Assembly: GCA_017542425.1 (NCBI GenBank)
Contig: JAFXXH010000017.1
Location: 2,129-66,128, forward strand
DNA from: Oscillospiraceae bacterium
GTDB lineage: Bacteria > Bacillota > Clostridia > Oscillospirales > Oscillospiraceae
Direction: 5' to 3'
Length of the DNA stretch: 64,000 nucleotides
The notes beneath the pieces are model-generated. The model made no database searches. It saw only the letters and a list, made by a program, of their open reading frames with translations, and was not told the DNA's origin. Positions 1-64,000 of the stretch are shown one piece after another. Positions within the stretch are counted from its first letter, which is position 1, and each line of letters begins with the position of its first letter. The translations under genes and the position numbers were made by a program.

Positions 1-432
1 GGGGGCCAGGGTCTTCACCACCCGGGCGGGGATGCCCACCGCCAGGCTGTTGTCGGGGATGCGGTCCCCTTCCCGCACCACGGCCCCGGCGGCGATGATG
101 CAGTTGCTGCCCACCTCCGCGCCGGAGAGCAGGACGGCCCCCATTCCGATCAGGGTGTCGTCCCCCACTTTATGACAGTGTACCACGGCGTTGTGGCCGA
201 TGGTGATGTTGTTCCCGATGTACATGGCGTTTCCGTCACAGTGCAGTGTGACATTGTCCTGGACGCTGGTGTTCTCCCCCACCACGATCTCGCCGCTGTC
301 GCCCCGGATCACCGCGCCGTACCAGACGGAGCTGCCCGCGCCGATTTTGGTCCTTCCGATGACGGCGGCCGTCTCCGCCACGAACACGCTCTCGTGGAGC
401 TGCGGCGTCACGCCGCGCAAGGTCACGATCAT
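1..432 (-). CDS. gamma-class carbonic anhydrase / hexapeptide-repeat (left-handed beta-helix) family protein; the C-terminus runs off the left edge
   Basis: Own translation from ATG (rc of 430-432): MIVTLRGVTPQLHESVFVAETAAVIGRTKIGAGSSVWYGAVIRGD...ITIGHNAVVHCHKVGDDTLIGMGAVLL. It shows hexapeptide periodicity and a YrdA/PaaY-like N-terminus. It is absent from the ORF track because there is no stop in the window. Confidence 0.8.
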   Translation of the reverse strand, partial: MIVTLRGVTPQLHESVFVAETAAVIGRTKIGAGSSVWYGAVIRGDSGEIVVGENTSVQDNVTLHCDGNAMYIGNNITIGHNAVVHCHKVGDDTLIGMGAVLLSGAEVGSNCIIAAGAVVREGDRIPDNSLAVGIPARVVKTLAP

Positions 433-549
433 ATGCTTGTCCCCCCGTATGTTCAGAATGGGAAAAGTATACCATGCTTCCCGCTGCATTGCAAGATACG
501 ACAACTCCCGGACGATGCGTCCGGGAGTTGGAAACAGGTGGAAATGGCG

Positions 550-1935
550 TCATTCGCCGGAAAAACCGGTCTGGTCGTTGACGCTGTACAGGCCCCAGCA
601 GGGCAGAAGCTGCGGGATCTCGTCCATGTTCCAGGCCCTTGGCATGGCGATCCAGCGCAGGAACTCCTTGGGCAGTTCCGTGGTGGGCGTGCCGGGCAGG
701 TAGAAATACACCCGATCCGCTTCCTCCAGGCCGTAGGGCTCGGACTGGATGTAGCGCACGTCGTCGCGGATCCACTCCTCCCCCGCCTCCGGGCCGTCCA
801 TGTTCCGCTCCACCACGCGGGCGGTCCAGCGGTAGTCGTCCAGGCGCTCCAGCTCGCCCAGGTGCAGCACGCAGGAGCAGACGTAGACCGTGCCGTGTTC
901 ATAGCCCTCGCCGGTGTCGCCCATGTCGCTGTCGTGGAAGCTCAGCTCCACGGAGCCGTCGGCCTGGAACTGGAGGTCCGTGCTCCAACCGCCCGCGCCG
1001 CTGGCGAAGACCATGTCGGGGACCTGGCCGAAGAAGTCCGCAGCGTTTTCGCGTACATCCTGTCCCAGCAGGGCCCTCAGATAGTCGATGGCCTCGTCCA
1101 CGGTCATGCCCGCGCCGTTGGTGGGGTAGACGGTGGGAAGGTTCATGCCGTACTCGTCGTAGTCCAGGTTTCGCAGCAGCAGACCCCTGGCCTGGAAGGC
1201 CTTGGCGGGCAGGGCCGCTTGGTATTCCTCCTCCGTGACCTCTTCGCCGTCGATGGTACACGTCAGGCTCCAGAGGTCAGTTTCGTAGTCGTAGTGCTGC
1301 GTATGGGTGAAGTCCTCGGCCACGGTAAGCGCGTTGCCGTCCTCCACCAGATGCCGGTATTCCTCGTCGTTGACCTCGCTGAACCAGTGGGTGTACAGCC
1401 AGAGGCCGCTCTGCTTGGGCACGGTGAAGATCCGGTAGACCATGCCGCCCCCGGCCTGGGCGTCCAGTTCGTTGAAGCTGTACAGCTCGATCAGCGCGTC
1501 GGCGTCATAGGCCAGGACGTGCAGCTCCGCCATGTAGGGGGGAAAGCCCTCCAGGGGTTCCTCCGCGCAGAGGTAGAGCAGTTCCGGGGTGGGGCTGCCC
1601 CACACGTCCGCAAAGGCCACGTTGACGGTGCCGGGCCGGTAGCCGAACTCCTCGTATTCCTCGTCATAGCCAAAGCCCTTCTGCCAGTTGTAGCCCAGGA
1701 TGCGCTCCCTCTGGTCCTGGAGATAGTAGAGATAGGTCTCATAGGCCAGGGCCGGGTCGGAGAATTCGTCGTCCTCCGGCGCGTTCGCCTGCTCGGGAGG
1801 CAGGTCTGAGGCGGAGACCTCCGCTTCCGCCTCGGGCATACCCTTCCCCTGCTCGCCGGACTGCGCCGGGCCGCCGCAGGCGGCGAACAGCGCCAGGCAG
1901 AGCAGCAGAGCGATCCATCCGCTCATTCGCTTCAT
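550..1935 (-). CDS. acidic lipoprotein of unknown function
   Basis: 461-aa ORF with signal peptide and lipobox (LLLCLALFAACGG). RBS AAAGGAGAG lies upstream. Amino-acid composition is balanced, unlike the antisense 545-aa ORF. No domain was recognised by eye. Confidence 0.8.
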   Translation of the reverse strand: MKRMSGWIALLLCLALFAACGGPAQSGEQGKGMPEAEAEVSASDLPPEQANAPEDDEFSDPALAYETYLYYLQDQRERILGYNWQKGFGYDEEYEEFGYRPGTVNVAFADVWGSPTPELLYLCAEEPLEGFPPYMAELHVLAYDADALIELYSFNELDAQAGGGMVYRIFTVPKQSGLWLYTHWFSEVNDEEYRHLVEDGNALTVAEDFTHTQHYDYETDLWSLTCTIDGEEVTEEEYQAALPAKAFQARGLLLRNLDYDEYGMNLPTVYPTNGAGMTVDEAIDYLRALLGQDVRENAADFFGQVPDMVFASGAGGWSTDLQFQADGSVELSFHDSDMGDTGEGYEHGTVYVCSCVLHLGELERLDDYRWTARVVERNMDGPEAGEEWIRDDVRYIQSEPYGLEEADRVYFYLPGTPTTELPKEFLRWIAMPRAWNMDEIPQLLPCWGLYSVNDQTGFSGE

Positions 1936-1987
1936 CGTTCTCTCTCCTTTCTTTTTTCAGAAGGGTCGCGCCCTTCCGGCTTGCCGT

Positions 1988-2332
1988 TCAGGCCATGCGG
2001 TCGTTCAGCCGGGTCCCCCCCAGGATGTGGAAGTGGAGATGCCCCACGGTCTGGCCCGCGTCGGGGCCGCAGTTGCTGACCACCCGGTAGCCGCCGGGCA
2101 GCAGCCCCTCCTGCGCCGCGATTTTCGGGATGGCCAGCAGACAGGCCGCGGCCAGGCCGACCTTGCCCTCGTCCAGTTCCTGGACGGAGGCGATATGCGT
2201 CTTGGGGATGACCAGGATGTGGACGGGGGCCTGGGGCGCGATGTCCCGAAAGGCGTAGACCGTCTCGTCCTCATAGACCTTCGCGCTGGGGATCTCCCCT
2301 GCCGCGAGTTTGCAGAACAGGCAGTTTTCCAT
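1988..2332 (-). CDS. HIT (histidine triad) family nucleotide hydrolase
   Basis: 114 aa with a C-terminal HLHFHILGG histidine-triad motif and the CxFC N-terminus typical of Hint-like proteins. Confidence 0.9.
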   Translation of the reverse strand: MENCLFCKLAAGEIPSAKVYEDETVYAFRDIAPQAPVHILVIPKTHIASVQELDEGKVGLAAACLLAIPKIAAQEGLLPGGYRVVSNCGPDAGQTVGHLHFHILGGTRLNDRMA

Positions 2333-2360
2333 ATTATTATGACCTCCTGATCGTTATGAT

Positions 2361-5009
<2,649 letters not shown>

Positions 5010-5044
5010 GGTTTCGTTTCCTCCAATATCTTCAATGTAATGGT

Positions 5045-5325
5045 TGACTGTCTGCAAGGGGCTTCCCGGCAAAGAAAAAACTCCGCCTCTGCGCTTTTTT
5101 CGCAGGGGCGAAGCCTTGTAAGCGGTCTCCGCGGTACCACCCTGATTTGGCCCGCTTGTGCAGGCGTCTCATTCGGGACCCTGTAACGGGGATCATCCGT
5201 CATGCTCCTCGCATGAGGGCTCGGAAGTGGCTGCCTTTGTCCTGGGGCCGGAAACTCGCACCATCCGTTTCCTCTCTGCTGCGCCGCCGGGACGAAGCTC
5301 GTTTCGTCATCGCCCATGTAACAGC
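5045..5325 (-). promoter_or_regulatory. T-box riboswitch leader (tRNA-sensing), presumably tRNA-Ala specific
   Basis: Minus strand contains the canonical T-box AAATCAGGGTGGTACCGCGGAG (rc of 5129-5150). Upstream are a GCGATGACGAA (GA/K-turn-like) element and an AGAGAGGAAACGG box. A terminator lies downstream. The position directly 5' of alaS is typical of Firmicutes. Confidence 0.85.
5074..5110 (-). terminator. T-box leader terminator (attenuator) upstream of alaS
   Basis: Minus strand reads CGCCCCTGCG-AAAAAA-GCGCAGAGGCGG followed by AGTTTTTTCTTT. The 5' arm lies next to the T-box sequence, so an alternative antiterminator can form. Confidence 0.8.
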
Positions 5326-5328
5326 ACT

Positions 5329-5357
5329 ATTCTATGCACATTCTCCAAGTTTGTCAA
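5329..5357 (-). promoter_or_regulatory. sigma-A type promoter for the alaS leader
   Basis: Minus strand reads TTGACA-17 nt-TAGAAT. The -35 overlaps the stop codon of the upstream U32 peptidase gene. Confidence 0.55.
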
Positions 5358-6562
5358 TCTTTTTTTATTCGCCGCAGGATGCTCAGGCGCTCCGCCGGGG
5401 CGGGCAGCTTCATGCGGAGGGGCATCATCGGGTGCCGGGCCGTCTCCAGGGGCTGCCCCTCCCCGTCCCGCAGATCGGCGACGGTGAAGGGGACGGGCTT
5501 GTCGGTCCGGTTCAGCAGCTCCACCCGGTCCCCGACGGAAAAGCGGTTGCGCTCGGTCAGGACCGCCTCGCCGCATGGGTCGCAGGACTCCACCACGGCC
5601 ACGATCTCCGCGTCATAGAAATAGCTGCCCTCCGGGTAGTGCTCCCCCGGCTGGCCGAAATAGAAGCCGCTGGAGTAGGGCCGGTGGCTGAGCTTGTCGC
5701 ACTCTTTTCGCCAGTCCGGGTCAAAGGGCTTCCCCGCCAGCATGTCGTCCAGGGCGTGGCGGTAAGCGTTGGTGACGGCGGCGGCGTAGTAGGCGCTTTT
5801 CATCCGGCCCTCGATCTTGAAGCTGTCCACCCCCGCGTCCCGCAGGGCGGACAGATGCTCGATCATGCACAGGTCGCGGCTGTTGAGGATGTAGGCCCCC
5901 TCCGCGTCCTCGTCCAGCTGGAAATACTGGCCGGGGCGTTTTTCCTCCACCAGATGATATTTCCAGCGGCAGGGCTGGGCGCAGACGCCGCCGTTGCCGT
6001 CCCGCCCGGTCAGATAGTTGCTGAGCAGACAGCGCCCGGAAAAGCTGACGCACATGGCCCCGTGGACGAAGGCCTCCAGCTCCAGCTCCGGCGGACAGTT
6101 CGCCCGGATGGCGGCGATCTCGTCCAGGTGCAGCTCCCGCGCCAGCACGACGCGCTGCGCCCCCAGAGCATGCAGCATCCGGGCGCTTTCGGAATTTACG
6201 ACGCCGAACTGGGTGCTGATGTGGACGGGGACTGCGGGGGCGTAGCGTTTGGCCAGTGCCAGCACGCCCAGGTCCGCCAGAATCAGGCCGTCCGCTCCCG
6301 CCGCCGCGCAGCGCGCCAGGTGCTCCGGCAGTCCCGCCAGCTGCCCCTCGTGGGGCAGGGTGTTCACCGCTACATAGACTTTCGCCCCGGATGCATGGCT
6401 GAGGCGAATCGCCTCAGCCATGCCCTCCGGGTCGAAGTTTCCGGCGGCGGCCCGCAGACCGTAGGCCTTTCCGGCCAGATAGACGGCGTCCGCGCCGTAG
6501 TGCAGGGCCATCTCCAAGCGCTCCCGGTCCCCGGCGGGCGAGAGCAGCTCCGGCTTATTCAT
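5354..6562 (-). CDS. peptidase U32 family protein (collagenase-like; YrrN/YrrO/RlhA-type)
   Basis: MNKPELLSPAGDRERLEMALHYGADAVYLAG and ELEAFVHGAMCVSFSGRCLLSNY are typical U32 signatures. It follows mltG, as in the Bacillus yrrL-yrrN/O arrangement. Confidence 0.9.
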   Translation of the reverse strand: MNKPELLSPAGDRERLEMALHYGADAVYLAGKAYGLRAAAGNFDPEGMAEAIRLSHASGAKVYVAVNTLPHEGQLAGLPEHLARCAAAGADGLILADLGVLALAKRYAPAVPVHISTQFGVVNSESARMLHALGAQRVVLARELHLDEIAAIRANCPPELELEAFVHGAMCVSFSGRCLLSNYLTGRDGNGGVCAQPCRWKYHLVEEKRPGQYFQLDEDAEGAYILNSRDLCMIEHLSALRDAGVDSFKIEGRMKSAYYAAAVTNAYRHALDDMLAGKPFDPDWRKECDKLSHRPYSSGFYFGQPGEHYPEGSYFYDAEIVAVVESCDPCGEAVLTERNRFSVGDRVELLNRTDKPVPFTVADLRDGEGQPLETARHPMMPLRMKLPAPAERLSILRRIKKD

Positions 6563-7853
6563 ACTGCTGGGTCGCCACAAAGGCGTTGAACTCGTTGGCG
6601 TCCTGGAAGAAGCGATGGGTGCCGGACTCGGCGTCCAGGGCGTAGTAATAGTAATTGGTGTTCTCCGGGTTCAGCGCAGCCTGGATGCTGGCCATACCGG
6701 GGTTGCAGATGGGCGTGGGGGGCAGGCCGTGGTGCATCCGGGTGTTGTAGGGGCTGTCGTAATTGAGGATGTCGTCGGGAAGCTGGACGCCGCCGGCGTA
6801 GTCCGGGAAGAGGTACAGGATGGTGGAGTCCATGCCCAGCGTCATGCCCGCCGCCAGGCGGTTGTAGATGACGGAGGCGATTTTCCCCCGCTCCTCGTCG
6901 CTGCCGGCCTCTTTCTCGATGATGCTGGCCACGATGACCACATTGCGGAAGGTGGTGCCCCGGTTCTCGATCTGGGCCCACATGTCCGCCGTCACACGGC
7001 TGTGGAGGGCGGTGAGGAACTTGTTGACGACGCTGGCGGCCTGTTCGCCGTGGTAGAAGTCATAGGTGTTGGGGAAGATGAAGCCCTCCAGCCGGTGGGC
7101 GTCCCCGGTCTCCGCATTCTCCAGGAAGCGGAAGTTATAATTAAAGTTGGCCGCAGCGGCGTAGAGGTCCTCCGCCGAACAGATCTCCTCGGCCTCCAGC
7201 TTGCGGAAGATCTGGTCCATGGTCCAGCCCTCGGGGAAGGTAATTTTGGTCACCAGCATACTGGCCGTGCCCACCTGCATGTTCTTCACCAGGGCGCGGT
7301 AGTCCAGTTCCGTGCTCAGGTTGTATGCGCCCGGGTCGATTTTCACGTCGGCGTGGGAGAAGCTGGCAAAGAGCTTGAACAGGAGCTTGTATTCCACGAT
7401 GCCCGCGTCGTGCAGCGCCCCCGCCACATAGTCGATGTCCGCCACCCGGACGGTGCGGCTGCCCGTCACCTTGCCGTCCGCGTCTTTGATCAGCCGCTCC
7501 TCCTCATGGAAGATCTCGTCCGGCAGGACGACCGTGGCGGTCATGGGGTCTTTGTTCAGGGCCAGCACGTCCCGCGCCGCCATCCAGGCCATGCAGGCCA
7601 GGATAATGGAGACGCAGATGACGAACACGGCGTACATGACGCCGCCCAAAAGGCCGGTCTTGCCCGTGCGGCTGCGGCGGATGGGCTGGTAATCCCGCTC
7701 CTCCAGCTCCAACTCCGGGTCCTCCGGGGGCAGCTCCGCCCAAAAGGCTTCGTCCGCCTGCTGCCGGGCGTTCAGGTCATAGCTGTCCACCAGGGGATCG
7801 TCTTCGCGCTCCGGGTCCGGGACAGCGTTGGTTTCGTCGATCATGGGTTTCAC
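6555..7853 (-). CDS. mltG: endolytic murein transglycosylase MltG (YceG-like)
   Basis: N-terminal TM helix followed by FPEGWT, FIFPNTYDF, ASIIEKEA, VIYNRL and SPYNTRMHHGLPPTPICNPG motifs. Confidence 0.93.
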   Translation of the reverse strand: MKPMIDETNAVPDPEREDDPLVDSYDLNARQQADEAFWAELPPEDPELELEERDYQPIRRSRTGKTGLLGGVMYAVFVICVSIILACMAWMAARDVLALNKDPMTATVVLPDEIFHEEERLIKDADGKVTGSRTVRVADIDYVAGALHDAGIVEYKLLFKLFASFSHADVKIDPGAYNLSTELDYRALVKNMQVGTASMLVTKITFPEGWTMDQIFRKLEAEEICSAEDLYAAAANFNYNFRFLENAETGDAHRLEGFIFPNTYDFYHGEQAASVVNKFLTALHSRVTADMWAQIENRGTTFRNVVIVASIIEKEAGSDEERGKIASVIYNRLAAGMTLGMDSTILYLFPDYAGGVQLPDDILNYDSPYNTRMHHGLPPTPICNPGMASIQAALNPENTNYYYYALDAESGTHRFFQDANEFNAFVATQQYE

Positions 7854-7996
7854 CTCCGGGAGAGCAGACGCATAGGATGATGCGGATGGAGTCGGGAACG
7901 ACTCAATCCCACAAGATGCGCCTGCATTCGATTCAGTTCCGCGCCGGTGATGCAGGGCAAAAACAACGCTGCGGCGCGGAGAAAGGGATTTATATT

Positions 7997-8143
7997 ATGA
8001 TGTGCAACAACAATAACAACCTCTGGATCATCCTCATCCTCATCGTCCTGTTCGGCTGCGGCGGCTGCGGCTTCGGCTTTGGCTGCGGCAACAACTGCGG
8101 CTGCAACAACGGCTGCAACAACGACTGCGGCTGCGGCTGCTGA
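7997..8143 (+). CDS. 48-aa membrane peptide with a Cys/Gly/Asn-rich tail (10 Cys)
   Basis: MMCNNNNNLWIILILIVLFGCGGCGFGFGCGNNCGCNNGCNNDCGCGC. RBS GGAGAAAGGG lies 8-10 nt upstream of the ATG. A strong rho-independent terminator lies 35 nt downstream. The longer 88-aa track ORF has no RBS. Confidence 0.6.
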   Translation: MMCNNNNNLWIILILIVLFGCGGCGFGFGCGNNCGCNNGCNNDCGCGC

Positions 8144-8177
8144 GTCGGCCCGCCCGTCCAACGGGAGAGATGCTCAT

Positions 8178-8208
8178 GGGAGCCCCTTCGGGGGCTCCTT
8201 TTTTTTTT
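8178..8208 (+). terminator. rho-independent terminator
   Basis: GGGAGCCCC-TTCG-GGGGCTCC followed by T10. Confidence 0.85.
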
Positions 8209-8248
8209 GGAAACGCCGCCGGAAACGGCAGTATAGTCCCCGTTTGCA

Positions 8249-8977
8249 TCATTTTGGACGAGCGCGGAGGACTTGGACCAGGAACAGGGGCAGCTTCATC
8301 ATGCGCCCGATGCGCCTTGGCTCTTTCAGCAGCCGGTAGAGCCACTCCAGGCCCGCTTTCTGCCAGCCCAGAGGGGCCCGGGCGGCGTCCCCGGCCAGCA
8401 CGTCCAGCGCGCCGCCGTTGCCCACCATCAGGCCGACCTGCAGCCGGGGGGCGTTGGCGTGCATCCACTTTTCCTGCTTCGGCGCGCCCAGGCAGACCAG
8501 CAGCAGCTCCGGCGCGGCGGCGTTGATTTGCTCCAGCACCGGGCCGTCGTCGGAAAAGTAGCCGTCGTGGACCCCCGCCAGGCGGAGGCCCGGAAAGCGT
8601 TCACGCAGTTTTTCCCAGGCGCGCTCGGCCACGCCGGGCTTGCTGCCCAGCAGGAACACGCTGCCGCCGCTGCCGTCCAGGGCCTCCAGGAGCCGGGTGG
8701 AGAAGTCGATGCCCGGCACCCGCTCTTTCAGGGGCGTTTTCAGCAGCTTCGCGCCATAGATGACGCCGATGCCGTCCGGGATGGTCAGGGCCGCCCCCGC
8801 CACCGCCGCCGCGGCCTCCGGGTCCTCCCGACAGGCCAGGACGATCTCCGGGTTCGGCGTGACCACATAGGCCGCCCGGCGCTTGCGCATCAGCGTCAAA
8901 GCCCGTTCCACGGCCTCGTCCATGCTGAGGTTGTCGAATGCGACGCCCAAAACGTCGATGCGTGCCCGCTCGCTCAT
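8249..8977 (-). CDS. WecB/TagA/CpsF family glycosyltransferase
   Basis: 242 aa. The N-terminus IDVLGVAFDNLSMDEAV and the central VFLLGSKPGVAERA with GAPKQEKW are characteristic of TagA-type N-acetylmannosaminyltransferases. Confidence 0.88.
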   Translation of the reverse strand: MSERARIDVLGVAFDNLSMDEAVERALTLMRKRRAAYVVTPNPEIVLACREDPEAAAAVAGAALTIPDGIGVIYGAKLLKTPLKERVPGIDFSTRLLEALDGSGGSVFLLGSKPGVAERAWEKLRERFPGLRLAGVHDGYFSDDGPVLEQINAAAPELLLVCLGAPKQEKWMHANAPRLQVGLMVGNGGALDVLAGDAARAPLGWQKAGLEWLYRLLKEPRRIGRMMKLPLFLVQVLRARPK

Positions 8978-9690
8978 AACTGTGAAAAGACCTCCCCGAT
9001 CTTGTCGTGTATCACCAGGTCCGCCCAGGCGTCCGCACTCGTAGCGTCCCGGTTCACCAGCACCAGCTTCTGGCCCCGGTAATAGCGGATCAGCCCCGCC
9101 GCCGGGTAGACCACCAGGCTGGTGCCGCCGATGATGAGGACATCCGCCTGGCGGATGTAGCGGACCGCCCGGCTGATGGCATCTTCGTCCAGCGCCTCCT
9201 CATACAGTACGATGTCGGGGCGGATGACGCCGCCGCAGTCGCAGCGGGGCACGCCCTCCCCCTCCTGGATGCGCTCCGCGGGCCAGGGTTTCCGACAGCG
9301 GGAACAGTAGGCCCGCAGCAGACTGCCGTGCAGTTCGATGACGTTCCGGCTGCCTGCGGCCTGGTGGAGCCCGTCGATGTTCTGGGTGATGACGGCCCGG
9401 AGCTTGCCCTGGGCCTCCCACTCCGCCAGCTTCCGGTGGGCGGCGTTGGGCTGCGCCCCACGGAGGCAGAGCTTGTCGTGGTGGAAGCGGAAGTACTCCT
9501 CCGGATTGGCCTGGAAGAAGCTGTGGCTCAGGATCTGTTCCGGGGGGTATTTGTAATGCTGGCTGTATAGTCCGTCCACGCTGCGGAAGTCGGGGATGCC
9601 GCTCTCCGTGCTGACGCCCGCGCCGCCAAAGAATACGATGTTGTCCGATCCGGCGATCCAATCCCGGAGCCGGGCAATGCGCTCGTCCAT
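8974..9690 (-). CDS. cobB: NAD-dependent protein deacylase (Sir2 family)
   Basis: FFGGAGVSTESGIPDFRS, QNIDGLH and a Zn ribbon CSRC...CDCGG. The start was set at MDERIARL, which has a GGAGGG RBS. Confidence 0.92.
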   Translation of the reverse strand: MDERIARLRDWIAGSDNIVFFGGAGVSTESGIPDFRSVDGLYSQHYKYPPEQILSHSFFQANPEEYFRFHHDKLCLRGAQPNAAHRKLAEWEAQGKLRAVITQNIDGLHQAAGSRNVIELHGSLLRAYCSRCRKPWPAERIQEGEGVPRCDCGGVIRPDIVLYEEALDEDAISRAVRYIRQADVLIIGGTSLVVYPAAGLIRYYRGQKLVLVNRDATSADAWADLVIHDKIGEVFSQL

Positions 9691-9900
9691 GCCGATCCCT
9701 CCACCCAGTCTGGTTTTCCATATCTTAACACAGCCCTCGCTAAAAAGCAAGAAATGCGCGCCACTCCGCTCTTGATAAATTTAGACACTTTTGCTATAAT
9801 GTCAGTAATCTGTTGACGGATGTCGAAACAAATACCCAAAGACCCAGCGGGCCCGCCGGAAGCCGCCCCGTGCCCGATGATCTGAAAAAGGAGGTTCGTC

Positions 9901-11253
9901 ATGAAACGATGCAGCAAATGCGGCAAGACCTATGAGGACTGGAGCATTTTCTGCCGGGACTGCGGCCAGCTCCTGAGCCCCGAGGGGGAAGCCGCGCCGA
10001 CGCCGGCCCAGGCCGAGAGCGTGCTGCGTGCGCAGCCGGAAGAGGAGACCCTGCTCCAGGCCGCAGCGCCCCCGCCGCCGGAGCCGGAGGCCCCCGCCGC
10101 GCCGACGCCGCCCCAGGCGGATGCGCCGCAGACGCCCGCCGTGCCCGGCCGGATGCAGCAGCCCGGCGGAGCGCCCCAGCCGGAAGCGCCGCAGACGCCC
10201 GCCGCCGTGCCGCCGCCGCAGCAGCCGAGCCAAGGCCCGTTCCCCTATTCCGGCCCCTATGACCCCATCCCGGATATGTTCAAGGAAGCGCCGCCGGAGC
10301 CAAAGGTGAAAAAGCCCCGGCCCCTGCGGGACGGCTCTCTGCCCAAACTGGGCTTCGGACGTGGGCTTGCCTATGTGCTGGCCGGAATTCTGCTCTTTCT
10401 GCTGCTGGCCGCGCCGCTGGGCGTTTACATTGTCCGGGAGAGCAGCACGGAAGCGGGCCTGAACACCCTGCTGGCCGACGTGCGCCTCTCCCAGATCCCC
10501 GCCGGCGACGTGATCCGCGGGGCGGACCCCCAGCAGACCGTTTCCGGCTGGCTGGGCGACAAGCTCTTTGCCCTGAGCAAAAAACTGGACTTCACCACCG
10601 AGGCGGTGGCGGACTTTCTGGACCGCAGCAGCCTGAAGGACTCCGCTGTCCGGGACCTGGCCGCCGTACTCCGCGACTGGTTCGCGGGCAGCGGGGAGCA
10701 CGCCCTGGGCAAGGCGGAATACCGGGCCATGATCGTGGAGAACCAGGGGCTGTTTGAGGACGTGTTCCACAAGGAGCTGCCCACGGAGCTGACTCCCATG
10801 CTGGCCGACCTGCTGGTCTCCAGCGGTCTGCCCACCCTGCCCACCCAGGCGGAACTGCGCCAGGCGAATCCCACCCTGAGCACGGCGCTGCAATACGGCT
10901 TCTCCTGGGTCACCGTGATCGTCCTGCTGCTGCTGGCGGTGCTGGTCTTCCTGCTGCTGTGCAAGCTGGCCCGGGGCGTCCTGCGGCCCCTGCGCAGCCT
11001 GGGGATTCTGCTCTGCATTCTGGGCGGCCTGACCGCGCTGGCGGCGGGCTTTGCCAAGCTGCTGCCGGACCTCTGGAGCGGCCTTTTGCAGGCGGGCTAT
11101 GTGCCCGGCAAGGCCAGCGCCGCCCTGCTGGGCAGCCAGCTCCCCATCTTCCTGGGGATGCTGGGGTTGGGCGTCCTGCTCCTGGTGCTGGTCCGCCTGA
11201 TCCGCGCCGGACAGGCCCGGCGTGCGGCAAAACGACTGGCCAAAGCGGGCTGA
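9901..11253 (+). CDS. zinc-ribbon, proline-rich, multi-pass membrane protein of unknown function
   Basis: MKRCSKCGKTYEDWSIFCRDCG zinc ribbon, then a ~120-aa Pro/Ala/Gln-rich linker, then a TM helix, a soluble domain and 3-4 C-terminal TM helices. Confidence 0.8.
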   Translation: MKRCSKCGKTYEDWSIFCRDCGQLLSPEGEAAPTPAQAESVLRAQPEEETLLQAAAPPPPEPEAPAAPTPPQADAPQTPAVPGRMQQPGGAPQPEAPQTPAAVPPPQQPSQGPFPYSGPYDPIPDMFKEAPPEPKVKKPRPLRDGSLPKLGFGRGLAYVLAGILLFLLLAAPLGVYIVRESSTEAGLNTLLADVRLSQIPAGDVIRGADPQQTVSGWLGDKLFALSKKLDFTTEAVADFLDRSSLKDSAVRDLAAVLRDWFAGSGEHALGKAEYRAMIVENQGLFEDVFHKELPTELTPMLADLLVSSGLPTLPTQAELRQANPTLSTALQYGFSWVTVIVLLLLAVLVFLLLCKLARGVLRPLRSLGILLCILGGLTALAAGFAKLLPDLWSGLLQAGYVPGKASAALLGSQLPIFLGMLGLGVLLLVLVRLIRAGQARRAAKRLAKAG

Positions 11254-11273
11254 TACAAAGACGGAAGATGCGC

Positions 11274-11319
11274 ATCGGGCGAAGGTGGTCTCTCCACCTT
11301 CGCCCGATCTCTGTTTTTT
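11274..11319. terminator. bidirectional rho-independent terminator between convergent genes
   Basis: ATCGGGCGAAGGTGG-TCTC-TCCACCTTCGCCCGAT with a T-run after it on the plus strand. Confidence 0.7.
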
Positions 11320-12241
11320 ACGGCAGGTCTTTCTCCATCTCCAGCACGGCGTCGTGATAGCGCCGGTTCACCGGGACCGGGAGGCCGTGCCGCTCCGCCA
11401 GGCGGAGCACCGTCCCGGCGAACAGCGCCAGCTCCGAGCGCCGCCCGGCCAGGGCGTCCTGGCGCATGGAGGGATAGCCCACGGAAATCAGGCTGGCCAG
11501 GAGCCGCAGGTCGGCGCGCAGGTCCTCCTCCGTCAGTTGTACGCCCTCCGCCCGGGCCAGGGCGATGACCTCCCGCATGGCGGCCACCATGCTTTCATAG
11601 GCCTCCCCGCCGCCCTTGGCCACGGCGTAGGGCACGCCGTAGACCATGCAGGTCTGGTTGATGCCCACGTTGATCATAAACTTGTTCCACATGGCCCGAA
11701 TGATGTCCGGCGGCAGCTCGTGGGGCACCCCGGCGCGGGCCAGGAACACGGCCAGCCGCTCCAGTGCCGCCCCCTGCTCCGGGACCCTGGCCCCGATCTG
11801 GAGCCGCCCCATGTTTTCATAGGTGACTTCGCTGCCCTCCCGCATGGCGTCCATGCCGATGGCCACGCAGTCCACCACCCGGGATCGGCCATAGCGCGCC
11901 GCCAGGATGTCCTCGGTGATGATGCCGTTCAGCAGGGAGATGAGCACCGTGTCCTCCCCCACCGCCGGGGCCATCAGGTCCATGGCCTGGGCCAATCCGC
12001 TGTATTTCGTCGCCACGATGACCAGATCCACCTGCCCGGCGTCCTCCGGGCGGCAGACGCGAAAGCGCCTTTCCGCGCCGTTGACGCGGCAGCGTCCGTC
12101 CCCGTGCCGGGCCAGACGGGCCCCGTCCATCAGAAAGCAGAGATTTTCGCCGCCGATGTTCCGGGCGATGCGGTCACCGAACATCACGCCCAGCGCCCCC
12201 ATGCCGACGACGGCCACCTTGTTGATTGCTGCACCTGTCAT
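11318..12241 (-). CDS. panE: 2-dehydropantoate 2-reductase (ketopantoate reductase, ApbA/PanE family)
   Basis: KVAVVGMGALGVMFG Rossmann motif and the overall ApbA/ApbA_C layout. The start was set at MTGAAINK, which has a GAAGGGGGAAG RBS. Confidence 0.85.
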   Translation of the reverse strand: MTGAAINKVAVVGMGALGVMFGDRIARNIGGENLCFLMDGARLARHGDGRCRVNGAERRFRVCRPEDAGQVDLVIVATKYSGLAQAMDLMAPAVGEDTVLISLLNGIITEDILAARYGRSRVVDCVAIGMDAMREGSEVTYENMGRLQIGARVPEQGAALERLAVFLARAGVPHELPPDIIRAMWNKFMINVGINQTCMVYGVPYAVAKGGGEAYESMVAAMREVIALARAEGVQLTEEDLRADLRLLASLISVGYPSMRQDALAGRRSELALFAGTVLRLAERHGLPVPVNRRYHDAVLEMEKDLP

Positions 12242-12451
12242 GTCTCGGCTTCCCCCTTCTTTTTTTCTCATCATAACCGCAAGCGGATGCGCGGTCAACC
12301 GCATTGCGCGGAAAATGCGAAAAAAACTTTGTCTGCGACGAACGTCCGGCCCGGAAATGCCCCGCTTCCCTGTTCCCTCTGCCGCGCAGCTGTGCTATAC
12401 TGGGCGGGTAAGCTGTACATACATGGAGCATGGAATCCAAGGAGGAACCAC

Positions 12452-14914
12452 ATGAACAAAACGCTCATCATCGGCGGCGTGGCGGGGGGCGCCAGCTGCG
12501 CGGCCCGGCTGCGGCGGCTGGACGAGACGGCGGAGATCGTGCTGCTGGAGCGCGGCGCGTATGTCTCCTACGCCAACTGCGGGCTGCCCTACTATGTGGG
12601 CGGCGTCATCCGCTCCCGCTCGGTGCTGCTGGTCTCCACGCCGGAGGAACTGCGCGAGCGCTTCCGCATCGACGTCCGCACGGAACACGAGGCCCTTTCC
12701 ATCGACCGGGCAAACAAAACCGTGACGGTCAAAGACCTGAAACGCGGCACGACCTACACGGAAGCCTATGACACGCTGGTGATCGCCACCGGCTCTTCGC
12801 CCCTGCGCCCCCCCATTCCGGGCATTGACAGCCCCCGCATCCGCAGCCTCTGGACCGTCCCGGACACGGACGCGCTGAAAAAGCTGACGGAGACAGCGGC
12901 CTCCGCCGTGGTGGTGGGCGGCGGCTTCATCGGCCTGGAGATCGCGGAAAATCTGCGCCACGCCGGGCTGCATGTGGCCCTTGTGGAGGCGCTGGACCAG
13001 GTCATGGCCCCGCTGGACTTCGAGATGGCCCAGCTGCTGCATGAGGAACTGCGGGGGCAGGGTGTGGACCTGCACCTGGGCGACGGGGTGGACGCCTTTG
13101 CCGACGACGGGCAGGGCGTGACCGTCCGGCTCAAGAGCGGGGCGGCCCTGCGGGCGGACCTGGTGGTGCTGTCCATCGGCGTGCGGCCCAACAGCGCCCT
13201 GGCCCGGGACTGCGGCCTGACGCTGAACGCCCGGGGCGGCGTGGTCGTGGACGAACATCTCCGCAGCGCCGACCCCAGCATCTATGTGGTGGGCGACGTG
13301 ATCGAGGTGGAGGACTTCGTCTTCGGCGACCGGGCCATGCTGGCGCTGGCCGGTCCGGCCAACAAGCAGGGGCGCATCGCGGCGGACAACATCGCCGGAG
13401 GGGACGAGGTCTACCGGGGCACCCAGGGCACTTCGGTGGCCAAGGTCTTCGACCTGACGGCGGCCTCCACCGGGGCCAACGAAAAGGCCCTGATCCGGCG
13501 CGGGCTGGTGAAGGGGGAGGACTATGAGACCCTGGTGGTCACCCAGAACCACCACGCGGGCTACTACCCCGGCGCAGCGCCGATGCTGCTGAAACTGCTC
13601 TTTTCCTGCGACGGGAAGAAGATCTTCGGCGCGCAGATCGTGGGCCGGGAGGGCGTGGACAAGCGCATCGACGACATCGCCGTGGCCCTGCGCCTGGGCG
13701 CGGGGCCCGTGGCGCTGAAAGAGCTGGAGCTGGCCTACGCGCCCCCCTATTCCTCCGCCAAGGACCCGGTGAACATGGCGGGCTTCGTGGCGGAGAACAT
13801 CCTGAACGGTCTGGTGCGCCTGGCCGACTGGAACGAAACGGAGACCGACCCGGAGGCCGTGGTCCTGGACGTGCGGGAGGAGGAGGAGACCGTGGCCTAC
13901 GCCCTGCCCGGCGCGGTGAACATCCCCCTGGGCCAGCTCCGGGCGCGGCTGGGCGAGCTGGACCGGGAAGCGCGCTACATCGTCTTCTGCGCCGTGGGCG
14001 TCCGCTCCTACAACGCCGCCCGCATTCTGAGCCAGAACGGTTTTGCAAAGGTCAAGGTCTACCCCGGCGGGACGCGCTTTTACCGCTCCACCCACGAGAG
14101 CGAGTGGGAACTGGAGGAAGCCCCGCCCGCCCCGGCCCAGGAGCCGGACCCCACGGAAAGGAGCACTTCGGACATGAAACAGATCACGCTGGACTGCTGC
14201 GGAATGCAGTGTCCCGGCCCCATCATGGAGGTCTACAAGAACATCTGCGCCCTCTCCGACGGCGATCAGCTGGAGGTCAGCGCCTCCGACCCCGGCTTTG
14301 CCAAGGACATCGTGTCCTGGTGCCGCCGCACCGGCAACACCCTGGTCTCCAGCGAGCGGAAAGACGGGGCCTATGTGGCCGTGCTCCGCAAAGGGAGCGG
14401 CGCGGCGGCGGCCAGCGCAAAGCCCGTGGCCGTGCAGGATACGCCCCAGGGCAAGACCATCATCGTCTTCGACGGGGACATGGACAAGGTACTGGCCAGC
14501 TTCATCATCGCCAACGGGGCCCTGGCCATGGGCCGCCCGGTGACCATGTTCTTCACCTTCTGGGGCCTCAACGCCCTGCGGAAAGACCGGAAGCAGCCCA
14601 TCAAAAAGACGGCGGTGGAGCGGATGTTCGGGGCCATGCTGCCCCGCGGCGCCCGGCGGCTGAAGCTCTCCAAGCTGAACATGGGCGGCATGGGCACGGC
14701 CATGATGCGGAAGATCATGAAGGACAAACACATCGACTCCCTGGAAGACCTGATGAAGAAGGCCATGGAAAACGGCGTCAAGCTCATCGCCTGCTCCATG
14801 AGCATGGACGTGATGGGCATCCGCAAGGAGGAGCTGATCGACGGCGTGGAGATCGGCGGCGTCGGGGCCTATCTGGGGGACGCAGAGGACTCCAACGTGA
14901 ACCTGTTCATCTGA
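12452..14914 (+). CDS. four-domain fusion: CoA-disulfide reductase-like FAD oxidoreductase + rhodanese + TusA/SirA-like + DsrE/DsrF-like
   Basis: LIIGGVAGGASCA and SYANCGLPYY (redox Cys43) mark the oxidoreductase. FCAVGVRS marks the rhodanese (Cys513). CCGMQCPGP is the TusA CPxP motif (Cys587). A C-terminal DsrE-like block runs TIIVFDGD...GVKLIACSMSMD. RBS AAGGAGGAA. The upstream 1.2 kb of the 1230-aa track ORF is antisense to panE. Confidence 0.92.
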   Translation: MNKTLIIGGVAGGASCAARLRRLDETAEIVLLERGAYVSYANCGLPYYVGGVIRSRSVLLVSTPEELRERFRIDVRTEHEALSIDRANKTVTVKDLKRGTTYTEAYDTLVIATGSSPLRPPIPGIDSPRIRSLWTVPDTDALKKLTETAASAVVVGGGFIGLEIAENLRHAGLHVALVEALDQVMAPLDFEMAQLLHEELRGQGVDLHLGDGVDAFADDGQGVTVRLKSGAALRADLVVLSIGVRPNSALARDCGLTLNARGGVVVDEHLRSADPSIYVVGDVIEVEDFVFGDRAMLALAGPANKQGRIAADNIAGGDEVYRGTQGTSVAKVFDLTAASTGANEKALIRRGLVKGEDYETLVVTQNHHAGYYPGAAPMLLKLLFSCDGKKIFGAQIVGREGVDKRIDDIAVALRLGAGPVALKELELAYAPPYSSAKDPVNMAGFVAENILNGLVRLADWNETETDPEAVVLDVREEEETVAYALPGAVNIPLGQLRARLGELDREARYIVFCAVGVRSYNAARILSQNGFAKVKVYPGGTRFYRSTHESEWELEEAPPAPAQEPDPTERSTSDMKQITLDCCGMQCPGPIMEVYKNICALSDGDQLEVSASDPGFAKDIVSWCRRTGNTLVSSERKDGAYVAVLRKGSGAAAASAKPVAVQDTPQGKTIIVFDGDMDKVLASFIIANGALAMGRPVTMFFTFWGLNALRKDRKQPIKKTAVERMFGAMLPRGARRLKLSKLNMGGMGTAMMRKIMKDKHIDSLEDLMKKAMENGVKLIACSMSMDVMGIRKEELIDGVEIGGVGAYLGDAEDSNVNLFI

Positions 14915-14926
14915 ACCAATTCCATA

Positions 14927-14960
14927 CAAAAACGGAAGGGCCGCGCCCTTCCGTTTTTTC
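14927..14960. terminator. bidirectional rho-independent terminator
   Basis: AAAAACGGAAGGGC-CGC-GCCCTTCCGTTTTTT, flanked by an A-run and a T-run, between convergent genes. Confidence 0.8.
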
Positions 14961-14980
14961 ATGCTTGTTTGTGCCTTGTC

Positions 14981-17302
14981 TCAGCCGATGTTCACCAGCA
15001 CGGGCTTGCCCCAGCTGTTCATATCCAGCACCGCCAGCTGCTCCGCGCCGACGATGTAGACCCAGGAGCCGATGTACAGCCCGCGCATCCGCCAGCCGCC
15101 GTCCTCGAAGTCGAAGCGGCAGAGTTCTGTGAAGCCCGCGTCGGCGTCATAGGCATAGATGCGGTAGGTCTCGTCGGCCTGGAAACCGATCAGGTTTTTC
15201 GCCGGGCTGATGAAGAAGGCCTTGTGGTTGTAGAGCGCTTCGCTGTAGTCCGCGTCCAGCTCCAGGACGGACTCGGCGTACACGTCGGTCTTGTCCTCGG
15301 TGTTGAACATCACCAGCTTGAGCCCCTCGGTCCGGCCGTCCTCCTCGTCCGCCTCCCGGCCAAAGCCAAAGAGTTTGCCCTCGGCCCAGCCGTGGAGGTA
15401 CTCGGAGAAGCCGCTGATCTTCAGGGCGCTGAGCACGGCGGGGTGGACCGGGTCGCTCACGTCCACGGTGAACAGCGGGTCCACGTTGCGGAAGGTGGTG
15501 AAGTAGGCGATGTCGCCGTCGAAGCGGGCGGAGTAGACCCGCTCCCCCTCCGCCAGGTCGGTGACGCTGCCCAGCAGGTTCAGGTCCCCGTCCAGGATGT
15601 ACAGGCCGCTGCTGGGTTTGCTCTCCTCCCACTGGTAGTTGGTGAAGTTGTAGCGGGCGTCCTCATAGACCTTGTAGACGTTCTCGCTCTTCGTGGTGAC
15701 GATGCGGAGATTGCCCTGGTATTCGTCGGCGGAGAACTGGCTGTCCAGATAGCCGGGCACCATGCCCCCGGCCACGAAGCGCAGCCCCTCGGACAGGTCA
15801 AAGCGATAGATTGCGGTGTTGGTGCTGTCCCGGTGGCTGGTGACGGTGTAGACGCTCTCGGTGTACTTGCCCGTCTCCGTGCTCTCCCAGACGCTGCCCA
15901 TCACATAGAGGCTGTCCCCGCTCATGTAGAGCTGGTCCCCTGCGCCCAGCAGAGACTGGCTGTCCAGCAGCGCGGCCTGAGGGATGTCGTAGACGCTGAC
16001 CACCACGTACTCATTGGACTTGTCCCCGCAGAGGTAGATGCGCCCGGCGGGCAGCGTCTCCGCCTTGCCGTCCCGGTAGAGGCAGGGGACGTAGGTCTCC
16101 GGCTCGTCCTCGTCATAGCTGTAGACCCACTGGTTGGTGACCACATAGAGTCTGCCGTCCAGCAGACGGGAGGACAGCAGATTGCCGTCCTGGCCCAGGC
16201 TGCTCAGCAGCTTCGGCGCGGCGGGATTGCTCACATCATAGAGGTCCACGCAGCAATACCGCTCATCCTCCCAGGTCCAGCCGTCATCGGTCTGCGCGCC
16301 GGAGTAGGCGGAGTAGTTGGAGAGAATGGCCAGGCGTCCGTCGCTGACGTACATCTCCCGGGGGTTCTTGGTCTTGCTGTCATAGCTGTACTGTTTGCCG
16401 CTGCCGGTCTCGTGGTAGTCCGACTGGCCCACCTTGGTGCGGGAGACCACGGCGCTGCCCGTTCCGGCGGCGCGGATGATCGTAAGCTGGTATTCGCCGT
16501 TCAGGACGTAGATGTACTGCCCGTCCGTCTTGACGATGTCGCCCTCGTCGATGCCCTCCACCTGGACGTTGGTGCCGGACACGTCCGCGTCGTCCGCGGA
16601 GGCGGTGTTGGTGGCGGCGGGCGTCTCGGCGGCTTTGCTGCCCTCCGCTGTGGCGGCCTGCGCGGTTTCGGCCTCTTCCTCGTCCAGATCCATGCCGCCC
16701 CGGTTTCTGCTGGCTTTCAGGCTGCTCAACACTTCGCCGTAGCTGGCGGCCAGCTTCACCTCCGGGCGCGGGGGCAGCAGTTTGGCGCTCTCGATGCGCA
16801 CCGTATGGCTGGCCTCGTCATAGCTGACTTTGAAGTTCAGCCGGGGGCCCAGCTCCGCCAGCTTGAAATAGTTGTGTCCGGCGATGTTCCAGACGGACAG
16901 GCCCTCCGCCGCCGTCCCGTCGATCACGATGGTCTGGCGGCTGGGCTGGGCCAGGCCGGACAGCCTGGAGGCACTCTGCCGGGATGACGCGGACTCGTCC
17001 GCGCCGTCTGTCACCTGCTCGGTGCCCAGCGGCGTGTAGCTCTGTCCCCGGACGATCAGAACCTGCCCCTTCTCCGCGTCATAGTCCACGGAAAAGCGGC
17101 TGTCCGTCTCCCGCAGGAGCATGGCCAGATCCCGGATCTGGAAATAGTTGTAGCCGTCCACGTTGTAGGCCAGACAGCGGACCGGCACGCCGTCCACCGT
17201 CAAGGACTGGCTGCTGACCACAATGGCCGGATCGGCCAGGGCCATGGGGGCCAGCGCCAAAGCCAACGCCAGCACCAGCAGCAGGGCCGTCAGTTTCTTC
17301 AT
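14981..17302 (-). CDS. secreted protein with two copper-amine-oxidase-N-like 'stalk' domains and a C-terminal beta-propeller domain
   Basis: Signal peptide MKKLTALLLVLALALALAPMALA. The stalk motif is repeated (LTVDGVPVRCLAYNVDGYNYFQIRDLAMLL and IVIDGTAAEGLSVWNIAGHNYFKLAELG). A long C-terminal region resembles the Firmicutes 'beta-propeller domain-containing' family. Confidence 0.85.
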   Translation of the reverse strand: MKKLTALLLVLALALALAPMALADPAIVVSSQSLTVDGVPVRCLAYNVDGYNYFQIRDLAMLLRETDSRFSVDYDAEKGQVLIVRGQSYTPLGTEQVTDGADESASSRQSASRLSGLAQPSRQTIVIDGTAAEGLSVWNIAGHNYFKLAELGPRLNFKVSYDEASHTVRIESAKLLPPRPEVKLAASYGEVLSSLKASRNRGGMDLDEEEAETAQAATAEGSKAAETPAATNTASADDADVSGTNVQVEGIDEGDIVKTDGQYIYVLNGEYQLTIIRAAGTGSAVVSRTKVGQSDYHETGSGKQYSYDSKTKNPREMYVSDGRLAILSNYSAYSGAQTDDGWTWEDERYCCVDLYDVSNPAAPKLLSSLGQDGNLLSSRLLDGRLYVVTNQWVYSYDEDEPETYVPCLYRDGKAETLPAGRIYLCGDKSNEYVVVSVYDIPQAALLDSQSLLGAGDQLYMSGDSLYVMGSVWESTETGKYTESVYTVTSHRDSTNTAIYRFDLSEGLRFVAGGMVPGYLDSQFSADEYQGNLRIVTTKSENVYKVYEDARYNFTNYQWEESKPSSGLYILDGDLNLLGSVTDLAEGERVYSARFDGDIAYFTTFRNVDPLFTVDVSDPVHPAVLSALKISGFSEYLHGWAEGKLFGFGREADEEDGRTEGLKLVMFNTEDKTDVYAESVLELDADYSEALYNHKAFFISPAKNLIGFQADETYRIYAYDADAGFTELCRFDFEDGGWRMRGLYIGSWVYIVGAEQLAVLDMNSWGKPVLVNIG

Positions 17303-17383
17303 TTCGTTCCCCTCCCAATGTAAGTAAAGATATGGATCGCTCCATTCACGCCCTTAGACGCGGGGAAGGGGAAAAAGTTCCCG

Positions 17384-18565
17384 TCATTGCGCGCTTTCCA
17401 GCGGAAAAGAGCCGTCCATCCGCCAGACGCCGCTGCCGCCGTCGGCCCGGCGCAGCCAGATGGACTCCCACTTGGCCGCGCCGCTGTCATCAAAGCGGAT
17501 CAGGCCGGAGGTGCCCCGCCAGCTCACGGCGGGCAAGCGGGCCAGCAGGTCGGCCTTGTCCGCGCTCTGGGCGCTGCGCATGGTCTCCATCACCAGGTCG
17601 TAGGCGTCCCCCGCCAGGGCGGTGAGGGTGCAGGCCTCCAGAAAGCCGCCGTTGAGCTGCAGGGCTTCCATGTCGGCTTCCAGATAGGCTCGCAGCCCTT
17701 CCGCGTATTTCCCGCCGTCCGGGATGCGGCAGTAGACCGTGGCGTAAAGCCGCAGAGCGTTGCCGCTCATGGCGGCGGGGATGCGGGGGTCGTCGATGCG
17801 GTGGTTGGCGTAGACGGGCAGGGTGAAGCCCATCGCGTCGGCCTGGTGGGCGGCCAGGGCGGTCATGGCCGGACTCAGGGCGAGATAGACCGCGTGGCAG
17901 CGGAAGGTCTCGGAGCGCTGGAAATAGACGCTCAGGTCCTCCGTGTCCGTGCGGACGGCGTCCTGGACCACCGTGCCGCCCAGATCCTCATAGGCGCTGC
18001 GAAGCCGCGCCGCCTGTTCGCTCCACTCCCCGTCCTCCTGGCTCATCAGGTAGAGGGACGCGCCGCCGCTGCGCTCCCAGATTAGATCGGCCAGGGCGCG
18101 GACCTCCTGCTCCTCCGTCAGGCAGAGGCGGAAGGCGTAGTTGCCCATGCCCGTCAGCGCGTCGCCGGTGCAGCCTACGCCGATCAGGGCGATGCCGTTT
18201 TCCTCAAAGAGCGGCCCCACCGCCAGGCTGAGTTCGGAGTCATAGGCCCCGATCACCACGCAGACCCCCTGCTCCACCAGGTAGGCCGCGGCCTCCAGGG
18301 CGGACTGGACCGTGCTGCCGCAGTCGGCCACTACCAGCTCCATGTCATAGTCCTCTTTCGCCAGGCTCAGGCTGGGGGTCAGGGACTGGGCATAGCGCAC
18401 GCCCAGCAGCTCCCGCCGCCCCTCCGGGGCTTTGGTCCCGGTCAGCGGCTCCAGGACCCCGATGCGCACCTTATGGCGCACCGGTTCCTCCGCTTGTTTG
18501 GACCCGCAGGCCGCCAGCGTCAGCAGCAGCGTCAGGGCAAGCAGCATTGAGATGATTTTTTTCAC
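17384..18565 (-). CDS. ABC transporter substrate-binding lipoprotein (type 1 periplasmic-binding fold, Liv-like)
   Basis: Lipobox LLLTLAACGS. The KVRIGVLEPLTGTKAPEG start is typical of branched-chain/amide binding proteins. No permease or ATPase gene is adjacent. Confidence 0.85.
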   Translation of the reverse strand: MKKIISMLLALTLLLTLAACGSKQAEEPVRHKVRIGVLEPLTGTKAPEGRRELLGVRYAQSLTPSLSLAKEDYDMELVVADCGSTVQSALEAAAYLVEQGVCVVIGAYDSELSLAVGPLFEENGIALIGVGCTGDALTGMGNYAFRLCLTEEQEVRALADLIWERSGGASLYLMSQEDGEWSEQAARLRSAYEDLGGTVVQDAVRTDTEDLSVYFQRSETFRCHAVYLALSPAMTALAAHQADAMGFTLPVYANHRIDDPRIPAAMSGNALRLYATVYCRIPDGGKYAEGLRAYLEADMEALQLNGGFLEACTLTALAGDAYDLVMETMRSAQSADKADLLARLPAVSWRGTSGLIRFDDSGAAKWESIWLRRADGGSGVWRMDGSFPLESAQ

Positions 18566-18592
18566 AAAAGACTTCCTCCTGTCTCTCTGGGT

Positions 18593-19804
18593 TCACAGCA
18601 TCACGGGGCCGGCGCGCCAGTCCTGTCCGCCTCCACGGGCGGCGGGGTCGGGGCAGCCCAGCACATAGACATCCTCGGCACGGGCGCAAAGGGCGAAGAC
18701 GCGGCCCGCGTTCTCTGGCAGCTTCCGCCCGGCGGCGGGTTTGGTGATGAGCGGCAGCGAGCAGGTCTTGCGGAGCGCCGCCAGATGCGCCCGGCCCCGT
18801 TCATTCGCCGCCAGGACCCGCAGATAGGGCACGGGTCCGGCGCTGTCGCCCTTCCGTAGCCCCAGGGCGGCGGAGAGCAGCGCCCGGCGGAGCCTGGCGT
18901 CGGGATAGCGCTTCGTGGCGGCCCGGGCCACGGCCTCGGCCAGGCTGGGGGCCTCCAGGGCGCGCAGCAGGCGGTATTCCAGGCCCTCCCCCACGCCGGG
19001 GACCTGCGTCAGCTCCGCCGCGCCGCATAGCCGCAGGCGGCTGAGCAGGGCCGTGTCCAAAGCCTCCGGCGTCACCGGCCCGCGCCCCATTGTGCGCTCC
19101 CGGGCGAAGACGGCGGCGGCCTCTGGGGGCAGCAGCGCGTCCACGTCCTCCCCCGCCCCGATGCGCCCGCGCAGCCAGGAGGCGGAGGGGAAGTCTCCCC
19201 CTTCGGCTGTGTCGTGGCCGCTGCCCCGGCGTGGGATCGCCAGCAGTTCCAACGCTTGTCCGGCGGCCTTGCAGTATTCCAGGGCCAGAATGTCGTTGGG
19301 GCTGCGGAGCAGGGGCAGGGCTTCCCCGGCCAATTCCTCCGCCGCCCGCTGGCGGGCAGCGGCGTAGGATGCGCCCGCCCGCAGCAGCTCCCGCGTTCGC
19401 GCATCCAGCGCCGGGTCGGCGAGCAGCGCGGCGGTCCGGCGCAGCGCGCCCACGTCGCCGCACTCGCTGCCGAAGCTGAGCGCCCCGGCTCCGGCGACCC
19501 GCAGCAAGCCCACCGCGCCGGAAGCGAAGGTCTCCGCCGGGGCCAGGGCCCAGGGCAGGGGCAACTCCAGCACCAGGTCCGCCCCGCAGCGCACAGCGGC
19601 CTCGGCCCGGGGGCGCTTGCCGTAGACTGCGGGGCTGCCCCGCTGGACAAAGGCCCCGCTCATGGCGCAGACGAGCACGCTCTCCGCGCCCAGGGCGCGC
19701 CGGGTCTCCGCCAGGTGCCAGGCGTGGCCCCGGTGAAAGGGGTTGTACTCCGCCACGACGCCGCAGACCGGCCCCGTCCGGCCCATTTGCGCGCTGTTTG
19801 GCAT
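18593..19804 (-). CDS. tmcAL: tRNA(Met) cytidine acetate ligase (YlbM/UPF0348 nucleotidyltransferase family)
   Basis: GVVAEYNPFHRGHAWHL (HxGH-type) motif and a size of about 400 aa. The start was set at MPNSAQM, which has a GGGGAGGGGG RBS. Confidence 0.85.
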   Translation of the reverse strand: MPNSAQMGRTGPVCGVVAEYNPFHRGHAWHLAETRRALGAESVLVCAMSGAFVQRGSPAVYGKRPRAEAAVRCGADLVLELPLPWALAPAETFASGAVGLLRVAGAGALSFGSECGDVGALRRTAALLADPALDARTRELLRAGASYAAARQRAAEELAGEALPLLRSPNDILALEYCKAAGQALELLAIPRRGSGHDTAEGGDFPSASWLRGRIGAGEDVDALLPPEAAAVFARERTMGRGPVTPEALDTALLSRLRLCGAAELTQVPGVGEGLEYRLLRALEAPSLAEAVARAATKRYPDARLRRALLSAALGLRKGDSAGPVPYLRVLAANERGRAHLAALRKTCSLPLITKPAAGRKLPENAGRVFALCARAEDVYVLGCPDPAARGGGQDWRAGPVML

Positions 19805-19929
19805 GGCTTTTCCCCCTCCCCGGCGGATCTCGGCGCGCTCCGCGTCGGGCGCACAGGCAAAAAGGCACAAATCCACGGACCGAGGGCAAAAAAAGTCTGG
19901 CATTTCCCGCCAAAAATCGCAAATTAGGC

Positions 19930-19957
19930 TTGCCTTTCCGAAATCGTGTATTAAAAT
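19930..19957 (+). promoter_or_regulatory. candidate sigma-A promoter of ackA
   Basis: TTGCCT-16 nt-TAAAAT, about 70 nt upstream of the ackA ATG. Confidence 0.4.
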
Positions 19958-20025
19958 ATTCGTAAGCGTGTTCTTCTTATCTTACACAAAAGCACATCAT
20001 TTTACAAGAAGGAAAGGAAACGAAA

Positions 20026-21225
20026 ATGAAGATTCTTGTGATCAACGCGGGCAGCTCCTCTCTGAAGTATCAGCTCATCGACATGGACGGCGAGGTGCTG
20101 CTGGCCAAGGGCCTGTGCGAGCGCATCGGCATCGACGGCAAGTTCACCTACAAGCCCCAGGTGGAGGGCAAGGCGAAAAAGGACGCGGTGGACGTGGCCA
20201 TGCCCAGCCACGGCGAGGCCATCCAGACCGTGCTGGAAGCCCTGGCCGACCCGGTCAACGGCGTGGTGAAGAGCATGGACGAGATCGACGCGGTGGGTCA
20301 TCGCGTGGTCCACGGCGGCCGGGCCTTCACCGAGAGCTGCCTGATCAACGCCGAGCGCAAGGAAGCCATCAAGAAGTGCTTTCCCCTGGCCCCCCTGCAC
20401 AACCCGGCCAACCTGCTGGGCATCGAGGCCTGCGAGAAGGTCATGCCCGGCAAGCCCCAGGTGGCCGTGTTCGACACCGCGTTCCACATGACCATGCCCG
20501 CCGCGGCCTACATCTACGCCATCCCCTATGCGTACTACGAGGACGACGACGTGCGCCGCTACGGCTTCCACGGCACCAGCCACCGCTACGTCTCCGCCCG
20601 CTGCCGCGAGTTGCTGGGCAACCCGGAGCACAGCAAGATCATCTCCTGCCACCTGGGCAACGGTTCCTCCCTGGCCGCCGTCGTGGACGGCAAGGTGGTG
20701 GACACCACCATGGGCCTTGGGCCTCTGGCCGGCGTCCCCATGGGCACCCGCTGCGGCGACATCGACGCCACCATTCTGGAGTACCTGATGGGCCAGCACG
20801 GCTATGACATGAAGGAAATGATGAACATCCTCAACAAGAAGAGCGGCGTTCTGGGTATCTCCGGCGTGTCCAGCGACTTCCGCGATTTGGAAGCCGCCGC
20901 CAAGGAGGGCAACGAGCGCGCTCAGCTGGCCCTGGACAAGTTCCACTATGAGGTCAAGAAGGACATCGGCGCTTACGCGGCCGCCATGGGCGGCGTGGAC
21001 GCCATCGTCTTCACCGCCGGTGTGGGCGAGAACGGCGCGGGCAACCGTGCCGCCATCTGCGCGGGTCTGGAGTACCTGGGCGTGAAGATCTGCCCGGACT
21101 GCAACGCCCAGCGCGCCGACGAGCATCTGATCAGCACCGACGACAGCCCGGTGAAGGTCTTCGTCATCGCCACCAACGAGGAACTGATGATCGCCCGCGA
21201 CACCAAGGAGATCGTCAGCAAGTAA
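20026..21225 (+). CDS. ackA: acetate kinase
   Basis: MKILVINAGSSSLKYQL, HRVVHGG, FHGTSH and the C-terminal EELMIARDT are classic AckA motifs. Confidence 0.97.
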   Translation: MKILVINAGSSSLKYQLIDMDGEVLLAKGLCERIGIDGKFTYKPQVEGKAKKDAVDVAMPSHGEAIQTVLEALADPVNGVVKSMDEIDAVGHRVVHGGRAFTESCLINAERKEAIKKCFPLAPLHNPANLLGIEACEKVMPGKPQVAVFDTAFHMTMPAAAYIYAIPYAYYEDDDVRRYGFHGTSHRYVSARCRELLGNPEHSKIISCHLGNGSSLAAVVDGKVVDTTMGLGPLAGVPMGTRCGDIDATILEYLMGQHGYDMKEMMNILNKKSGVLGISGVSSDFRDLEAAAKEGNERAQLALDKFHYEVKKDIGAYAAAMGGVDAIVFTAGVGENGAGNRAAICAGLEYLGVKICPDCNAQRADEHLISTDDSPVKVFVIATNEELMIARDTKEIVSK

Positions 21226-21245
21226 GCATTGATTCCACACGAACG

Positions 21246-21292
21246 AAAAGCGCCCCCGGAAGCCGCGTTTGCTCGGCCTCCGGGGGCGTTGT
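21246..21292. terminator. bidirectional terminator between ackA and the convergent SLH gene
   Basis: GCGCCCCCGGAAG...CCTCCGGGGGCG hairpin. The T-rich tract is better on the minus strand (CTTTTCGTT). Confidence 0.6.
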
Positions 21293-21302
21293 CATGCCCG
21301 GT

Positions 21303-22391
21303 TCAGGCGGGATAGCGGGTCCAGACGTAGTCGGCCTGCATGATCTGCTGGCGCGTCAATGTCCGTCCCCAGTGGACGGAGGAATTGTAGTTCCCCTCGG
21401 CGATCACCACATGGTCGTCGTGGATCTCCAAGATGATGACGGTATGGGTGTCGCCGTTGATGCGCGGCATATCCCCCACGCGCAGATCTTCATAGGCGAA
21501 ATCGCCCCGCTCCAGCGTCCGCAGCGGCAGCTCCCCGAAGGCGGCGCTGCTGACCCGGAAGGCAAAGGCCACGCAGCCCATGCCGGTGAAGCTGAACTGC
21601 CGGGTCACGCCCTCCCACACTTCCTCGTAGTGCAGCGTGTACTCGTCCTCGTTGGTCCAGCGCAGCCCCTCCGGCAGCTCCTCCTTCATGGCAATCAGCT
21701 TCGCGTAGACCGTCTCCTGGTCGTAGGGGTCCTCCGCCGGGGTCTGGGCCGGGGACAGCGCCGCGTCATACTGCGCCTGGGTGAAGACGCCTTCGGCGAT
21801 CAGCTTCTCGGCCAGGGTCTCGTCGTCCCCCTTCAGGGGCGTGCGCAGGGCGCTGAAGCTGACGGCGGCCACATGGGCGCGCAGGAACGGGGCCTCGGCG
21901 AAGCGCGCTCCCTCGCTCGTCAGCCCGATTTCGTCGGAAAATTCCCAGGCCGCGTCCCAGCGGAAGTCCGTGGCGCTGTCATAGCCCAGGGCGCGAAGTA
22001 CAAAGGTGAGGTACTGAGAGGCGGTGATCTGCCTGTCGCCGCTGAAAGTGGTCTCCCCCGTACCGGCGGTCAGGCCGTTGGCGTAGGCATAGCCCACATA
22101 GGGCCGCGCCCATTCCGCCACGTCGGAAAAGGCGTTTTCCCAGCTCCCGGTTCGGGCCTCGCCCTCCTTCCCCAGCAGGCGCACCAGCATGACCAGCGCC
22201 TCATACCGGGTCGGAGCGCGGTCCAGCTCAAAGACGGGCTGCCCCTCCGCGTCGGTCCCGGTACCCTGGAACAGACCCAGGGCATACAGCGCGTCGGCGG
22301 CCTCGCGCCCGGCGTCGTCGGCGGCAAAGACGGCGCTCCCAAGAGAAAACAGCAGCGCCAGCGCCAGGAACAGAGACAACAGTTTTTTCAT
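21303..22391 (-). CDS. SLH-domain surface protein with a C-terminal papain-like (NlpC/P60- or CHAP-like) Cys-His domain
   Basis: Signal peptide MKKLLSLFLALALLFSLGSAVFA. SLH-type segments include AADALYALGLFQGTG and RYEALVMLVRLLG. The C-terminus carries GMGCVAFA ... DTHTVIIL ... AEGNY, a candidate Cys/His catalytic pair. Confidence 0.8.
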   Translation of the reverse strand: MKKLLSLFLALALLFSLGSAVFAADDAGREAADALYALGLFQGTGTDAEGQPVFELDRAPTRYEALVMLVRLLGKEGEARTGSWENAFSDVAEWARPYVGYAYANGLTAGTGETTFSGDRQITASQYLTFVLRALGYDSATDFRWDAAWEFSDEIGLTSEGARFAEAPFLRAHVAAVSFSALRTPLKGDDETLAEKLIAEGVFTQAQYDAALSPAQTPAEDPYDQETVYAKLIAMKEELPEGLRWTNEDEYTLHYEEVWEGVTRQFSFTGMGCVAFAFRVSSAAFGELPLRTLERGDFAYEDLRVGDMPRINGDTHTVIILEIHDDHVVIAEGNYNSSVHWGRTLTRQQIMQADYVWTRYPA

Positions 22392-22416
22392 TGGATTCTC
22401 CCTCTTTTCTATCTTT

Positions 22417-22761
22417 TCATTCATCCAGTTGCTCTAAACAGTATGCTTTCAGCGTGGGAATATCTCGCTGAACCGTATTCCATACGATTTCCAGACGGAT
22501 GCTTCCATAGTGATGCGCGACAATGTTCCGCATTCCCTTCATCTGGCTCCAATCCATCGTATCGGCGGATGCTGCGCGAATCTCCGGTGAGAGTTGCCCC
22601 GAAAGCTCGCCAATTTGGAGAAGATAAAAACAAATCAAATCATGGTACGCCTTATCAGAGTGGAAGGATTGAAAATCGTCTCCAAACCTTGCAACGCTGT
22701 CCTCAATGCTTTCGCAGTACTCCAAAATGTGTTCCAGCCTCTGCATATCACGCGGCAGCAT
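22417..22761 (-). CDS. hepT: HepT-like (DUF86) ribonuclease toxin, type VII TA system
   Basis: Rx4HxY motif present as MRNIVAHHY. It is 114 aa and overlaps the upstream nucleotidyltransferase gene by 14 nt. Confidence 0.9.
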   Translation of the reverse strand: MLPRDMQRLEHILEYCESIEDSVARFGDDFQSFHSDKAYHDLICFYLLQIGELSGQLSPEIRAASADTMDWSQMKGMRNIVAHHYGSIRLEIVWNTVQRDIPTLKAYCLEQLDE

Positions 22762-23077
22762 AGATCATCATCCTTTCCCGTTTGACCGCCTCCCGAAAAT
22801 GAATCTGGCTGCGGCGATTTGTCGGCTCTTCCATCGAGTCCAGCGTAACCAGGTCTATCGTGGTTTCCAACGCGCTTTCCAGGGCGCTGTACAGCCCGCC
22901 CAACCGAAACAAGCTGTCAATCGCTGTTCCTGAGAGATCGACCAGCAGGTCTACATCGCTCTCCGCAGTGGCCTCACCCCTGGCGTAAGAGCCAAAGAGG
23001 TAGACCGCCGCAAGGCCGTATTGCCGTGCAACAGGCGTAATGCGGCGTTTGATTTCCTCCACCGTATAGGGCAGCAT
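22748..23077 (-). CDS. mntA: MntA-type minimal nucleotidyltransferase antitoxin
   Basis: LFGSYARGEATAESDVDLLV (GSx10DxD) motif. It is 109 aa and sits immediately upstream of hepT. Confidence 0.9.
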   Translation of the reverse strand: MLPYTVEEIKRRITPVARQYGLAAVYLFGSYARGEATAESDVDLLVDLSGTAIDSLFRLGGLYSALESALETTIDLVTLDSMEEPTNRRSQIHFREAVKRERMMIYAAA

Positions 23078-23116
23078 GGTTTCACCCCTTCCCTATGTCA
23101 TAGCCTTATGATACGC

Positions 23117-23159
23117 CAAAAAAGCGCCGGGATTCCTCCCGAACAGGCGAATCCCGGCA
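23117..23159 (-). terminator. rho-independent terminator after the DUF2442 gene
   Basis: Minus strand reads GCCGGGATTC-loop-GAATCCCGGCGC followed by TTTTTTGG. Confidence 0.7.
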
Positions 23160-23224
23160 CAAAGCTTTTGTAATTCTGAATTTTCCCGCTTGTGCCTGAC
23201 GTTCTGCACAGTCTCGGTCCGCTG

Positions 23225-23491
23225 TCATTCCCCTGGGACAGCACGCCCATATTGATAGATGGCGTCACTCGGAAGATCAATCTCATCGTTCCAAAACACG
23301 CAGGTTCTGCTCGCGTCAAGCTGCACCTGTTGAAACAAGCCGCAGATTTCCCGCAGAGCGCGATATCCGGGAAGATCCATATCCTCTTTCACATCGTACA
23401 CGACGCGGGAGCCGTCCTCGAAACGGACAAACAGGCAATAGTCCGGAAGCGGCGTTACGGAAGCAATGCGTTGTATCATAGTATTGACCAT
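23225..23491 (-). CDS. DUF2442 domain protein
   Basis: The sequence IASVTPLPDYCLFVRFEDGSRVVYDVKE...DASRTCVFWNDEIDLPSDAIY fits the DUF2442 pattern. The longer 167-aa track ORF would overlap yebC, so the start was set at MVNTM (or MIQ at 23479). The RBS is weak. Confidence 0.65.
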   Translation of the reverse strand: MVNTMIQRIASVTPLPDYCLFVRFEDGSRVVYDVKEDMDLPGYRALREICGLFQQVQLDASRTCVFWNDEIDLPSDAIYQYGRAVPGE

Positions 23492-23555
23492 TGGCGGTAA
23501 CCTGGTGATTCGCTGTGAATCCCTCATTTCCTGGAGTTCAGTCTGCTGTCTGCTG

Positions 23556-24296
23556 TTATTCCGCGTCTTCCCAGTTGTGCCAGACGTTTTGCACATCCTC
23601 GTTGTCCTCGAACATGTCCAGCATCTTCTGCATATTTTTGATGTCATCCTCGGCGGTGAGCTTGATGTAGCCCTGCTGGGGGAGCATCTCCTCCTGGGCG
23701 CTGAGCAGCTTGTAGCCGCGGGCCTCAAGGGCGGAGGCGACGGCGGCGACGGCGTCCGTGGCGGTGTAGACGGTGAAGGCTTCGCCCTCGGCCTCGAAGT
23801 CGTCCGCGCCGGCGTCCAGGGCGTCCATCATCACGGTATCCTCGTCTAAGTCCTCGTCCTCGTTGTCGATGACGATGACGCCCTTGCGGTCAAAGCTCCA
23901 GCTCACGCAGCCCGCCGCGCCCAGGTTTCCGCCGTACTTGTCGAAGTAGTGCCGGACCTCGCTGGCCGTGCGGTTGCGGTTGTCGGTCATGGCCTCCACG
24001 ATCAGGGCCACGCCGCTGGGGCCGTAGCCTTCGTAGGTGACGCGCTCGTAGTTGTCCGTGCTGCCCGCGCCCAGGGCCTTTTCGATGGTGCGCTTGATGT
24101 TGTCATTGGGCATATTGGCGGCCTTGGCCTTGGCGATGACGGTGGCCAGGCGGGAGTTGTTGGCCGGGTCGCCGCTGCCGCCCTCTTTGACGGCCACGAT
24201 CATCTCACGGGCGATCTTGGTGAAGGCCTGGGCGCGCTTGGCGTCCGCCGCCCCCTTGGTTTTTTGTATGTTGTGCCATTTGGAATGTCCTGACAT
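23556..24296 (-). CDS. yebC: YebC/PmpR family DNA-binding regulatory protein
   Basis: MSGHSKWHNIQKTKGAADAKRAQAFTK is the invariant YebC N-terminus. Confidence 0.95.
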   Translation of the reverse strand: MSGHSKWHNIQKTKGAADAKRAQAFTKIAREMIVAVKEGGSGDPANNSRLATVIAKAKAANMPNDNIKRTIEKALGAGSTDNYERVTYEGYGPSGVALIVEAMTDNRNRTASEVRHYFDKYGGNLGAAGCVSWSFDRKGVIVIDNEDEDLDEDTVMMDALDAGADDFEAEGEAFTVYTATDAVAAVASALEARGYKLLSAQEEMLPQQGYIKLTAEDDIKNMQKMLDMFEDNEDVQNVWHNWEDAE

Positions 24297-24398
24297 GATT
24301 TCTCCAGCCCCTTGTATCATAGTATTGGGATCGCGCCGACGCGGCGGCGCGGAAAGAATTACAGTTTATTTTAGCACATCCATGTGCGCTTGGCAACA

Positions 24399-24433
24399 CA
24401 AAAATGCGCCCTCTGTCCGTGGACAGGGGGCGC
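24399..24433 (-). terminator. rho-independent terminator after the 64-aa gene
   Basis: Minus strand reads GCGCCCCCTGTCC-ACG-GACAGAGGGCGC followed by ATTTTTGTGTT. Confidence 0.7.
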
Positions 24434-24449
24434 TGCTATTTCTCGCTGT

Positions 24450-24644
24450 TCAAGCGTGGGTCTGGCGGAACGCCTCGAAAAAGGCGGCGGCGTCATGAAC
24501 CCGGCCCGCTTGCATGTCCCCGTAACCTGCCATCAACTCCCGATGCAGCGTTTCGGTGGTCATGGCGTCCGCGTAAATGGACGCGGGAGGCGTGGATTTC
24601 TGAAAAGGAACGCGGTCAGTCTGCACAATATGATCGAGATACAT
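24450..24644 (-). CDS. 64-aa hypothetical protein with an antitoxin-like C-terminal helix (speculative)
   Basis: MYLDHIVQTDRVPFQKS...ETLHRELMAGYGDMQAGRVHDAAAFFEAFRQTHA. It has its own TTGACA-17-TACGAT promoter, a GGAAGGGGG RBS and a terminator. Function was not recognised. Confidence 0.5.
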   Translation of the reverse strand: MYLDHIVQTDRVPFQKSTPPASIYADAMTTETLHRELMAGYGDMQAGRVHDAAAFFEAFRQTHA

Positions 24645-24666
24645 ATCCACGCCCCCTTCCATTTAT

Positions 24667-24695
24667 ATCGTAAAGGAAACACCGTTCTTTGTCAA
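24667..24695 (-). promoter_or_regulatory. sigma-A type promoter of the 64-aa gene
   Basis: Minus strand reads TTGACA-17 nt-TACGAT, about 25 nt upstream of the start codon. Confidence 0.5.
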
Positions 24696-24816
24696 GAATG
24701 TAAGAAAACTTGGGTCCATGATCCGATGTGCTGTGGCGAATCCGCGGAAGGGGCAAGCCGCTTCTCAACATCATGTGTGCAAAGCAATATAGAAGTGCTA
24801 TGTTTTGTCGTTTTTG

Positions 24817-26331
24817 TTATACAGTCTTCGGGATCAGCAAGAGCCGCTGCCAGTCCCCCTCCAGGGCGTCCAGGCCGTTGGCGGCGCGAATGGCCTCCGG
24901 GGTGGAGCAGTTCTCCCGGGCCAGGAGCCAGAGGTCGTCGCCGCTGGCAGCGCGCAGCAGGACCAGGGAGGGGCGTTCGCTTTGGTCCAGGGGAGCGGTC
25001 TCGTCGTATTCCAAAGCGGTGACCGCGTCCAGCGTCCGGGTGGCGGTCAGGGCGGCCCGGGCCTCCACGGTCATGCGGACCTCCGCGCCGCCGGGGGCGG
25101 GGATCAGCGAGAGCTCCGGCACGCCCGCCGACAACAGCTCCAGGCTCTCCCCTTCCCCCAGCGCAGTCCGCAGTTTCACGGGATAGGTATGGCGCACCGC
25201 GCTCAGGGCGTTTTCCGGCGTCCGGTAATAGAGGATCACCGTCACGGGCAGCAGCAGGCCGTCCGATTCGGTCCTGGGCTCTCCGATGGCGGCCCAGCTC
25301 TGCACCGCCTCCTGCACCGGCTGGGGCGTGGAGAAGTTCTCCCGCAGCGTCTCCCGCAGGGTCAGCACCCGCCCGATCCGCTGAAAACTCCGGCGCTCCA
25401 CCGTGGGCTGGAGGGCGTAGCGGTTGCTGTAGGCGTCGGTGACGCAGCACAGCGTCCGGGGGGCGCTGGCCAGGACCTGCACCGCCAGATGGATCTCCGC
25501 CGTGCCGTGGACGCCGTCCACCTCCGTCAGGTCGTAGTATGCCCCGGTGAGCAGCAGCGTGGCGGAGACCGCCGCGTCCTCTGGCAGGTCCTCCCCCAGC
25601 TCGATCACCTGGGAAAAGCCGGTGGAAAAACTGATAGCCCCGGTGCTGCCGTCCTCCGCCTGATAGACCAGGGCGCTGTCCGCGCTGCCGTGGAGGATGA
25701 GCTTGCTGCCGCTTTGCCGCAGTTCCTCCGTGCGCAGCGCCGTGTTCTGGGCCAGGATCGTCACCGCAGGGCTGGCCGACTCCGGCAGGTTGAACTCGTC
25801 GGTGACGGCAAAGGTCTTTTCCGTGGCGGCGCAGACCGGGGACAGCGTGACCGCCTCCTCCCGCACCAGCACCCCGTCCTCCCCCGCCTCCGGCGCGCCG
25901 GGGAGGCGCAGCTGCCCCGGAACGTAGCAGCACAGGGCGCACAGAAGTTCCGCCCGCAGAGAGACCTTCCGGGGGTTGGGCAGCCGGGCGTCCAGGCTCA
26001 GCAGCGTCAGGCTCGTCTCGCAGAAGCTCTCCGGGTCGATCTGCTCGTCTTCGACGTTGACATAATATTCCAGCTCCGTCTCCAGGCAGCGCAGCCCCGC
26101 TTCGTCCTCCGGGACGTAGGCCACCCGGACGGGCAGCTTGGCCTCCAGCCGGACCCGTCCCTGGGACACATCCTTGCTGCGGATGCGCACGTTGCCCGTG
26201 ACGCTCAGGATGGCGCTGATGTCCGGCATGGTGTCCGGCACGACAAATTCCTGACTCTCCTCTTTTCTGACCGCGCCGGAATAGCACAGCTGCCGACATT
26301 CGACGACGGCTTGGGATAGGCTGACTTGCAT
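24817..26331 (-). CDS. DUF3794-type repeat protein with a C-terminal LysM domain (SafA-like, probably sporulation/cell-wall associated)
   Basis: The 504-aa frame has normal composition (VPDTMPDISAILSVTGNVRI... repeats). The C-terminus DLWLLARENCSTPEAIRAANGLDALEGDWQRLLLIPK is LysM-like. The two competing long ORFs here are R/G/P-rich shadows. Confidence 0.8.
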   Translation of the reverse strand: MQVSLSQAVVECRQLCYSGAVRKEESQEFVVPDTMPDISAILSVTGNVRIRSKDVSQGRVRLEAKLPVRVAYVPEDEAGLRCLETELEYYVNVEDEQIDPESFCETSLTLLSLDARLPNPRKVSLRAELLCALCCYVPGQLRLPGAPEAGEDGVLVREEAVTLSPVCAATEKTFAVTDEFNLPESASPAVTILAQNTALRTEELRQSGSKLILHGSADSALVYQAEDGSTGAISFSTGFSQVIELGEDLPEDAAVSATLLLTGAYYDLTEVDGVHGTAEIHLAVQVLASAPRTLCCVTDAYSNRYALQPTVERRSFQRIGRVLTLRETLRENFSTPQPVQEAVQSWAAIGEPRTESDGLLLPVTVILYYRTPENALSAVRHTYPVKLRTALGEGESLELLSAGVPELSLIPAPGGAEVRMTVEARAALTATRTLDAVTALEYDETAPLDQSERPSLVLLRAASGDDLWLLARENCSTPEAIRAANGLDALEGDWQRLLLIPKTV

Positions 26332-26400
26332 GGCGGTTCCTCTCCTTGCATCTTAGATTCCGGGACAATCCTATGCCCCCCGTCCGGCGCTTATGCCAGG

Positions 26401-26559
26401 CTAATGGCGGGTCAGCAGCAGGAAGCCGCCCACCGTCAGCCCCGCGCCCACGCAGAACCACCAGAAGCCGTCCGGCAGCACCCGGGCGAAGAGGATCAGC
26501 AGCCCCAGCCCCAGCATGACGCCGCCCACGATCTTTTGGAGGGGATTGTGCCCACGCAT
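26401..26559 (-). CDS. 52-aa two-TM membrane peptide
   Basis: MRGHNPLQKIVGGVMLGLGLLILFARVLPDGFWWFCVGAGLTVGGFLLLTRH, with a GGGAAAGGACGG RBS upstream. Confidence 0.5.
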   Translation of the reverse strand: MRGHNPLQKIVGGVMLGLGLLILFARVLPDGFWWFCVGAGLTVGGFLLLTRH

Positions 26560-26673
26560 GACAACACCGTCCTTTCCCTGTTCGGGCGAAAAAACGCATA
26601 TCCGACGCCTGGCCGGATATGCGTTTCGGATGCCGCCCGTCATTGCATCCTATGTCGGGTTCGGGCGGTCGAT

Positions 26674-27558
26674 TCATTTTTGTTCCCAGGATTTGTAGCC
26701 CGCGGAGATCTCATAGAGCCTGCAATAGCTCTCGTGGCGGCTTTTGGCGATGTCCCCCGCCGCCAGCGCCGCCAGCACGGCGCAGCCCGGCTCCCGCCGG
26801 TGGCTGCAATCGTCAAAGCGGCAACGGCCCAGGCAGGGGCGAAACTCCGGGAAACAGCGCTGCAGCGCGTCCGGGGTGATGGGGCGCATCTGACTCAGGT
26901 CGAAGGAGGAAAAGCCGGGGGTGTCCGCGATGTATGTGCCGTCCGCCAGCTCGAAGAGTTCGATGTGACGGGTGGTGTGTCTGCCGCGCCCCAGGCGCTG
27001 GCTGACCTCCCCCACCTCCTGGTATGGTTCCGGGGCCAGGCGGTTCAGCAGACTGCTCTTGCCCACGCCGGAGTTGCCGACGAAGGCCACGGTCCGGCCC
27101 CGGATCAGCTCCCGCAGGGCCTCCACCCCCTCGCCGGTCTCGGCGCTGGTGCGGAGGACGGGATAGCCCGTGTGGTTGGAGAAAGCCGCCGCCAGGGCCT
27201 CGCCCCGGTCCAGGTCGCACTTGTTGATGCAGATCACCACGCCGCAGTCCACGCTCTCGGCGATGGCGGTCACCCGGTCCACCAGAAAGGGGTCGGTCAC
27301 CGGGTTGACGTTGGCGGCCAGCAGCACCAGGGCGTCCACGTTGGCTACGGCGGGGCGGACAAAGCAGTTGCGGCGGGGCAGAATCTCGGTGAGATAGCCC
27401 TTGCCCGGCTCCGTGGGTTCCACGCACACCAGGTCGCCCACCAGGGGGCTGGTGCCGTCCAGCCGGAACTTCCCCCTGGCCCTGCAGGCCAGCAGCCCCG
27501 TCTCCGTGCGGACGTAGTAGAAGCCGCTGAGGGCTTTCATGATCCTTCCGCTGGGCAT
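26674..27558 (-). CDS. rsgA: ribosome small-subunit-dependent GTPase A
   Basis: Circularly permuted GTPase motifs NKCDL ... GNSGVGKSSLLN ... DTPGF. C-terminal zinc cluster CRFDDCSHRREPGC. Confidence 0.95.
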   Translation of the reverse strand: MPSGRIMKALSGFYYVRTETGLLACRARGKFRLDGTSPLVGDLVCVEPTEPGKGYLTEILPRRNCFVRPAVANVDALVLLAANVNPVTDPFLVDRVTAIAESVDCGVVICINKCDLDRGEALAAAFSNHTGYPVLRTSAETGEGVEALRELIRGRTVAFVGNSGVGKSSLLNRLAPEPYQEVGEVSQRLGRGRHTTRHIELFELADGTYIADTPGFSSFDLSQMRPITPDALQRCFPEFRPCLGRCRFDDCSHRREPGCAVLAALAAGDIAKSRHESYCRLYEISAGYKSWEQK

Positions 27559-27564
27559 GCGCGC

Positions 27565-29268
27565 TCAGCCTCCGTTTCCGCCGGGGCCCATGGAGATCTG
27601 GAGATAGATCTTGCTGTGTTCCTCCACGCTGGTGTTCGCCTCCACACTCTGCCAGACCACATAGCCGGCGGGGGCGGTGCTCTCCACATAGGTGACGTTG
27701 CCCAGGGCCAGGTTGGAGTTCTCGATCCGCGCCCGGGCGGCCTCCCGCGTCAGGCCGATCAGGTTGGGCATGGGGACGCTGACGATGTTGGTGCCGGAAG
27801 AGACCGTCACATAGACCGTGGCGCCCACGGGGATCTTGTCCCCCGCCTCCGGGCTGGTGGAGATCACATAGTCCACCGTCACGGTGTTGGACACGTCATA
27901 GCGCAGGTCGGTGTAAAAGCCGCTGTTCAACAGCGTGGAGACCGCGTCGGTGTAGCGCTGGTTCACCACGTCGGGCACTTCGATGACCCGCGCCCCGGCG
28001 CTGACGGTCAGTTTCACGTCAATGCCCTTGCTCTCTTTCGTGAGGTTCTTGCCGCTGGGCGGGTCCTGGCGGATGACCACGTCCTCCTCCACGTCCGGGC
28101 TGATCTCGCGCTCCACGGTGAAGTTGTAGATACGGGTCAGCTCCCGGTTGTTGATGAGGTCCTGGGCGTTGCTGCCCACGAAGCTGGGGATGCTGATCTT
28201 CACCGGATCCATGAAGATCTCATGCAATCCCAGCGGCTCCCAGAGCACATAGAACGCGGCGGCGGCGAAAGCCAGGGACAGGAAGACCCCCACCAGCAGG
28301 CTGACCTTGGTGCTGCGGCGGTGGCGGCGGAGATAGCTCTCCCGGGGCAGTTCTCCGCTGCGGCCCACCGGCTCCACGTTGGGCGGCAGCAGGCTGGGGT
28401 CGTATTCGACCAGATCCTCCGGCGCTTCGATGACGGAGAGGTATGCTTCCAGGTCCCCAATCATCTCGTCCGCGCTCTGGTAGCGGGCAGCGATGTCCTG
28501 CTCCATGGCCCGGCTCACGATGCGCTCCAGTTCCTCCGGCACATCCGGGGCCAGCTCACGCAGGGGCGTGGGCGTGGCCAGCACATGCTGGCGCGCCACT
28601 GCCTCCGGGGTGTCGCCGGTATAGGGGAGCGCGCCGGACAGCATCTCATAGAGCACCACGCCCAGGGAGTACACGTCCGAGCGGGCGTCGGCGGGCAGAC
28701 CCTGGGCCTGCTCCGGCGAGACGTAATGGACGCTGCCCAGGCCCACGTCGTTGTTCTCCCCCAGGGCGGACTCCAGATAGGCGATGCCGAAGTCGGCCAC
28801 CTTGGCGGTGCCGTTGGGGTCGATCAGCACGTTCTGGGGCTTGATGTCCCGGTGGACGATGCCCTTGCTGTGGGCGTGGGACAGGGCGCGGGCAATCTGC
28901 AAGGCGACGTGGGCGCAGGTGTCGTAAGGAAGCGGCCCGTCGCTCTGCATGTACTGCTTGAGGGTGACGCCCTCCACCAGCTCCATGACGATGTAGTCCT
29001 CCTCCGGGGAGCGGCTGACATCGTAGACGGAGACGATGTTCGGATGGCTCAGTTTTGCCACCGCCTGGCCCTCTTTTTTGAAGCGCAGCCGCAGTTCCTC
29101 CTCGTTGGCCTTGTCCGGGCGCAGGAATTTGATGGCCACATAGCGGTTCAGCAGATGGTCGTAGCCCCGATAGACTTTGGCCATGCCTCCCGTGCCGATG
29201 ACCTCCAGCGGCTCATAGCGTCCGTCCAGCAGGACGCCCAGCCAGCGGTCTGTATTGGAATTATCCAT
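27565..29268 (-). CDS. prkC: Ser/Thr protein kinase with extracellular PASTA repeats
   Basis: GTGGMAKVY, HRDIKPQN and DFGIA kinase motifs, one TM helix, and three PASTA-like repeats at the C-terminus. Confidence 0.95.
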   Translation of the reverse strand: MDNSNTDRWLGVLLDGRYEPLEVIGTGGMAKVYRGYDHLLNRYVAIKFLRPDKANEEELRLRFKKEGQAVAKLSHPNIVSVYDVSRSPEEDYIVMELVEGVTLKQYMQSDGPLPYDTCAHVALQIARALSHAHSKGIVHRDIKPQNVLIDPNGTAKVADFGIAYLESALGENNDVGLGSVHYVSPEQAQGLPADARSDVYSLGVVLYEMLSGALPYTGDTPEAVARQHVLATPTPLRELAPDVPEELERIVSRAMEQDIAARYQSADEMIGDLEAYLSVIEAPEDLVEYDPSLLPPNVEPVGRSGELPRESYLRRHRRSTKVSLLVGVFLSLAFAAAAFYVLWEPLGLHEIFMDPVKISIPSFVGSNAQDLINNRELTRIYNFTVEREISPDVEEDVVIRQDPPSGKNLTKESKGIDVKLTVSAGARVIEVPDVVNQRYTDAVSTLLNSGFYTDLRYDVSNTVTVDYVISTSPEAGDKIPVGATVYVTVSSGTNIVSVPMPNLIGLTREAARARIENSNLALGNVTYVESTAPAGYVVWQSVEANTSVEEHSKIYLQISMGPGGNGG

Positions 29269-30016
29269 GCTTTCCCTCCGTTCCCAACTGCGCGATGAGG
29301 ATGGTGACGTTGTCCGTCGCCCCGGCTTCCAGCGCCAGATCCAGCAGTTTTCTGGCGGCCTGTTCCGGCTCCGGTTCCTCCCGCAGCACGCGCCGCAGCG
29401 TCTCGTCCGTCAGCGCGTTGCTCAGGCCGTCGGAGCAGAGCAGCAGCCGACTGTCCGGCGTCAGCTTCAGCTCGTAAAGGTCGGCCCGTATGGAGGCCTC
29501 CGTCCCGACGGCGCGTGTGATGATGTTTTTCTGGGGGTGGACTCTGCCCTCTTCCCGGGTGATCTTCCCGCTGGAGATCAGTTCCTCCACCAGAGAATGA
29601 TCCCTTGTGACCTGGCGCAGCCTGTCCCGGCTCAGAAGATAGGCCCTGCTGTCCCCCACGTTGGCCAGCATGGCGCGTCTGCCGGAAACCAGAAGCGCCA
29701 CCATGGTGGTACCCATGCCGATGCAGCTGAGTTCCCGGAAGGAGCGCTCATAGACCTGGGCGTTGGCGTAGCCGACCGCCTCTGTCAGGATGCCCTTCAT
29801 ATCCGCAGGACGGGAACTCTCATCCAGGGAGTTGGCCGCGTGGGACATGAATGCGTCGGCTGCCAGCGCGCTGGCCGTGGCCCCGCAGCGGGCCCCGCCC
29901 ATGCCGTCGCAGAGGACGGCGGCCAGCAGACGCTCCGAGCCGCAGAAGCTCAGACGAAAGCAGTCCTGGTTTTCGGCGCGCACCGCGCCCCGATGGGTGA
30001 TGCCGTATGCGTTCAT
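29261..30016 (-). CDS. stp: PP2C-family Ser/Thr phosphatase
   Basis: RAENQDCF, LCDGMGG and TDNVTIL motifs. It overlaps prkC by 8 nt. Confidence 0.95.
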   Translation of the reverse strand: MNAYGITHRGAVRAENQDCFRLSFCGSERLLAAVLCDGMGGARCGATASALAADAFMSHAANSLDESSRPADMKGILTEAVGYANAQVYERSFRELSCIGMGTTMVALLVSGRRAMLANVGDSRAYLLSRDRLRQVTRDHSLVEELISSGKITREEGRVHPQKNIITRAVGTEASIRADLYELKLTPDSRLLLCSDGLSNALTDETLRRVLREEPEPEQAARKLLDLALEAGATDNVTILIAQLGTEGKHG

Positions 30017-31068
30017 GCCTCAGCCGCTCCCTCCTTTTCCTGCCTGGTCCGCTCCCGCTTCCGGCGGAGCTGGCCGCAGGAGGCGTCCACGTCGCCGCCC
30101 AGGGAGCGGCGGACGGTGTAGTTGACCCCGGCGCGGTCCAGCACGGTGGAAAAAGCCCGCATCCGCTCCGGGCGGGAGGGGGCGAAGCGCCGCTCCTCCA
30201 CATGGTTCAGCGGGATCAGATTGACGTGGGCTTTCACCTGCCGGGCCAGGTCCGCCAGGGCGCGGGCCTGGCCCGGACTGTCGTTCACCCCGTCGATCAT
30301 GGCGTATTCAAAGGTGATGCGCCGCCCGGTGGCGGCAAAGTAGTCCTGGCAGCTTTTCACGATCTCCGCCACGCCCCTGCCCCGGTTGGCGGGCATCAGA
30401 CGGCTGCGGGTCTCGTCATCCGGGGCGTGGAGGGAGATGGCCAGCGTGAGCTGCAGGTCCTCCCGCGCCAGGTCCGCGATGCGCTCCGTCAGGCCGCAGG
30501 TGGACAGGGAGATGTGGCGCATCCCGATGTTCAGCCCCTCCGGGCAGTTCACCAGGCGCAGGAAGCGCAGCACCTCGTCGTAGTTGTCCAGGGGTTCGCC
30601 GATGCCCATCAGGACGATGTTGCTCAGCTTTTCCCCGTAGTCCAGCTGGGAGAACAGCACCTCGGCCAGCATCTCCCCCGCCGTCAGGTTCCGCACCAGG
30701 CCGCCGATGGCGGAGGCGCAGAAGGCGCAGCCCATGCGGCAGCCCACCTGGGAGGAGATGCAGACCGTGGCCCCGTGGGCGTAGCGCATCACCACGGTCT
30801 CTACGGCGTTGCCGTCGGGCAGCTCCCAGAGATATTTCACCGTGCCGTCGGCCTGGCTGACGGACTTGCGCAGACAGCGCAGGGCGCTGATGGTGCTGGT
30901 CTCAGCCAGCTTCTCCCGCAGGGCCCGGGGCAGGTTTTTCAGCGAATCAAAGTCCGCCGCCCCCCGGTTCAGCCAGGTGAATAGCTGGCGGGCGCGGTAT
31001 TTCGGCTCCCCCAGGGCTTCCAGCAGGGCTTCCAGCTCCCCGGGCAACAGGCTTCTCAGGTCCCTCAC
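30013..31068 (-). CDS. rlmN: 23S rRNA (adenine2503-C2)-methyltransferase, radical SAM
   Basis: CISSQVGCRMGCAFCAS radical-SAM cluster motif and a C-terminal GGDVDASCGQL. Confidence 0.96.
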   Translation of the reverse strand: MRDLRSLLPGELEALLEALGEPKYRARQLFTWLNRGAADFDSLKNLPRALREKLAETSTISALRCLRKSVSQADGTVKYLWELPDGNAVETVVMRYAHGATVCISSQVGCRMGCAFCASAIGGLVRNLTAGEMLAEVLFSQLDYGEKLSNIVLMGIGEPLDNYDEVLRFLRLVNCPEGLNIGMRHISLSTCGLTERIADLAREDLQLTLAISLHAPDDETRSRLMPANRGRGVAEIVKSCQDYFAATGRRITFEYAMIDGVNDSPGQARALADLARQVKAHVNLIPLNHVEERRFAPSRPERMRAFSTVLDRAGVNYTVRRSLGGDVDASCGQLRRKRERTRQEKEGAAEA

Positions 31069-32378
31069 GTTCGTTTCCTCATCAGTGCGATAAAAAATCC
31101 GTCCGTCCCATGGCGCTGCGGCCAGAGTTGCAGCATCCCTTCGCTGCTGCGGGCGCCGCGCAGGCCGTCAAAGTCCAGGGCTTCAAAGTCCTCCCGCCCG
31201 GCGAAGGCAGCGGCGACTTCCTCATTTTCCTCCGGGCGCAGGGTACAGGTGGCGTAGAGCAGCCGCCCGCCGGGGCGGACGTAGCGGGCCGCGTTGGACA
31301 AAATCGTCCGCTGCAGGGCGGGAAGCTTCCCAAAGGGGGCCGGGTCCTTCCAGCGGATGTCCGGCTTTTTGCGGATGACCCCCAGGCCGCTGCATGGCAC
31401 GTCCGCGATGACCAGGTCAAATTGTCCGTTCCAGTCCGCCCGATGCTCCCGTGCGTCGGCGGCCAGGGTCTCAACGGAAATGCCCAGACGCTCTGCCCCC
31501 GTCCGCAGACGGTGCAGCTTGTTCTCGTGGATGTCGCAGGCGGTGATCTGCGCCCCGCCACCGGAGGCGATGGCCGCGGCGAAACTCTTGCCCCCCGGGG
31601 AGGCGCAGAGGTCCAGCACCCGCTCCCCCGGCCTGGGGGCCGCCGCCAGCACGCTCAGGCGCGCCGCCGGATCCTGCACATAGAAATACCCCGCCCGAAA
31701 GGAATCCAGCCGGGCCAGCGCGCCGGTGGGTTCGGCGATCAGGCAGTCGGGCAGCTCCGGGTGTCGCTCGGTTTTCACGCCCTCGGCTTGAAGCTGCCGC
31801 TCCAGCGCCTGGGTAGTCGTGTTCAGGGTGTTCACCTGGAGGTGGAGCGGGGCAGGGCGGTTGTTCCCCCGCAGCAGTTCCTCCGTCTCCACCTCCCCCA
31901 GCCGGGCCAGCAGCAGGTCCACCAGCCAGCGGGGGTGGCTGTAAAGAATGGAAAGCCGCTGCGCGCTGTCGCCCTGGGGTTTGGGCAGCCTGGGGTCCGC
32001 AGCCAGAGCGCGCAGCACCGCGTTGACGTAGCCCGCCGCCCTGGCAAAGCCCAGGCTCCGGCAGAGGCGGACCCCCTCGTTCACCGCCGCCGGAGCGGGG
32101 ATCTTCTCCATCAGAAGGATCTGACAGGCCGAAAGGCGCAGGATGTCCAGCACCTTGGGCTCCACCCGGTTCAGGGGCATGGCGGAGCGCGATTGCAAAG
32201 CGTAGTCCAGCAGCGTGCGGTTTTGCAGCACGCCGTAACAGAGCGCCGCGCAGAGGCCCCGCTCCGGGCCCTGGAGTCCGGCGGCGTCCATCACGCTGCC
32301 CAGCACCGCGTCCGACCAGGCTCCGGCCCGACGGCATTTTTCCAGGGCGCGCAGCGCCGCTTCCCGTGCCGTGGCCAT
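31065..32378 (-). CDS. rsmB: 16S rRNA (cytosine967-C5)-methyltransferase
   Basis: N-terminal NusB-like domain, a DLCASPGGKS SAM motif, and the catalytic DVPCSGLGVIRKKPD and YATCT motifs. Confidence 0.95.
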   Translation of the reverse strand: MATAREAALRALEKCRRAGAWSDAVLGSVMDAAGLQGPERGLCAALCYGVLQNRTLLDYALQSRSAMPLNRVEPKVLDILRLSACQILLMEKIPAPAAVNEGVRLCRSLGFARAAGYVNAVLRALAADPRLPKPQGDSAQRLSILYSHPRWLVDLLLARLGEVETEELLRGNNRPAPLHLQVNTLNTTTQALERQLQAEGVKTERHPELPDCLIAEPTGALARLDSFRAGYFYVQDPAARLSVLAAAPRPGERVLDLCASPGGKSFAAAIASGGGAQITACDIHENKLHRLRTGAERLGISVETLAADAREHRADWNGQFDLVIADVPCSGLGVIRKKPDIRWKDPAPFGKLPALQRTILSNAARYVRPGGRLLYATCTLRPEENEEVAAAFAGREDFEALDFDGLRGARSSEGMLQLWPQRHGTDGFFIALMRKRT

Positions 32379-32379
32379 A

Positions 32380-33321
32380 TCAGCAGGCTGCGCCGTCCCC
32401 GGCGCACAGAGCCAGCGGGTGGCCGCGCAGGTAGTCCCCCGCGCTCATCCGCTTTTTGCCTGGGGCCTGGAGTGCTGTGATCCGCAAGGTCTCCCCGGTC
32501 CCGCAGGCGATCTCAATGCCCGCGTTCCCGGCGGAGAGGACGGTCCCCGGCTCCCGGTCCGTGTGTGTATCGGTATACTCCGCAGCGAAGACCCGGAAGG
32601 ACTTCCCCTCCAGCTCCATGGTGGCCACCGGCCAGGGCTGGAGGCCGCAGATGTGTTTGACGATCTCTCTGGGGCTGCGCGTCCAGTCGATGGGACACAT
32701 ACTCTTGTCCAGCGGGCGCGTGTAGCTGGCGCGGCTGTGGTCCTGGGGCTGCCTGGGTGCCCGGCCCGCCTCGATGGCGCGGAGGGTCTTCACCAGCAGC
32801 GCCGCGCCCATCTCTTTCAGGCGGTCGAACAGGTCCCCGCTGGTCTCAAACTCCCCGATGGGGGTCTCGTCCTGGAAGATCAGGTCCCCGGCGTCCATCT
32901 CATGGGACAGATACATGGTGCTGACGCCGGTGCGCCGCTCCCCGTTCAGCACCGCCCACTGGATGGGGGCGCTGCCCCGATAGGCCGGGAGCAGGGAGCC
33001 GTGGACGTTGACGCAGCCCAGGGGCGGCACGGCCAGCAGCGCGTCGGGCAGGATGCGGCCATAGGCCACCACCACCACAATGTCCGGGCGCAGGGCCTCC
33101 AGCGCGGCCAGCGCGCTGCCGTCCCGCAGTTTCGTGGGCTGGTAGACCGGGATGCCCCGATCCGTGGCCAGCGCTTTCACCGGGGAGGCGCTCAGGGCCA
33201 TGCCCCGGCCGCTGGGCCGGTCCGGCTGGGTGAAGACGCCCGCCACCGGATAGCCCGCGTCCAAAATCGCCCGCAGAGAGGCCGCCGCGAAATCCGGCGT
33301 GCCCATAAATACGACGCGCAT
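32380..33321 (-). CDS. fmt: methionyl-tRNA formyltransferase
   Basis: MRVVFMGTPDFA and NVHGSLLPAYRGSAPIQWA motifs. Confidence 0.96.
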   Translation of the reverse strand: MRVVFMGTPDFAAASLRAILDAGYPVAGVFTQPDRPSGRGMALSASPVKALATDRGIPVYQPTKLRDGSALAALEALRPDIVVVVAYGRILPDALLAVPPLGCVNVHGSLLPAYRGSAPIQWAVLNGERRTGVSTMYLSHEMDAGDLIFQDETPIGEFETSGDLFDRLKEMGAALLVKTLRAIEAGRAPRQPQDHSRASYTRPLDKSMCPIDWTRSPREIVKHICGLQPWPVATMELEGKSFRVFAAEYTDTHTDREPGTVLSAGNAGIEIACGTGETLRITALQAPGKKRMSAGDYLRGHPLALCAGDGAAC

Positions 33322-33836
33322 CAGTCCGCCGCCTCCGCGCCGTGGTAGTATGCGTCCAGCTCCTCGTCGTCCATGATGTGGTCGGCCAGGGAGTCAAAGA
33401 GGATGCCGTCCAGATGGTCCAGCTCGTGGCAGAAGGCCCGGGCGGTCAGGCCCACGCCTTCCGCCTCGAACCATGCGCCCCGGCGGTCCTGGGCCCGGAC
33501 CTTCACCTGGGCGGGCCGCTCCACCCAGCCGAAGACGTTGGGCAGGCTCAGGCAGCCCTCCGGGCCCTCCTGGCTGCCGCTGTGCGCGACGATTTCAGGG
33601 TTGATGAGTTCGATGATGCGCGGCGCTTCCCCCTCCGGGACGTTGGTCTCCAGCACCAGGCAGACCCGGCGCAGGATGCCGACCTGGGGGGCGGCCAGAC
33701 CCACGCCGTCGGCCCTGGTCAGGATCTCGGCCATGTCGTCCAGCAGGGTCCAGAGCTTTTCGTCGAACTTCGTCACGGGACGGCAGCGCTTGTCCAGCAC
33801 CTTGTCCCCTTTTTCCACAATGTTTCTCAGCGCCAT
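33321..33836 (-). CDS. def: peptide deformylase
   Basis: GVGLAAPQVG, EGCLS and HELDHLDG metal-binding motifs. Confidence 0.96.
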   Translation of the reverse strand: MALRNIVEKGDKVLDKRCRPVTKFDEKLWTLLDDMAEILTRADGVGLAAPQVGILRRVCLVLETNVPEGEAPRIIELINPEIVAHSGSQEGPEGCLSLPNVFGWVERPAQVKVRAQDRRGAWFEAEGVGLTARAFCHELDHLDGILFDSLADHIMDDEELDAYYHGAEAAD

Positions 33837-33845
33837 AGTCTCTCC

Positions 33846-36095
33846 TCAGAACAGCGGGTCCATGTCGGCATAGACGGACACGCCGCGAAATTCCTGTTTT
33901 GTGTTGCAATGGATCAAAATGCGGCTCACCAGGGCCCGGATCTCCCGGTCCGGCTGGCAGCGCAGCGTCAGCAGATAGCGATAGTTCCCCATGGCCCTGA
34001 CCACGGGATAGGGGGCCGGGCCCAGCACGTCCGCGCCGGATTTCCCCCGCAGACCGTGCAGCAGCAGTGCTTTGACCTCCGAAGCGCAGGCCAGGACCCG
34101 GTGTTCCTCCTGGCCGCGCAGCGTGAGGGCGATGAGCTGGGTGAAGGGCGGGCAATGCTGCACCCGGCGCAGGGCGATCTCGCTGCGGTAAAAGCCCTCG
34201 TAGTCCTGGCGGGCGGCGTGGCGGATCACCTGGTTTTCCGGGGTGAAGGTCTGGATGATGGCCCGTCCGGGCATGGATGCCCGTCCGCTCCGGCCGATGA
34301 CCTGGGTGATGAGGGAGAAGGTTCGCTCCCCGGCCCGGTAGTTGCCCGCGTAGAGGCTCTGGTCGGCCAGCAGGACACCCACCAGGGTCACGTTGTCGAA
34401 GTTCAGGCCCTTGGTGACCATCTGGGTCCCCACCATGATGGGAATCCGCTCCTCCCGGAAGCGGGCAAAGAGCGGTCCGTGGCCCCCCGCCGCGGAAACG
34501 GTGTCCGTGTCCACCCGCAGCAGTTCCACGCCGGGGAACAGCTCGGATAGCTGCTGCTCCACCTTTTCCGTGCCGTCGCCGGTGTAGTGCAGCCGTCCGC
34601 CGCAGGCCGGGCAGTCCCGGCTCACCCGGCGGGCATAGCCGCAGACGTGGCAGATCACGCTGTTTTTTCCCGCGTGATAGGTCAGGTTCATGGAACAGTT
34701 GGGGCATTGGAAGGTATAGCCGCAGTCCGCGCAGGCGATGAGCCTGGCCGTGCCGCGGCGGTTCAAGAATAGAATACTCTGCTCCCCGCTGTCAATGTTT
34801 TTTTGCAGCTCGCGGCGCAGGACGGAGCTGATGGAACTGGCGTTCCCGGCCCGCAGTTCCCGCTTCATGTCCACCACGGAGACCTCCGGGAGCGGACGGC
34901 GGTTATAGCGGGTGTTGAGTTCAAAAAAGGCGTAGTTCCCCACCTCGGCCTGATAGCGGGAGGCCACCAGCGGCGTGGCGGAACCCAGCAGCAGCAGGGC
35001 TCCGTCCTGGGCGCAGCGGAATTTCGCCACGTCCCGGGCGTGGTAGCGGGGGGCGTTTTCGGATTTGTAGGTGTCCTCCTGTTCCTCGTCCAGGATGACC
35101 AGGCCCAGGCGCTCCGTCGGGGCAAAGACGGCGCTCCGGGTGCCGATGACCAGATGGGCCTCCCCCCGGCGCACCCGCTTCCACTCGTCGTAGCGCTCCG
35201 CCACGGTGAGGGAGGAGTGGAGCACGGCGATGTCCTCGCCGAAGTAGGAGGAGAAGGTCTCCAGCATCTGCGGGGTGAGGGCAATCTCCGGTACCAGCAG
35301 GATGGCAGTTTTCTCCCGGTTCAGACATTCCGCGATCAGGCGAATGTAGACGGCGGTCTTGCCGCTGCCTGTGACGCCGAAGAGCAAGGCCCCGGCGGCG
35401 GCCTTGTCCAGCATGGCGGTGAGGCCTTCCAGCACGCCGGACTGTTCCGCGTTCAACTCCGGCAGTTCCGCCCGGGCCGCGCCCCGGCGAAATTCGGGCC
35501 GCCGCAGCCGCTCCCGCTGAAACAGCTCCAGCACCCCGGCGGTGCAGAGGGCTTTGAGGCTCTGGCGCGTGGCGCCGCTGAGGACGCGCAGGTCGTCCAG
35601 GCTGCCCTCGCCCACGGCGCTCAGCAGCCGCAGGGCCGTGGCCTGGGCTTTGGAGCGCCCTTCCTTTCGGGCGGCCAGCTCCAGCGCCTCCTCCGGCGAA
35701 ACGGCCAGGCGGAGCCAGTCGCTCAGCCTGTCGCTGGCCCGGCGGCGGCCCGCGCTGTCGAACCAGAGTCCGGCGGGCAGAATGGCTTTGACCGCTTCGT
35801 AGACGGTGCAGAAAAAGCGCTCCCGCATCCAGAGGGCCAGGGCGATCTGGCGCTCCGTCAGCACCGGGGCCTCGTCCAGCAGCTCCTGGACGGGCTTGGG
35901 GCCGGCGAAATCGCAGTGGTCGGAGACGCTGAGGATCACACCCTCGGCCCGGCGGTTGTTCCGGGAGAAGGGCACGGCCACCCGCATCCCCGGCGCGGCG
36001 CGTTCGGCCAGGCTGGGGGGCACCAGGTAGGTATAGGGCCGGTCCACCCAATAGCTCAGGTCGGAGACCGCCACTTTGACATAGCAAGCCGCCAC
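33846..36095 (-). CDS. priA: primosomal replication-restart helicase PriA
   Basis: GVTGSGKT Walker A, DEEQ box and the Cys-rich zinc region CADCGYTFQCPNCS...CHVCG...CPACG. Confidence 0.96.
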   Translation of the reverse strand: MAACYVKVAVSDLSYWVDRPYTYLVPPSLAERAAPGMRVAVPFSRNNRRAEGVILSVSDHCDFAGPKPVQELLDEAPVLTERQIALALWMRERFFCTVYEAVKAILPAGLWFDSAGRRRASDRLSDWLRLAVSPEEALELAARKEGRSKAQATALRLLSAVGEGSLDDLRVLSGATRQSLKALCTAGVLELFQRERLRRPEFRRGAARAELPELNAEQSGVLEGLTAMLDKAAAGALLFGVTGSGKTAVYIRLIAECLNREKTAILLVPEIALTPQMLETFSSYFGEDIAVLHSSLTVAERYDEWKRVRRGEAHLVIGTRSAVFAPTERLGLVILDEEQEDTYKSENAPRYHARDVAKFRCAQDGALLLLGSATPLVASRYQAEVGNYAFFELNTRYNRRPLPEVSVVDMKRELRAGNASSISSVLRRELQKNIDSGEQSILFLNRRGTARLIACADCGYTFQCPNCSMNLTYHAGKNSVICHVCGYARRVSRDCPACGGRLHYTGDGTEKVEQQLSELFPGVELLRVDTDTVSAAGGHGPLFARFREERIPIMVGTQMVTKGLNFDNVTLVGVLLADQSLYAGNYRAGERTFSLITQVIGRSGRASMPGRAIIQTFTPENQVIRHAARQDYEGFYRSEIALRRVQHCPPFTQLIALTLRGQEEHRVLACASEVKALLLHGLRGKSGADVLGPAPYPVVRAMGNYRYLLTLRCQPDREIRALVSRILIHCNTKQEFRGVSVYADMDPLF

Positions 36096-36129
36096 GGGCC
36101 GTCCCTCCCTTCGCCCGCGAGAAGCGCGC

Positions 36130-36360
36130 TTACTGCTCCGCTTCCGCCGCTTCCTCGGCGGCGGGGTCGATGCGGTGCATGGTCAGCTTGCCGGAATAGA
36201 CCTCGTTGATGGCGATGCTGACGGGTTTTTCATCCAGCGGCTCGTCCATGGCCTCATACTGGGAGGAGATCTCCCTTGCCCGCTGGGCGATGACGTTTAC
36301 CAACTGATAGCGGCTGCCGACTTTGTCGGCCAGCTCGGATACGGGGGGATACAGCAGCAT
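36130..36360 (-). CDS. rpoZ: DNA-directed RNA polymerase subunit omega
   Basis: MLYPPVSELADKVGSRYQLVNVIAQRAREI is the typical RpoZ N-terminus. It sits between gmk and priA, as in Bacillus. Confidence 0.9.
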   Translation of the reverse strand: MLLYPPVSELADKVGSRYQLVNVIAQRAREISSQYEAMDEPLDEKPVSIAINEVYSGKLTMHRIDPAAEEAAEAEQ

Positions 36361-36389
36361 GGTCTTGCACCTCTTCCAAAAAAATCGTG

Positions 36390-36980
36390 TCAGTTTGTTT
36401 CGTTCCCTGTCTGCGCCAGCCGGGCCTTGTAGCCGTCGATGATGCCGGACAGCTCCGCCGCGGCGCGCTCCACCTCGTCATTGACGACGACGAAGTCAAA
36501 GTGGACCCGCTCGGCGCACTCCCGCTCCGCCTGGCTCAGACGGCGGCGGATGGTCTCGGCGTCGTCGGTGCCCCGCCCGGTCAGGCGGCGTTCCAGTTCC
36601 TCCATGCTGGGGGGCAGGATGAAGACCGTCAGGGTCTCCGGGCGCTTGGCCTTGACCTGGCGGGCGCCCTGCACGTCTATGTCCAGATAGACATCGTAGC
36701 CCTGCTCCAGCTGGGCCTCCACGGCGGCGCGGGGGGTGCCGTAGAGGTTTTCGACAAATTCGGCGTGTTCCAGAAAGGCGTCCGCAGCCACCATCTCCAG
36801 GAACTCCGGCCGGGAGACAAAGAAATACTCCCTGCCGTGCTCCTCACCCACGCGGGGGGCGCGGGTGGTGGCGGAGACGGAAAAGCGCAGGTTCTCGCGC
36901 ATCTCCAGCAGGCGGCGCAGAATCGTACTCTTGCCGCTGCCGGAGGGGGCGGAGACGACGATGAGAATGCCCTTATTCAT
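36390..36980 (-). CDS. gmk: guanylate kinase
   Basis: [13 protein letters not shown]-loop, [13 protein letters not shown], and EELERRL. Confidence 0.96.
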
Positions 36981-37254
36981 CCGCTTCCTCCTCCGCGCCG
37001 CCGCGCTCCGCCTTCGCGCCCATGCGTCCGGCCACGGTCTCCGTCTGGACGGCGGAGAGGATCACGTGGCCGCTGTCCATGACCAGCACCGCCCGGGTAC
37101 GCCGCCCATAGGTGGCGTCGATCAGCAGACCCCGGTCCCGGGCGTCCTGGATGATGCGCTTGATGGGGGCCGACTCCGGGCTGACGATGGCCAGCAATCG
37201 TCCGGCGGAGACCATGTTGCCAAAGCCGATGTTGATGAGTTTCAGACTGTCCAT
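36973..37254 (-). CDS. remA: DUF370 / RemA family regulator
   Basis: [51 protein letters not shown] is the highly conserved RemA/YlzA core. Confidence 0.9.
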
Positions 37255-37272
37255 GGTATGTGGTCCTTTGTA

Positions 37273-38151
37273 TCACTCGATGTTCTGCACCTGTTCGCGG
37301 ATCTTCTCGATCTCGCTTTTCAGCTCGATGACCAGGCGCGTCACGGCGCTGTCGGTGCATTTGGAGCCGATGGTGTTGGCCTCCCGGTTGAATTCCTGCA
37401 CGAGAAAGTCCATCTTTCGTCCGATGGGGGAGCCGGTTTCCAGCATCTCCCGCAGTTGGGCAATGTGGCTGCGCAGACGGACGGTCTCCTCGTCCACGGC
37501 CACCTTGTCCGCGAAGATGCCCGCTTCCAGCAAGATGCGCTGCTGGTCCACGCCCGTGGACTGGAGCACCTCGCACATCTTCTGGTAGAGCCGGGCGCGG
37601 TAGTCCGCCACGGTCTCCGGGGAGCGGCGCTCCACCTCCCCCACCAGGGTCTCGATGCGGTCCAGGCGGGCAGCGATGTCGTCCCGAAGCTTCTGTCCCT
37701 CCCGGACGCGCATGGCGTCGAAATCCGCCAGGGCGGTCTCGGCCAGCTCCGTCAGGGCGGAGAGCACCGCGTCGGCGTCCAGTTCCTTTTTCTCCAGGCG
37801 CAGCACCTCCGGCAGACGGCACAGGGCCGCCGCGCTGAGGCTGGCGTCCAGGGACAGTTCCTCCGCCACGGCGCGGACGGCCTCGGCGTAGCCCCGGGCC
37901 AGGCTTTGATTGACCCGGACCGCCAGGTCCTCCGCCTCCGCACTCTCCACCGTGACGAATACGTCCGCCTTGCCACGGCTCAGGTGCTGCTGCACCCGGC
38001 GCTTGACGGCGTCCTCGGCGAAGAGCAAACTCCGCGGGAGACGCACGGCGCAGTCGAAATAGCGGTTGTTGACGCTTTTCAGTTCCAGGCTGAGGCTCAG
38101 GCCGCCGCAGACGCCCTTGGCGCCGCCGTAGCCCGTCATGCTTTGGATCAT
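37273..38151 (-). CDS. yicC: YicC/YloC family endoribonuclease
   Basis: MIQSMTGYG N-terminus and a C-terminal EFNREANTIGSK ... EKIREQVQNIE. Confidence 0.93.
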   Translation of the reverse strand: MIQSMTGYGGAKGVCGGLSLSLELKSVNNRYFDCAVRLPRSLLFAEDAVKRRVQQHLSRGKADVFVTVESAEAEDLAVRVNQSLARGYAEAVRAVAEELSLDASLSAAALCRLPEVLRLEKKELDADAVLSALTELAETALADFDAMRVREGQKLRDDIAARLDRIETLVGEVERRSPETVADYRARLYQKMCEVLQSTGVDQQRILLEAGIFADKVAVDEETVRLRSHIAQLREMLETGSPIGRKMDFLVQEFNREANTIGSKCTDSAVTRLVIELKSEIEKIREQVQNIE

Positions 38152-39434
38152 CGTTCCCCCTCCTCTTCCGTCGCTTCGCTGAGGATCGCCACGATCTCAT
38201 AGTTGCCCACCGCGCCGACCTCGGACGCGCTGGCCCCGTTGATGGAGATCTGGACCGGGACGGTGAAGCGCCCGGTGGCGGTGCCGTAGTTTTTCAGGTC
38301 CGCCACGGCGCGGATGTTCAGATCGGAGAGCTGCTCCAGCACGGCGTGGCTGCCGCGGATCCGCACCTTGTCCAGGCTGTCCTCCGCCAGGGCCGTGTAG
38401 CCCTCGCTCACGTTGATGAAGCTGATGTTGCTCTTGTCGATGGTATAATAGGCGGTCTCCAGGTCCTGGAGTTCCAGCGTCAGGGTGGTCTCCCGGGCGC
38501 CCACGATCAGTTCCGTGTCGTTGGGCAGTTCCACCCGGTAGGTCTCCTGCATGGCGTCCTCCACCTGAGCCAGCTCGATGCGGGCCACGGTGATGCTGTT
38601 CACGCCGCTGAGCACCTCCGCGTCGCCCAGGAGGGTGATGCTGCCCGGCTCCAGGGACCAGCGGACGTTTTTCTCCGTCGCGCCGCCGCCCGGCACCAGC
38701 TCCACGGTCAGGTAGACCTCCTTCACCGCCCGGACGGGCAGGGTCACGTTGACCTGCTCGGTGTTGAAGCTCAGCGCGTCGCTTTCCACCTCGTTGCCCT
38801 CCGCGTCCAGCAGGACGAAGGTGCTGTCAAAGCTCAGCGTGCGGTCCACGTCCGTGCGGTTGACCTCCACATAGGCCGCGTCCACGGTGTCCAGCACCTT
38901 GCCCGGCCCGTAGACGATCACCGTGGAGGGCGAGAAGCTGAGCGGGTCGGCGCTGTAGCCCTCCGCCGTGCTGCCGTTGAAGACCCCGCGCACTTCCAGC
39001 GTCTTTTTGTCCAGTTTGTCCACATAGAAGCTGACGCTGTCCGGGTCGATAACGATGCTGGCGATGGCGCTGGTGTCGGTCCGGCTGGGGAAGCTGATGG
39101 TGGGGGACAGTTGATAGTTGCCCGTCCGGGTGATGCGGCTCAGGTCGATGACGGCGCTCAGGTCCGCGCTGCTCAGCGCCGACAGCGCCCGGCGGCTGCC
39201 GGTCAGCGTCACCTTCACGGAGGTGGTGCTGTCGTCGGAGACGATCATCTCGCGGGTGTCGCGCATGGTGCTCTCCCCGTCAAAGCGCACCTGGACGCCG
39301 GGGAAGCTGCGCTCGATGTTCTCCCCCTCCGACTCGGTGACGTAGACCCACAGCAGCAGGGAGGCCAGCAGGGAGATCGCCATCCATAGGACACTTCTCC
39401 ATTTGGAAGTTTTTACCGTTTCCTGTTTCTTCAT
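38148..39434 (-). CDS. cdaR: YbbR-domain protein, CdaA regulator
   Basis: N-terminal TM helix followed by four repeated YbbR-like beta-rich modules. It is coupled (4-nt overlap) to the cdaA stop. Confidence 0.85.
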   Translation of the reverse strand: MKKQETVKTSKWRSVLWMAISLLASLLLWVYVTESEGENIERSFPGVQVRFDGESTMRDTREMIVSDDSTTSVKVTLTGSRRALSALSSADLSAVIDLSRITRTGNYQLSPTISFPSRTDTSAIASIVIDPDSVSFYVDKLDKKTLEVRGVFNGSTAEGYSADPLSFSPSTVIVYGPGKVLDTVDAAYVEVNRTDVDRTLSFDSTFVLLDAEGNEVESDALSFNTEQVNVTLPVRAVKEVYLTVELVPGGGATEKNVRWSLEPGSITLLGDAEVLSGVNSITVARIELAQVEDAMQETYRVELPNDTELIVGARETTLTLELQDLETAYYTIDKSNISFINVSEGYTALAEDSLDKVRIRGSHAVLEQLSDLNIRAVADLKNYGTATGRFTVPVQISINGASASEVGAVGNYEIVAILSEATEEEGER

Positions 39435-40291
39435 TCTTTTCTGCCTCGCATCATGCGCAGAAGGTTCCAGCTCCGGCGCGTCTCATCCGCCTCTGGGAGC
39501 AGTTCCCGGTGCAGAATGGCCTCCACCGTCTCCGGGGAGAGGTGGCGCTTGAGCATCCCGTCTATGGCCACGGAGACCGCGCCGGTCTCCTCGGAGACGA
39601 TGACCACCACCGCGTCGCTCTGCTCGCTCATGCCGATGCCGGCCCGGTGGCGCATGCCCAGCTCCTTACTCAGATTGTTGTTGGAGGACATGGGCAGCAT
39701 ACAGCCCGCCGCGGCGATGCGCCCGTCTTTGACGATCACCGCCCCGTCGTGCAGCGGCGCTTTCACAAAGAAGATGTTTTTCAGCAGCTCCGCCGTCACC
39801 TCCGCGTCCAGCACCGTGCCGGTGCTGATGGGCTCGCCCAGCTGGTTGTCCCGCTCGAAGACGATCAGCGCCCCGGTCCGGCTGCGGCTCATGTCGGCGC
39901 AGGCCAGCACCGTCTGGGTGATGACGGCCTCGGTGTGCAGGCTGGAGAACTCGCTGGAGAACAGGCCCCGCGTCAGGCGGCGGCTGCCCACCTTCTCCAG
40001 CGCCCGGCGCAGCTCCGGCTGGAAGATGATGAGCAGGGCGATCAGGCCCAGCTCCACCGCACGGCGCAGCAGGAAGTTCAGCATGGTCAGCCGCAGCACG
40101 CCGGACAGCCAGAGGATCAGCAGCAGCACCAGGATGCCCCGGGTCACGCGGATGGCGTTGGTGCGCCGGGTGAGGCGGATAAACTGGAAAATGAGAACCG
40201 CCACGATGAGAATGTCAAAGGCGTCCGCCACGCCGATGGTCGTATGGATATAATTGAAAAACTGTTTGATGGACTCGGTCACTGTACTCAT
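39431..40291 (-). CDS. cdaA: diadenylate cyclase (membrane-bound, DisA_N/DAC domain)
   Basis: Three N-terminal TM helices, then TGALIVFERD, DGAVIV and RHRAGIGMSEQSDAVVVIVSEETG. Confidence 0.95.
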   Translation of the reverse strand: MSTVTESIKQFFNYIHTTIGVADAFDILIVAVLIFQFIRLTRRTNAIRVTRGILVLLLILWLSGVLRLTMLNFLLRRAVELGLIALLIIFQPELRRALEKVGSRRLTRGLFSSEFSSLHTEAVITQTVLACADMSRSRTGALIVFERDNQLGEPISTGTVLDAEVTAELLKNIFFVKAPLHDGAVIVKDGRIAAAGCMLPMSSNNNLSKELGMRHRAGIGMSEQSDAVVVIVSEETGAVSVAIDGMLKRHLSPETVEAILHRELLPEADETRRSWNLLRMMRGRKE

Positions 40292-40344
40292 AGGACACCT
40301 TCTCGGTATGTATCGCTTCGTTACGGGAAAACGGTTTACAGGAT

Positions 40345-40373
40345 ATTATAATATAAATCTCCGCCCATGGCAA
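40345..40373 (-). promoter_or_regulatory. sigma-A type promoter of cdaA-cdaR
   Basis: Minus strand reads TTGCCA-17 nt-TATAAT, about 55 nt upstream of cdaA. Confidence 0.5.
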
Positions 40374-40391
40374 TTGGATTTCGGGCCGGGT

Positions 40392-41513
40392 TCAGGCTTT
40401 TTTCAGGATTTTTTCACAGATCTCCGCCGCCCGCGCCATTTGCAGGCGGCTGTTGAAGGGCGAGGTGGAAAAGCGCACGGTGCCCCGCTCCACGGTGCCC
40501 GCCGTCAGGTGGGCCAGGGGCGCGCAGTGAAGCCCGCTGCGGACGGCAACGCCCGCCTCGGCAAGCGCCTGGGCGAAGAGGTCGCAGTCCATGGCCAGGG
40601 GCTGCACGGAGAGGACGCCGGTCTGCAATGCCTCCGAAGCGGAGTCGAAGAGCCGCAGACGCCCGGAAGCCGCCAAAGGCTCCGCCAGGGCCCGCAGACG
40701 CGCCCACTCGGCGGTCCGGACCACCTCCGTCCCGTTGGCCAGAAGCCAGTCCAGCGCGGCGCTGAGGCCCGCCACGCCGCAGACGTTGGGGGTCCCGGCC
40801 TCCAGGCGGTCGGGCAGATAGTCCGGCATATCCTGGGCGCGGCTGTCGGAACCGCTCCCGCCATATAACAGCGGCCTTGCATCATTTTTACATAACAGCA
40901 GCCCGGTGCCCTGGGGGCCCATCAGACCCTTGTGCCCCGGCATGGCGACGAAGTCCGCGCCCAGGGCCTCGAAGTCCAGGGGCAGCACCCCGGCGGACTG
41001 GGAGGCGTCCACAATCAGGGGCTTGCCCTGGACCCGGCACAGGGCGGCCAGTTCCCGGACGGGCAGGATGTAGCCGAAGACGTTGGAAACCTGGGTGCAG
41101 ACCACGGCGTCCGCCCGCCCGATGCGCGCCTCCGCCTCCCGCAGAAAGGCCTCTGGCTGATAAAGGGGCGTGTTCACCACACTGAGCCGGGCGCGCAGGG
41201 CGTGGAGCGGGCGGGTCACGGCGTTGTGCTCGTAGCCGGAGATCAGCACCCGGGCGCCGGGGCGGACCAGGGAGCGGATGGCAATGTTCAGGCCGTGGGT
41301 GGCGTTGAAGGTCAGCACCACCCGCTCCGGCTCGGCAACGTGGAACAGGTTCGCGGCCTTCTCCCGGCAGCGATAGCAGCACGCCGCCGCCTCCATGGCC
41401 GGGACATGGCCGCCCCGGCCCGGGGAGGCCATGTGGCCCATGGCCCGCAGCACCGCCGGGGCCACGGTCTCCGGCTTCAGAAGGCTGGTGGCGGCCGTGT
41501 CCAGGTAGATCAT
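40392..41513 (-). CDS. class V aminotransferase-fold cysteine desulfurase family protein
   Basis: MIYLDTAATS start, PLP-Lys context MPGHKGLMGPQG, and a catalytic-loop RSGLHCAP. The 77-codon extension in the track overlaps the upstream gene and is R/P/G-rich. Confidence 0.9.
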   Translation of the reverse strand: MIYLDTAATSLLKPETVAPAVLRAMGHMASPGRGGHVPAMEAAACCYRCREKAANLFHVAEPERVVLTFNATHGLNIAIRSLVRPGARVLISGYEHNAVTRPLHALRARLSVVNTPLYQPEAFLREAEARIGRADAVVCTQVSNVFGYILPVRELAALCRVQGKPLIVDASQSAGVLPLDFEALGADFVAMPGHKGLMGPQGTGLLLCKNDARPLLYGGSGSDSRAQDMPDYLPDRLEAGTPNVCGVAGLSAALDWLLANGTEVVRTAEWARLRALAEPLAASGRLRLFDSASEALQTGVLSVQPLAMDCDLFAQALAEAGVAVRSGLHCAPLAHLTAGTVERGTVRFSTSPFNSRLQMARAAEICEKILKKA

Positions 41514-41767
41514 TGCGGTACCTCCTCCAGCGCCCCGTTTGGCAGGACGCGGAACAGCTTGCCGCACGCGATGTTCTCCCGCCGGAGTACCTCCCTGGCC
41601 GCCGCCAGGTTCCGCTCGCCGATCTTCACGCCGTAGGCGCAGCCGCCGGGGTTGGCGCGCTGGGGCGCTTTCGTCACCGAGGCGAAGACGCCGGCGCTCT
41701 GGAGCGCGGCGGCGGCCCGCTGGGTGCGGGTCAGGGAGCGGCACAGGATGATGATATGACTGTTCAA
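41510..41767 (-). CDS. DUF3343 protein (putative Se/S carrier-like)
   Basis: 85 aa. IIILCRSLTRTQRAAAALQSAGVFASVTKAP...GCAYGVKI matches the DUF3343 pattern. It overlaps the desulfurase start by 4 nt. Confidence 0.75.
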   Translation of the reverse strand: MNSHIIILCRSLTRTQRAAAALQSAGVFASVTKAPQRANPGGCAYGVKIGERNLAAAREVLRRENIACGKLFRVLPNGALEEVPQ

Positions 41768-41788
41768 GGGGTTTTCTCTCCTTTCGAT

Positions 41789-41832
41789 GAAAAAAGCGGA
41801 GTACGGCCAGATCTCTCTGGTGTACTCCGCTT
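41789..41832 (-). terminator. rho-independent terminator after ispF
   Basis: Minus strand reads AAGCGGAGTAC-loop-GTACTCCGCTT followed by TTTTTCATCG. Confidence 0.75.
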
Positions 41833-41904
41833 GCAGTTTGTCGGAAATCCGGGCGGCGATGCGCCCGCGCTGTATTCTATGCCGCCGGGCCGCCGGCTGT
41901 ACCC

Positions 41905-42372
41905 TCAGTGCAGCAGGCAGACCGCGTGGGCCGCGATGCCCGCTCCGCTGCCGGTGAAGCCCAGGCCCTCCTCCGTGGTGGCCTTGACGCTGACGCGGCC
42001 CTCGTCCAGCCCCAGCGCCCCGGCCAGGCGGCGGCGCATCTCCGGGATGTGGGGGGCCAGTTTGGGAGCCTGGGCCAGCACGGTGCAGTCCACGTTCTCC
42101 ACCGCGAAGCCCGCTTCCCGCAGCAGCGCGGCCACGCGGCGCAGCAGCTCCACGCTGTCCGCGCCCGTGTATGCCGGGTCGGAGTCCGGGAACAGCTTCC
42201 CGATGTCCCCCAGGGCCGCCGCCCCCAGCAGGGCGTCCATCAGCGCGTGGGTCAGCACGTCCGCGTCCGAGTGGCCCAGCAGCCCCCGCTCCCAGGGGAT
42301 CTCCACCCCGCCCAGGATCAGACGCCGCCCGGGCACCAGGCGGTGTACGTCATAGCCGTGCCCGATCCTCAT
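41905..42372 (-). CDS. ispF: 2-C-methyl-D-erythritol 2,4-cyclodiphosphate synthase
   Basis: [12 protein letters not shown] ... [19 protein letters not shown] ... [12 protein letters not shown]. The 383-aa track ORF is an out-of-frame extension across ispD. Confidence 0.96.
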
Positions 42373-43100
42373 GCCTGGCTCCCCTCCTTCCGGCTGTTCC
42401 AGATGGCCTCCGCCAGCAGCAGGTCCTGGGGAGTGGTGAGCTTGATGTTCTGCTCGTCCCCCTCCGTCAGGTGGACGACGCCGCCGATGGCCTCCACCGC
42501 CGCACAGTCGTCGGAGTAGACCGTGCCGCTGTCCACGGCCTGCTGCAAAGCGGCGCGGATCAGTTCGGCCCGGAAAACCTGGGGAGTCTGGATGGCGAAG
42601 AGGCTTTCCCGGTCCGGGGTCTCCTGCACCACGCCGTCCCGGGCGCGCTTGAGGGTGTCCTTCACCGGGATGGCCGGGGCCGCCGCCAGGTGCAATGCCG
42701 CGCCGCGCACCGCCGCCGCGATGACGTGCTGCGTCACGAAGGGGCGGGCCCCGTCGTGGATGCAGATCAGATTCGCCTTGGGGGAGACGGCCATGACGCC
42801 CCGGTAGGCCGACTCCGTGCGGGTGGCCCCGCCGAAGACGACGCGCCGGAGCTTCGTCAGCCGGTAGCCCAGGCGCAGCTTCTCCGCCGCCTCCACGCGC
42901 TCCGGCGTGGTGACCAGAACGATCTCGGCGATGTCGGGGCTTTGCTCCAGGGCCAGCAGACTCAGGGCCAGCACCGGACGCCCCCCCACGGGCAGCATGA
43001 GCTTGTCCTGGCCCATGCGCTGGCTGCTCCCGGCGGCCACCACCACGGCGCTGCAAAAGCCGTCCTGAAGACGGCGGATGGAATTGCTCAGTTTTGACAT
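42369..43100 (-). CDS. ispD: 2-C-methyl-D-erythritol 4-phosphate cytidylyltransferase
   Basis: [20 protein letters not shown] and IHDGARPF motifs. It overlaps ispF by 4 nt. Confidence 0.95.
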
Positions 43101-43167
43101 GATAAAAAATCTCCTGAAAGAATCGGACGCCCTGTCTGCACAGGGCGTCGGAGCGCCTGGGTAGCGC

Positions 43168-43647
43168 TCAGTCCAGCGCTGCGTACAGTCGGCGCTCCAC
43201 GTCCTCATAGGGCGCGTCCAGCGCCAGCATCATCTCGCTCAGGAGGATCTGCTTGGCGGAGTGGAGCATCTTTCGCTCCCCGTTGCTCAGTCCGGTCCTG
43301 CGCTCGCGCAGCACCAGGGATTTGACGACCAGCGCGGTTTTCATCAGGTCGCCGCTCTTGAGCTGGAGCATATTGTCCCGATAACGCCGGTTCCAGTTGG
43401 CTTCCTCCTGCACGGTGAGCTCCGGCAAAGCCCGGAACACCGCCTCCGCCTCCGCCGCGCCGATGATGGGGCGGACGCCGATCTGTTCGCAGGCGTCCAC
43501 CGGGATCAGCACCTTCATATCCCCACGGGAGACGTACAGCACATAGTATTCCCTGTTCTGGCCCTCCACCCGTTTCCGCTCGATCTCGCGGATCTCGCCC
43601 GCCCCGTGCAGCGGGTGGGCGATCCTGTCGCCGAGTTGGTAGATCAT
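43168..43647 (-). CDS. carD: CarD/CdnL family RNA-polymerase-binding transcription factor
   Basis: MIYQLGDRIAHPLHGAGEIREIERKRVEGQNREYYVL is the CarD_TRCF-like N-terminal domain. The start was trimmed from the 231-aa track ORF. Confidence 0.92.
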   Translation of the reverse strand: MIYQLGDRIAHPLHGAGEIREIERKRVEGQNREYYVLYVSRGDMKVLIPVDACEQIGVRPIIGAAEAEAVFRALPELTVQEEANWNRRYRDNMLQLKSGDLMKTALVVKSLVLRERRTGLSNGERKMLHSAKQILLSEMMLALDAPYEDVERRLYAALD

Positions 43648-43713
43648 CCCTCTCAACCTTTCTGTCGTCTGTACAGGCTTGTAAACTTCGGCGCGTTTCT
43701 TTCTTATAATATA

Positions 43714-43742
43714 ATTGTAACAGATTCTCGCCGATCCTGCAA
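43714..43742 (-). promoter_or_regulatory. sigma-A type promoter of carD-ispD-ispF
   Basis: Minus strand reads TTGCAG-17 nt-TACAAT, about 67 nt upstream of carD. Confidence 0.5.
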
Positions 43743-43972
43743 GAAAAAAATGCAGCCTTTGCTTCAAAAAGTTCCGGTCGAGCGGGAAAAATGCCGGGCT
43801 TCTGCGCGGAAGTGGGGATGAGTATGGGAAATAACAGGCAGGTTCAGGCTTGCGTGGGTTCACGGCGGAAATGACGGCGTTGCTTCATAAGTTTGTAAAT
43901 TGTCAATCTATCAGGTTTTTCCCGGAGGATATCAAACGCCCCGCCGTATGGCGGGGCGCTTTTGGAAGGAGC

Positions 43973-46153
43973 TCAGTCCTCGTACTCGGTGATCTCGGGG
44001 ACGAAGCCGCTGCTCTTGCCGGTCTCGCTGATCTCATAGACCAGGGCGTCGGCGCGGGCTCTGGGCTTGTCCTCCCGCTCGGGGCGGCTGCGGCGCTCGG
44101 GGGCGGGGGCCGGCTCGCTCAGGGCGCGGATGCTCAGGGAGACCTTGTGCTTGTCCTCGTCGATGGCGGTGATCTTCACATCGACGATGTCGCCCACGCT
44201 CAGCACCTCGTCGGGCTTGCCGATGCGGCGGTTGGCGATCTGGGAGATGTGGATCAGGCCGTCCACGCCGGGGACGATCTCGGCGAAGGCGCCGAAGGTC
44301 ATCAGCTTGACGATGCGGACGGAGGCCACGTCGCCCACCTGATACTGGCTCATGAAACGCTCCCAGGGGTTCTCGTTGGGATCCTTGTAGCCCAGGGAGA
44401 TCTTGCGGCTGGCGCGGTCGAAGTTGATGACGTAGACGTCCAGCTCGTCGCCGACGGCGACCACGTCCGCAGGCTTGTTGATGCGCTTCCAGCTCAGCTC
44501 GGAGACGTGCACCATGCCGTCCACGCCGCCGATGTCCACAAAGGCGCCGTAGCTGGTCAGGCTCTTCACGGTGCCGTGATAGCGCTTGCCCACTTCGATC
44601 TCGTCCCAGATGCGGGTGATGGCCTCGTGCCGGGCGCGGGCAGCCACCTTGCGGATGGAGCCGACGATGCGGCGGCGGGGCTTGTTGACCTCGGTGATGT
44701 ACAGCTGGACCTTCTGGCGAAGGAGCTGGCTCATCTCCGCGTCACGGGGCAGTCCGGACTGGGAGGCGGGCACGAAGACGCGCAGACCTTTGACCTTGAC
44801 CACGATGCCGCCCTTGTTCTCCTCGGTCACGACGCCTTCCACGATGGTTTCGTTCTCGCAGGCAGCTTCCACGTCTTCCCAGTTCTTGACGGCGTCCAGG
44901 CGGCGCTTGGACAGCATGACGGTGCCCTCCACGTCGTTGACGCGGACCACACTGGCCTCGACGGTGTCGCCGATGTGGATCAGGTCCTCCACACTGGTGC
45001 CGTTGTCGTCCAGGAACTCCTCCACGGGAATGTAGCCGGAGTGCTTGGTGCCCAGATCCACCGTGACCTCGGTGGGGGTGATCGCCGCGACGATCCCCTT
45101 TACGACCTCGCCGTTGTATATGGTTTTAATGGAATCCTCCAAAAGCTCGGCGAAGCTCTTTTCACCCTCTGCGGCGGGCGCTTCCGCCTTTTCCTCTGCG
45201 GCGGGAGCCTCAGCCTGGGGCGCTTCGATCTTCTCGACTGCGGCTTCGGCGGGGGCCGGAGCAGCCTCAACCGTGGTGGCTTCCGTGGTTTCGATCGTGT
45301 CTCTGATTTCGTCCATCTTTCGTGTTACCTCCTTCAAAATCCGCGCAGGGACGCTCGCCCCGGCGGTGATACCTATGGTATCAAATGCCTTCAGCGCAGC
45401 CGTGTCCAGCTCTTCCGCGTTGGCCAGGAACAGCACATGGGCACAGCGCTGCGCACACAAATCCGCCAGATGGCGGCTGTTGGCACTGTTTTTTCCGCCG
45501 ATGACGACCATGGCGTCGCAACGGGACGCAAGTTCCAACGCTTCTTTCTGCCTGATCTGCGTAGCGCTACATATTGTATCAAAGATTTCGCAGTTTGTAC
45601 ACCGTTTTTTTGCGATTTCCTTCGATTTTTTTAAATTGGCCTGGGTCTCCGTGCTTTGGAACAGCAGACGGAGGGGAGAAGCGGCCAATTGGGGGTCATT
45701 TTGGAGCAAATTGTCCAGTTCTTCGGTGTTTCGCACCGTCACCGTGTCGCGGCACCAGCCGCAGACGCCCCGCACCTCCGGGTGTTCCGGGTCGCCGAAG
45801 ACGATGAGCTTCCGGCCCCGTTCCTCCGCTTCCCGCGCCAGGCGGTGGATGTGGGCCACGCGGCCGCAGGTGGCGTCGAAGACCTCCGCGCCCTTGCGCC
45901 GCAGCGCCTCGTAGACCGCAGGACCCTCCCCGTGGGCGCGCAGCAGCACCGCCGCCCCGTCGGGGATTTCGTCCACGCTGTCCACCGTGACCATGCCCAG
46001 CGTCTCCAGCCGGGCGATCTCCGCCTCGTTGTGCAGCAGCTTGCCCAGACAGTAGACCCGACCCTTCTGCGCCAGGGCCGATTCCGCCATGTTCACCGCC
46101 CTTGCCACGCCGCCGCAGAAGCCCCCGGCGGAACCGGTCAGGACCGTCTTCAC
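43973..46153 (-). CDS. ispH: bifunctional 4-hydroxy-3-methylbut-2-enyl diphosphate reductase / ribosomal protein S1-like (four S1 domains)
   Basis: The N-terminal ~285 aa are IspH-like (GFCGGVARAV, LLHNE, ICSATQIRQ). Then comes a Glu/Ala-rich linker. Repeated S1 modules follow (GEVVKGIV..., GTVKSLTSYGAFVDIGG..DGMVHVSELS, VASVRIVKLMTFGAFAEI..DGLIHISQI). Confidence 0.93.
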   Translation of the reverse strand: MKTVLTGSAGGFCGGVARAVNMAESALAQKGRVYCLGKLLHNEAEIARLETLGMVTVDSVDEIPDGAAVLLRAHGEGPAVYEALRRKGAEVFDATCGRVAHIHRLAREAEERGRKLIVFGDPEHPEVRGVCGWCRDTVTVRNTEELDNLLQNDPQLAASPLRLLFQSTETQANLKKSKEIAKKRCTNCEIFDTICSATQIRQKEALELASRCDAMVVIGGKNSANSRHLADLCAQRCAHVLFLANAEELDTAALKAFDTIGITAGASVPARILKEVTRKMDEIRDTIETTEATTVEAAPAPAEAAVEKIEAPQAEAPAAEEKAEAPAAEGEKSFAELLEDSIKTIYNGEVVKGIVAAITPTEVTVDLGTKHSGYIPVEEFLDDNGTSVEDLIHIGDTVEASVVRVNDVEGTVMLSKRRLDAVKNWEDVEAACENETIVEGVVTEENKGGIVVKVKGLRVFVPASQSGLPRDAEMSQLLRQKVQLYITEVNKPRRRIVGSIRKVAARARHEAITRIWDEIEVGKRYHGTVKSLTSYGAFVDIGGVDGMVHVSELSWKRINKPADVVAVGDELDVYVINFDRASRKISLGYKDPNENPWERFMSQYQVGDVASVRIVKLMTFGAFAEIVPGVDGLIHISQIANRRIGKPDEVLSVGDIVDVKITAIDEDKHKVSLSIRALSEPAPAPERRSRPEREDKPRARADALVYEISETGKSSGFVPEITEYED

Positions 46154-46836
46154 CGCTCCATCGCCTCCCGGATCAGGCCGCAGAGGGCCTCCACGCTCTG
46201 CTCCAAACTCAGCTCGCTGGTGTCCAAAAACACCGCGTCCTCCGCCGGGCGCAGGGGCGCGGCGGCGCGCCGGGTGTCCTGCTGATCCCGGTACGCAATG
46301 TCCCGCCGCACTTCCTCCGGGTCGGTCTCGATCCCCTTCTCCCGCAGCTCCAGCCAGCGGCGGCGGGCCCGGGCGGCGGCGGAAGCGGTCAGGAAGACCT
46401 TCAGCTCCGCGTCCGGCAGCACCACCGTGCCGATGTCGCGCCCGTCCATGACCACGCTGTGGCGGCGGGCCAGGTCCCGCTGCATCTCCATCAGAAAGGC
46501 GCGGACCTCCGGGTGGGCGGACACGTCGGAGGCATAGAGAGAGATCTCGGGTCTTCGGATGGCCTCGGACACGTCCTCCCCGTCCAGCAGCATCCGCTGG
46601 ACGCCGCGCTCATCGTAGGCCATGTCAATGCGCAAGCCGGGCAGCAGTTCCATCACCGCCGCCGTGTCCTTGGGGTCTATGCCCGCCCGGCAGGCGGCCA
46701 GGCCCACGCTGCGGTAGATGGCCCCGGTGTCCACATAGAGAAAGCCGAAGCGCCGCGCCGCGGCCCGGGCCAGGGTGCTTTTTCCGGCGGCGGAAGGGCC
46801 GTCCAGCGCCACGGCCATGTGTCTGGTCTGTTCCAT
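46150..46836 (-). CDS. cmk: cytidylate kinase
   Basis: VALDGPSAAGKSTLAR P-loop and DGRDIGTVVLPDA. Confidence 0.96.
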   Translation of the reverse strand: MEQTRHMAVALDGPSAAGKSTLARAAARRFGFLYVDTGAIYRSVGLAACRAGIDPKDTAAVMELLPGLRIDMAYDERGVQRMLLDGEDVSEAIRRPEISLYASDVSAHPEVRAFLMEMQRDLARRHSVVMDGRDIGTVVLPDAELKVFLTASAAARARRRWLELREKGIETDPEEVRRDIAYRDQQDTRRAAAPLRPAEDAVFLDTSELSLEQSVEALCGLIREAMER

Positions 46837-46861
46837 ATCGTCCTCCGAATCGGTGTGTTTT

Positions 46862-48100
46862 TTACAGGTGCTCCCCCGCCAGGTGTCCGGTGGACCAGGC
46901 GATCTGGAGATTGTAGCCGCCGGTGAACGCGTCCGTGTCCAGAATCTCCCCGGCGAAATACAGGCCCCGTACCAGCTTGCTCTCCATGGTCCGGGGGTCG
47001 ATCTCCCCCACCCGCACGCCCCCGGCGGTGACGATGGCCTCCGCGATGGGCCGGGGTCCGGTGACGGAGATGGAGAAGTCTTTGAACAGCCGGACCAGGT
47101 TTTGCCGCTGGCTGCGGGTGACGGAGTGGACCTTCGTCTCTTCGGGAATGGCGCTGCGGCGGACCAGCACCGGGATCATGCTCCGCCCGGCCAGGTCGTC
47201 CAGGGCGTTGCGGAAGTCCCGGTTGCGGTATTTTTCAAAGTCCCGCAGGATGCGAGCGTCCAGCTGCTCCGGTTCCAGGCCGGGCTTGAGGTCCAGCGAC
47301 AGGCGGCACGGTCCCCCGGACCAGTCCCGCAGATGGCTGCTGGCGGACAGCACCAGCGGGCCGCTGACGCCGAAGTGGGTGAAGAGCATCTCCCCCAGGT
47401 CCGAATAGACCGCCTTTCCGGAACTGTCATAGGCCGTCAGCCGGACGTTTTTCAGCGAAAAGCCCTGGAGCTGGAGGCAGTCGGGGTCGTCACTTTCCAA
47501 TGGGACCAGGCTGGGGCGCAGCGGGCTCAGGCTGTGGCCCAGCTCCCGGGCCATGCGGTAGCCGTCGCCGGTGGAGCCCGTGCCGGGGTAACTCGCGCCC
47601 CCGGTGGCCAGCAGGACGGAACCGGCGGGCAGGAAGCCCTCCCCCGTCTCCAGACCGCTGACCGCCCCCGCCTCCGTGGTGACGCGCAGCGCCTCGGTGA
47701 AGCGCATACGGACCCCGGCCCGGCGCAGGGCGTTTTCCAGGGCGTTGGCTACATCGTGGGCCCGATCGCTCACGGGGAACACGCGGTTCCCCCGCTCGGT
47801 TTTCAGCGGGACGCCCAGGTCCTCGAAAAATGCCATGGTGTCCGCCGGGGGGAAGCGGTGCAGCGCGCCGTACAGAAACTTCGGGTTGCCGGGGACCTGC
47901 TGGAAGAAGTGTTTCAAATCGCAGTTGTTGCAGAGGTTGCAGCGGCCTTTTCCGGTGATGCGCAGCTTGCGCCCGCAAAAGCGCTGGTGCTCCACCAGCG
48001 TCACCGGGCGGCCCCGTCTGGCGGCGATGAGCGCCGCCATCATCCCCGCCGCGCCGCCGCCGACGACGACGGCCTCAGCTGCCCGCGTGTTCGTAGACAT
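46862..48100 (-). CDS. HI0933/BaiN-like NAD(P)/FAD-dependent oxidoreductase
   Basis: VVVGGGAAGMMAA dinucleotide motif, ITGKGRCNL, and a C-terminal GLYFAGEILDTDAFTGGYNLQIAWSTG. Confidence 0.9.
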   Translation of the reverse strand: MSTNTRAAEAVVVGGGAAGMMAALIAARRGRPVTLVEHQRFCGRKLRITGKGRCNLCNNCDLKHFFQQVPGNPKFLYGALHRFPPADTMAFFEDLGVPLKTERGNRVFPVSDRAHDVANALENALRRAGVRMRFTEALRVTTEAGAVSGLETGEGFLPAGSVLLATGGASYPGTGSTGDGYRMARELGHSLSPLRPSLVPLESDDPDCLQLQGFSLKNVRLTAYDSSGKAVYSDLGEMLFTHFGVSGPLVLSASSHLRDWSGGPCRLSLDLKPGLEPEQLDARILRDFEKYRNRDFRNALDDLAGRSMIPVLVRRSAIPEETKVHSVTRSQRQNLVRLFKDFSISVTGPRPIAEAIVTAGGVRVGEIDPRTMESKLVRGLYFAGEILDTDAFTGGYNLQIAWSTGHLAGEHL

Positions 48101-48935
48101 CGTATTCCTCCCAAATGCTCTCCAGCCGCTGGAAGGTGTGGGCCAGCGTCTCGTCGTTGTGGCTGCCCACCGCCACGATCAGGGCGTTGATGAGGCTCAT
48201 GGGGGCCACCAGGGAGTCCACAAAGCTCATCATGTCGCTCTTGGCGTAGAGCAGGATGTCCGCCAGCCCCACAAAGGGGGATGCCTCCCCGTCGGTGAGG
48301 CCGATGACCGTGGCCCCGCAGCTCTTGGCATAGCGCATGGGCTTCACCGCCGCGCTGGAATAGCGGGGGAAGCTGATGCCGATGAACACGTCCCCCTCCC
48401 GGATGCGGAGGATCTGCTCGTAGACCTCGCTGCCGCTGGGTTCCACCACATGCACGTTCTCCCGCAGCAGGTTCAGGTAAAAGCCCAAGAAGGAAGCCAG
48501 GCAGGCGGAGGAACGCATTCCCACGATGTAGACGTGTTTCGCCCCGTCGATGGCCTCCACCGCCCGCAGGAAGCTGGCCCGGTCACAGGCGTGGAGCGTG
48601 TCGTTCAGCTTGTCCACGTCCGCCATCATCACGCTGTCCAGCAGGTTCTTTCCTTCCATGTTCTCCCGGGCCACACGGATGCGCTGCACGCTGGTCAGGC
48701 GGGAGCGGATCATCTCCTGAATGGCCTTGCGCATCTCGGGATAGCCCTCGTAGCCCAGGTCCCCGGCAAAGCGGACCACTGTGGATTCGCTGACGCCCAC
48801 GGTGCTGCCCAGCTTGCCCGCCGTCATGAATGCGGCCCTGTCATAGTGTTCCCGGATGTATTTGGCGATGCGCTTCTGCCCCTTGGAGAGTTTCAGACCC
48901 TCCGCGCTGATGCGCGACAGGATATCTTTTTCCAT
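48075..48935 (-). CDS. MurR/RpiR family transcriptional regulator (HTH + SIS domain)
   Basis: LSKGQKRIAKYI...SESTVVRFA is the HTH_6 motif. The SIS region reads HVYIVGMRSSACLA. The start was set at MEKDILS. Confidence 0.9.
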   Translation of the reverse strand: MEKDILSRISAEGLKLSKGQKRIAKYIREHYDRAAFMTAGKLGSTVGVSESTVVRFAGDLGYEGYPEMRKAIQEMIRSRLTSVQRIRVARENMEGKNLLDSVMMADVDKLNDTLHACDRASFLRAVEAIDGAKHVYIVGMRSSACLASFLGFYLNLLRENVHVVEPSGSEVYEQILRIREGDVFIGISFPRYSSAAVKPMRYAKSCGATVIGLTDGEASPFVGLADILLYAKSDMMSFVDSLVAPMSLINALIVAVGSHNDETLAHTFQRLESIWEEYDVYEHAGS

Positions 48936-49040
48936 GGCTTTGTCTGCCTCTTTTCCATGAAATACGACAAAAAGAAAAACTTTGCCGTCGGTCTTTCGGC
49001 CGCGCAGCAAAGTCTATCATAGTCTTTCCCCCGGGAAAAT

Positions 49041-49769
49041 TCAAGGCATTTTTGCAGGATTTTGAGATTCCGGGTCGGCGCAGCCCAGGGCGCGCAGTTC
49101 CTCCGGGCGCAGACGCCGCCAGCGTCCCGGGGGCAGAGAATCCAGCTCCAGGCCGCCCTCCGCCACCCGGGTCAGGCGCAGCACCCGCAGCCCGGCGGCG
49201 GCGCACATCCGCCGCACCTGGCGGTTGCGCCCCTCGTGGATGGTGACGCGCAGGACCCCTGCTCCCAAGTGTTCCACCTTTGCCGGGGCCAGGGGACGGC
49301 CGTCCAGCTCCATGGGACCGCGCAAAATCGGCAGCGCGGCTTCCACGTCTCCGGCCACCTCCGCCCGGTAGACCTTGTCCACCGCGTGGGAGGGGTGCAT
49401 GAGTTTTTGCGCCAGGGCCCCGTCGTCGGTCATCAGCAGCAGCCCGTCGCTGTTCAGGTCCAGCCGCCCCACGGGGTAGAGCCTCGCCCCGGCGTCCGCC
49501 ACCAGCTCCGCCACCGTGCGCCGTCCACGCTCATCCCGCAGGGTGCAGACATAGCCCCGGGGCTTGTTCAGCATGATGTAGGTATGTACCGCCGGGGCGC
49601 GCAGGGGACGGCCGTCCACGCAGACGGCGTCCGTCTCCGGGTCGGCGCGCTCGCCCAGGCCGGCGGTCTTTCCGTTGACGCTGACGCGCCCGGCCAAAAT
49701 CAGTTCCTCGGCCCTGCGGCGGGAGGCCAGGCCCGCCGCGCTGATCAGTTTTTGCAGTCGCTCCCGCAT
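49041..49769 (-). CDS. rluB: rRNA pseudouridine synthase (RsuA/RluB family) with an S4 domain
   Basis: RLQKLISAAGLASRRRAEELILAGRVSVNG (S4 domain), catalytic YPVGRLDLNSDGLLL, and HEGRNRQVRRM. Confidence 0.92.
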   Translation of the reverse strand: MRERLQKLISAAGLASRRRAEELILAGRVSVNGKTAGLGERADPETDAVCVDGRPLRAPAVHTYIMLNKPRGYVCTLRDERGRRTVAELVADAGARLYPVGRLDLNSDGLLLMTDDGALAQKLMHPSHAVDKVYRAEVAGDVEAALPILRGPMELDGRPLAPAKVEHLGAGVLRVTIHEGRNRQVRRMCAAAGLRVLRLTRVAEGGLELDSLPPGRWRRLRPEELRALGCADPESQNPAKMP

Positions 49770-49776
49770 GGCTTCC

Positions 49777-50964
49777 TCATTTCGTCCATTCGTAGGTCCG
49801 GCCCGGCATCAGCCAGGAGCGCTGGAAGCGCTCCCAGGCGCTCAGCGCCACGGAAGGGGCGCGGCTCACCGTCTCGGCGTAGACCACTTCCACCGTTTGC
49901 AGCGGCTCCCCGTCCAGGAACAGTTCCACGCTGCCCGCCCGCTCCCCCAGCAGCACCGGGGCGAAGACGAAGCGCGGCAGCCGCAGCTTCCAGGTCAGTT
50001 CCCCGTCCTTGGGGATCACCAGGGCGGGCACGGCGCAGCGCAGGCGCACATAGTCCCGGGTGCCGGACAGGGCCTCCACCCGGTCCCAACGGTCCTGGGG
50101 CAGCCGCACCAGCCGCCACTGGGAGAACAGCGTCTCCATCAGCGCCATGTGGTCGTTCCAGTCGTCCGGGGCGCAGAGGGTCACGCAGATCAGGCGCATC
50201 CCCTCCCGCTCCGTCACGGAGACCAGGATGCGGCCCGCCGCGTTGGTGTAGCCGGTCTTGCCGCCGATGCAGCCGTCCAGCTTCCAGAGCAGCTGATTGT
50301 GGTTATAGAGCTCCCGCTCGTGGACCGTCTGCTGCTGCGTGGAGAAAAAGCGGCAAAACTCCGGGTTCTTCATGGCCTCCGCAGTCAGCAGCGCCAGATC
50401 CCGGGCGCAGGAGTAGTGGCCCTCCGCGTCCAGGCCGTGGGCGTTGCGGAAATGGGTGTTGCGCAGACCGATTTCGGCGGCCTTGCGGTTCATCAGGTCG
50501 GCAAAGGCGTCCATGCTGCCGGCGCAGTGCTCGGCCAGGGCCGTGGCTGCGTCGTTCCCGGAGGAGAGCATCAGGCCGTAGAGCAGTTCCTCCACGGTGT
50601 AGATCTCCCCGGCCTCCAGTTCCATGGAGGAGCCCTCCACCTCCGCCTGGGCCTCCGTGATGGTCACGGTCTCGTCCAGGGCGCAGGATTCCAGAATCAC
50701 CAGGGCCGTCATGATCTTCGTGGTGCTGGCGATGAGCATCCGAAGGTCGGGCAGGCGTTCATAGAGGATCGTGCCCGTGTCGGCCTCGATGACGATGGCG
50801 GACGCGGCGGAGATCTCCAGATCCTCCGCCGGGCGTTCCTCCAGGGGTTCCTCCGGGGGTTCCTCGGAGAGTTCCACCGGGCTTTCCACCGCCCTTGCGT
50901 TCCCCGGCAGCAGCAGCGCCAGCGCCAGCAGGCACGGCAGGATGCGTCGGATCAGTCGGATCAT
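49777..50964 (-). CDS. D-alanyl-D-alanine carboxypeptidase (S11 penicillin-binding protein)
   Basis: SxxK (ASTTKIMT), SxN (SSGND) and KTG (GGKTGYT) motifs. Signal peptide starts at MIRLIRRILPCLLALALLLPGNARA. Confidence 0.9.
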   Translation of the reverse strand: MIRLIRRILPCLLALALLLPGNARAVESPVELSEEPPEEPLEERPAEDLEISAASAIVIEADTGTILYERLPDLRMLIASTTKIMTALVILESCALDETVTITEAQAEVEGSSMELEAGEIYTVEELLYGLMLSSGNDAATALAEHCAGSMDAFADLMNRKAAEIGLRNTHFRNAHGLDAEGHYSCARDLALLTAEAMKNPEFCRFFSTQQQTVHERELYNHNQLLWKLDGCIGGKTGYTNAAGRILVSVTEREGMRLICVTLCAPDDWNDHMALMETLFSQWRLVRLPQDRWDRVEALSGTRDYVRLRCAVPALVIPKDGELTWKLRLPRFVFAPVLLGERAGSVELFLDGEPLQTVEVVYAETVSRAPSVALSAWERFQRSWLMPGRTYEWTK

Positions 50965-51018
50965 ATCAAGCACCACCTTTCCAGGGTCGGTGCATAGTAT
51001 GGCTTGTTTTGCCGTCAA

Positions 51019-51408
51019 TTATTCCGCGTCCTTCTTCACATATTTCCGGATCAGCTCCTCCACCGTGTCGATGAGTTCGGGAGCCTTTTCGATGATGCGG
51101 TCCACCGTGCCGTTGGCCGGGGGCGTCACGTTCAGCATCCGCACGCTGCCCTCCCGCACCACCAGAAAGCCGATGGGCTCCACCCGGATGCCCGCGCCAT
51201 TGCCGCCGCCGAAGCCCAGGTCGCTGCGCTCTTTCATGCGGAAGTCGCTGCCGCCGGAGGCGAAGGCATAGCTGACCCGGGAGACCGGGATGATGGTCAC
51301 GCCGTCCGGGGTCTGGATCGGGGACCCCACCACCGTGTCCACGTTGATCATCTCTTTGAGCTTCTCCATGCTCTTGTCCATCAGAGCGCCGATGTTGCTG
51401 TTTTCCAT
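51019..51408 (-). CDS. ytfJ: sporulation protein YtfJ (GerW family)
   Basis: VDTVVGSPIQTPDGVTIIPVSRVSYAFASGGSDF and GGGNGAGIRVEPIGFLVV motifs. Confidence 0.9.
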   Translation of the reverse strand: MENSNIGALMDKSMEKLKEMINVDTVVGSPIQTPDGVTIIPVSRVSYAFASGGSDFRMKERSDLGFGGGNGAGIRVEPIGFLVVREGSVRMLNVTPPANGTVDRIIEKAPELIDTVEELIRKYVKKDAE

Positions 51409-51414
51409 AGCTCC

Positions 51415-52053
51415 TTATCCTTTCTGTTCCCCAAGTATCAGCTCCGCCGGGCTTTGCGCGGCGGCTTTTTTCTGTGCCCTGCGTTTCGGGAGATACCATT
51501 TCAGCAGCCCCAGGCCCGCGCAGTTGACCGTGTGCAGCAGCTCCCAGAGCTGCCAGGTGAAGGCAAGGCGGCCCTCCGCCGCCAGCGCCGCACCGGGGGT
51601 CACGTCCGCCCCCAGGCGGATGTCCTCATTGCGGACGCGAAAGGCGCTGTGGAAAGCCGGGGCCAGCGCGCCCAGCCCCGCGTTCAGGCGGCCAAAGAGC
51701 AGCACCGCGTCGAAGGGGTCCTCCGCCCCGGTGACCAGGTGCAGCGTCAGTTCGTCGATGCTGAGATAGCGCCGCAGCCGCCCCAGCAGCCGGAACACCA
51801 GCCCCAGCAGCTCGATGATGTCGGACAGGCCAAGTTTCGGGAAGCGGCGGGGCTTTTTCGCGGCTCCCCCCTCCCCCGCCGGCGCGGGCTTTTTCTTTTT
51901 CTTCTTTTTCTTTTTGGGCTTGCCGTCCGCTTTCGGCTTCCGGGGCGCGAGCGTGAAACGCAGCGGCCCCACCCGCAGCTTGAGGGCGAAGACCCCGTCG
52001 AAATAGGAGAGGTCCAGCCCCAGGGGCGTGATCAGCAGCAAGAGCAACAGCAC
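51415..52053 (-). CDS. DUF2953 (YtfI-like) sporulation-associated protein with a poly-Lys tract
   Basis: GLDLSYFDGVFALKLRVGPLRFTLAPRKPK followed by KKKKKKKK. The position upstream of ytfJ matches the Bacillus ytfI-ytfJ pairing. Confidence 0.78.
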   Translation of the reverse strand: MLLLLLLITPLGLDLSYFDGVFALKLRVGPLRFTLAPRKPKADGKPKKKKKKKKKPAPAGEGGAAKKPRRFPKLGLSDIIELLGLVFRLLGRLRRYLSIDELTLHLVTGAEDPFDAVLLFGRLNAGLGALAPAFHSAFRVRNEDIRLGADVTPGAALAAEGRLAFTWQLWELLHTVNCAGLGLLKWYLPKRRAQKKAAAQSPAELILGEQKG

Positions 52054-52113
52054 AGCCAGGATGATGATGACAGTCAGGGCCCTTCCCCTCCTTTCCTGCG
52101 GGTCCGCGTCCGC

Positions 52114-52740
52114 TTATGTCTCCTGCGGGGCCTGTTCGGCGCTCCGCAGCGCGTCAATCTTGTTTTGCAGGGCGATGATGCCCTCGTCGGTGCCGGTGTC
52201 GGGCAGCTCCGGCAGCTCGTCCAGGGATCGGAGATCCATGGTTCGCAAAAAGGCGTCCCCGGTGCCGTAGAGGGTGGGGCGGCCCGGCGCGTCCAGCTTG
52301 CCCACCGGCTCGATCAGGCCCCGCTCCGTCAGGAGGCCCACGGTGTAGGCGCTGTCCACCCCCCGCACCGCGTCGATGTATGCCCGGGTGACGGGCTGGA
52401 AATAGGCCACGATGGCCAGCACCTCCAGCGCAGCGGCGCTGAGCCGGGGGGGTCGGCGGGTCTCCAGGGCCCGGGTGATGTACTGGGCGTAGTCCGGCGC
52501 GGAGCAGAGCTGCCACTTCCGGTCCAGATGCTGCAGCCGGACGCCCCGCCCGGCTCTCTGGCAGTCGCGGCGCAGCTCCTCCGCCGCCGCGTCCACCTCC
52601 GCCTCCGTGACGCCCAGCACCAGGGCCAGGCGGGAGGCCGCCACCGGTTCCCCGGCGGCGAAAAGAATCGCCTCCAGGGCGGCTTTTCGCTCCAGGGCCT
52701 CCATTGGTAAGTTTTCCTGTTCCATCTTTTCTTTATACAC
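52114..52740 (-). CDS. scpB: segregation and condensation protein B
   Basis: LEAILFAAGEPV, EVLAIVAYFQPVTRAYIDAVRGVDS and GRPTLYGT motifs. Confidence 0.93.
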   Translation of the reverse strand: MYKEKMEQENLPMEALERKAALEAILFAAGEPVAASRLALVLGVTEAEVDAAAEELRRDCQRAGRGVRLQHLDRKWQLCSAPDYAQYITRALETRRPPRLSAAALEVLAIVAYFQPVTRAYIDAVRGVDSAYTVGLLTERGLIEPVGKLDAPGRPTLYGTGDAFLRTMDLRSLDELPELPDTGTDEGIIALQNKIDALRSAEQAPQET

Positions 52741-53566
52741 CGCCCTCTCCCTGCGTCATGGCGGCCACGATCTCCGCCGCGTTCCCGCCGCAAAAGCGCA
52801 GAAACATGACGCCGTCCGCTTCCTCCATGCGGGTGTGGCCCAGGCTGCACAGTTCCAGAATCGAGAGGAAACCGGCCACCAGTTCGCTGCGGCTGGCGCT
52901 CTCCCGGTAGATTTGCTGGATGGGGATGCGTCCCCCCGCCGCCAGGCGCAGCAGCAGCTCCCGGCTCTTGTCCCGGACGGGGTAGACGATGCGCTTAGGG
53001 ATCAGCCGCCGGGTCTGGCCTGCTTCTTCCTCCGTCTCGTCCTCCGCCGACCTGCCCCGGCGCAGCGCCGTGGACAGGGCGTTCAGCAGCTCCCAGGGGG
53101 CGTGGTGATAGCGGTATTCGCGCACCGTGGGCAGGGGCTCCGGCGGCTTGCAGCAGTAGGCGGAACCCAGCGCAATGCGCCGGGCAAAGGCGGGGGCGAT
53201 CGACTGCACGGCGGCGTACACGTCCCGCGCCCGCAGCTGCTCCAGGGAGGCCATCAGCAGTTCCAGCTCCCCCGGCGTCTCCGCGTCGGCGCTCAGGAGC
53301 ATCCGGGTTTTGATGTACAGCAGATGGGCGGCCATCTGGACGAACTCGCTGGCGATTTCCAGGTCCATCTCCTTCATCCGGTCCAGATAGTCCAGATACT
53401 GCTCCAGGATCTGGGCGATCTGGATGTCCCGGATCTCCACCTTGTTGCGGCTCAGGAGCATCAGGATCAGCGTCAGCGGCCCCTCAAAGTCCGCCATTTC
53501 CTCCTTGGAGCGAATCACGCCCGGCAGATGGAAGCTGAGTTCCTGTTCCATAGCGTTTCGATCCAC
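52733..53566 (-). CDS. scpA: segregation and condensation protein A
   Basis: FEGPLTLILMLLSRNKVEIRDIQIAQILEQYL and the ScpA C-terminal winged helix. It overlaps scpB by 8 nt. Confidence 0.93.
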   Translation of the reverse strand: MDRNAMEQELSFHLPGVIRSKEEMADFEGPLTLILMLLSRNKVEIRDIQIAQILEQYLDYLDRMKEMDLEIASEFVQMAAHLLYIKTRMLLSADAETPGELELLMASLEQLRARDVYAAVQSIAPAFARRIALGSAYCCKPPEPLPTVREYRYHHAPWELLNALSTALRRGRSAEDETEEEAGQTRRLIPKRIVYPVRDKSRELLLRLAAGGRIPIQQIYRESASRSELVAGFLSILELCSLGHTRMEEADGVMFLRFCGGNAAEIVAAMTQGEGGV

Positions 53567-53572
53567 CTTATA

Positions 53573-54262
53573 TTAAAATAGTGTCGCGCCCAGGGAAGCG
53601 CCCCACTCCGCCAAGGGCCACAGGCGCAGATAGCACCACTCCACCGCAGCGGAGAGCGGCCCGCCCAGCACGCCGCTGAGGGAGAGGGCGATCAGCACAA
53701 TCATCCCGTAGCGCTCATAGCGCATCAGCTTCTCATAGGCCTGGTCGCTGAGGAAGGCGAACAGCACCTTGCTCCCGTCCAGCGGGGACACGGGCAGCAG
53801 GTTGAAAATCGCCAAGGCCAGGGAGAGCTGCGCCGTCACCATCAGGGTGTCCGCCGCAAAATCCGCCAGCGCCGTCCCCGCCCGGTAGAGCGGCAGGGCA
53901 AAGAGGCCGTAGAGGAACAGCGTCAGCGCCGTCAGCAGCAGATTGCTGAGCGGTCCGGCCAGAGCCGTCAGGGCCATGTCCCGCCGGGGATTGCGGAAGC
54001 GGCGCATATCCACAGGCACCGGCCTGGCCCAGCCGAAGCCCACGGCCACCATCATCAGCGTCCCCAGGGGGTCAAAGTGGGCCAGCGGGTTCAGCGTCAG
54101 TCGCCCGGCGCGCCTGGCCGTGTCGTCCCCCAGGCGCCAGGCGGTCAGGCCGTGGCACAGTTCGTGGACCGTGATGCAGACCAGGGCCGGGAGGATGCGC
54201 AGCAGAATGTCCGTCAGCACCGACCAGTCCAGGCCGTTCCAAAAGGTTTGAAAGCTCGTCAA
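53573..54262 (-). CDS. site-2 protease family (M50) membrane metalloprotease
   Basis: HELCHGLTAW HExxH motif inside a TM helix, multi-pass hydrophobic profile, and a later NLLPVSPLDG motif. The track gives a TTG start. Confidence 0.88.
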   Translation of the reverse strand: MTSFQTFWNGLDWSVLTDILLRILPALVCITVHELCHGLTAWRLGDDTARRAGRLTLNPLAHFDPLGTLMMVAVGFGWARPVPVDMRRFRNPRRDMALTALAGPLSNLLLTALTLFLYGLFALPLYRAGTALADFAADTLMVTAQLSLALAIFNLLPVSPLDGSKVLFAFLSDQAYEKLMRYERYGMIVLIALSLSGVLGGPLSAAVEWCYLRLWPLAEWGASLGATLF

Positions 54263-54349
54263 AGCGAATACACCTCACAGATTGTTTCATTATAACAAAG
54301 GCGCGGACAAAACGCAAGGCGGCAAAAAAGCAAATTCCGGGCGAAGGCG

Positions 54350-54398
54350 GAAAAGAGCAGGGACGACTCCGGGCTGTTCCCGGAGCGTCCCTGCTCTG
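54350..54398 (-). terminator. rho-independent terminator ending the feo operon
   Basis: Minus strand reads AGAGCAGGGACGCTCCGGG-AACA-GCCCGGAGTCGTCCCTGCTCT followed by TTTCC. Confidence 0.75.
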
Positions 54399-54414
54399 TC
54401 GCTTCTGTTCCGTT

Positions 54415-54588
54415 TCATTTCGTGTCCGCGCCCTTGCCGCATCCGCCGCAGGCGGCGCAATCACAGCCGCAGGAAGCGTTCCCCGCTTTTTTGTCGCGGC
54501 GCATGGCGCGGAACACCAGGCCCACGACCAGCACGAGGACGGCGACCAGCACGAGATTGATGAGATTGGCGGAAAGCCAGGCCAGCAT
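54415..54588 (-). CDS. FeoB-associated Cys-rich membrane peptide (57 aa)
   Basis: Own translation: MLAWLSANLINLVLVAVLVLVVGLVFRAMRRDKKAGNASCGCDCAACGGCGKGADTK. It has one TM helix plus a CxC/CxxC tail directly downstream of feoB. It falls below the size cutoff of the ORF track, and the 174-aa track ORF here is in a different frame. Confidence 0.75.
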   Translation of the reverse strand: MLAWLSANLINLVLVAVLVLVVGLVFRAMRRDKKAGNASCGCDCAACGGCGKGADTK

Positions 54589-54672
54589 AGAATCACATCC
54601 TTTGCAAAAGCTGGCGGCGCTGCGGGGGCAGAGGGATATTCCCCCGCAGCGCCGCCGATGGAAAGAAAACGC

Positions 54673-57021
54673 TTACTTCACGGTCAGCTTCTGGGCCTCC
54701 TTGTAGGGCTTGAAGAGCTGCCACAGGAGCAGACCCAGCGCAATCAGCGCCAGAATCAGGCCGACGACGTTCACGCCGCCCACGAACACCCGGCCGATCT
54801 GCCAGACCAGGAAGGCGATCACCCAGGCAAAGCCGCACTGGTAGCCGATGGCGAACCAGGTCCACTTGCGGCTGTTCATCTCCCGCCTGATCGCGCCGAT
54901 GGCCGCGAAACAGGGGGCGCAGAGCAGGTTGAAAATCAGGAAGGCATAGGCGGCAAGTCTGCCGTGGCCGCCGGAGATGGCGTTGAAGTCCTCCGCCACG
55001 TTCTCCCAGATCTGGTCGCCGTTTTCCTCCAGCTCCTCCAGGATGGGTTCGCCGGTCTCCTCGTCAAAGAGCGGTTCGCCGGTCTCCTCGTCCACGGCCT
55101 GCTCGGCCCTGGCGTCGAAGTTGTACATGATTCCGAAGTTGGCCACGACCTCCTCCTTTGCCACCAGGCCGGTGACCGTGGCGGCAGTGGGCTTCCAGTC
55201 GCCGAAGCCCAGGGGCTTGAAGACGATGGAGACGGGCTGGGCCACGCGGGCCAGGATGGAATCGTCCATCGGCTCCACCTCGTCCTCGGAGATGCCCATA
55301 CGCTCGGCCACGATGGCCACATATTCGTCGGTGACCAGGCTGTCATCCTCATAGAGCTCGTCCACCATGCCGAATCTGCCGTTGACGGAGCCGAAGCTGG
55401 TCAGGAACCAGATCACAATGGAGGAGACCACGATGACGGTCCCGGCGCGCTTGATAAAGCTCCAGCCGCGCTCCCAGGTGCCGCGCAGGACGTTGCCCCA
55501 GGCGGGGGCGTGGTAGGCGGGCAGCTCCATGACGAAGGGGGCGGGGTCCCCGGCAAAGCGCTTCGTCTTCTTCAGCATGATACCGGAGATCACAATGGCA
55601 GCCACGCCGATGAAGTAGGCGGAGGTGGCGACCAGGGTGCTGCCGCCGAACAGCGCGCCCGCGATCAGGCCGACGATGGGCATTTTCGCCCCGCAGGGCA
55701 TGAAGGTGGTGGTCATGATGGTCATGCGGCGGTCACGCTCGTTTTCAATCGTGCGGGAGGCCATGACGCCGGGGATGCCGCAGCCGGTACCCACCAGCAT
55801 GGGGATGAAGCTCTTGCCGCTCAGGCCGAAGCGGCGGAAGATGCGGTCCATGATGAAGGCGATGCGCGCCATGTAGCCGCAGTCCTCCAGCAGGCAAAGC
55901 ATCAGGAACAGCACCAGCATCTGGGGCACGAAGCCCAACACCGCGCCCACGCCGGCCAGGATGCCGTCGGAGATCAGACCCACCAGCCAGGGGGCGGCGT
56001 TCCAGCTCTCCAGGATGGCGCGGGAGCCGTCGGTCAGCCAGGCCCCGCCCAGCACGTCGTTGGCCCAGTCGGTCAGGAAGGTGCCGATGGAAATGCCGCC
56101 GTCGGCGATGGAGGTGCCCATGGACAGGGCGTAGACCAGGAACATGACTCCGATGAAAATCGGCAGCGCCAGGATGCGGTTGGTGACGATCTTGTCGATC
56201 CGGTCGGAGGTACTCTGTTTGGTCCTGTTCTTTTTCTGATAGCACCCGCGCATCAGGCCCGCGATGTAGATGTAGCGCTCGTTGGTAATGATGCTCTCCG
56301 CGTCGTCGTCCAGCTCCCGCTCCGCCGCGGCGATATCCTGTTCGATATGTGCTTTGATCCCGTCGCTGAGGGCCAGCTTGCTCTGGACCTTTTCATCCCG
56401 CTCGAAGAGCTTGACGGCATACCAGCGCTGGCGCTCCTCCGGCATGTTGTGGACCGTAATCTCCTCGATGTGGGCCAGGGCGTGCTCCACCACGCCGGAA
56501 AAGCTGTGCTGGGGCACGGTCCTCGGCCCCTGGGCGGCCTCCACGCAGGCGCGGACCGCCGCGTCGATCCCCTCGCCCTTGAGCGCGGAGATCTCAACAA
56601 TCCGGCAACCCAGGGCGCGGCCCAGTTCCTCCGTGTGGATGGTGTCGCCGGACTTGCGCACCAGGTCCATCATGTTCAGGGCAATGACCACGGGGATGCC
56701 GATCTCCACCAGTTGGGTGGTCAGATAGAGGTTGCGCTCCAGATTCGTGGCGTCGACGATGTTCAGCACCACGTCGGGCTGTTCGTCGATCAGATAGTTC
56801 CGGGCCACGACCTCCTCCAGCGTGTAAGGGGACAGAGAGTAGATGCCGGGTAGGTCCGTGACGGTCACGTCCTTCTGGCCGCGCACGCGGCCCTCCTTCT
56901 TCTCCACCGTCACGCCGGGCCAGTTGCCCACATACTGCTGGGTCCCGGTCAGCGCGTTGAACAGCGTCGTCTTGCCGCAGTTGGGGTTGCCGGCAAGGGC
57001 GATGCGAATTCCAGTTTTCAT
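54673..57021 (-). CDS. feoB: ferrous iron transporter FeoB
   Basis: IALAGNPNCGKTTLFNALTG G1 motif, DLPGIYSL, NMMD, and a large gate-motif-containing polytopic membrane domain. Confidence 0.97.
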   Translation of the reverse strand: MKTGIRIALAGNPNCGKTTLFNALTGTQQYVGNWPGVTVEKKEGRVRGQKDVTVTDLPGIYSLSPYTLEEVVARNYLIDEQPDVVLNIVDATNLERNLYLTTQLVEIGIPVVIALNMMDLVRKSGDTIHTEELGRALGCRIVEISALKGEGIDAAVRACVEAAQGPRTVPQHSFSGVVEHALAHIEEITVHNMPEERQRWYAVKLFERDEKVQSKLALSDGIKAHIEQDIAAAERELDDDAESIITNERYIYIAGLMRGCYQKKNRTKQSTSDRIDKIVTNRILALPIFIGVMFLVYALSMGTSIADGGISIGTFLTDWANDVLGGAWLTDGSRAILESWNAAPWLVGLISDGILAGVGAVLGFVPQMLVLFLMLCLLEDCGYMARIAFIMDRIFRRFGLSGKSFIPMLVGTGCGIPGVMASRTIENERDRRMTIMTTTFMPCGAKMPIVGLIAGALFGGSTLVATSAYFIGVAAIVISGIMLKKTKRFAGDPAPFVMELPAYHAPAWGNVLRGTWERGWSFIKRAGTVIVVSSIVIWFLTSFGSVNGRFGMVDELYEDDSLVTDEYVAIVAERMGISEDEVEPMDDSILARVAQPVSIVFKPLGFGDWKPTAATVTGLVAKEEVVANFGIMYNFDARAEQAVDEETGEPLFDEETGEPILEELEENGDQIWENVAEDFNAISGGHGRLAAYAFLIFNLLCAPCFAAIGAIRREMNSRKWTWFAIGYQCGFAWVIAFLVWQIGRVFVGGVNVVGLILALIALGLLLWQLFKPYKEAQKLTVK

Positions 57022-57254
57022 ATGCCGCTCCTTTCCTCCACTTCGATCATTTCCGCGTCGGCCTTGCGGATGGACAGCTCATAGCCCCGCACGTTCACCT
57101 CCACCGGGTCGCCCAGCGGGGCCAGCTTGCGGACGTAGATCTCTACGCCCTTCGTAACGCCCATGTCCATGATCCGCCGCTTGACCGCGCCCGCGCCGTG
57201 CAGCTTCACGACCCGGACGGTCTCGCCGACTTTCGCGTCTCTGAGTGTTTTCAT
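57018..57254 (-). CDS. feoA: FeoA domain protein
   Basis: LRDAKVGETVRVVKLHGAGAVKRRIMDMGVTKGVEIYVRKLAPLGDPVEV is an SH3-like FeoA domain. AAAGGAG RBS. It overlaps feoB by 4 nt. Confidence 0.9.
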   Translation of the reverse strand: MKTLRDAKVGETVRVVKLHGAGAVKRRIMDMGVTKGVEIYVRKLAPLGDPVEVNVRGYELSIRKADAEMIEVEERSGI

Positions 57255-57284
57255 CCTCATCGCTCCTTTTCGATTCAAATTGGA

Positions 57285-57497
57285 TCAGACCATGATCTTC
57301 CCGGCCATTTCGCGGCTGAGGGCCACGCGGGACTCCTTGACCTTGACGATCAGGTTCCCGCCGATGGTATTCAGCACCGTGACGGTCCCGCCGACGACAA
57401 AGCCCATGTCCTCCAGGTGCTTTTTCAGCTCCGGCGTCCCGCCCAGGCGCAGGATGACGGCTTCCTCCCCCGCCCCCGACAGATACAGCGGCATCAT
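57285..57497 (-). CDS. feoA: FeoA domain protein (second copy)
   Basis: MMPLYLSGAGEEAVILRLGGTPELKKHLEDMGFVVGGTVTVLNTIGGNLIVKVKESRVAL, with a [14 protein letters not shown]. Confidence 0.88.
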   Translation of the reverse strand: MMPLYLSGAGEEAVILRLGGTPELKKHLEDMGFVVGGTVTVLNTIGGNLIVKVKESRVALSREMAGKIMV

Positions 57498-57562
57498 CGC
57501 TTTTCCCCCCTCCTTGCACCGTGCCACAGAATTAAATGAAACTAACTTGCGATTCGGCAAAA

Positions 57563-57580
57563 GGTTAGGTTCTCCTAACC
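57563..57580. promoter_or_regulatory. DtxR-type iron-box-like operator in the feoA 5' region
   Basis: Perfect inverted repeat GGTTAGG-TTCT-CCTAACC. It resembles the DtxR/IdeR consensus TTAGGTTAGCCTAACCTAA and starts 8 nt downstream of the -10. Confidence 0.65.
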
Positions 57581-57587
57581 GTCTGGG

Positions 57588-57616
57588 AGTTTAACATACT
57601 TAACTCTTGTTGTCAA
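57588..57616 (-). promoter_or_regulatory. sigma-A promoter of feoA-feoA-feoB
   Basis: Minus strand reads TTGACA-17 nt-TAAACT. Confidence 0.6.
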
Positions 57617-57692
57617 GAGCGAACTTCCCTGCACTTTGATTTTTCTTGCTTTTTGCATATTTTTATGGTAATCTTTTCAGCAGGTGATGAAA

Positions 57693-58061
57693 ATGACGAT
57701 CCATGAATCCGCAGAAAACTATCTGGAAGCCATGCTGATGCTCAAGGAGGAGCGGGGCTACATCCGCTCCATCGACGTGGCGGAAAAGCTGGGCGTAACC
57801 AAGCCCAGCGTCAGCTACGCAACCAAACGCCTGCGGGAGAGCGGCTATATCACGCTGGACCCGGCGGGGATGATCGTGCTGCTCCCTCCGGGGCTGGAGA
57901 TCGCGGAGCGGATTTACGAGCGCCACAAGCTCCTGACCGAACTGTTCATCGGCCTGGGCGTCAACCCGGAGACCGCCCGGCAGGACGCCTGCAAGATCGA
58001 ACACGACCTGAGCGTGGAGACCTTCGAGGCCATTCGCAGACATGCCCAAATGTACCGCTGA
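57693..58061 (+). CDS. DtxR/MntR family metal-dependent transcriptional repressor (no SH3-like C-domain)
   Basis: SAENYLEAMLMLKEERGYIRSIDVAEKLGVTKPSVSYATKRLRESGYI is a winged HTH. ERHKLLTELF...DACKIEHDLS is the dimerisation/metal-site region. The start was set at the ATG 5 nt after AGGTGA. Confidence 0.9.
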   Translation: MTIHESAENYLEAMLMLKEERGYIRSIDVAEKLGVTKPSVSYATKRLRESGYITLDPAGMIVLLPPGLEIAERIYERHKLLTELFIGLGVNPETARQDACKIEHDLSVETFEAIRRHAQMYR

Positions 58062-58081
58062 GCTTTCTCACACATGCAAGT

Positions 58082-58120
58082 CCTCCGATCTGCGCGGAAG
58101 CCGGATCGGAGGGCTTTTCG
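58082..58120 (+). terminator. rho-independent terminator after the dtxR-like gene
   Basis: CCTCCGATC-loop-GATCGGAGG followed by GCTTTTCG. Confidence 0.6.
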
Positions 58121-58163
58121 TCTCGGCGGAAAAAAAAGTCTTTTCAAACGGGAACAGATGTGC

Positions 58164-58192
58164 TATCATCAGCAATTAGATAAGCCTAACTT
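58164..58192 (+). promoter_or_regulatory. -10 element (TATCAT) plus an iron-box-like operator upstream of the HMA gene
   Basis: TATCAT at 58164-58169, then AATTAGATAAGCCTAACTT at 58174-58192 (imperfect TTAG..CTAA palindrome). The geometry matches that at feoA. Confidence 0.5.
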
Positions 58193-58222
58193 CTGGAAAC
58201 GAGCTTTGGAAAGGTGAGACAC

Positions 58223-58474
58223 ATGATCAAGACCACAGTGAAAATCGACGGCATGATGTGCCCCATGTGCGAGGCGCATATCAGCGAGGCGATCCGAAAG
58301 GCGATCCCCTCCGCCAGGCAAGTCAGCGCCAACCGGCGCAAGGGGGAGGCGGTGTTCCTGACGGAACAGGCCGTGGACGGAGCGCTGCTGCGACAGGCCA
58401 TTGACGCCACAGGCTACCGCTGCCTGGGCGTGGAATCGGCGCCCCACGAGAAGAAGCGCTGGTTTCAAAAATAA
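58223..58474 (+). CDS. heavy-metal-associated (HMA, CopZ-like) domain protein
   Basis: MIKTTVKIDGMMCPMCEAHISEAI carries the GMxCxxC metal-binding motif. It is about 83 aa with a ferredoxin-like beta-alpha-beta-beta-alpha-beta pattern. Confidence 0.88.
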   Translation: MIKTTVKIDGMMCPMCEAHISEAIRKAIPSARQVSANRRKGEAVFLTEQAVDGALLRQAIDATGYRCLGVESAPHEKKRWFQK

Positions 58475-58483
58475 ACACGAAGG

Positions 58484-58527
58484 CCGCACAATTCTGACTG
58501 CGCGATGGGCATGTCAGAACTGTGCGG
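58484..58527. terminator. hairpin between convergent genes (possible bidirectional terminator)
   Basis: CCGCACAATTCTGAC-14 nt-GTCAGAACTGTGCGG. The U-tracts are weak on both strands. Confidence 0.5.
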
Positions 58528-58544
58528 TTTCGTATGGACAGGTC

Positions 58545-60104
58545 TTATCTCCTGGCCTGGCTCAAAGCGGCGCGGACGGCGGCGCGCAGGCCCTCGGAAG
58601 AATAGGTCGCGCCGGAAACGCCGTCCACATTCGGCGACTGCGCGGACAGCATGGCGGCGATCATCCGCGCACCGTCTGCGCCGGGGTCGAAGTAATCCAC
58701 GTCATCCTTGAACGCAGTGATGCGGATGTCCACAATGCGGTCGTCCCGGATGGTCACGGATACGGCCACGTCTCCGGCCGTACCCAGGTTTCCGACGCCG
58801 GATCCGCTGTAGGTCCCGTCCTGATAGACCCGGACAGGCGTGGGCTCGGGGGTGGGCACCGGAGTCGGCTCCGGCGTAGGTTCGGGCGTAGGTTCCGGAG
58901 TCGGCTCCGGGGTGGGTTCCGGGGTGGGCTGCTGCGTCGGTTCCGGCGTCGGTTCCGGCGTCGGGGTGGCTTGCGCCGTGGGCTGCGGCGTCGGTTCCGG
59001 CGTCGGCTTCGGTGCCGGTTTCGCCGTGGGTTCGGGCGCGGCTGCGGTCTCCGGTTCCGGCGTCGGCGCTGACGTGGCCGTGGGTTCCGGTTCCGGCTGC
59101 GCTTCTCCCTTTGCTTCCGGGTCCGGGGATGGGCTTGAGACGGACGCGGTGGGCGTCACTTCCGGCGTCAAGTCGGGCTCCGGCGTGGACGACGCGTCCG
59201 TGCTTTCCGGCGCGGGCGGTGGTGACGGCAGAGACTCCGTTGCTTCCGAGGCCTCGGACGCCGAGAGCGGTTCCGTGGAGACGGCCGCTGCGGAAGCCCC
59301 TTCCCCGTCCTGCGCCTCTCGCGCTGCGGAAACCGCCAGCGTCAATGCCGCAGCGAGCAGCAGCGCAAAGAAAAGGGCGACCAGCTGGCGGCGCGCCAGC
59401 CCCGTTTCGCTCTGCCGACGGCGGGCCAGCGCTTTCAGAATCCGGCAGGCGGCGTAAGCGACGAAGATCGCGGTGTAGACGAACACGGTCAGTCCGTAAC
59501 CGAGACGGCCCCGCAGCGCGTTGGGGATGGTCAGCAGCAGGATGTGGAGGCAAAGCAGGGCATAGAACAGATAGGCCCAGCGCTGCAGGCGTTTCCAGGC
59601 TTTTGGCCGCATCTTTTTTCGGACAGCAGGGAAGCTGGTGATCCACAGCGGCAGCATCACCAGATCCATGACGACGGAGCAGAGGGCCGCCAGCAGCGTC
59701 GCTGTGGGCAGGCTGGCGGCGTCCGTAAACAGCAGGACGAAATAGGTCTTGCCGTACGCCACGTTGTGGGCAAGGGTGAAAATCCCGGCCAGAATGGACA
59801 GAGGCCCGCGGACGGGCATCAGCGTTCGCGCTCCCCTGGAACCGTTGGGGAAGGCTCCGGCCACCATCACCAGCACAAACAGCGCACCCGCCAGCGCGCC
59901 CCGGGCGAAAATGGGCCAGATCCAGCTGTTGACAAAGGCCGGGAAGCGGACCCCGGCAAAGGCGCAGACCACGACGGCAAGGGACAGCAGCGCGGCACAG
60001 AGATAAAACGGCCCCGGCGCGGTCCGCAGCTGCTTGCCCAGCAGTAGCACCAGCAGCAGCGCCAGGGCGAGAGAGATCAGAAAAACCAAAGACGGCACCT
60101 CCAT
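58545..60104 (-). CDS. ferric-reductase-like transmembrane domain fused via a Pro/Thr/Glu linker to an extracytosolic FMN_bind domain
   Basis: The N-terminal ~230 aa form six TM helices with His in TM segments (FTLAHNVAYG, ALLCLHILLL), as in YedZ/MsrQ/FRD proteins. A ~170-aa (PEPT)n-rich linker follows. The C-terminus GTYSGSGVG...VDGVSGATYSSEG is an FMN_bind domain with the canonical flavinylation site. The start may instead be the TTG at 60089, which follows GGAGG. Confidence 0.88.
   Translation of the reverse strand: MEVPSLVFLISLALALLLVLLLGKQLRTAPGPFYLCAALLSLAVVVCAFAGVRFPAFVNSWIWPIFARGALAGALFVLVMVAGAFPNGSRGARTLMPVRGPLSILAGIFTLAHNVAYGKTYFVLLFTDAASLPTATLLAALCSVVMDLVMLPLWITSFPAVRKKMRPKAWKRLQRWAYLFYALLCLHILLLTIPNALRGRLGYGLTVFVYTAIFVAYAACRILKALARRRQSETGLARRQLVALFFALLLAAALTLAVSAAREAQDGEGASAAAVSTEPLSASEASEATESLPSPPPAPESTDASSTPEPDLTPEVTPTASVSSPSPDPEAKGEAQPEPEPTATSAPTPEPETAAAPEPTAKPAPKPTPEPTPQPTAQATPTPEPTPEPTQQPTPEPTPEPTPEPTPEPTPEPTPVPTPEPTPVRVYQDGTYSGSGVGNLGTAGDVAVSVTIRDDRIVDIRITAFKDDVDYFDPGADGARMIAAMLSAQSPNVDGVSGATYSSEGLRAAVRAALSQARR
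58832..59260 (-). repeat. in-frame low-complexity tandem repeat encoding the (PEPT)n / Pro-Thr-Glu-Ala linker
   Basis: Plus strand shows reiterated GGTTCCGGCGTCGG / GGCTCCGG units. Translated on the minus strand this gives PTPEPTPEPTPEPTPEPTPEPTPVPTPEPTP and degenerate copies. Confidence 0.9.
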
Positions 60105-60112
60105 GTTCCAGG

Positions 60113-60153
60113 ATAAAAAACACCGGGGACGCCCGACGGGCGGACGACCCCGG
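60113..60153 (-). terminator. rho-independent terminator after the SLH surface-protein gene
   Basis: Minus strand reads CCGGGGTCGTCCGCCCGTCGGGCGTCCCCGG followed by TGTTTTTTAT. Confidence 0.8.
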
Positions 60154-60176
60154 CCAAAAAGGAGAAGTGGGAAAAC

Positions 60177-62255
60177 TCAGCTTTGTGGATCAGACCGCGC
60201 CGTTGCATAGAGCAGGGACACGATCTCGGCGCGGGTGTAGGGCGTCTCGGCCCGGAAGCTGCTTCCGGCTTCGATCAGGCCCTTCTCCGCCGCCCAGGAG
60301 GCGGCGTCACGGTACCAGGCCTCGGGCTTCACATCGTCAAAGGCCTTTTGCGCGGCGGGGGCGGGCCGTCCTTCGGCTTTCCAGAGGACGCCGATGATCT
60401 GTGCGCGGTCCACGGTCTGCATGGGGCTGAAGCGGTCCGCGCCCGTGCCGTCGATGATGCCGTTTTCAACCGCCCAGAGGACCGCTTTACAATACCAGTC
60501 GTCCTCCCGGATGTCCGTGAAGGGGGTTTCGACGGATTCAGGCTGCGGCTGTCCGGCGCGTTTCCAGAGGAAGGTGACCAGAGTCGCCCGGTTTACGGTC
60601 AGTTCCGGGGAGAAGGTCCCGTTTCCGGTTCCGCTGGTGACGCGGTTTTTCCTGGCCCAGATCAGCGCCTCGGCATAGTCGGCGTCCTTCGGCACATCGT
60701 AGTATCCGGTGGCCCCCAGGTCCGCGATGGCGATCTGCACCGGGAAATCCAGCACGGCAGACGGGGTGTAGTAGCGGATGTTGGTAATCGTTTTTCCGTC
60801 GATGGCCGCCAGCGGCTCGTCCAGGTTCCAACCCAGCTCCGTGGCCCGCCAGATGTTCGTCACATGGCCCATGCCGTATTTCGCGCCGTCCTCGGTGGTC
60901 AGCACCACAGCGCTGACGGCGTCGCCTTTGGCGATCCCCTCCGTGCCTTCCAGTACCATTTCAATGGAAGTGTGCCGTCCGTTGTAGGTCACGGTGGCGC
61001 TGACACCTTCCACCGTTGCGGCGCGCCCGCCCACTGCGGAGAAGCGGAAGCCGCCGTCCTCCGCCACGGAGAGCGTCTTGTACTTTGCGGGCTTCTCCGA
61101 CAGCGCATACCAGGCATGGTCCGGGGCTTCAAACAGAGAATCCCTGCCCGCATAGGTCGCGGTATTCGTCTGGCCGCGGGCGCTGGTGGTGATCTCCACG
61201 CTGCGTGCGTCGGTGACCTCCAGCGCAGCATCCAGCATATCCAGATCCGGGACGAACACAGGATAGCTGACGCCGTCTACGCCGTCGCCCTCCGCGCTGA
61301 CATGATAGGAGCCGGAGGCCAGGCCTCCGTTGCTCCGTTTGTTTTTGGTGGCCGCGCTGACCGCGTCCGGCGCGTCCGCTTCGCCCAACTCTGCGGCGTA
61401 GAATTCGGCGTAGGGGATGTTCATTTGGACATAGCCTGCCTTACCGATGGTCAACTGAACCGGATAGTCCAGAATGGCGTCACGGGTATAGTATCGAATG
61501 TTGGTGAGCGTCTTTCCGGCGAGCCCTGCGGCCCCTTCGTCCAGGTTCCAGCCCAGCTGCGTCCCGCGCCAGATGTTATAAACGTGGCGCAGCCCGTATT
61601 GGCTGCCGTCGGAAGCCGTCAGCACCACGCCGCTGACAACGGTATCCGCCGCGATGGCGGCTGTGTTTTCCAGAACGATTTCGATGTCTGTATGCCGTCC
61701 GCCCATCGTCAGCGTGGGGACGACGCCCTCCTGTGTGGAAGCCGCGCCGCGCACAGCGGAAAAGCGCAGCGCGCCGTTCGTGACGGAGAGTTCTTTGTAA
61801 CAGGCGGGCCTTTCTTTCAACACATAGTAGGAGTAGCTCGGAGCCTCAAACAACGCATCCGCGCCCTCATAGACGGTGGTTCTCTCCTGACCCCGGTTCA
61901 CGACGGTGATCTCCACGCGGGCCGTATCGTCCAGGCGGTTCAGCCCCGCCAGCGCCGCAGAGTCCTTGACAAGCACGGGATAGATGACGCCGCTGATGTC
62001 ACTGCCGTCAGCATTGACGTGGTAGGAGCCGCCGGCCAGCGTACCCGTCCTGGGCTTATTCAGCGTAGAGGAACTTACGGCGTCCACGGCCTTGTCCGTT
62101 TCGCCCAGTTCCGATGCATAAAAGTCGGCGTAGGGGATGTTCATCAGGACATAGGTCTCTTCCGCCGCCAGCGCCGCAGACGGCAGCGCCCCGATCAGCG
62201 TCAGCAGGCAGAGCAGCAGTCCCAGCGTTTGTCTGAGCTTTTTCACATTCATCAT
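60177..62255 (-). CDS. cell-wall-anchored (3x SLH) surface protein with two tandem copies of an unassigned ~240-aa domain
   Basis: Signal peptide LGLLLCLLTLIGALPSAALA. Copy A spans aa ~38-278 and copy B aa ~279-519, sharing MNIPYA(D/E)FYA.ELGE, DAVS..T, SGSYHV, RHT.IE.VLE, NIWR.T.LGWNLDE and TNIRYYT. Three SLH modules lie at aa ~522-690. The start was set at ATGATG after GAGGTG. Confidence 0.88.
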   Translation of the reverse strand: MMNVKKLRQTLGLLLCLLTLIGALPSAALAAEETYVLMNIPYADFYASELGETDKAVDAVSSSTLNKPRTGTLAGGSYHVNADGSDISGVIYPVLVKDSAALAGLNRLDDTARVEITVVNRGQERTTVYEGADALFEAPSYSYYVLKERPACYKELSVTNGALRFSAVRGAASTQEGVVPTLTMGGRHTDIEIVLENTAAIAADTVVSGVVLTASDGSQYGLRHVYNIWRGTQLGWNLDEGAAGLAGKTLTNIRYYTRDAILDYPVQLTIGKAGYVQMNIPYAEFYAAELGEADAPDAVSAATKNKRSNGGLASGSYHVSAEGDGVDGVSYPVFVPDLDMLDAALEVTDARSVEITTSARGQTNTATYAGRDSLFEAPDHAWYALSEKPAKYKTLSVAEDGGFRFSAVGGRAATVEGVSATVTYNGRHTSIEMVLEGTEGIAKGDAVSAVVLTTEDGAKYGMGHVTNIWRATELGWNLDEPLAAIDGKTITNIRYYTPSAVLDFPVQIAIADLGATGYYDVPKDADYAEALIWARKNRVTSGTGNGTFSPELTVNRATLVTFLWKRAGQPQPESVETPFTDIREDDWYCKAVLWAVENGIIDGTGADRFSPMQTVDRAQIIGVLWKAEGRPAPAAQKAFDDVKPEAWYRDAASWAAEKGLIEAGSSFRAETPYTRAEIVSLLYATARSDPQS
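60711..62156 (-). repeat. internal tandem duplication (two ~720-nt domain-coding copies)
   Basis: The protein-level repeat described above gives copy A at about 61434-62156 and copy B at about 60711-61433. The copies have diverged (roughly half the residues identical by eye), so the duplication is not recent. Confidence 0.8.
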
Positions 62256-62287
62256 AACACCTCTCATTCTGGATTTGTTATCAGCCG

Positions 62288-62311
62288 CTAACGTTAGTTA
62301 GACTAATCTAA
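62288..62311. promoter_or_regulatory. iron-box-like operator(s) in the 5' region of the SLH surface-protein gene
   Basis: CTAACGTTAG is a perfect 10-bp palindrome. It overlaps TTAGTTAGACTAATCTAA, which is close to the DtxR consensus half-sites. The site lies about 16 nt downstream of the -10. Confidence 0.6.
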
Positions 62312-62328
62312 TCACGGCGACGTGTTGG

Positions 62329-62357
62329 AGTATAACAGCAACGCGCAGAAATGTCAA
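62329..62357 (-). promoter_or_regulatory. sigma-A promoter of the SLH surface-protein gene
   Basis: Minus strand reads TTGACA-17 nt-TATACT. Confidence 0.6.
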
Positions 62358-62373
62358 TCCCCAAATTTCCAGC

Positions 62374-62403
62374 TTGACAAACAAAACACCGCGGATTTAC
62401 AAT
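62374..62403 (+). promoter_or_regulatory. sigma-A promoter of apbE
   Basis: TTGACA-18 nt-TACAAT, arranged back-to-back with the divergent promoter (the -35 boxes are 16 nt apart). Confidence 0.6.
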
Positions 62404-62416
62404 AAATCATACGGGA

Positions 62417-62434
62417 AGTTAGTTTTTTCTAACT
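62417..62434. promoter_or_regulatory. iron-box-like operator upstream of apbE
   Basis: Perfect inverted repeat AGTTAG-TTTTTT-CTAACT between the -10 and the RBS. Confidence 0.6.
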
Positions 62435-62456
62435 CTTGAAAAAAGGAGGGGATGGA

Positions 62457-63491
62457 ATGCGACGGGCCGCCTGCCTTCTCTGTCTCAGCTTTCTGCTGCT
62501 GAGCGGCTGCGGCGGGAACTCCGCTTCCACCGCGCCCACGGAGCGGGAGCGCAGTTTCTTCGCCATGGATACCTATATGAGCATTCGCGCCTTTGGGGCG
62601 GAGGAAGCGCTGCTGGAGCGTGCGGAGGCCGCAGTCACGGATCTGGAGCGGCGCATCTCCGTCACGGACCCGGACAGCCAGATCGCCGCGCTGAACCGCA
62701 ACGGGACGGGCACGCTGGACGCGGAGACGGCGGAGCTGCTGCGCCGGGGTCTCGCGCTCTGCGCGGAGACGGGCGGGGCGCTTGATCTCAGCGTCTATCC
62801 GGTGCTGCGGGCCTGGGGCTTCACCACAGGCGACTACCGCGTCCCCGCCCCGTCGGAGCTGGAAGCGCTGCTGACGCTGGTGGACCATCGCCGGGTGAAG
62901 CTGAACGAGGCCGGAACCGTGTCGCTTGACCCGGGGATGCAGCTCGACCTGGGCAGCGTGGCCAAGGGGTATGTGGGAGACAAGCTCTGCGCCCTGCTGC
63001 GCACCGGCGGCGTGAATAGCGCCCTGTTGGATCTGGGCGGGAACGTACAGGCGCTGGGCGGCAAGCCGGACGGAAGCGCCTGGCGCGTGGGCATCCGGGA
63101 CCCCCAGGGCGCGGGGCTGCTGGGCGTGGTCTCCGTCCGGGACTGTGCGGTGGTCACATCCGGCGGCTATGAGCGCTATTTCCTGGACGCGGACGGGACG
63201 GTCTATTGGCACATTCTGGACCCCGCCGACGGGATGCCCGCGAAAAACGGCCTGATCTCCGTCACCGTCGTGGGGACGGAGGGCCTTCTCTGCGACGCGC
63301 TCTCCACCGCGCTGTTCGTCATGGGCACGGAGCGGGCGGCGGACTACTGGCGCGCCCACGGGGACTTTGAACTGGCGCTGGTCACGGAGGACGGCAGACT
63401 GCTGCTGACGCCTGGCTTGGCGGAGGGTTTCACCCCGGCGGAGGGCCTGAACTATCGGATCGAGACGCTGGAGCGGGAGGGCGCGGCATGA
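62457..63491 (+). CDS. apbE: FAD:protein FMN transferase (ApbE family) lipoprotein
   Basis: Lipobox LLLSGCGG. ApbE motifs FAMDTY, DLGSVAKGY, TSGGYERYF, HILDP and [21 protein letters not shown] lies before the ATG at 62457; the track starts at an upstream TTG. Confidence 0.93.
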   Translation: MRRAACLLCLSFLLLSGCGGNSASTAPTERERSFFAMDTYMSIRAFGAEEALLERAEAAVTDLERRISVTDPDSQIAALNRNGTGTLDAETAELLRRGLALCAETGGALDLSVYPVLRAWGFTTGDYRVPAPSELEALLTLVDHRRVKLNEAGTVSLDPGMQLDLGSVAKGYVGDKLCALLRTGGVNSALLDLGGNVQALGGKPDGSAWRVGIRDPQGAGLLGVVSVRDCAVVTSGGYERYFLDADGTVYWHILDPADGMPAKNGLISVTVVGTEGLLCDALSTALFVMGTERAADYWRAHGDFELALVTEDGRLLLTPGLAEGFTPAEGLNYRIETLEREGAA

Positions 63492-64000
63492 CGAAGCGCA
63501 TCACCCACGCGGCGCTGCTCACGGCCCTGGCGCTGATCATCTTCGTGCTGGAGGCGCAGATCCCGCCGCCCGTCCCGATCCCCGGCCTCAAGCTGGGTCT
63601 GGCCAACATCATCACCGTGTACGCCATGTTCCGGCTTGGGCCAAAGGACACGCTGGCGATCCTGCTCTCGCGCATCTTCCTGGGCAGCGTGTTCGCGGGC
63701 GCTGTCAGCGCCATGCTGTTCTCTCTGGCGGGCGGGCTGCTGTGCTATCTGCTGATGCTGCCGCTGCGGCGGCTTCTGAGCCTGCGTCAGATCTGGGTCT
63801 GCGGCGTGTTGGGCGCGGTGGCGCACAACCTGGGCCAGACCGCCGCCGCGATTTTGATCTACCGCACGTTTGCCGTCGCCTTTTATCTCCCGGTGCTGCT
63901 GCTGAGCGCCGTCGTCACCGGGACCCTCACGGGGCTGAGCGCACAGTACGTCGTGCGCCGCATGGAGCAAAGGGAGCAGAACAGGTCGGACATGGAAAAA
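63488..64000 (+). CDS. Gx transporter family membrane protein (formerly 'heptaprenyl diphosphate synthase component I'-like); the 3' end is beyond the window
   Basis: Own translation: MTKRITHAALLTALALIIFVLEAQIPPPVPIPGLKLGLANIITVYAMF...GAVAHNLGQTAAA. The ATG overlaps the apbE stop (ATGA). There is no in-frame stop before 64000. Confidence 0.8.
   Translation, partial: MTKRITHAALLTALALIIFVLEAQIPPPVPIPGLKLGLANIITVYAMFRLGPKDTLAILLSRIFLGSVFAGAVSAMLFSLAGGLLCYLLMLPLRRLLSLRQIWVCGVLGAVAHNLGQTAAAILIYRTFAVAFYLPVLLLSAVVTGTLTGLSAQYVVRRMEQREQNRSDMEK

Follow-up and report, generated by a model that had tools for sequence, protein, structure and literature searches.

Cysteine-rich, single-helix micro-proteins of endospore-forming Clostridia: a conserved gene family with a sigma-K-type promoter and a candidate pseudoknotted leader

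By forming spores, many gut Clostridia that are strict anaerobes withstand oxygen and move from host to host. To our knowledge very little has been described of the outer spore layers in the Oscillospiraceae, the Ruminococcaceae and related groups, and riboswitch-type control in the mother cell has hardly been explored. Very small proteins with one helix are annotated as sporulation proteins in the YjcZ family ('tiny_TM_bacill', TIGR01732; PF09680, YjcZ_2), whose members, of fewer than 60 residues, combine a short N-terminus of low complexity with a single, strongly hydrophobic helix and are often present in several copies per genome. The cysteine-rich proteins of spore surfaces, of the CotY, CdeC and CsxA kinds, are soluble and roughly 150-400 aa long. 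The reports cited here describe cysteine-rich proteins as builders of clostridial and Bacillus spore surfaces, and CotY, ExsY and CotZ (Bacillus), CdeC and CdeM (C. difficile) and CsxA (C. sporogenes/botulinum) as late products of the mother cell (PMC7333573, PMC6101409, PMC4950064). At the small end of the scale, SscA of B. subtilis is a highly expressed, hydrophobic inner-coat peptide of 28 aa, and normal levels of CotB, CotG and CotH need it (PMC13417171).

The window analysed here is the whole stretch of 64,000 nucleotides from an Oscillospiraceae bacterium, in which a first-pass annotation had pointed to a stand-alone gene on the plus strand at 7997-8143. The sequence and the list of open reading frames give exactly the 48-aa product then described, MMCNNNNNLWIILILIVLFGCGGCGFGFGCGNNCGCNNGCNNDCGCGC. 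It begins with MMCNNNNN, continues as the hydrophobic helix LWIILILIVLF and ends in a Cys/Gly/Asn tail which contains C-x-C and C-x-x-C motifs and terminates in CGCGC. The annotation had placed ten cysteines in the tail; the count holds for the peptide as a whole, with nine in the tail and one near the N-terminus. In the AlphaFold2 model residues 8-20 form a helix (pLDDT about 76) and the rest is disordered, the tail having a pLDDT below 50 and the whole model a mean of 56.6.

The signals around the gene are as good as had been claimed. The Shine-Dalgarno site GGAGAAAGGGA (7978-7988, +) ends 8 nt 5' of the ATG at 7997, its core AGAAAGGGA occupying 7980-7988 (+), and an intrinsic terminator follows at 8178-8209 (+), where a G+C-rich stem (8178-8199, nine pairs of which seven are G-C, with a 4-nt loop) is followed by T10. 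The gene lies opposite to its immediate neighbours, which are all on the minus strand, namely the YceG/MltG gene (mltG, 6555-7844), a WecG/TagA gene (wecG/tagA-like, 8249-8977) and a Sir2 gene (8974-9750), with alaS and a U32 peptidase gene as further minus-strand neighbours; the next plus-strand ORF begins at 9901. We conclude that 7997-8143 is a genuine monocistronic gene with its own promoter, Shine-Dalgarno site and terminator. The repeat tract is also open in other frames and on the antisense strand, giving ORFs at 7850-8161 and 8079-8339. The locus showed no antisense promoter and no sign of an antitoxin RNA, and no maturase gene (radical SAM, YcaO/cyclodehydratase, LanM) lies within about 5 kb.

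Comparison with other genomes places the peptide in a family. At about 100 loci from many genera, with GC contents of 46-65%, the reading frame and the architecture are kept while synonymous codons have turned over, and the start, Shine-Dalgarno site, promoter and terminator are kept likewise; in most of the homologous loci a comparable stem and T-run lies past the stop codon. The common architecture is an N-terminal Cys/Asn/Gly stretch, a hydrophobic helix with an invariant Trp and a Cys/Gly/Asn tail. At the conserved Leu, Ile and Cys positions three to five synonymous codons are found per column, so that the question raised earlier, whether the nucleotide repeat alone is conserved, is answered in the negative. 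Loci L031-L150 were gathered by an IUPAC pattern scan in which CLWII[IL]ILI was fixed, and the apparent conservation of those columns is inflated because the retrieval pattern fixes them. On this comparative evidence a chance ORF is excluded for 7997-8143. The mltG gene adjoins the family gene at 59 of 102 loci and wecG at 46 of 102, and the orthologous group of the window copy holds a fixed slot between mltG and the wecG/tagA-like gene; the syntenic loci have only housekeeping genes in common, and no maturase. The annotation had cited the lack of an adjacent maturase against a modified-peptide (RiPP) precursor, and these conserved neighbours strengthen that argument.

A search of 1.84 billion library proteins with a profile of the family matched 246 clusters (50% identity). 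Longer 'homologues' in the public protein library (77-329 aa), considered as fusions, were rejected as frameshifted, read-through or adaptor-chimeric gene calls. Pfam and NCBIfam scans with 29 members (the window peptide and relatives) matched no family model, the best scores being sub-threshold TatA or ODV-E18 noise due to the hydrophobic helix. A full-text literature search found no description of the family, and the human-microbiome small-protein survey of Sberro et al. mentions SCIFF and nothing like the present family. A family of small proteins associated with c-di-GMP riboswitches in C. difficile was considered and is unrelated, its members being basic, 58 aa long and specific to C. difficile (PMC13724677). 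The micro-proteins form a large family, rich in Cys/Gly/Asn and with a single helix, which occurs in endospore-forming Clostridia and which no curated database names.

Members are 27-69 aa long with tails of 5 to 43 residues, and carry one or two cysteines N-terminal of the helix and two to 17 in the tail; in many the tail has only 5-10 residues (CCCCG) and the long leader is absent. The overall composition is 23.8% C, 23.6% G, 16.3% N, 10.8% I and 7.9% L. Lysine is absent, and K or R precedes the helix in just 2 of 96 members. Because charged residues are absent the topology is not predictable, and tryptic (spore) proteomics would miss the peptide, which has no Lys and hardly any Arg. The hydrophobic run is 11-13 residues long, or about 17 if its Cys/Gly flanks are counted, which is short for a bilayer span.

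The promoter of the window gene has a -35 element, TCACC, at 7850-7854 (+), with the conserved 'AC' at 7852-7853, and a -10 element, CATAGGATG, at 7871-7879 (+), which is CATAnnnTA-like and of the mother-cell sigma-E/K type; the 'AC' lies 17 nt 5' of the latter. The -35 element also overlaps the Shine-Dalgarno site of the divergent mltG. In C. difficile and B. subtilis sigma-K promoters are distinguished from those of sigma-E by AC rather than ATA at -35 (PMC3789822). Set against the sigma-K consensus (-35 'AC', -10 'CATAnnnTA', 16-17 nt), the window promoter conforms, and by motif alone it matches the mother-cell sigma-K type; because sigma-E and sigma-K share the -10, the timing suggested here depends on the 'AC' at -35. 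CATAnnnT(A/G) occurs upstream of about 85 of the 96 non-redundant family loci at conserved distances, with 'AC' at a 15-17 nt spacer before CATAnnnT in most of the 96, and the promoter recurs in other families of the order and in other orders. Across the window's genome the loose motif AC-N16/17-CATAnnnT[AG] is not enriched, with 61 matches compared to about 83 by chance on our base-composition estimate, and among eight ORFs downstream of such matches that were scanned with Pfam, a Cu/Zn SOD-like protein and DapA alone were plausibly linked to sporulation. With matches at or under the chance estimate, the genome-wide scan was dropped as a positive control, and because it showed no excess the promoter argument is built on conservation across the family.

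The distribution of the family also points to sporulation. SpoIVA is encoded in the window's own genome. The family is present in 132 of 401 genomes of the order, ie 129 of the 360 that are SpoIVA-positive against 3 of the 41 that are SpoIVA-negative (Fisher p = 8e-5, although this value, like the shuffle statistics below, overstates independence because the genomes are phylogenetically related). The three SpoIVA-negative carriers are all MAGs, 76-92% complete, and nearly every genome in which the family occurs encodes SpoIVA. In the class it was found in 63 of 399 genomes at a stricter threshold. Cultured carriers include Pseudoflavonifractor phocaeensis, Flavonifractor hominis and Intestinimonas. 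It is not a core sporulation gene, since at the chosen threshold it is present in no more than about a third of the SpoIVA-positive genomes. The first-pass annotation had offered a metal- or Fe-S-binding membrane peptide, a YjcZ-like 'tiny TM' sporulation protein and a precursor for thiol modification. The sigma-K-type promoter and the tracking of SpoIVA-positive genomes make the sporulation-linked, tiny-TM part of the second the best of these three, while its YjcZ part failed. That annotation had missed the promoter, the size and spread of the family, and the structured leader described next.

Between the promoter and the start codon the window gene has a leader of about 110 nt, in which a 5' hairpin and a pseudoknot abutting the Shine-Dalgarno site are predicted. 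The stem-loop P1 (7884-7909, +; GGAU-G-GAGUCG[GGAA]CGACUC-A-AUCC) would stand at the predicted 5' end of the mRNA and is present in the minimum free energy fold of the leader. The 38 nt past the -10 element have a z of -3.47 in the window; across 77 loci with differing stem sequences z averages -1.43. A second hairpin, P2 (7917-7959, +; arms 7917-7930 and 7945-7959), has a stem sequence which varies from genus to genus and a loop which carries the 5' pseudoknot arm, CCGCGC, at 7939-7944 (+, extendable to 7937-7946). Its partner, GCGCGG at 7974-7979 (+, extendable to 7972-7981), directly abuts the Shine-Dalgarno core, and GGAGAAAGG is kept at identical spacing throughout the long-leader group. 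In constrained folds the pseudoknot arm lay in a hairpin loop in 21 of 28 leaders, compared to 23% when the flanks were shuffled. The predicted pseudoknot is supported by covariation. In alignment A2, 95.5% of the cells of the helix are paired and four of the six pairs show compensatory changes, a degree of covariation matched by none of 500 shuffles, with the dependence between genomes already mentioned. The co-varying types of arm are CCGCGC/GCGCGG, CCGCAC/GUGCGG, CCGUGC/GCACGG and CUGCAC/GUGCAG. The leader motif was found solely before family peptides (24 of the 30 loci retrieved, the remaining six being without the promoter) and occurs once in the window's own genome. Rfam gave no overlapping match at E <= 10 for 7880-7996, and no gathering-level match for 20 homologous loci.

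Taken together, we consider it probable, though by no means assured, that the gene encodes a late-sporulation micro-protein whose helix anchors it or lets it self-assemble, and whose thiols cross-link or bind metal in the spore envelope. The gene would be transcribed in the mother cell late in sporulation; the 5' hairpin may give a long-lived mRNA, and the pseudoknot may modulate the access of the ribosome. The very hydrophobic, Trp-capped helix of 11-13 residues would then self-associate or insert in a membrane, for which the outer membrane of the forespore is the most plausible choice, and the thiol-dense flanks would form disulfide or metal-thiolate links to each other or to coat and exosporium proteins, so that the peptide would serve as a tiny anchoring or cross-linking part of the envelope. 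This cross-linking role is proposed by analogy. A bolder, two-part version seems to us rather unlikely. In it the leader would be a new pseudoknot riboswitch, or another ligand- or redox-sensing RNA, which holds back translation of a long-lived sigma-K transcript until a cue such as a metal ion, dipicolinate or a change in thiol redox state arrives late in sporulation; and the peptide would form a new thiol-dense, membrane-anchored layer which fastens the outer membrane of the forespore to the coat, and hardens by disulfide or metal-thiolate bonds when the spore of the anaerobe meets oxygen or metals. The leader could equally be a stability element or a protein-binding element.

Among the other readings, one takes the thiols as the function itself. 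The tail of a metallothionein-like membrane peptide would chelate Zn, Cu, Cd or an Fe-S cluster for metal buffering or delivery, perhaps in the course of sporulation all the same, and would have no structural part in the envelope; in that case the leader might be an RNA that responds to metal. About 23% Cys in repeated CGC, CGGC and CNNGC motifs, a tail mostly free of aromatic residues, disorder of the apo form and a dedicated structured leader beside the Shine-Dalgarno site, the type of element found in metal riboswitches, are all what such a peptide would have. We nevertheless think it a minor candidate, since no metallothionein, FeoB-associated or metal-transport family is matched, the conserved neighbourhood is without metal-homeostasis genes, many members have the short CCCCG tail and no long leader, and the near-universal upstream feature is a sigma-K-type promoter and not the site of a metal regulator. 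The same small size, extreme hydrophobicity and monocistronic arrangement would suit a membrane-damaging peptide, similar to a holin or a type I toxin, which permeabilises the mother cell late for lysis and release of the spore while the leader restrains translation; the 5' UTR touches the Shine-Dalgarno site as in many type I toxin mRNAs, and the promoter would imply the right timing. We regard this as improbable. The antisense promoter or antitoxin RNA signal and the Rfam match are missing, the charged termini normal in holins and type I toxins are virtually absent from the family, inheritance is vertical at a fixed housekeeping locus (59 of 102), unlike mobile or multi-copy toxin-antitoxin loci, and the conserved Cys clusters would be left without a role.

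The remaining readings have still less in their favour. The Cys/Gly/Asn/Ser-rich core resembles microcin B17-like/TOMM cores and SCIFF-type Cys patterns superficially, but for the peptide to be a RiPP precursor (thiazol(in)e-, thioether- or sactionine-type) its maturase would have to be encoded elsewhere in the genome: radical-SAM, YcaO, LanM and transporter genes are absent beside it, both here and in the syntenic loci, where the neighbours are YceG/MltG, WecG/TagA, Sir2 and U32 peptidase. Moreover, no SCIFF, bacteriocin or other NCBIfam precursor model is matched, the supposed leader peptide would be an all-hydrophobic helix, the tail varies from 5 to 43 residues and the promoter is of the sporulation type, all of which makes a RiPP very unlikely. 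An equally slim chance is given to an exported lipopeptide, a reading which would take the hydrophobic segment as the signal peptide of a lipoprotein, with an L-F-[GSAC]-C lipobox-like end, and would place the lipidated, Cys-rich product on the outer side of the membrane. Ahead of the first Cys past the helix there is indeed usually a small residue (G, S, A or C), which follows L/I-F, but signal peptides require a basic n-region, which the 2 of 96 members with K or R before the helix do not supply for the family; the conserved Cys N-terminal of the helix would be discarded, and no lipoprotein model scores significantly. Finally, it is barely credible that the locus is not protein-coding, ie that the frame is a by-product of the GC-rich GGCTGC/AACAAC repeat or that the locus acts as an RNA. 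Over the repeat there are indeed further open frames, on the antisense strand too, but it is the sense frame only that keeps start codon, Shine-Dalgarno spacing and stop in all loci, its amino acids stay conserved while synonymous codons change across loci of 46-65% GC, and the orientation of promoter and terminator agrees with the sense strand.

If the peptides are envelope components, as we favour, a hydrophobic helix with poly-thiol flanks would be a new building block for models of spore assembly and resistance. Spore display could then also use them, as it uses SscA in B. subtilis, as small anchors that are probably highly expressed. The pseudoknotted leader deserves attention in its own right, as a possible new cis-regulatory RNA of the mother cell.

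With the YjcZ family the window peptide, at 48 aa, shares its tiny size and single hydrophobic helix. Neither TIGR01732 nor PF09680 was matched, even at E <= 10, by the 29 members or by any of the six translated frames of the window's genome; in B. subtilis the same YjcZ model does score above its cut-off. The present peptides are rich in Cys/Asn/Gly and not in Gly/Tyr, add a poly-Cys tail and an invariant Trp cap, and belong to Clostridia (Oscillospirales and others), whereas YjcZ is found mainly in Bacillales. The first-pass annotation had also likened the peptide to the FeoB-associated peptide of the window (54415-54588, minus strand), which is a real member of PF12669 (E = 6.2e-12) directly downstream of feoB. 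The likeness in architecture stands, both being of about 50 aa with an N-terminal helix and a Cys/Gly-rich tail. A relationship does not, as the peptide and 28 relatives do not match PF12669 and the basic stretch (RAMRRDKK) after the helix is missing. The peptide has far more cysteines, as had been said, its gene has its own sporulation-type promoter and structured leader, and feoB is not adjacent, its neighbours being those of the YceG/MltG and WecG/TagA locus. The eukaryotic CYSTM proteins (PF12734), which are tail-anchored stress proteins, are also small, with a Cys cluster that flanks or enters a single hydrophobic helix. They have the opposite orientation, the Cys-rich helix being C-terminal, and PF12734 is not matched in Pfam by the peptide or its relatives, so that the resemblance is one of analogy.

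The leader, which many family members do not have, can be compared on its own with the H-type pseudoknot translational riboswitches (preQ1-I/II, SAM-II/V, guanidine-III). As in these, a hairpin loop would pair with a 3' segment adjoining the Shine-Dalgarno site, the linker is A/U-rich and the element is dedicated to one type of gene; unlike them, its paired arms are its most conserved nucleotides and it has no known ligand. For the peptide itself the nearest parallels in function would be the Cys-rich spore-surface proteins, which, in the reports cited, self-assemble and cross-link into the coat or exosporium (PMC7333573, PMC6101409, PMC4950064), assembly of the present peptide being conjecture by analogy. 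They have no sequence similarity to it, and the family is built of 27-69 aa around a hydrophobic helix. Its function would combine that of B. subtilis SscA, a coat-assembly peptide of 28 aa, with that of the Cys-rich CotY, ExsY, CdeC and CsxA.

The peptide gene lies at 7997-8143 on the forward strand (ATG ATG TGC AAC ... TGC TGA) and its product, taken from the sequence and the ORF list, is MMCNNNNNLWIILILIVLFGCGGCGFGFGCGNNCGCNNGCNNDCGCGC. The good ribosome-binding site and strong terminator described in the first-pass annotation were both seen: the Shine-Dalgarno (SD) sequence GGAGAAAGGGA at 7978-7988 (+) has its last base 8 nt 5' of the first ATG, and 3' of the stop codon is a 9-bp stem (8178-8199, +) with 7 GC and a 4-nt loop, followed by T10. 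The total of ten cysteines was also correct, but not their placement entirely in the tail; one is N-terminal and nine are in the tail. The flanking genes, encoding AlaS, a U32 peptidase, YceG/MltG (PF02618, E = 1e-77), WecG/TagA (PF03808, E = 8e-61) and a Sir2 deacylase, are all on the reverse strand, opposite to the peptide as had been stated.

A word-based search of 5.8 billion proteins gave four relatives, and a six-frame search (E <= 1) gave matches in 74 of 151 genomes of the same family. Each of the 29 homologous loci retrieved, ranging from 46 to 65% GC, contains an intact 36-58-aa ORF of one design: M(F)C(G)NNN(S)C - LWIIIILIILF - C/G/N/D-rich tail - CGC/CC-stop. Scanning 185,579 species genomes with the IUPAC pattern C-L-W-I-I-[IL]-I-L-I gave at least 120 matches. 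Among the 120 listed, 73 were family members, with carriers in Oscillospiraceae, Pseudoflavonifractor, Flavonifractor, Intestinimonas, Oscillibacter, Evtepia, Acutalibacteraceae, Ruminococcaceae and Ructibacterium. Across 1.84 billion representatives, a 50-member profile matched 246 clusters (50% identity). In the conserved helix the residue is fixed and the codon varies (Leu = CTC/CTG/CTT/TTA/TTG, Ile = ATC/ATT/ATA, Cys = TGC/TGT), the homologous loci L031-L150 having been chosen by a pattern which fixes the helix residues, though it leaves the codons free. Such variation reflects purifying selection on the reading frame. Conservation of the nucleotide repeat alone had been raised as a possibility; it is the frame that is kept, and its codons turn over synonymously.

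The neighbourhood is conserved as well. When the window's neighbours were compared by tblastn with 102 family loci, mltG adjoined the peptide in 59; for the wecG/tagA-like gene, the U32 peptidase and Sir2 the counts were 46, 27 and 19. The window copy, with its own promoter and terminator, is therefore a vertically inherited orthologue in a housekeeping neighbourhood. A second paralogue group (loci L056, L059, L081, L102, L127, L130, L133, L138 and L146) is placed elsewhere, and its leader is short, about 48 nt. In every case the gene immediately upstream encodes a Cys-rich, zinc-ribbon-like protein of some 210-250 aa, ending ...DIEDLCCKPTLTIRG, for which Pfam gave no significant match and only a weak one to CoiA_N. 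Outside the order the genes are usually tandem pairs. Most of the carriers there, and some Oscillospirales, have tandem pairs that are heterotypic (L085, L114, L135 and L202-L212); usually one member has ...CGCGC at its C-terminus and its partner ...CCCD or ...GCC, and a single sigma-K-type promoter lies 5' of the first gene.

A common element, CATAnnnT(A/G), was evident when the upstream regions were printed and is present in 85 of 96 non-redundant family loci, most of which also carry AC (gtAACc, gCACa or gtCACc) 15-17 nt upstream of the box. Loci lacking the box are mostly second genes of tandem pairs or have one-base variants. The full motif is estimated, from base composition, to arise by chance in a 160-nt GC-rich upstream region in less than 1% of cases. 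By the published rule that sigma-K promoters have AC at -35 where sigma-E promoters have ATA, with sigK P2 (CATATAAT plus AC) as an example (PMC3789822), the family promoter is of the sigma-K type; the choice of sigma-K over sigma-E rests on two bases. In the window the motif consists of AC at 7852-7853, a 17-nt spacer and CATAGGATG at 7871-7879 (+), which predicts a 5' UTR of about 110 nt. Shorter relatives from other families of the order have this promoter too, as do tandem pairs from other orders.

For the divergent YceG/MltG gene the most likely start is ATG 7844 (MIDETN...), not the ORF-finder GTG at 7853 (region 7842-7866); its SD, GGAGGTG, is the complement of roughly 7852-7858 and shares bases with the -35 of the peptide promoter. 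In the window's genome, C44 (SodC-like, Cu/Zn-superoxide-dismutase-like, 167 aa), C62 (DapA, 296 aa) and an 85-aa 'Se/S carrier-like' gene (PF11823; window roughly 41,500-41,900, -) likewise have an AC-N16/17-CATAnnnT[AG] box upstream, with an SD and a start codon after it. Because the motif is not enriched genome-wide, these three are mere candidates for a shared regulon.

The window's genome encodes SpoIVA. Across the order the peptide was found in 132 of 401 genomes (profile, E <= 1e-3) and SpoIVA in 360. The peptide occurs in 129 of the 360 SpoIVA-positive genomes versus 3 of the 41 SpoIVA-negative ones (odds ratio 7.1, Fisher p = 8e-5, a generous value since the genomes are interrelated), and those three carriers are 76-92% complete MAGs. 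At class level 63 of 399 genomes match (E <= 1e-4), adding roughly a dozen families.

Three types of leader are found among the family loci, all opening with a hairpin directly behind the predicted start site (z averages -1.43 over 77 loci and is below -2 in 40% of them; z = -3.47 for the window's P1, 7884-7909). In B. subtilis, a stem-loop at the extreme 5' end protects mRNA from 5'-dependent decay. The mltG-linked group, which includes the window copy, has a longer leader; here a CCGYRC hexamer is paired to GYRCGG, which directly precedes the SD AGAAAGG. Changes in one arm are matched in the other (CCGCGC/GCGCGG, CCGCAC/GUGCGG, CCGUGC/GCACGG, CUGCAC/GUGCAG, ACGCGC/GCGCGU). In a MAFFT alignment fitted to no structure, 95.5% of cells pair and four of the six pairs have double changes, a covariation reached by 0 of 500 shuffles, though the shuffles, like the Fisher test, take no account of phylogeny; shifting the partner column by 1-3 lowers pairing to 19-61%. 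Hairpin P2 holds the 5' arm in its loop in 21 of 28 leaders, versus 23% with shuffled flanks. The P2 stem varies in sequence among genera, and between P2 and the 3' arm is an A/U-rich linker of 20-54 nt, most often 20-41. In the window, P2 is at 7917-7930/7945-7959, the arms are at 7939-7944/7974-7979 and the adjoining SD region is at 7980-7988 (all +). Topologically this is an H-type pseudoknot or else a pair of mutually exclusive folds; the nested MFE fold has P1 and the long-range helix (-43.4 kcal/mol, z = -3.09). A sister subgroup has the same arrangement, with CUGCGCA/UGCGCAG 5' of GGCAGAAUGGAG.

No Rfam entry matched the leader. Its pattern was found in 33 of 151 family genomes, versus 2 for the reversed control. 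Of the 30 pattern loci retrieved, 24 precede a family peptide and have the CATAnnnT box 91-151 nt ahead of the ATG; the remaining six, which have no box, appear to be chance matches. The window's genome has exactly one such leader. The element is thus dedicated to the peptide gene. Riboswitch, translational brake, stabiliser and protein site are candidate roles.

The peptide and 28 relatives gave no Pfam or NCBIfam match at E <= 10, barring hydrophobic-stretch noise. A YjcZ-like type had been suggested, but membership of the YjcZ family itself was not upheld: PF09680 (YjcZ_2) found nothing in the window's genome at E <= 10, though it scored above its cut-off in B. subtilis. The FeoB-associated peptide that had served as a comparison (54415-54588, -; 57 aa) is genuine (PF12669, E = 6e-12), and that model recognises it and not the 7997-8143 peptide. 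It lies directly downstream of feoB (54673-57021, -) and is ordinary and easily missed by annotation. A full-text literature search gave no description of the family, the human-microbiome small-protein survey does not mention it, and the riboswitch-linked small proteins of C. difficile were rejected as a separate family. The family composition is extreme (C 23.8, G 23.6, N 16.3, I 10.8 and L 7.9%). Lysine is absent and K or R precedes the helix in just 2 of 96 members; with almost no Arg either, these peptides would be invisible to standard tryptic spore proteomics, a possible reason why the literature does not mention them.

The longer relatives P0006-P0008, P0090, P0112 and P0137, from metagenome protein collections, were rejected as artefacts, produced either when a frameshift carries the reading through the GC-rich repeat or by fusion to adaptor sequence (one tail reads AVSYTHLTLPTILLV); they show that such genes are poorly called. 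That the locus itself is a non-coding artefact is scarcely credible. A RiPP precursor and a lipoprotein are both highly improbable; as the first-pass annotation had noted, no maturase is adjacent, and only conserved housekeeping genes were found there. Nor was any transporter, immunity or antitoxin partner present, and a lysis or toxin-like peptide is very unlikely. A metallothionein-like metal peptide is the least improbable of these alternatives, although still unlikely.

What has been established is that the gene is coding and conserved, that its promoter motif is of the sporulation type, that it goes with sporulation-capable genomes, that its structured leader is conserved, that its product joins a helix to a disordered thiol tail (a single helix at residues 8-20 by AlphaFold2 with the family alignment) and that no maturase is present. 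This is very probably a real sporulation-linked micro-protein gene. It would be transcribed late in the mother cell, giving a stable mRNA. The Trp-capped helix would either self-assemble laterally or insert into a membrane, of which the outer forespore membrane is the most plausible, its topology there being unpredictable for want of charged residues, and the thiols may cross-link or bind metal in the spore envelope. A specific role as envelope cross-linker is proposed tentatively; the combined statement, a sporulation-linked gene with that role, we regard as reasonably probable. There is precedent in SscA, an inner-coat peptide of 28 aa that is hydrophobic, safA-dependent and expressed at a high level, and without which CotB, CotG and CotH are reduced (PMC13417171), and in Cys-rich spore surface proteins that self-assemble (PMC7333573, PMC6101409, PMC4950064).

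Follow-up and report, generated by a model that had tools for sequence, protein, structure and literature searches.

The last part of the 64,000-nucleotide stretch of gut Oscillospiraceae DNA analysed here (the window) combines genes for ferrous iron uptake with genes for the flavinylation of extracytoplasmic proteins, which raises the question whether they serve one pathway and what that pathway would reduce. With slightly better than even confidence, the locus is read here as an iron-starvation regulon that couples Fe2+ import by Feo to an extracytoplasmic flavin-based reductase. All genes named in a previous sequence-only reading are present between positions 54415 and 64000, as judged by domain searches and sequence reading. 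The feo genes, the HMA gene and the apbE/eetB-like pair are arranged as follows.

54415–54588, minus strand: FeoB-associated Cys-rich membrane peptide, 57 aa (PF12669, E 6e-12)
54673–57021, minus strand: feoB, ferrous iron transporter, 782 aa (FeoB_N, FeoB_Cyto, two Gate domains, FeoB_C)
57018–57278, minus strand: feoA, second copy, 86 aa (PF04023, E 4e-22)
57285–57497, minus strand: feoA, first copy (PF04023, E 5e-16)
58223–58474, plus strand: HMA-domain protein with MCPMC, 83 aa from its ATG (PF00403, 24.8 bits)
62457–63491, plus strand: apbE, lipoprotein FAD:protein FMN transferase (PF02424, E 4e-82; lipobox LLSGC)
63488–64000, plus strand: eetB-like gene ('Gx' family; PF07456, E 1e-38), truncated at the window end

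The Pfam matches confirm the proposed feoA-feoA-feoB array with its Cys-rich peptide, the lipoprotein ApbE and the HMA protein, the latter with a score that equals the cut-off exactly and with weak CopZ-like NCBIfam matches. The likely start of the first feoA copy is the ATG at 57497, which has AAGGAGG ahead of it; the mechanical open reading frame reaches 57560, and in the near-identical strain L079 the gene is called as 70 aa. The reading frame of the HMA protein begins at GTG 58214, and the likely apbE start, ATG at 62457, is preceded by AAAGGAGGGG. The last protein, previously listed as a Gx-family membrane protein, belongs to the family of EetB, the ECF-S-like subunit of a FAD exporter (PF07456; PMC9973259). 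A cytoplasmic electron donor is not encoded in the locus, which argues against the proposed pathway.

Transfer of electrons across the membrane would fall to a fusion protein with the following parts.

58545–60104, minus strand: 519-aa MsrQ-like::FMN_bind membrane protein, whole gene (FMN_bind, E 3e-11)
59310–60104, minus strand: MsrQ/ferric-reductase-like heme b membrane domain, residues 1–265 (homologues, NCBIfam, structure)
58821–59309, minus strand: Pro/Thr/Glu-rich linker, 163 residues (composition; predicted disordered)
58548–58820, minus strand: FMN_bind domain with DGVSGAT at residues 494–500, nt 58605–58625 (PF04205, E 3e-11)

The fusion, the linker and the DGVSGAT site had been recognised correctly; the six membrane spans had not, the structure model displaying eight helices (residues 4–275) and probably seven spans. 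The membrane domain has no Pfam match (Ferric_reduct) of its own. NCBIfam relates it to the MamZ C-terminus (4e-7) and to MsrQ (0.022), and homologues at 50–65% identity have PF01794 together with PF04205. Its only two conserved histidines, H113 and H187, are invariant among 48 sequences. Foldseek matches of this domain to STEAP2 (prob 0.72) and NOX5 (prob 0.47) are weak and, like the lack of a Pfam match, count against the proposed pathway. The FMN_bind domain retrieves 8P2A, 8P2B and 3O6U, all with prob 1.0, at TM-scores of 0.8 for the first two and about 0.55–0.60 for 3O6U. The linker consists of 30% Pro, 17% Thr and 15% Glu and shows a pLDDT of 32–67 at roughly residues 271–420.

The placement of the membrane domain in the MsrQ/YedZ-like family, with homologues labelled 'YedYZ heme-binding membrane subunit' at JGI, would also fit a repair system, in which electrons reach a surface enzyme mending oxidised envelope proteins and the adjacency to feo is coincidental. 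E. coli MsrPQ repairs oxidised envelope proteins. Unlike MsrPQ, the MsrQ-like domain described here has no MsrP/YedY-like molybdoenzyme beside it in the window locus or in any related locus examined, and repair leaves unexplained why the operator is held in common with iron genes. A repair function is regarded as highly improbable.

Next to the fusion gene lies the gene of an SLH protein with two copies of an unassigned domain, here labelled DUPdom.

60177–62267, minus strand: SLH protein, 696 aa, whole gene (signal peptide, two DUPdom copies, three SLH repeats)
62163–62267, minus strand: signal peptide
61431–62162, minus strand: DUPdom copy 1, residues 36–279, DAVSSST at nt 62064–62084
60693–61430, minus strand: DUPdom copy 2, residues 280–525, DAVSAAT at nt 61347–61367
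60180–60692, minus strand: three SLH repeats, cell-wall anchor (PF00395, E 9e-24, three stretches)

The copies, about 245 aa each, are 56% identical (BLASTP 1e-91). As proposed, each carries DAVS[SA][SA]T, and the motif is a property of the whole, widespread family (1014 representative clusters): about 113 of 120 homologues retain D-x-x-[ST]-S-A-T, and D26 and T32 are invariant in a 56-sequence alignment (A1), making the motif the most conserved feature of the family. It agrees with the ApbE motif at five to six of seven positions, including the starting Asp and the acceptor Thr. Moreover, DUPdom::FMN_bind fusions exist in some family members, proteins with two to eight DUPdom copies are common, and ApbE is the commonest DUPdom neighbour (12 of 31 well-flanked loci). 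Judged by its sequence, DUPdom is a candidate for a new flavinylated domain.

Other features of DUPdom would suit a surface receptor or binder without redox function, its ligand being an iron source (heme, a siderophore or a host protein, for example); the motif would then be structural, and the tethered FMN_bind domain alone would reduce. The Gly of the canonical [ST]-G-A-[ST] is replaced, by Ser family-wide, with Ser/Ser and Ala/Ala in the two window copies; a G-to-A change in the motif still allows about 50% flavinylation (PMC12052999). Pfam gives no match to DUPdom even at E 10, and the PDB none with likeness to a known flavoprotein, the best hit being Ig-like only at E 0.035. The AF2 model of copy 1 has a pLDDT of 84 and leaves the motif in a disordered loop whose position AF2 does not resolve, which likewise argues against flavinylation. 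DUPdom also occurs in surface proteins of very large size that combine it with other domains such as SLH or FIVAR, and beside FecCD-type importers; about half of the well-flanked loci have no flavinylation gene (ApbE or FMN_bind) within 10 kb. Against these points stand the conserved motif, the ApbE neighbourhood and the FMN_bind fusions, and a pure receptor is considered unlikely.

The genes are connected by a common palindrome, listed here with a hairpin that lies among them.

57564–57579, unstranded: operator box 1, GTTAGGTTCTCCTAAC, downstream of the feo promoter (−35 at 57616–57611, −10 at 57593–57588)
58175–58190, unstranded: operator box 2, ATTAGATAAGCCTAAC, downstream of a promoter-like site at 58141–58169
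62297–62312, unstranded: operator box 3, GTTAGACTAATCTAAT, downstream of the SLH-gene promoter (−35 at 62357–62352, −10 at 62334–62329)
62418–62433, unstranded: operator box 4, GTTAGTTTTTTCTAAC, downstream of the apbE promoter at 62374–62403
60121–60138, minus strand: terminator-like GC hairpin with T-run in the gap between the SLH gene and the MsrQ-like::FMN_bind gene (sequence reading)

The suggestion that four promoter-bearing units are each followed by a TTAG..CTAA palindrome was borne out. TTAGN6CTAA occurs exactly four times in 64 kb (57565, 58176, 62298 and 62419) where 0.06 would be expected by chance, a number reached in none of 100 shuffles, and each site lies 7–31 bp downstream of a promoter-like −10 hexamer. 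All six window matches to GTTAGN6CTAAC with up to two mismatches fall inside this locus. Degenerate boxes are found near box 1 (57531–57546) and beside box 3 (62277–62292), and box 4 with its flanking bases is a perfect AGTTAG-N6-CTAACT. The MsrQ-like::FMN_bind gene has neither a box nor a promoter of its own and sits 3' of the hairpin, so that a strong terminator-like structure splits the two proposed relay genes, a point against their joint function. Possibly, the hairpin ends only part of the transcripts and so fixes the ratio of the two products.

A candidate for the repressor that binds the boxes, going by its sequence, is encoded between the feo and HMA genes.

57684–58061, plus strand: small two-domain DtxR/MntR-family metalloregulator, 125 aa (PF01325 and PF02742)

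The DtxR-family assignment holds at the level of the family, and Pfam detects no SH3 domain; the overall sequence is nearer to Mn-sensing MntR than to DtxR. MntR models are the best NCBIfam matches, the nearest solved structure is MntR 2H09 (7e-18, with DtxR at 1.5e-6), and Asp occupies the MntR D8 position in several orthologues. This raises the prospect of a Mn-responsive regulon, with an MntR orthologue as regulator, Mn2+ import by FeoB and a reductase that mobilises oxidised Mn or has another role. One FeoB paralogue of Porphyromonas gingivalis does transport Mn2+. However, the NCBIfam MntR scores are all far below the cut-offs, and where MntR has Glu99 every orthologue carries Cys, like the Fe-sensing DtxR. 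The Cys-x-x-Glu-His motif aligns with DtxR C102/E105/H106; the DtxR M10 position is Asn in the window regulator and Met in the L038 and L080 orthologues. Furthermore, the operator half-sites GTTAG/CTAAC match the DtxR/IdeR consensus as quoted in the sequence-only reading. Together with the iron-related members of the regulon described below, this makes a Mn regulon quite improbable.

The single operator proposed for the four units is also conserved across many Clostridia. A consensus aGTTAG-N6-CTAACt was derived from 154 unique sites, and of 164 related loci, 130 have the box. Of 264 boxes, 191 fall into the 250 bp ahead of DUPdom, FRD, FMN_bind, ApbE, Feo, Tp47-like, DtxR or HMA genes, a zone that makes up 5.5% of the locus sequence (binomial p ~1e-176). 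Among the 70 species-level loci that could be evaluated, 49 have a box at the 5' end of DUPdom, the background being 0.034 per window of equal size; the extended box also precedes MsrQ-like::FMN_bind, apbE, feoA and HMA genes in many Clostridia, the L080 HMA orthologue having two. In other genomes boxes occur at FTR1, at DUF2325/DUF3793-flavodoxin operons and at ABC exporters, those at FTR1 and flavodoxin genes being among the remaining boxes. Flavodoxin, FTR1 and FecCD-linked genes are iron-starvation markers, and this set of boxed genes agrees with control of an iron-starvation response by a small DtxR-type repressor.

In a comparison of gene neighbourhoods, the gene immediately preceding MsrQ-like::FMN_bind encodes DUPdom in 15 of about 27 dereplicated lineages (loci: window, L007, L038, L080–L085, L087, L101, L125, L134, L141, L166–L169), and 15 of 23 dereplicated groups have apbE as a direct neighbour. 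In the L092 group DUPdom is located downstream of apbE in the same cluster, and Tp47-like proteins can occupy the DUPdom slot where DUPdom is missing. The window's gene set recurs in L080 (54% identity), L134 (32% identity) and the Blautia locus L072. The expected co-occurrence is found for the DUPdom/MsrQ-like::FMN_bind pair and apbE and not for physical linkage to feo, which is seen in about 3 of 27 MsrQ-like::FMN_bind lineages plus one Blautia locus and at 1–2 of 78 DUPdom loci, and this counts against the proposed coupling. The link of the module to iron is mainly regulatory.

Most DUPdom loci having no iron transporter nearby, the module could also be a general outlet for extracellular electron transfer, used to balance the redox state or to respire flavins, quinones, oxygen or other acceptors, with Fe2+ supply to Feo incidental. 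Induction at low iron would then occur only because a flavin/heme b route spares iron, like flavodoxin in place of ferredoxin, and flavodoxin operons share the box. Partners of DUPdom and Tp47-like proteins also include multi-FMN_bind and NapH-like modules of the kind typical of multi-flavinylated electron-transfer systems, and Méheust et al. (2021, PMC8238504) suggest that a scarcity of iron may favour flavinylation. Yet Feo, FTR1 and FecCD importers recur directly beside module genes in several unrelated lineages, and the locus has no gene for a terminal reductase domain or a quinone-linked dehydrogenase. A general outlet is rated as rather unlikely.

Since Feo and a membrane-to-surface flavin relay stand under one conserved box that elsewhere marks iron-starvation genes, the system most likely reduces outside iron for import. 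In the proposed mechanism, the DtxR-type repressor (57684–58061) would occupy AGTTAG-N6-CTAACT just downstream of the −10 elements when iron, its presumed signal, is sufficient. It would silence four units: feoA-feoA-feoB with the Cys-rich peptide, the HMA protein, DUPdom-SLH followed by MsrQ-like::FMN_bind, and apbE-eetB. Iron limitation would switch on all four. The EetB-like protein would export FAD as substrate for ApbE, which would attach FMN to Thr500 of FMN_bind and perhaps to the DAVSSST and DAVSAAT threonines of both DUPdom copies. Electrons could cross the membrane through a single bis-His heme b of the MsrQ-like domain to FMN_bind, whose 163-residue tether appears long enough to meet the wall-anchored DUPdom protein. 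By flavin-to-flavin hopping across the wall, DUPdom would serve as terminal or substrate-binding redox module and might reduce Fe(III) or Fe(III) chelates, and the resulting Fe2+ would enter via FeoB.

The sequence-only reading knew of no experimentally characterised system with exactly this composition; the system is not unprecedented. Méheust et al. (2021, PMC8238504) interpreted clusters of MsrQ-like, FMN_bind and ApbE genes linked to ferrous-iron transporters as putative assimilatory iron reductases. The basic idea is already known from these clusters; what is added here is the variant with Feo, the conservation of the operator and DUPdom as a candidate flavinylated domain.

A locus in the window, described in the sequence-only reading as joining Feo iron uptake to a surface flavinylation module, was analyzed by ORF listing and profile searches, and every gene named in that reading is present. 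DUPdom denotes a domain of ~245 residues that occurs twice in the SLH-anchored surface protein, and MsrQ-like::FMN_bind a fusion of a heme b-type membrane domain to an FMN_bind domain.

Genes of the locus (window coordinates and strand)
54415–54588, minus: FeoB-associated Cys-rich peptide (FeoB_associated match)
54673–57021, minus: feoB (all FeoB Pfam domains, E down to 4e-67)
57018–57278, minus: second feoA (FeoA domain, E 4e-22)
57285–57497, minus: feoA (FeoA domain, E 5e-16)
57684–58061, plus, divergent from feo: DtxR-family regulator of 125 aa (PF01325, E 2e-13; PF02742, E 2e-12)
58223–58474, plus, after the regulator: HMA protein of 83–86 aa with MCPMC (Pfam score exactly at the cut-off)
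58545–60104, minus, downstream of the SLH gene: MsrQ-like::FMN_bind gene (polytopic membrane domain, linker, FMN_bind domain with DGVSGAT)
60177–62267, minus, convergent to the HMA gene: SLH gene (signal peptide, two DUPdom copies of ~245 aa, three SLH repeats)
62457–63491, plus, divergent from the SLH gene: apbE (PF02424, E 4e-82; lipobox LLSGC)
After apbE, plus, incomplete at the window end: PF07456 gene (profile match)

By profile search, FeoB comprises the N-terminal GTPase, Gate and C-terminal domains and is accompanied by FeoA, which together make up a Feo system. The apbE product combines an ApbE domain with an extracytoplasmic location, indicated by the lipoprotein signal in its sequence. 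The PF07456 gene encodes an EetB-family member. Listeria requires its EetB protein, an ECF-S-like subunit, for the FAD export that feeds flavinylation by ApbE (FmnB), and EetB widely co-localises with apbE (PMC9973259); FAD export for ApbE thus explains the apbE–PF07456 operon of the window.

Upstream of the locus (49777–54262, minus strand) lie ORFs of housekeeping/sporulation type, assigned by eye as a D-alanyl-D-alanine carboxypeptidase, a YtfJ-like protein, ScpB, ScpA and a site-2-protease-like membrane protein, with no operator boxes near them. An Rfam search of 50000–64000 at gathering thresholds returned no match to a riboswitch or other RNA control element. Two related loci from other genomes or metagenome contigs (L-numbers denote such loci) cover the surface and membrane genes. 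L085:2798–6535 agrees with window 58545–62267 and encodes an MsrQ-like::FMN_bind protein 98% identical to that of the window. At L079:8666–11479 the MsrQ-like protein is 99% identical, but the SLH protein is called at 415 aa, possibly with a single DUPdom copy, and gene calling splits the fusion into an MsrQ-like gene (368 aa) and an FMN_bind gene (104 aa). This difference reflects either strain variation in the repeats and the PT linker or a collapse in assembly.

The palindromes reported in the earlier reading proved to be real: TTAG-N6-CTAA occurs exactly four times in the 64 kb (boxes 1–4 at 57565, 58176, 62298 and 62419), compared with 0.06 expected occurrences, and none of 100 shuffled sequences reached four. 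A promoter-like −10 hexamer precedes each box by a few bases, again as reported, and the promoters match the consensus at 10–11 of 12 positions in three cases and at 9 of 12 in the fourth. Searching for GTTAGN6CTAAC with up to two mismatches gave six matches in the window, all within the locus, two of them being degenerate second boxes beside boxes 1 and 3; the first 54 kb contain no further box even at two mismatches. The spacing of the 19-bp DtxR box quoted in the reading was discarded, as TTAG-N11-CTAA has no match in the window and the actual spacing is N6.

In front of the MsrQ-like::FMN_bind gene neither a box nor a promoter was detected. The stretch between the SLH gene and this gene (60105–60176) contains a strong GC hairpin followed by a T-run (60121–60138, minus strand), 17 nt ahead of the MsrQ-like::FMN_bind ATG, and between hairpin and ATG there is no recognisable promoter and no good ribosome-binding site. 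Judged from this arrangement, expression of the fusion protein must presumably depend on read-through past the hairpin or on an undetected promoter. The terminator-like hairpin suggests partial termination, which would yield more surface protein than membrane protein.

The operator extends well beyond the window. An exact TTAGN6CTAA was found in 130 of the 164 fetched loci, and 191 of 264 boxes fall inside the 5.5% of sequence that lies up to 250 bp upstream of DUPdom, MsrQ-like, FMN_bind, ApbE, Feo, Tp47-like, DtxR and HMA genes. This enrichment is very large (binomial p ~1e-176, the exact value meaning little as the loci are partly redundant). In a non-redundant species set, a box is present at the 5′ end of the DUPdom ORF in 49 of 70 evaluable loci, at a median position of −65, against a background of 0.034 per equal-sized window. 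From 154 unique sites the consensus aGTTAG-N6-CTAACt was derived, for which no description was found in the literature searched. The candidate operator DNA for the 125-aa regulator is given below.

Candidate operator of the 125-aa regulator
AGTTAGTTTTTTCTAACT

The half-sites GTTAG and CTAAC are those of the DtxR/IdeR consensus TTAGGTTAGCCTAACCTAA, the 19-bp sequence quoted in the sequence-only reading, in which two TTAGN6CTAA elements overlap.

Boxes located away from flavinylation, Feo, DtxR and HMA genes mostly look genuine as well. In eight loci they precede DUF2325 and DUF3793-flavodoxin operons, flavodoxin commonly being the next gene after the box-bearing one.

DUF2325/DUF3793 genes with an upstream box
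L040:8104–9123
L043:8755–9405
L045:1907–2467
L052:512–1066
L064:9227–9838
L072:1627–1905
L073:10618–10887
L134:6987–8327

Further boxes lie upstream of an FTR1 permease in L051, in the divergent region between FTR1 and apbE in L168, and ahead of ABC exporters in L080 and L158. Both the window species and L080 keep the HMA protein, and the L080 gene has two boxes upstream. Flavodoxin, FTR1 and Feo are classical iron-starvation genes, and the putative clostridial iron-starvation regulon that they mark appears to include DUF2325 and DUF3793, two domains of unknown function. We regard this as the principal new result: the conserved operator marks a putative iron-starvation regulon, defined here from genomic sequence. 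That the boxes represent one shared and conserved regulon is held with high confidence.

The regulator resembles DtxR/IdeR repressors in possessing helix-turn-helix and dimerisation/metal-binding domains, in its Cys-x-x-Glu-His ligands, which align with C102/E105/H106 of DtxR, in the GTTAG/CTAAC half-sites and in its feo-type targets, repression of which is predicted here. It differs from them by the missing C-terminal SH3-like domain, ending after the dimerisation domain at 125 aa, by its closer relation to MntR and by Asn in place of Met10. The operators differ too, the DtxR/IdeR site measuring 19 bp, whereas the present one is a palindrome of 16–18 bp with a variable 6-bp center.

Among solved structures, MntR (2H09, 7e-18) and Bacillus subtilis MntR (7e-14) are matched better than DtxR (1.5e-6), and this overall proximity to MntR would suit a manganese regulon. 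However, scores against the NCBIfam MntR models are 92 and 73 bits, far below the cut-offs of 153 and 138, and the regulator has Cys where MntR carries Glu99, one of the positions that separate the two families in the DtxR/MntR selectivity literature. The binuclear site of B. subtilis MntR (Asp8, Glu11, His77, Glu99, Glu102, His103) is not kept, Asp8 being replaced by Asn and Glu99 by Cys. The position of DtxR Met10 and MntR Asp8 is occupied by Asn in the window, by Met in L038 and L080, whose regulators are the two closest neighboring-gene orthologues, and by Asp in five other orthologues. Given the content of the regulon together with the ligand positions, iron is probably the signal, and manganese is the less likely one.

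Fur was rejected as the protein that binds the box: a DtxR-like gene lies beside box-bearing promoters in several loci (L038, L072, L080 and the window strain), and the box is unlike the Fur consensus. In the Blautia locus (L072:4975–8202) a Fur-family gene, a DUF6110 gene and a P-type ATPase are located between the feo operon and the DtxR-like gene, so that in this genome Fur and a small DtxR-type regulator are encoded close together.

The membrane domain of the 519-aa fusion protein had been read as a six-TM ferric-reductase-like domain. Its membership in the ferric-reductase superfamily is likely and two His residues are conserved; the number of spans has to be revised, as the AlphaFold model displays eight helices (residues 4–275) and probably seven spans. 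An odd number of spans places the FMN_bind domain outside the membrane. In the model the helices reach pLDDT 88–98, the FMN_bind domain is confident and the linker is disordered; the latter consists of 163 residues with 30% Pro, 17% Thr and 15% Glu. The FMN_bind part (PF04205, E 3e-11), with DGVSGAT at residues 494–500, qualifies as a putative flavinylation substrate domain and retrieves 8P2A, 8P2B and 3O6U in Foldseek at probability 1.0. For the membrane part, the Foldseek matches to STEAP2 (7TAI, probability 0.72, E 0.43) and NOX5 (5O0T, probability 0.47) are weak, as are those in NCBIfam (MamZ ferric-reductase-like C-terminus, 4e-7; MsrQ, 0.022), and Pfam gives no Ferric_reduct (PF01794) match even at E 10. 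Many of the 73 homologues found share 50–65% identity and carry precomputed PF01794 and PF04205 matches, the former marked weak wherever a strength is given. His113 and His187 are invariant in an alignment of 48 sequences, consistent with the two-His, single-heme site that PMC11334425 describes for MsrQ-like proteins, and the four-His, two-heme pattern of eukaryotic ferric reductases is absent. The domain is thus likely to represent the MsrQ-like branch of the ferric-reductase superfamily. The homologues bear the JGI name YedYZ heme-binding subunit with FMN-binding domain, and a repair role resembling that of MsrPQ is an unlikely rival reading of the module. In the window, MsrQ-like, FMN_bind and apbE all lie within 5 kb.

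The two DUPdom copies of the window are 56% identical (BLASTP 1e-91) and carry the motifs DAVSSST and DAVSAAT. DUPdom has no Pfam match at E up to 10 and no NCBIfam match at E up to 0.1, the sole NCBIfam match of the whole SLH protein falling on its SLH region. A word-indexed search revealed 215 DUPdom clusters, and an exhaustive profile search 1014 representative clusters at E ≤ 1e-3, of which 824 remain at E ≤ 1e-10. Many of these proteins contain two to eight copies and they reach 2251 residues; fusions to FMN_bind, SLH or FIVAR domains occur in several homologues. In a scan of one genome per species, relatives were found in 390 genomes, and the 78 best-matching loci listed all stem from Clostridia of the gut or rumen and their relatives (Oscillospiraceae, Lachnospiraceae, Erysipelotrichaceae, Faecalibacterium, Agathobaculum, Brotaphodocola and Sarcina sp. 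DSM 11001).

ApbE canonically recognises the motif D-x-x-[ST]-G-A-[ST]. In about 113 of 120 homologues DUPdom displays D-[AGT]-[VF]-[TS]-S-A-T at the same position, so that D, [ST], A and T are kept and Gly is replaced by Ser. Invariant in the alignment are D26 and T32, together with N7, I8, P9, Y10, F13, Y14, K35, S45, Y46 and H47 and, further along, Y112, H192 and W197. In a model substrate, a G-to-A change retains ~50% flavinylation (PMC12052999). The signal peptide and SLH repeats place the protein outside the cytoplasm, and the gene is associated with apbE in genomes; with the motif, these features make DUPdom a plausible ApbE substrate. The AlphaFold model (pLDDT 84) is mostly beta, with the motif in a loop that the model cannot place. 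Foldseek of the model against the PDB gave no significant match, the best (E 0.035) being generic Ig-like sandwiches, and the DUPdom profile has no match among PDB sequences at E 10. Less probably, DUPdom could be a non-redox receptor instead of a redox protein; its fold matches would be compatible with such a role, and the conserved motif together with the association with apbE points to the plausible ApbE substrate.

Neighbors of DUPdom were counted in the 78 species-level loci, many of which are incomplete.

Gene families near DUPdom (loci of 78)
ApbE: 24
FMN_bind proteins, often a multi-FMN_bind protein with 4–5 domains plus a small one: 23
NapH-like Fer4_5 membrane protein: 13
PF07456: 11
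ABC ATPase cluster: 10
NusG_II: 7
DtxR-like: 7
FeoB: 2

Of the 31 loci flanked by 5 kb or more on each side, a flavinylation component is present in 16, ApbE in 12 and Feo in one, which makes ApbE the most frequent neighbor family (within 10 kb). The loci of MsrQ-like::FMN_bind, collected by metagenome scan and contig look-ups and dereplicated at 80% identity to ~27 lineages, bear out the pairing of the two genes: DUPdom is found in 15 of these lineages and directly upstream in most of them, and the L092 group has it within the cluster on the downstream side of apbE. In 15 of the first 23 dereplicated groups, ApbE is a direct neighbor. From these counts, the pair DUPdom → MsrQ-like::FMN_bind plus apbE emerges as the conserved core.

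By contrast, the proposed co-variation of the flavinylation genes with feo was rejected as a general rule, as DUPdom and feo are linked in only 1–2 of 78 loci. Feo occurs in three MsrQ-like::FMN_bind lineages, namely the window species (L079/L085), L080 (54% identity) and L134 (32% identity), and FTR1 in two loci (L082 and L168). The Blautia locus L072 comprises feoA-feoA-feoB-Cys peptide, DtxR, PF07456, DUPdom, FMN_bind and ApbE, without an MsrQ-like gene. The full composition seen in the window recurs in a few separate lineages and is not the rule, and physical linkage to feo is restricted to certain lineages. Iron uptake is connected with the module in a second way, for iron chelates, by the FecCD-type ABC importer (Peripla_BP_2, two FecCD permeases, ATPase) at L008:2766–6607, beside a DUPdom-SLH gene at 8699–12253; this assignment of the ABC ATPase cluster comes from the single locus looked at of the ten. 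The earlier interpretation holds in part: regulon and module are both real and conserved, the feo tie is confined to certain lineages, and the concept had already been published in general form. A module that serves as a general iron-sparing electron outlet is a further, less likely rival; it would fit the lineage-specific tie to feo, while the FecCD and FTR1 neighbors point to iron uptake.

Some MsrQ-like::FMN_bind lineages that lack DUPdom have, as the neighboring gene, one for a protein with the Pfam domains PBP-Tp47_a and PBP-Tp47_c (L130 and the 31-locus L131–L164 group). Relatives of Treponema pallidum Tp47 (TP0574, PDB 1O75), annotated as a penicillin-binding protein, thus replace DUPdom, either beside ApbE and MsrQ-like::FMN_bind or beside multi-FMN_bind and NapH-like genes, and have the same operator in front of them. 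In Faecalibacterium, a Tp47-like gene with a box upstream is followed by multi-FMN_bind, FMN_bind and NapH-like genes.

Tp47-like genes and fusions
L130:12613–14274, Tp47-like
L155:9331–10869, Tp47-like
L061:1655–3016, Tp47-like
L165:9001–10314, Tp47-like
L063:8741–12754, DUPdom/Tp47-like fusion (Agathobaculum)
L068:8744–12493, DUPdom/Tp47-like fusion (Agathobaculum)
L071:6902–11647, DUPdom/Tp47-like fusion

The motif FD[AT]V[ST]RAT is kept in the Tp47-like proteins and is also present in T. pallidum Tp47 (1O75). With signal peptides removed, DUPdom and Tp47-like proteins align in hhalign over their first ~60 residues, motif included (probability 87%, E 4e-6); beyond them no sequence similarity between the two is detectable. 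Since the top 50 Foldseek matches listed for the DUPdom model do not include 1O75, the homology claim is limited to this N-terminal module. A protein search with a Faecalibacterium Tp47-like query gave, among the matches listed, only close Faecalibacterium relatives, and the literature search found no link between Tp47 and flavins or flavinylation. TP0572, a membrane protein, is listed as bearing a flavinylation motif by Deka et al. (2015), from whom, with the gene numbering (two genes apart), its connection to TP0574 is drawn. The Tp47 similarity is short and is treated as a lead, not a finding. Tentatively, and with doubt prevailing, DUPdom and Tp47 could form two branches of a hitherto unrecognised class of ApbE-flavinylated surface redox proteins that share an N-terminal unit (Y-x-x-x-Y/W ... 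D-x-V-[ST]-x-A-T ... G-S-[YF]-[HQ]) and are the terminal components of a reductive, iron-repressed route of iron uptake throughout gut Clostridia, Faecalibacterium and Agathobaculum among them; Tp47 would then be a flavinylated periplasmic redox protein working with TP0572 and not a penicillin-binding protein.

Taken as a pathway, iron limitation would cause the repressor to leave the four operators. The EetB-like protein and ApbE would load FMN onto the tethered FMN_bind domain and, somewhat more likely than not, onto both DUPdom copies. The MsrQ-like heme b domain would send electrons outward from some cytoplasmic or membrane donor, and the FMN_bind domain would reach the SLH-anchored DUPdom protein on its tether, the length of which is estimated at up to ~50 nm if extended (163 residues × ~0.35 nm). 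DUPdom would reduce, or bind and reduce, Fe(III) species, and FeoB would import the Fe2+. We lean only slightly towards this chain as a whole, from regulon to Fe2+ import, and Fe(III) as the physiological acceptor is an even call.

If correct, many abundant gut and rumen Clostridia would obtain iron by surface reduction with covalently bound flavins, in a pathway that a common DtxR-type iron switch controls; DUPdom is encoded in at least 390 species genomes, including those of Faecalibacterium, Agathobaculum, Oscillospiraceae and Lachnospiraceae. A large unannotated surface family (1014 representative clusters, up to eight copies per protein) would gain a function, and the ApbE substrates, so far few, would be extended by one or two fold classes. 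Moreover, a testable functional hypothesis would become available for Tp47, an enigmatic T. pallidum antigen used in diagnostics, and iron regulons of uncultured Clostridia could be predicted from the operator.

The Listeria monocytogenes EET locus (Ndh2, EetA, EetB, FmnA, FmnB/ApbE, PplA, DmkA/B; Light et al. 2018; PMC9973259), for which ferric iron reduction is a readout, is likewise Gram-positive, likewise has an EetB-family gene beside apbE, and uses the ApbE-type flavinylation of surface FMN_bind domains predicted here. A Listeria-type EET locus was nevertheless rejected, as only the EetB-like and ApbE components are encoded at the locus, and Ndh2, DmkA/B, EetA, FmnA and PplA are not. In addition, the membrane is predicted to be crossed via the MsrQ-like heme protein instead of the quinone pool, the surface partner is SLH-anchored DUPdom instead of the lipoprotein PplA, and control would be exerted by an iron box.

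Multi-flavinylated proteins (Méheust et al. 2021; PMC10339131) contain tandem FMN_bind domains and were proposed as long-distance electron carriers. They share with the SLH protein a series of motif-bearing domains outside the cytoplasm, of which there are two here and as many as eight in relatives, and the wall association in Gram-positives. In contrast to FMN_bind, DUPdom is an unrelated fold of ~245 aa, in which a flavin is predicted.

Closest are the MsrQ-like flavinylation clusters defined by Méheust et al. (2021, eLife, PMC8238504), to which Huang et al. (2024, mSystems, PMC11334425) added Flavodoxin_4, FMN_red and DUF4405 and a modeled two-His heme site. These clusters likewise combine an MsrQ/ferric-reductase-like heme b protein with two conserved His, FMN_bind and apbE; 153 of them carry VIT1, and a subset with a ferrous iron transporter was proposed as assimilatory iron reductase. 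They are mostly actinobacterial and often equipped with a NAD-binding domain, whereas the window has FeoAB, no NAD-binding domain and a Clostridia (Oscillospiraceae-like) host. Further differences are the fusion of the MsrQ-like domain to FMN_bind by a long PT-rich tether, the unannotated motif-bearing surface domain as conserved partner and the DtxR-type operator that joins the units. No mention of DUPdom, Tp47-like proteins, Feo linkage or a DtxR-type operator was found in the sections of the two papers covered, 'Feo' occurring once in PMC8238504, in a reference title, and 'SLH' once. The concept itself is already known and bioinformatically defined; new are the candidate substrate and terminal domain, the conserved operator and the coupling to Feo.

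Follow-up and report, generated by a model that had tools for sequence, protein, structure and literature searches.

Strict gut anaerobes import iron mostly as Fe(II) via Feo; to our knowledge, the supply of Fe(II) from ferric sources in these organisms is poorly understood. The locus described here lies in a 64,000-nucleotide stretch of Oscillospiraceae DNA (the window), and raises the question of what a membrane protein with a ferric reductase (FRD)-like domain, a long tether and a terminal flavin-binding domain does near the genes of a ferrous iron transporter. The gene and its immediate signals are as follows.

58545-60089, minus strand: coding sequence of the FRD-like/tether/FMN_bind protein (514 aa plus stop codon, counted from the TTG)
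60098-60102, minus strand: GGAGG ribosome-binding site (read from the sequence; the spacing to the start codon is alike in homologues)
60113-60153, minus strand: intrinsic terminator that separates the partner and target genes (60123-60153 forms the stem-loop, 60115-60120 the T6 run)
58484-58527, unstranded: hairpin where the target and HMA genes converge (ΔG -35.9 kcal/mol)

An open reading frame of 519 aa does run along the minus strand at 58545-60104, as a sequence-only reading of the window had stated. That reading had also remarked that the ATG at 60104 has no ribosome-binding site and that a GGAGG precedes the TTG at 60089, which it does by 8 nt. Every homologue opens with M-[IVT]-FLISL where this TTG stands, and has an ATG and a GGAGG-type ribosome-binding site there; because the N-termini and ribosome-binding sites of homologues match at this point, translation almost certainly begins at the TTG at 60089 and not at the ATG at 60104. 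The unusual start once suggested as a route to expression is therefore backed by both the homologous N-termini and the GGAGG. The reported terminator ahead of the start is real, a hairpin and a run of six T with a ΔG of -25.9 kcal/mol, and 11 of 43 loci have a comparable hairpin between partner and target genes, where 0.3 would be expected. No internal promoter for the target gene was predicted within 60090-60400. The terminator leaves a separate promoter no space; the membrane protein would therefore come from read-through transcripts translated from the TTG at 60089, presumably in smaller amounts than the wall protein encoded upstream. On the far side of the gene, the hairpin at 58484-58527 is probably a bidirectional terminator.

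The protein itself, and two genes beyond its upstream partner that bear on its cofactor, comprise these features.

59322-60089, minus strand: eight-helix membrane domain, aa 1-256 (AF2, hydropathy, positive-inside rule, PF01794 in homologues)
59766-59768, minus strand: codon of His108 (LAHNV), proposed axial haem ligand (invariant in 67 sequences)
59544-59546, minus strand: codon of His182 (LCLHIL), proposed second axial haem ligand (invariant in 67 sequences)
58827-59321, minus strand: acidic Pro/Thr/Glu/Ala tether, 165 aa (repeat core 58837-59066)
58548-58826, minus strand: FMN_bind domain (PF04205), FMN-bind1 type (Pfam E = 3.2e-11; PDB 8p2b; Foldseek 3O6U)
58605-58625, minus strand: DGVSGAT flavinylation motif, with Thr495 the predicted FMN site (T495 invariant in homologues)
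62457-63491, plus strand: apbE flavin transferase, a lipoprotein (MRRAACLLCLSFLLLSGC; Pfam E = 3.7e-82; the reading frame opens at 62436)
63488-64000, plus strand: EetB-like (PF07456) FAD-export ECF-S subunit (Pfam E = 1.1e-38; continues past the window end)

The C-terminal end is the most readily assigned. The FMN_bind domain that had been proposed there is recovered by Pfam at aa 441-515 and in all 67 homologues; a family profile aligned it with PDB 8p2b (E = 2.5e-16), and Foldseek matched the model to 3O6U with a probability of 1.0. The DGVSGAT motif stands exactly where it had been placed, and flavinylation motifs are defined as D-x-x-[S/T]-G-A-[S/T] (PMC12052999). Some 2.3 kb from the target gene lies apbE, whose product carries the lipoprotein signal LLSGC, followed by a member of the EetB-like family, which functions in FAD export (PMC9973259). 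The minus-strand reading frames opposite them (62397-63359 and 63452-63970) have no Pfam match and are shadows of these real plus-strand genes. The canonical motif, the invariant T495, the ApbE and EetB-type neighbours and a predicted topology that puts the domain outside all favour the earlier suggestion of a flavinylatable, extracytoplasmic FMN_bind domain, and the neighbouring ApbE is predicted to attach FMN covalently to Thr495.

For the membrane domain the picture had to be revised. Where six hydrophobic helices had been counted, hydropathy and AlphaFold2 (AF2) give eight (residues 2-23, 26-45, 51-77, 85-122, 129-150, 162-192, 198-225 and 231-270, with pLDDT >90); the N-terminal and eighth helices had been missed. 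Helices 2-7 form an FRD/MsrQ-like core, to which helices 1 and 8 are additional, and the eighth is found in 67 of 67 homologues. Both histidines singled out previously (in LAHNV and LCLHIL) are present, H108 on the helix spanning 85-122 and H182 on that spanning 162-192; the helices numbered 3 and 5 are, however, the fourth and sixth of the full protein, and bear the former numbers only within the core. H108 and H182 are the only two conserved His columns of the membrane domain in 67 sequences, among whose conserved columns a second His pair (for two haems, as in NOX) is absent. We infer that these two residues would bind haem b. Eight helices and the positive-inside rule together place the tether and FMN_bind domain outside the cell: the K+R count is 18.1 in the predicted cytoplasmic loops vs 2.8 in the outer loops, the outcome that a topology check of the original proposal called for.

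Assignment of this domain to the FRD superfamily holds for the family, as 37 of 67 homologues match PF01794, but not directly for the window protein, which stays below the PF01794 threshold and gave no match at E ≤ 1 or E ≤ 0.01. The matching homologues are 38-57% identical to it (E 1e-40 to 1e-85); their best PF01794 E-value is 7e-9, and two of them, P0018 and P0004, exceed the gathering cut-off. Transitive homology via these full-length proteins supports FRD membership, and the window protein itself matches the NCBIfam models for the MamZ C-terminal region/domain (E = 4e-7) and MsrQ (E = 0.022) weakly. Foldseek with the whole model returned STEAP2, STEAP1 and NOX5-TM, all weakly (probability ~0.6, E 0.7-2.2, TM-score normalised to the target 0.25-0.47). 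A PDB sequence search with the membrane domain gave no match, and the family profile matched only FMN_bind domains.

Directly upstream lies the gene of a putative redox partner.

60177-62267, minus strand: partner gene encoding 696 aa (a signal peptide, two ~240-aa module copies and three SLH repeats)
61446-62162, minus strand: partner module 1, aa 36-274 (HMM E = 2e-106; AF2 pLDDT 88, pTM 0.87)
62064-62084, minus strand: DAVSSST of module 1 (read from the sequence; its last residue is Thr68 of the precursor)
60723-61439, minus strand: partner module 2, aa 277-515 (HMM E = 5e-97)
61347-61367, minus strand: DAVSAAT of module 2 (read from the sequence; its last residue is Thr307 of the precursor)
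60180-60722, minus strand: SLH wall-anchoring region of the partner (Pfam SLH E = 9e-24, three stretches)

The beta-rich module of ~240 aa is repeated up to nine times per protein in a family of about 1,200 representative clusters. Pfam models matched it in none of 94 members, and PDB searches gave no sequence or fold relative. A consensus D-A-V-T-S-A-T occurs in 93 of the 94 members with its final Thr invariant, and the near-invariant form, D-x-x-[ST]-S-A-T, resembles a flavinylation motif in which Gly is replaced by Ser. In module 2 of the window Ala takes the place of Gly, in module 1 the conserved Ala has also become Ser, and the motif sits on a low-confidence AF2 loop. A Gly-to-Ala exchange in a model substrate keeps about 50% flavinylation (PMC12052999), and at two loci (L006, L042) the module and canonical SGAT sites occur in one protein. 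The module as a divergent FMN_bind domain was considered and rejected: with trimmed profiles, hhalign gave a probability of 12% over just 17 columns around the motif, and an earlier match traced back to additional FMN_bind domains in a few of the aligned sequences.

Genes for the partner, the FRD-FMN_bind protein and ApbE co-occur in gut and rumen Clostridia, and 43 of 70 usable loci have the partner immediately upstream in the same orientation. The inspected neighbourhoods contain no MsrP-like molybdoenzyme, NAD-binding domain or VIT1, and no cytoplasmic electron donor for the conduit was identified. Only a few of the ~80 loci have a Feo or FTR1 gene no more than 10 kb away, and the link to iron therefore rests mainly on a shared operator, which in the window occurs in the following setting.

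62329-62357, minus strand: partner-target operon promoter, sigma-70-like (TTGACA and TATACT 17 nt apart, with TG; 11/12 matches)
62298-62311, unstranded: TTAG-N6-CTAA operator in the partner promoter (18 nt downstream of the -10)
62374-62403: apbE promoter (promoter prediction)
62419-62432, unstranded: TTAG-N6-CTAA operator in the apbE promoter (16 nt downstream of the -10)
58214-58474, plus strand: gene of a small HMA-domain protein (domain match)
58176-58189, unstranded: TTAG-N6-CTAA operator of the HMA gene (palindrome scan)
57684-58061, plus strand: two-domain DtxR/MntR-family metal-dependent repressor, 125 aa (Pfam PF01325 and PF02742; PDB alignments)
57565-57578, unstranded: TTAG-N6-CTAA operator in the feoA/repressor intergenic region (palindrome scan)
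54673-57560, minus strand: genes of a ferrous iron transporter, feoA-feoA-feoB (Pfam, annotated on identical genes in L001)

TTAG-N6-CTAA occurs four times in the window vs 0.06 expected, each time in a promoter region of the target cluster. Across loci, 43 of 49 module-type partner genes have a copy in the 200 nt ahead of them (shuffles, 0.34 loci), with a density of 4.59 per kb vs a background of 0.066 per kb, an enrichment of ~70-fold. The palindrome also precedes feoA at L002 and L061 and stands in the FTR1/P19-apbE intergenic region of L003, and a DtxR-like gene is directly upstream of the partner at L002, L014 and L061. Its half-sites, TTAG and CTAA, are those of the IdeR/DtxR box. The complete 19-bp IdeR/DtxR consensus was discarded as a description of the operator, with only 13-14/19 matches; TTAG-N6-CTAA is the unit that recurs.

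The adjacent regulator may bind this site, and its presence on the operon, apbE, feoAAB and the HMA gene makes repression by that regulator at plentiful metal the most likely arrangement. The best PDB matches of the regulator are MntR proteins (E. coli, 2h09, 7e-18; B. subtilis, 7e-14), against 1e-6 for DtxR, and because MntR structures are the closest in sequence, manganese could be the signal in place of iron. At a position linked to metal selectivity, Cys102 in DtxR and Glu99 in MntR, the regulator carries a cysteine, Cys103. Its metal is probably iron.

Taken together, the gene set and the wall-anchored partner suggest that gut Clostridia use this conduit to reduce iron for uptake, and the function that fits the locus best is metal-regulated extracytoplasmic ferric reduction feeding FeoB. 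We give a probability of about 0.6 to the reading in which an eight-helix, single-haem-b conduit with a tethered, flavinylated FMN_bind domain, encoded in a metal-repressed operon, reduces Fe(III) for FeoB. The first gene of the operon would supply the secreted SLH-anchored partner and the second the MsrQ/ferric-reductase-like transmembrane conduit, whose extra eighth helix would carry the C-terminus outside. Lipoprotein ApbE would flavinylate the FMN_bind domain on Thr495 with FAD exported by the EetB-like subunit. Electrons would then pass from a cytoplasmic donor to haem b (His108/His182) and on to the tethered FMN, from there to the wall-anchored partner, probably itself flavinylated, and finally to extracellular Fe(III). 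The Fe(II) produced would be taken up by FeoB, and the DtxR/MntR-family regulator would shut down the operon, apbE, feoAAB and the HMA gene when metal, probably iron, is plentiful.

The same chain could instead serve respiration or redox balance, passing surplus reductant to Fe(III) minerals, humics, oxygen or other extracellular oxidants. This would suit the related loci at which the conduit is paired with large multi-SGAT proteins (L031, L032, L033, L041 and L080), since a role in carrying electrons over long distances has been proposed for multi-flavinylated wall-binding proteins (PMC8238504), and it would suit the majority of loci, at which no iron transporter lies within 10 kb. However, four of those five multi-SGAT loci have no operator and L080 has one site, whereas the window and 43 of 49 module-type loci carry the DtxR-type operator that is also found before feoA and FTR1/P19. 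Repression by a metal sensor suits acquisition better than respiration, and we regard a respiratory role as unlikely, while giving it some weight.

Another reading keeps the metal sensor and changes the substrate: the flavin chain would reduce manganese or copper, or detoxify extracellular oxidants under oxidative stress. Manganese would agree with the MntR proteins being the best structural matches of the regulator, and copper with the small HMA-domain gene, which bears the same operator, and with the ability of FRD-family enzymes to reduce Cu(II). The half-sites and the Cys103 of the regulator nevertheless point towards DtxR, the operator is common to Feo and FTR1/P19 genes, and no Mn or Cu transporter was seen, making this an improbable account.

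The tether raises a question of its own. A linker of ~170 aa had been described and 165 aa separate the last transmembrane helix from the FMN_bind fold, with 30% Pro, 84% P/T/E/A/S, a net charge of -24 and 11 exact PEPT units; AlphaFold2 renders it disordered. As had been seen, it is encoded by a degenerate tandem repeat, with units of 12, 36 and 60 nt at 58837-59066. A weak NCBIfam TonB match falls on aa 372-425 (E = 0.05). Across homologues and loci the linker ranges from 9 to 188 aa, and its composition differs among clades, though it is always acidic and poor in K/R. The window linker appeared to be the longest of the family among the first 67 homologues, a distinction it lost to L032 (188 aa) once genome loci were included. 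The sequence-only reading had proposed that length lets the flavin domain reach an SLH-anchored partner, and had asked for linkers to be compared. At loci with an SLH partner (n = 8) they measure 112-188 aa vs a median of 35 aa at non-SLH loci (n = 37; Mann-Whitney p = 9e-5, with the kinship of loci ignored), and long linkers are also present at some non-SLH loci (L031, L033, L041, L014). This covariation lends the proposal comparative support.

Tether length might instead reflect neutral growth of a slippery tandem repeat, any spacer of ~10 aa or more being enough for function. The wide range of lengths and the clade-variable composition would be expected if so, as would the in-frame 66-nt indel in the tether repeat of a 98.5%-identical strain (L001). 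Yet no linker at the eight SLH-partner loci is shorter than 112 aa, some of these loci belong to lineages with target proteins just 34-54% identical to that of the window, and the acidic, K/R-poor character is never lost; we find purely neutral growth quite unlikely. A wider proposal, in which the partner module is an unrecognised class of ApbE-flavinylated domain that forms, with the tethered conduit, a metal-repressed system of reductive iron uptake whose tether is tuned to anchoring depth, is tentative, and we judge the odds to be somewhat against it as a whole.

How does this system relate to known ones? STEAP and yeast FRE proteins reduce Fe(III) for uptake, and STEAP has a single haem, similar to the one His pair here. 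The six-helix core with axial histidines on core helices 3 and 5 is shared with E. coli MsrQ (YedZ), NOX and STEAP; unlike in these, the acceptor is a fused, predicted flavinylated domain and not MsrP, oxygen or a metal directly. The Pro-rich tether recalls TonB (EP/KP repeats) and the PT linkers of cellulases in being a low-complexity segment that spans an envelope compartment, but this is an analogy of composition without homology, and the cargo here is a redox cofactor domain.

The closest published class is that of the MsrQ-like flavinylated systems, in which a PF01794-type cytochrome, FMN_bind and ApbE are clustered as they are here, and for which a role as assimilatory iron reductases has been proposed (Méheust 2021, PMC8238504). 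The locus falls within the operational definition of that class, with PF01794 assigned via the family and FMN_bind fused, and an MsrQ + FMN-Bind1 fusion has already been modelled (Huang 2024, PMC11334425, Fig. 5B). The architecture thus belongs to a published class, so the gene itself is not new. MsrQ-like clusters have been described mostly from actinobacteria, however, and are predicted to have two haem-binding sites (Méheust 2021, PMC8238504), whereas the clostridial family has a single His pair, no cytoplasmic domain, eight helices with a dedicated eighth, a tether of 9-188 aa, an unannotated partner module and a DtxR-type operator that ties it to Feo or FTR1. A classical MsrQ role, with electrons passed to an MsrP-like extracytoplasmic enzyme and FMN_bind a mere adaptor, would accord with the homology to MsrQ/YedZ (NCBIfam MsrQ and MamZ, JGI names) but is highly improbable given that single His pair, the lack of a molybdoenzyme or MsrP-like gene in the inspected neighbourhoods and the module protein as the conserved neighbour. 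What looks new is the context: the partner module, the DtxR-type operator and the relation between tether and SLH. A search of the literature outside subscription journals found neither the clostridial cassette nor its operator, partner module or linker-SLH relation beyond the MsrQ-like class.

Flavin-based extracellular electron transfer in Listeria (Ndh2, EetA/B, PplA, FmnB/ApbE) likewise uses an extracytoplasmic ApbE-flavinylated FMN_bind domain as the last membrane-proximal carrier, has an EetB-type FAD exporter beside apbE, and shows ferric reductase activity, as is proposed here. It differs in that the membrane step relies on Ndh2, quinone and EetA, not on a haem protein, and its FMN_bind domains are carried by a lipoprotein, not fused through a tether; the clostridial loci appear to be regulated by a metal sensor. 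The FMN-binding proteins associated with P19/FTR1 (Méheust 2021) are a further parallel, as flavinylated proteins near iron transporters in Gram-positives. Their clusters were described without a core transmembrane electron-transfer component (PMC8238504), and at L003 a member of the clostridial conduit family lies beside FTR1/P19/FtrD with the operator in common. The clostridial family could be that missing component.

The locus suggests a full chain from metal sensing to uptake, comprising a repressor and its operator, ApbE and EetB, a haem conduit bearing a flavin on a tether, an acceptor anchored in the wall and FeoB. A large family of extracellular domains, unannotated and with a conserved flavinylation-like site, would widen the list of ApbE substrates, and tethers of 9-188 aa offer a natural series for how a redox cofactor is carried across the Gram-positive wall. 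On the wider proposal, with its flavinylated module and tuned tether, gut and rumen Clostridia would have a pathway of reductive iron uptake that parallels the Fre/STEAP systems of eukaryotes.

The fusion protein described in the sequence-only reading is real, and its interpretation proved essentially right. 'MsrQ-like' flavinylation clusters have been defined by the combination of PF01794, FMN_bind and ApbE (Méheust et al., 2021; PMC8238504), and an AlphaFold model of a fusion of MsrQ and FMN-Bind1 with two conserved His residues has been published (Huang et al., 2024; PMC11334425). Because the window gene fits the operational definition of Méheust et al., it belongs to a class already published and is not a new kind of system. 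The features discussed here are as follows.

57684–58061, plus strand: DtxR-family regulator gene
58214–58474, plus strand: small HMA-domain protein, 86 aa, with an MCPMCEAH metal site and a TTAG-N6-CTAA operator
58545–60089, minus strand: target gene (membrane domain, tether and FMN_bind domain), 514 aa from its TTG
60177–62267, minus strand: SLH partner gene, with modules at 61446–62162 and 60723–61439
63488–64000, plus strand: EetB-like gene (PF07456, E=1e-38), overlapping the apbE stop by 4 nt and running off the window end

A search with the membrane domain retrieved 78 proteins, most with the Pfam architecture PF01794 (Ferric_reduct) plus PF04205 (FMN_bind); JGI names the retrieved homologues 'YedYZ heme-binding membrane subunit / FMN-binding'. 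Scanned individually, FMN_bind was found in 67/67 family members and PF01794 in 37/67, and in the window protein itself PF01794 fell below the Pfam threshold. Hydropathy and the AlphaFold2 model agreed on eight helices (residues 2–23, 26–45, 51–77, 85–122, 129–150, 162–192, 198–225 and 231–270; pLDDT >90) instead of the six first counted. The His residues assigned to helices 3 and 5 keep these numbers within the six-helix FRD core, but lie in helices 4 and 6 of the protein. In a 67-sequence alignment, H108, H182 and the acceptor Thr495 were invariant and the membrane domain held no further conserved His. Since only H108 and H182 are conserved there, a single bis-His haem site, instead of two, is predicted for the family. 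Helix 8 is hydrophobic in 67/67 sequences and the K+R sum is 18.1 in the predicted cytoplasmic loops versus 2.8 in the outer loops, which together predict that the tether and FMN_bind domain lie outside; a cytoplasmic FMN_bind domain, the outcome named as counting against the reading, was not predicted. Weak Foldseek matches (probability about 0.6) link the membrane part to STEAP2, STEAP1 and the NOX5 TM domain. We are highly confident of the architecture and topology.

The C-terminal FMN_bind domain (Pfam, E=3.2e-11) and its DGVSGAT motif, encoded exactly at 58605–58625, were both found as claimed. The domain matches solved FMN-bind1 structures (8p2b, E=2.5e-16 with the family profile; 3O6U, Foldseek probability 1.0). 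It is separated from the membrane part by the expected Pro/Thr/Glu/Ala linker, which comprises 165 residues (30% Pro, 84% P/T/E/A/S, net charge −24, 11 exact PEPT units). Degenerate tandem repeats of 12/36/60 nt encode this linker, and the AlphaFold2 model shows it as disordered (pLDDT about 45–55). Across the family, linkers span 9–188 aa (median about 35), so a long tether is unnecessary for the basic haem-to-FMN step. In a metagenomic strain 98.5% identical to the window (L001; homologous loci from other genomes are numbered L001–L087), the tether repeat carries an in-frame 66-nt deletion, and by this sequence comparison the repeat is unstable. In the same strain (10001–11479, against window 58917–58985), a CAG-to-TAG stop in the linker, at window position 58985, leaves a 368-aa ORF for the membrane part and, apart from it, a 104-aa ORF for FMN_bind; the gene may be a true pseudogene, or the repeat may have been misassembled.

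Directly 5′ of the target gene, on the same strand, lies a gene for a 696-aa protein composed of a signal peptide, two modules of ~240 aa (56% identical to each other) and three SLH repeats. A homologue occupies this position and strand in 43/70 usable loci from species-representative genomes, and ApbE is often encoded directly 3′ of the target. Judged by this gene order, the upstream SLH protein is a conserved partner. The idea that the tether reaches towards a wall-anchored acceptor here gains its first comparative support: linkers are 112–188 aa (median 124) at the 8 loci with an SLH partner versus a median of 35 aa at the 37 loci without one (Mann-Whitney p=9e-5, not phylogeny-corrected). 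The SLH group spans lineages with target proteins merely 34–54% identical to that of the window; linkers are long at a few non-SLH loci too.

The partner module belongs to a large family of predicted extracellular domains without annotation. Its HMM matches about 55/75 upstream ORFs. Searched with a profile, 1.84 billion representative proteins yielded 1,205 members, 942 of them at E<=1e-10, and many of these proteins contain 2–9 modules. None of 94 family members was matched by a Pfam model, and no sequence relatives were found in the PDB. The structure model is confident (pLDDT 88, pTM 0.87) and had no fold relatives by Foldseek (best E=0.07, TM-score <=0.27). The motif D-x-x-[ST]-S-A-T, most commonly DAVTSAT, occurs in 93/94 members near the N-terminus, in a low-confidence loop of the model; the window modules carry DAVSSST and DAVSAAT. 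A divergent FMN_bind domain was considered and rejected, as profile-profile alignment covered 17 columns around the motif only (probability 12%). The canonical ApbE motif is D-x-x-[S/T]-G-A-[S/T], in which a G-to-A change keeps about 50% flavinylation (PMC12052999). L006 and L042 combine the module with three canonical SGAT sites in one protein. Given the near-invariant motif, the G-to-A tolerance and this coexistence, flavinylation of the module is plausible but unproven.

One His (H49 in module numbering) is also invariant in the module family, and the module is sometimes fused to SLH, FIVAR, fn3 or FMN_bind domains. In L001 (8666–9913, against window 60177–62267), the partner as called consists of SLH and a single module, which corresponds to module 2 of the window, and lacks a signal peptide; either the strains differ in copy number or the two 56%-identical modules were collapsed in assembly.

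The true start of the target gene is, from sequence comparison, almost certainly the TTG at 60089 and not the ATG at 60104 that opens the 519-aa minus-strand ORF at 58545–60104. The N-terminus of all homologues, M-[IVT]-FLISL, falls at this TTG; theirs is an ATG with a GGAGG-type ribosome-binding site (RBS) before it, and in the window GGAGG (60098–60102) lies 8 nt 5′ of the TTG. The 87-nt gap between partner and target is occupied by the RBS and by the terminator noted earlier, a textbook intrinsic one (hairpin 60123–60153, dG −25.9 kcal/mol, then T6). No promoter was predicted in this gap, so expression of the target would depend on read-through; the sequence-only reading had already raised both read-through and the TTG start. 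Terminator-like hairpins occupy the gap at 11/43 loci versus 0.3 in shuffles; the 11 comprise the window, L001, L003, L004, L015, L017, L018, L044, L064, L066 and L074. This recurrence suggests that partial termination is kept between both cistrons, and that it may be a recurrent means of producing the wall protein in excess of the membrane protein. The target and HMA genes, which are convergent, are separated by a 15-bp inverted repeat (58484–58527; dG −35.9 kcal/mol in context) that is probably their common bidirectional terminator.

On the opposite strand, apbE (Pfam E=3.7e-82; lipoprotein signal) begins 190 nt 5′ of the partner start codon. The EetB family in Listeria provides the FAD-export subunit supplying ApbE (PMC9973259), and apbE and the EetB-like gene would form a flavinylation toolkit adjoining the operon. 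Long minus-strand ORFs opposite these two genes (62397–63359 and 63452–63970) had no family matches and are shadow ORFs, typical of sequence with the 65.5% G+C seen here. On the 3′ side of the target follow the small HMA-domain gene, the gene of a DtxR/MntR-family repressor with two domains, and feoA-feoA-feoB.

During a search for DtxR boxes we noticed the palindrome TTAG-N6-CTAA. The 64-kb window contains four copies (0.06 expected), all in promoter regions of the cluster:

57565–57578: intergenic, between feoA and the repressor gene
58176–58189: 25 nt 5′ of the HMA start codon
62298–62311: 18 nt 3′ of the −10 of the partner promoter
62419–62432: 16 nt 3′ of the −10 of the apbE promoter

In the 19-bp IdeR/DtxR box, TTAGGTTAGCCTAACCTAA, two TTAG-N6-CTAA units overlap to make up the whole. 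At least one palindrome lies within 200 nt 5′ of the partner ORF in 48/71 non-redundant loci (0.34 loci in shuffled controls), at 43/49 module-type partners versus 5/22 other upstream ORFs. Its density 5′ of partner ORFs is about 70-fold that elsewhere in the loci (4.59 versus 0.066 per kb). Further copies lie 5′ of feoA in L002 and L061 and, in L003, between FTR1/P19 and apbE. In L002, L014 and L061, the partner has a DtxR-like gene directly 5′ of it. The palindrome is probably the operator of a DtxR-family repressor. The regulator has a mixed predicted ligand set (N12, E15, H81, C103, E106, H107); it is closest to MntR structures overall, yet has Cys103 at the position of DtxR Cys102 (Glu99 in MntR), so by sequence alone its metal could be Fe or Mn. 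The transporters under the common operator point to iron as the signal. The HMA gene is an unexpected member of this apparently iron-related regulon; in L002, L014, L025, L061 and L072, its homologues neighbour Feo or partner genes. At five loci (L031, L032, L033, L041, L080), the ORF upstream of the membrane protein gene encodes a large protein with 1–3 canonical D-x-[VI]-S-G-A-T sites and no module. The palindrome is missing at 4/5 of these (exception L080), which may form a distinct subclass without iron regulation.

Assimilatory iron reduction has been proposed for MsrQ-like systems from a VIT1 association (Méheust et al., 2021; PMC8238504). Compared with those systems, the clostridial features here are an 8-helix form without cytoplasmic domain, a variable tether, an unannotated motif-bearing partner module and a DtxR-type operator tying the cassette to Feo or FTR1; the tether, module and operator link were not found in the literature searched, of which coverage was incomplete. 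We hold the iron-reduction function with moderate confidence and give the whole model a probability of about 0.6. To a known class, the genomic context adds a testable model in which iron is acquired by reduction under metal control and, in the partner module, a candidate new flavinylated domain.
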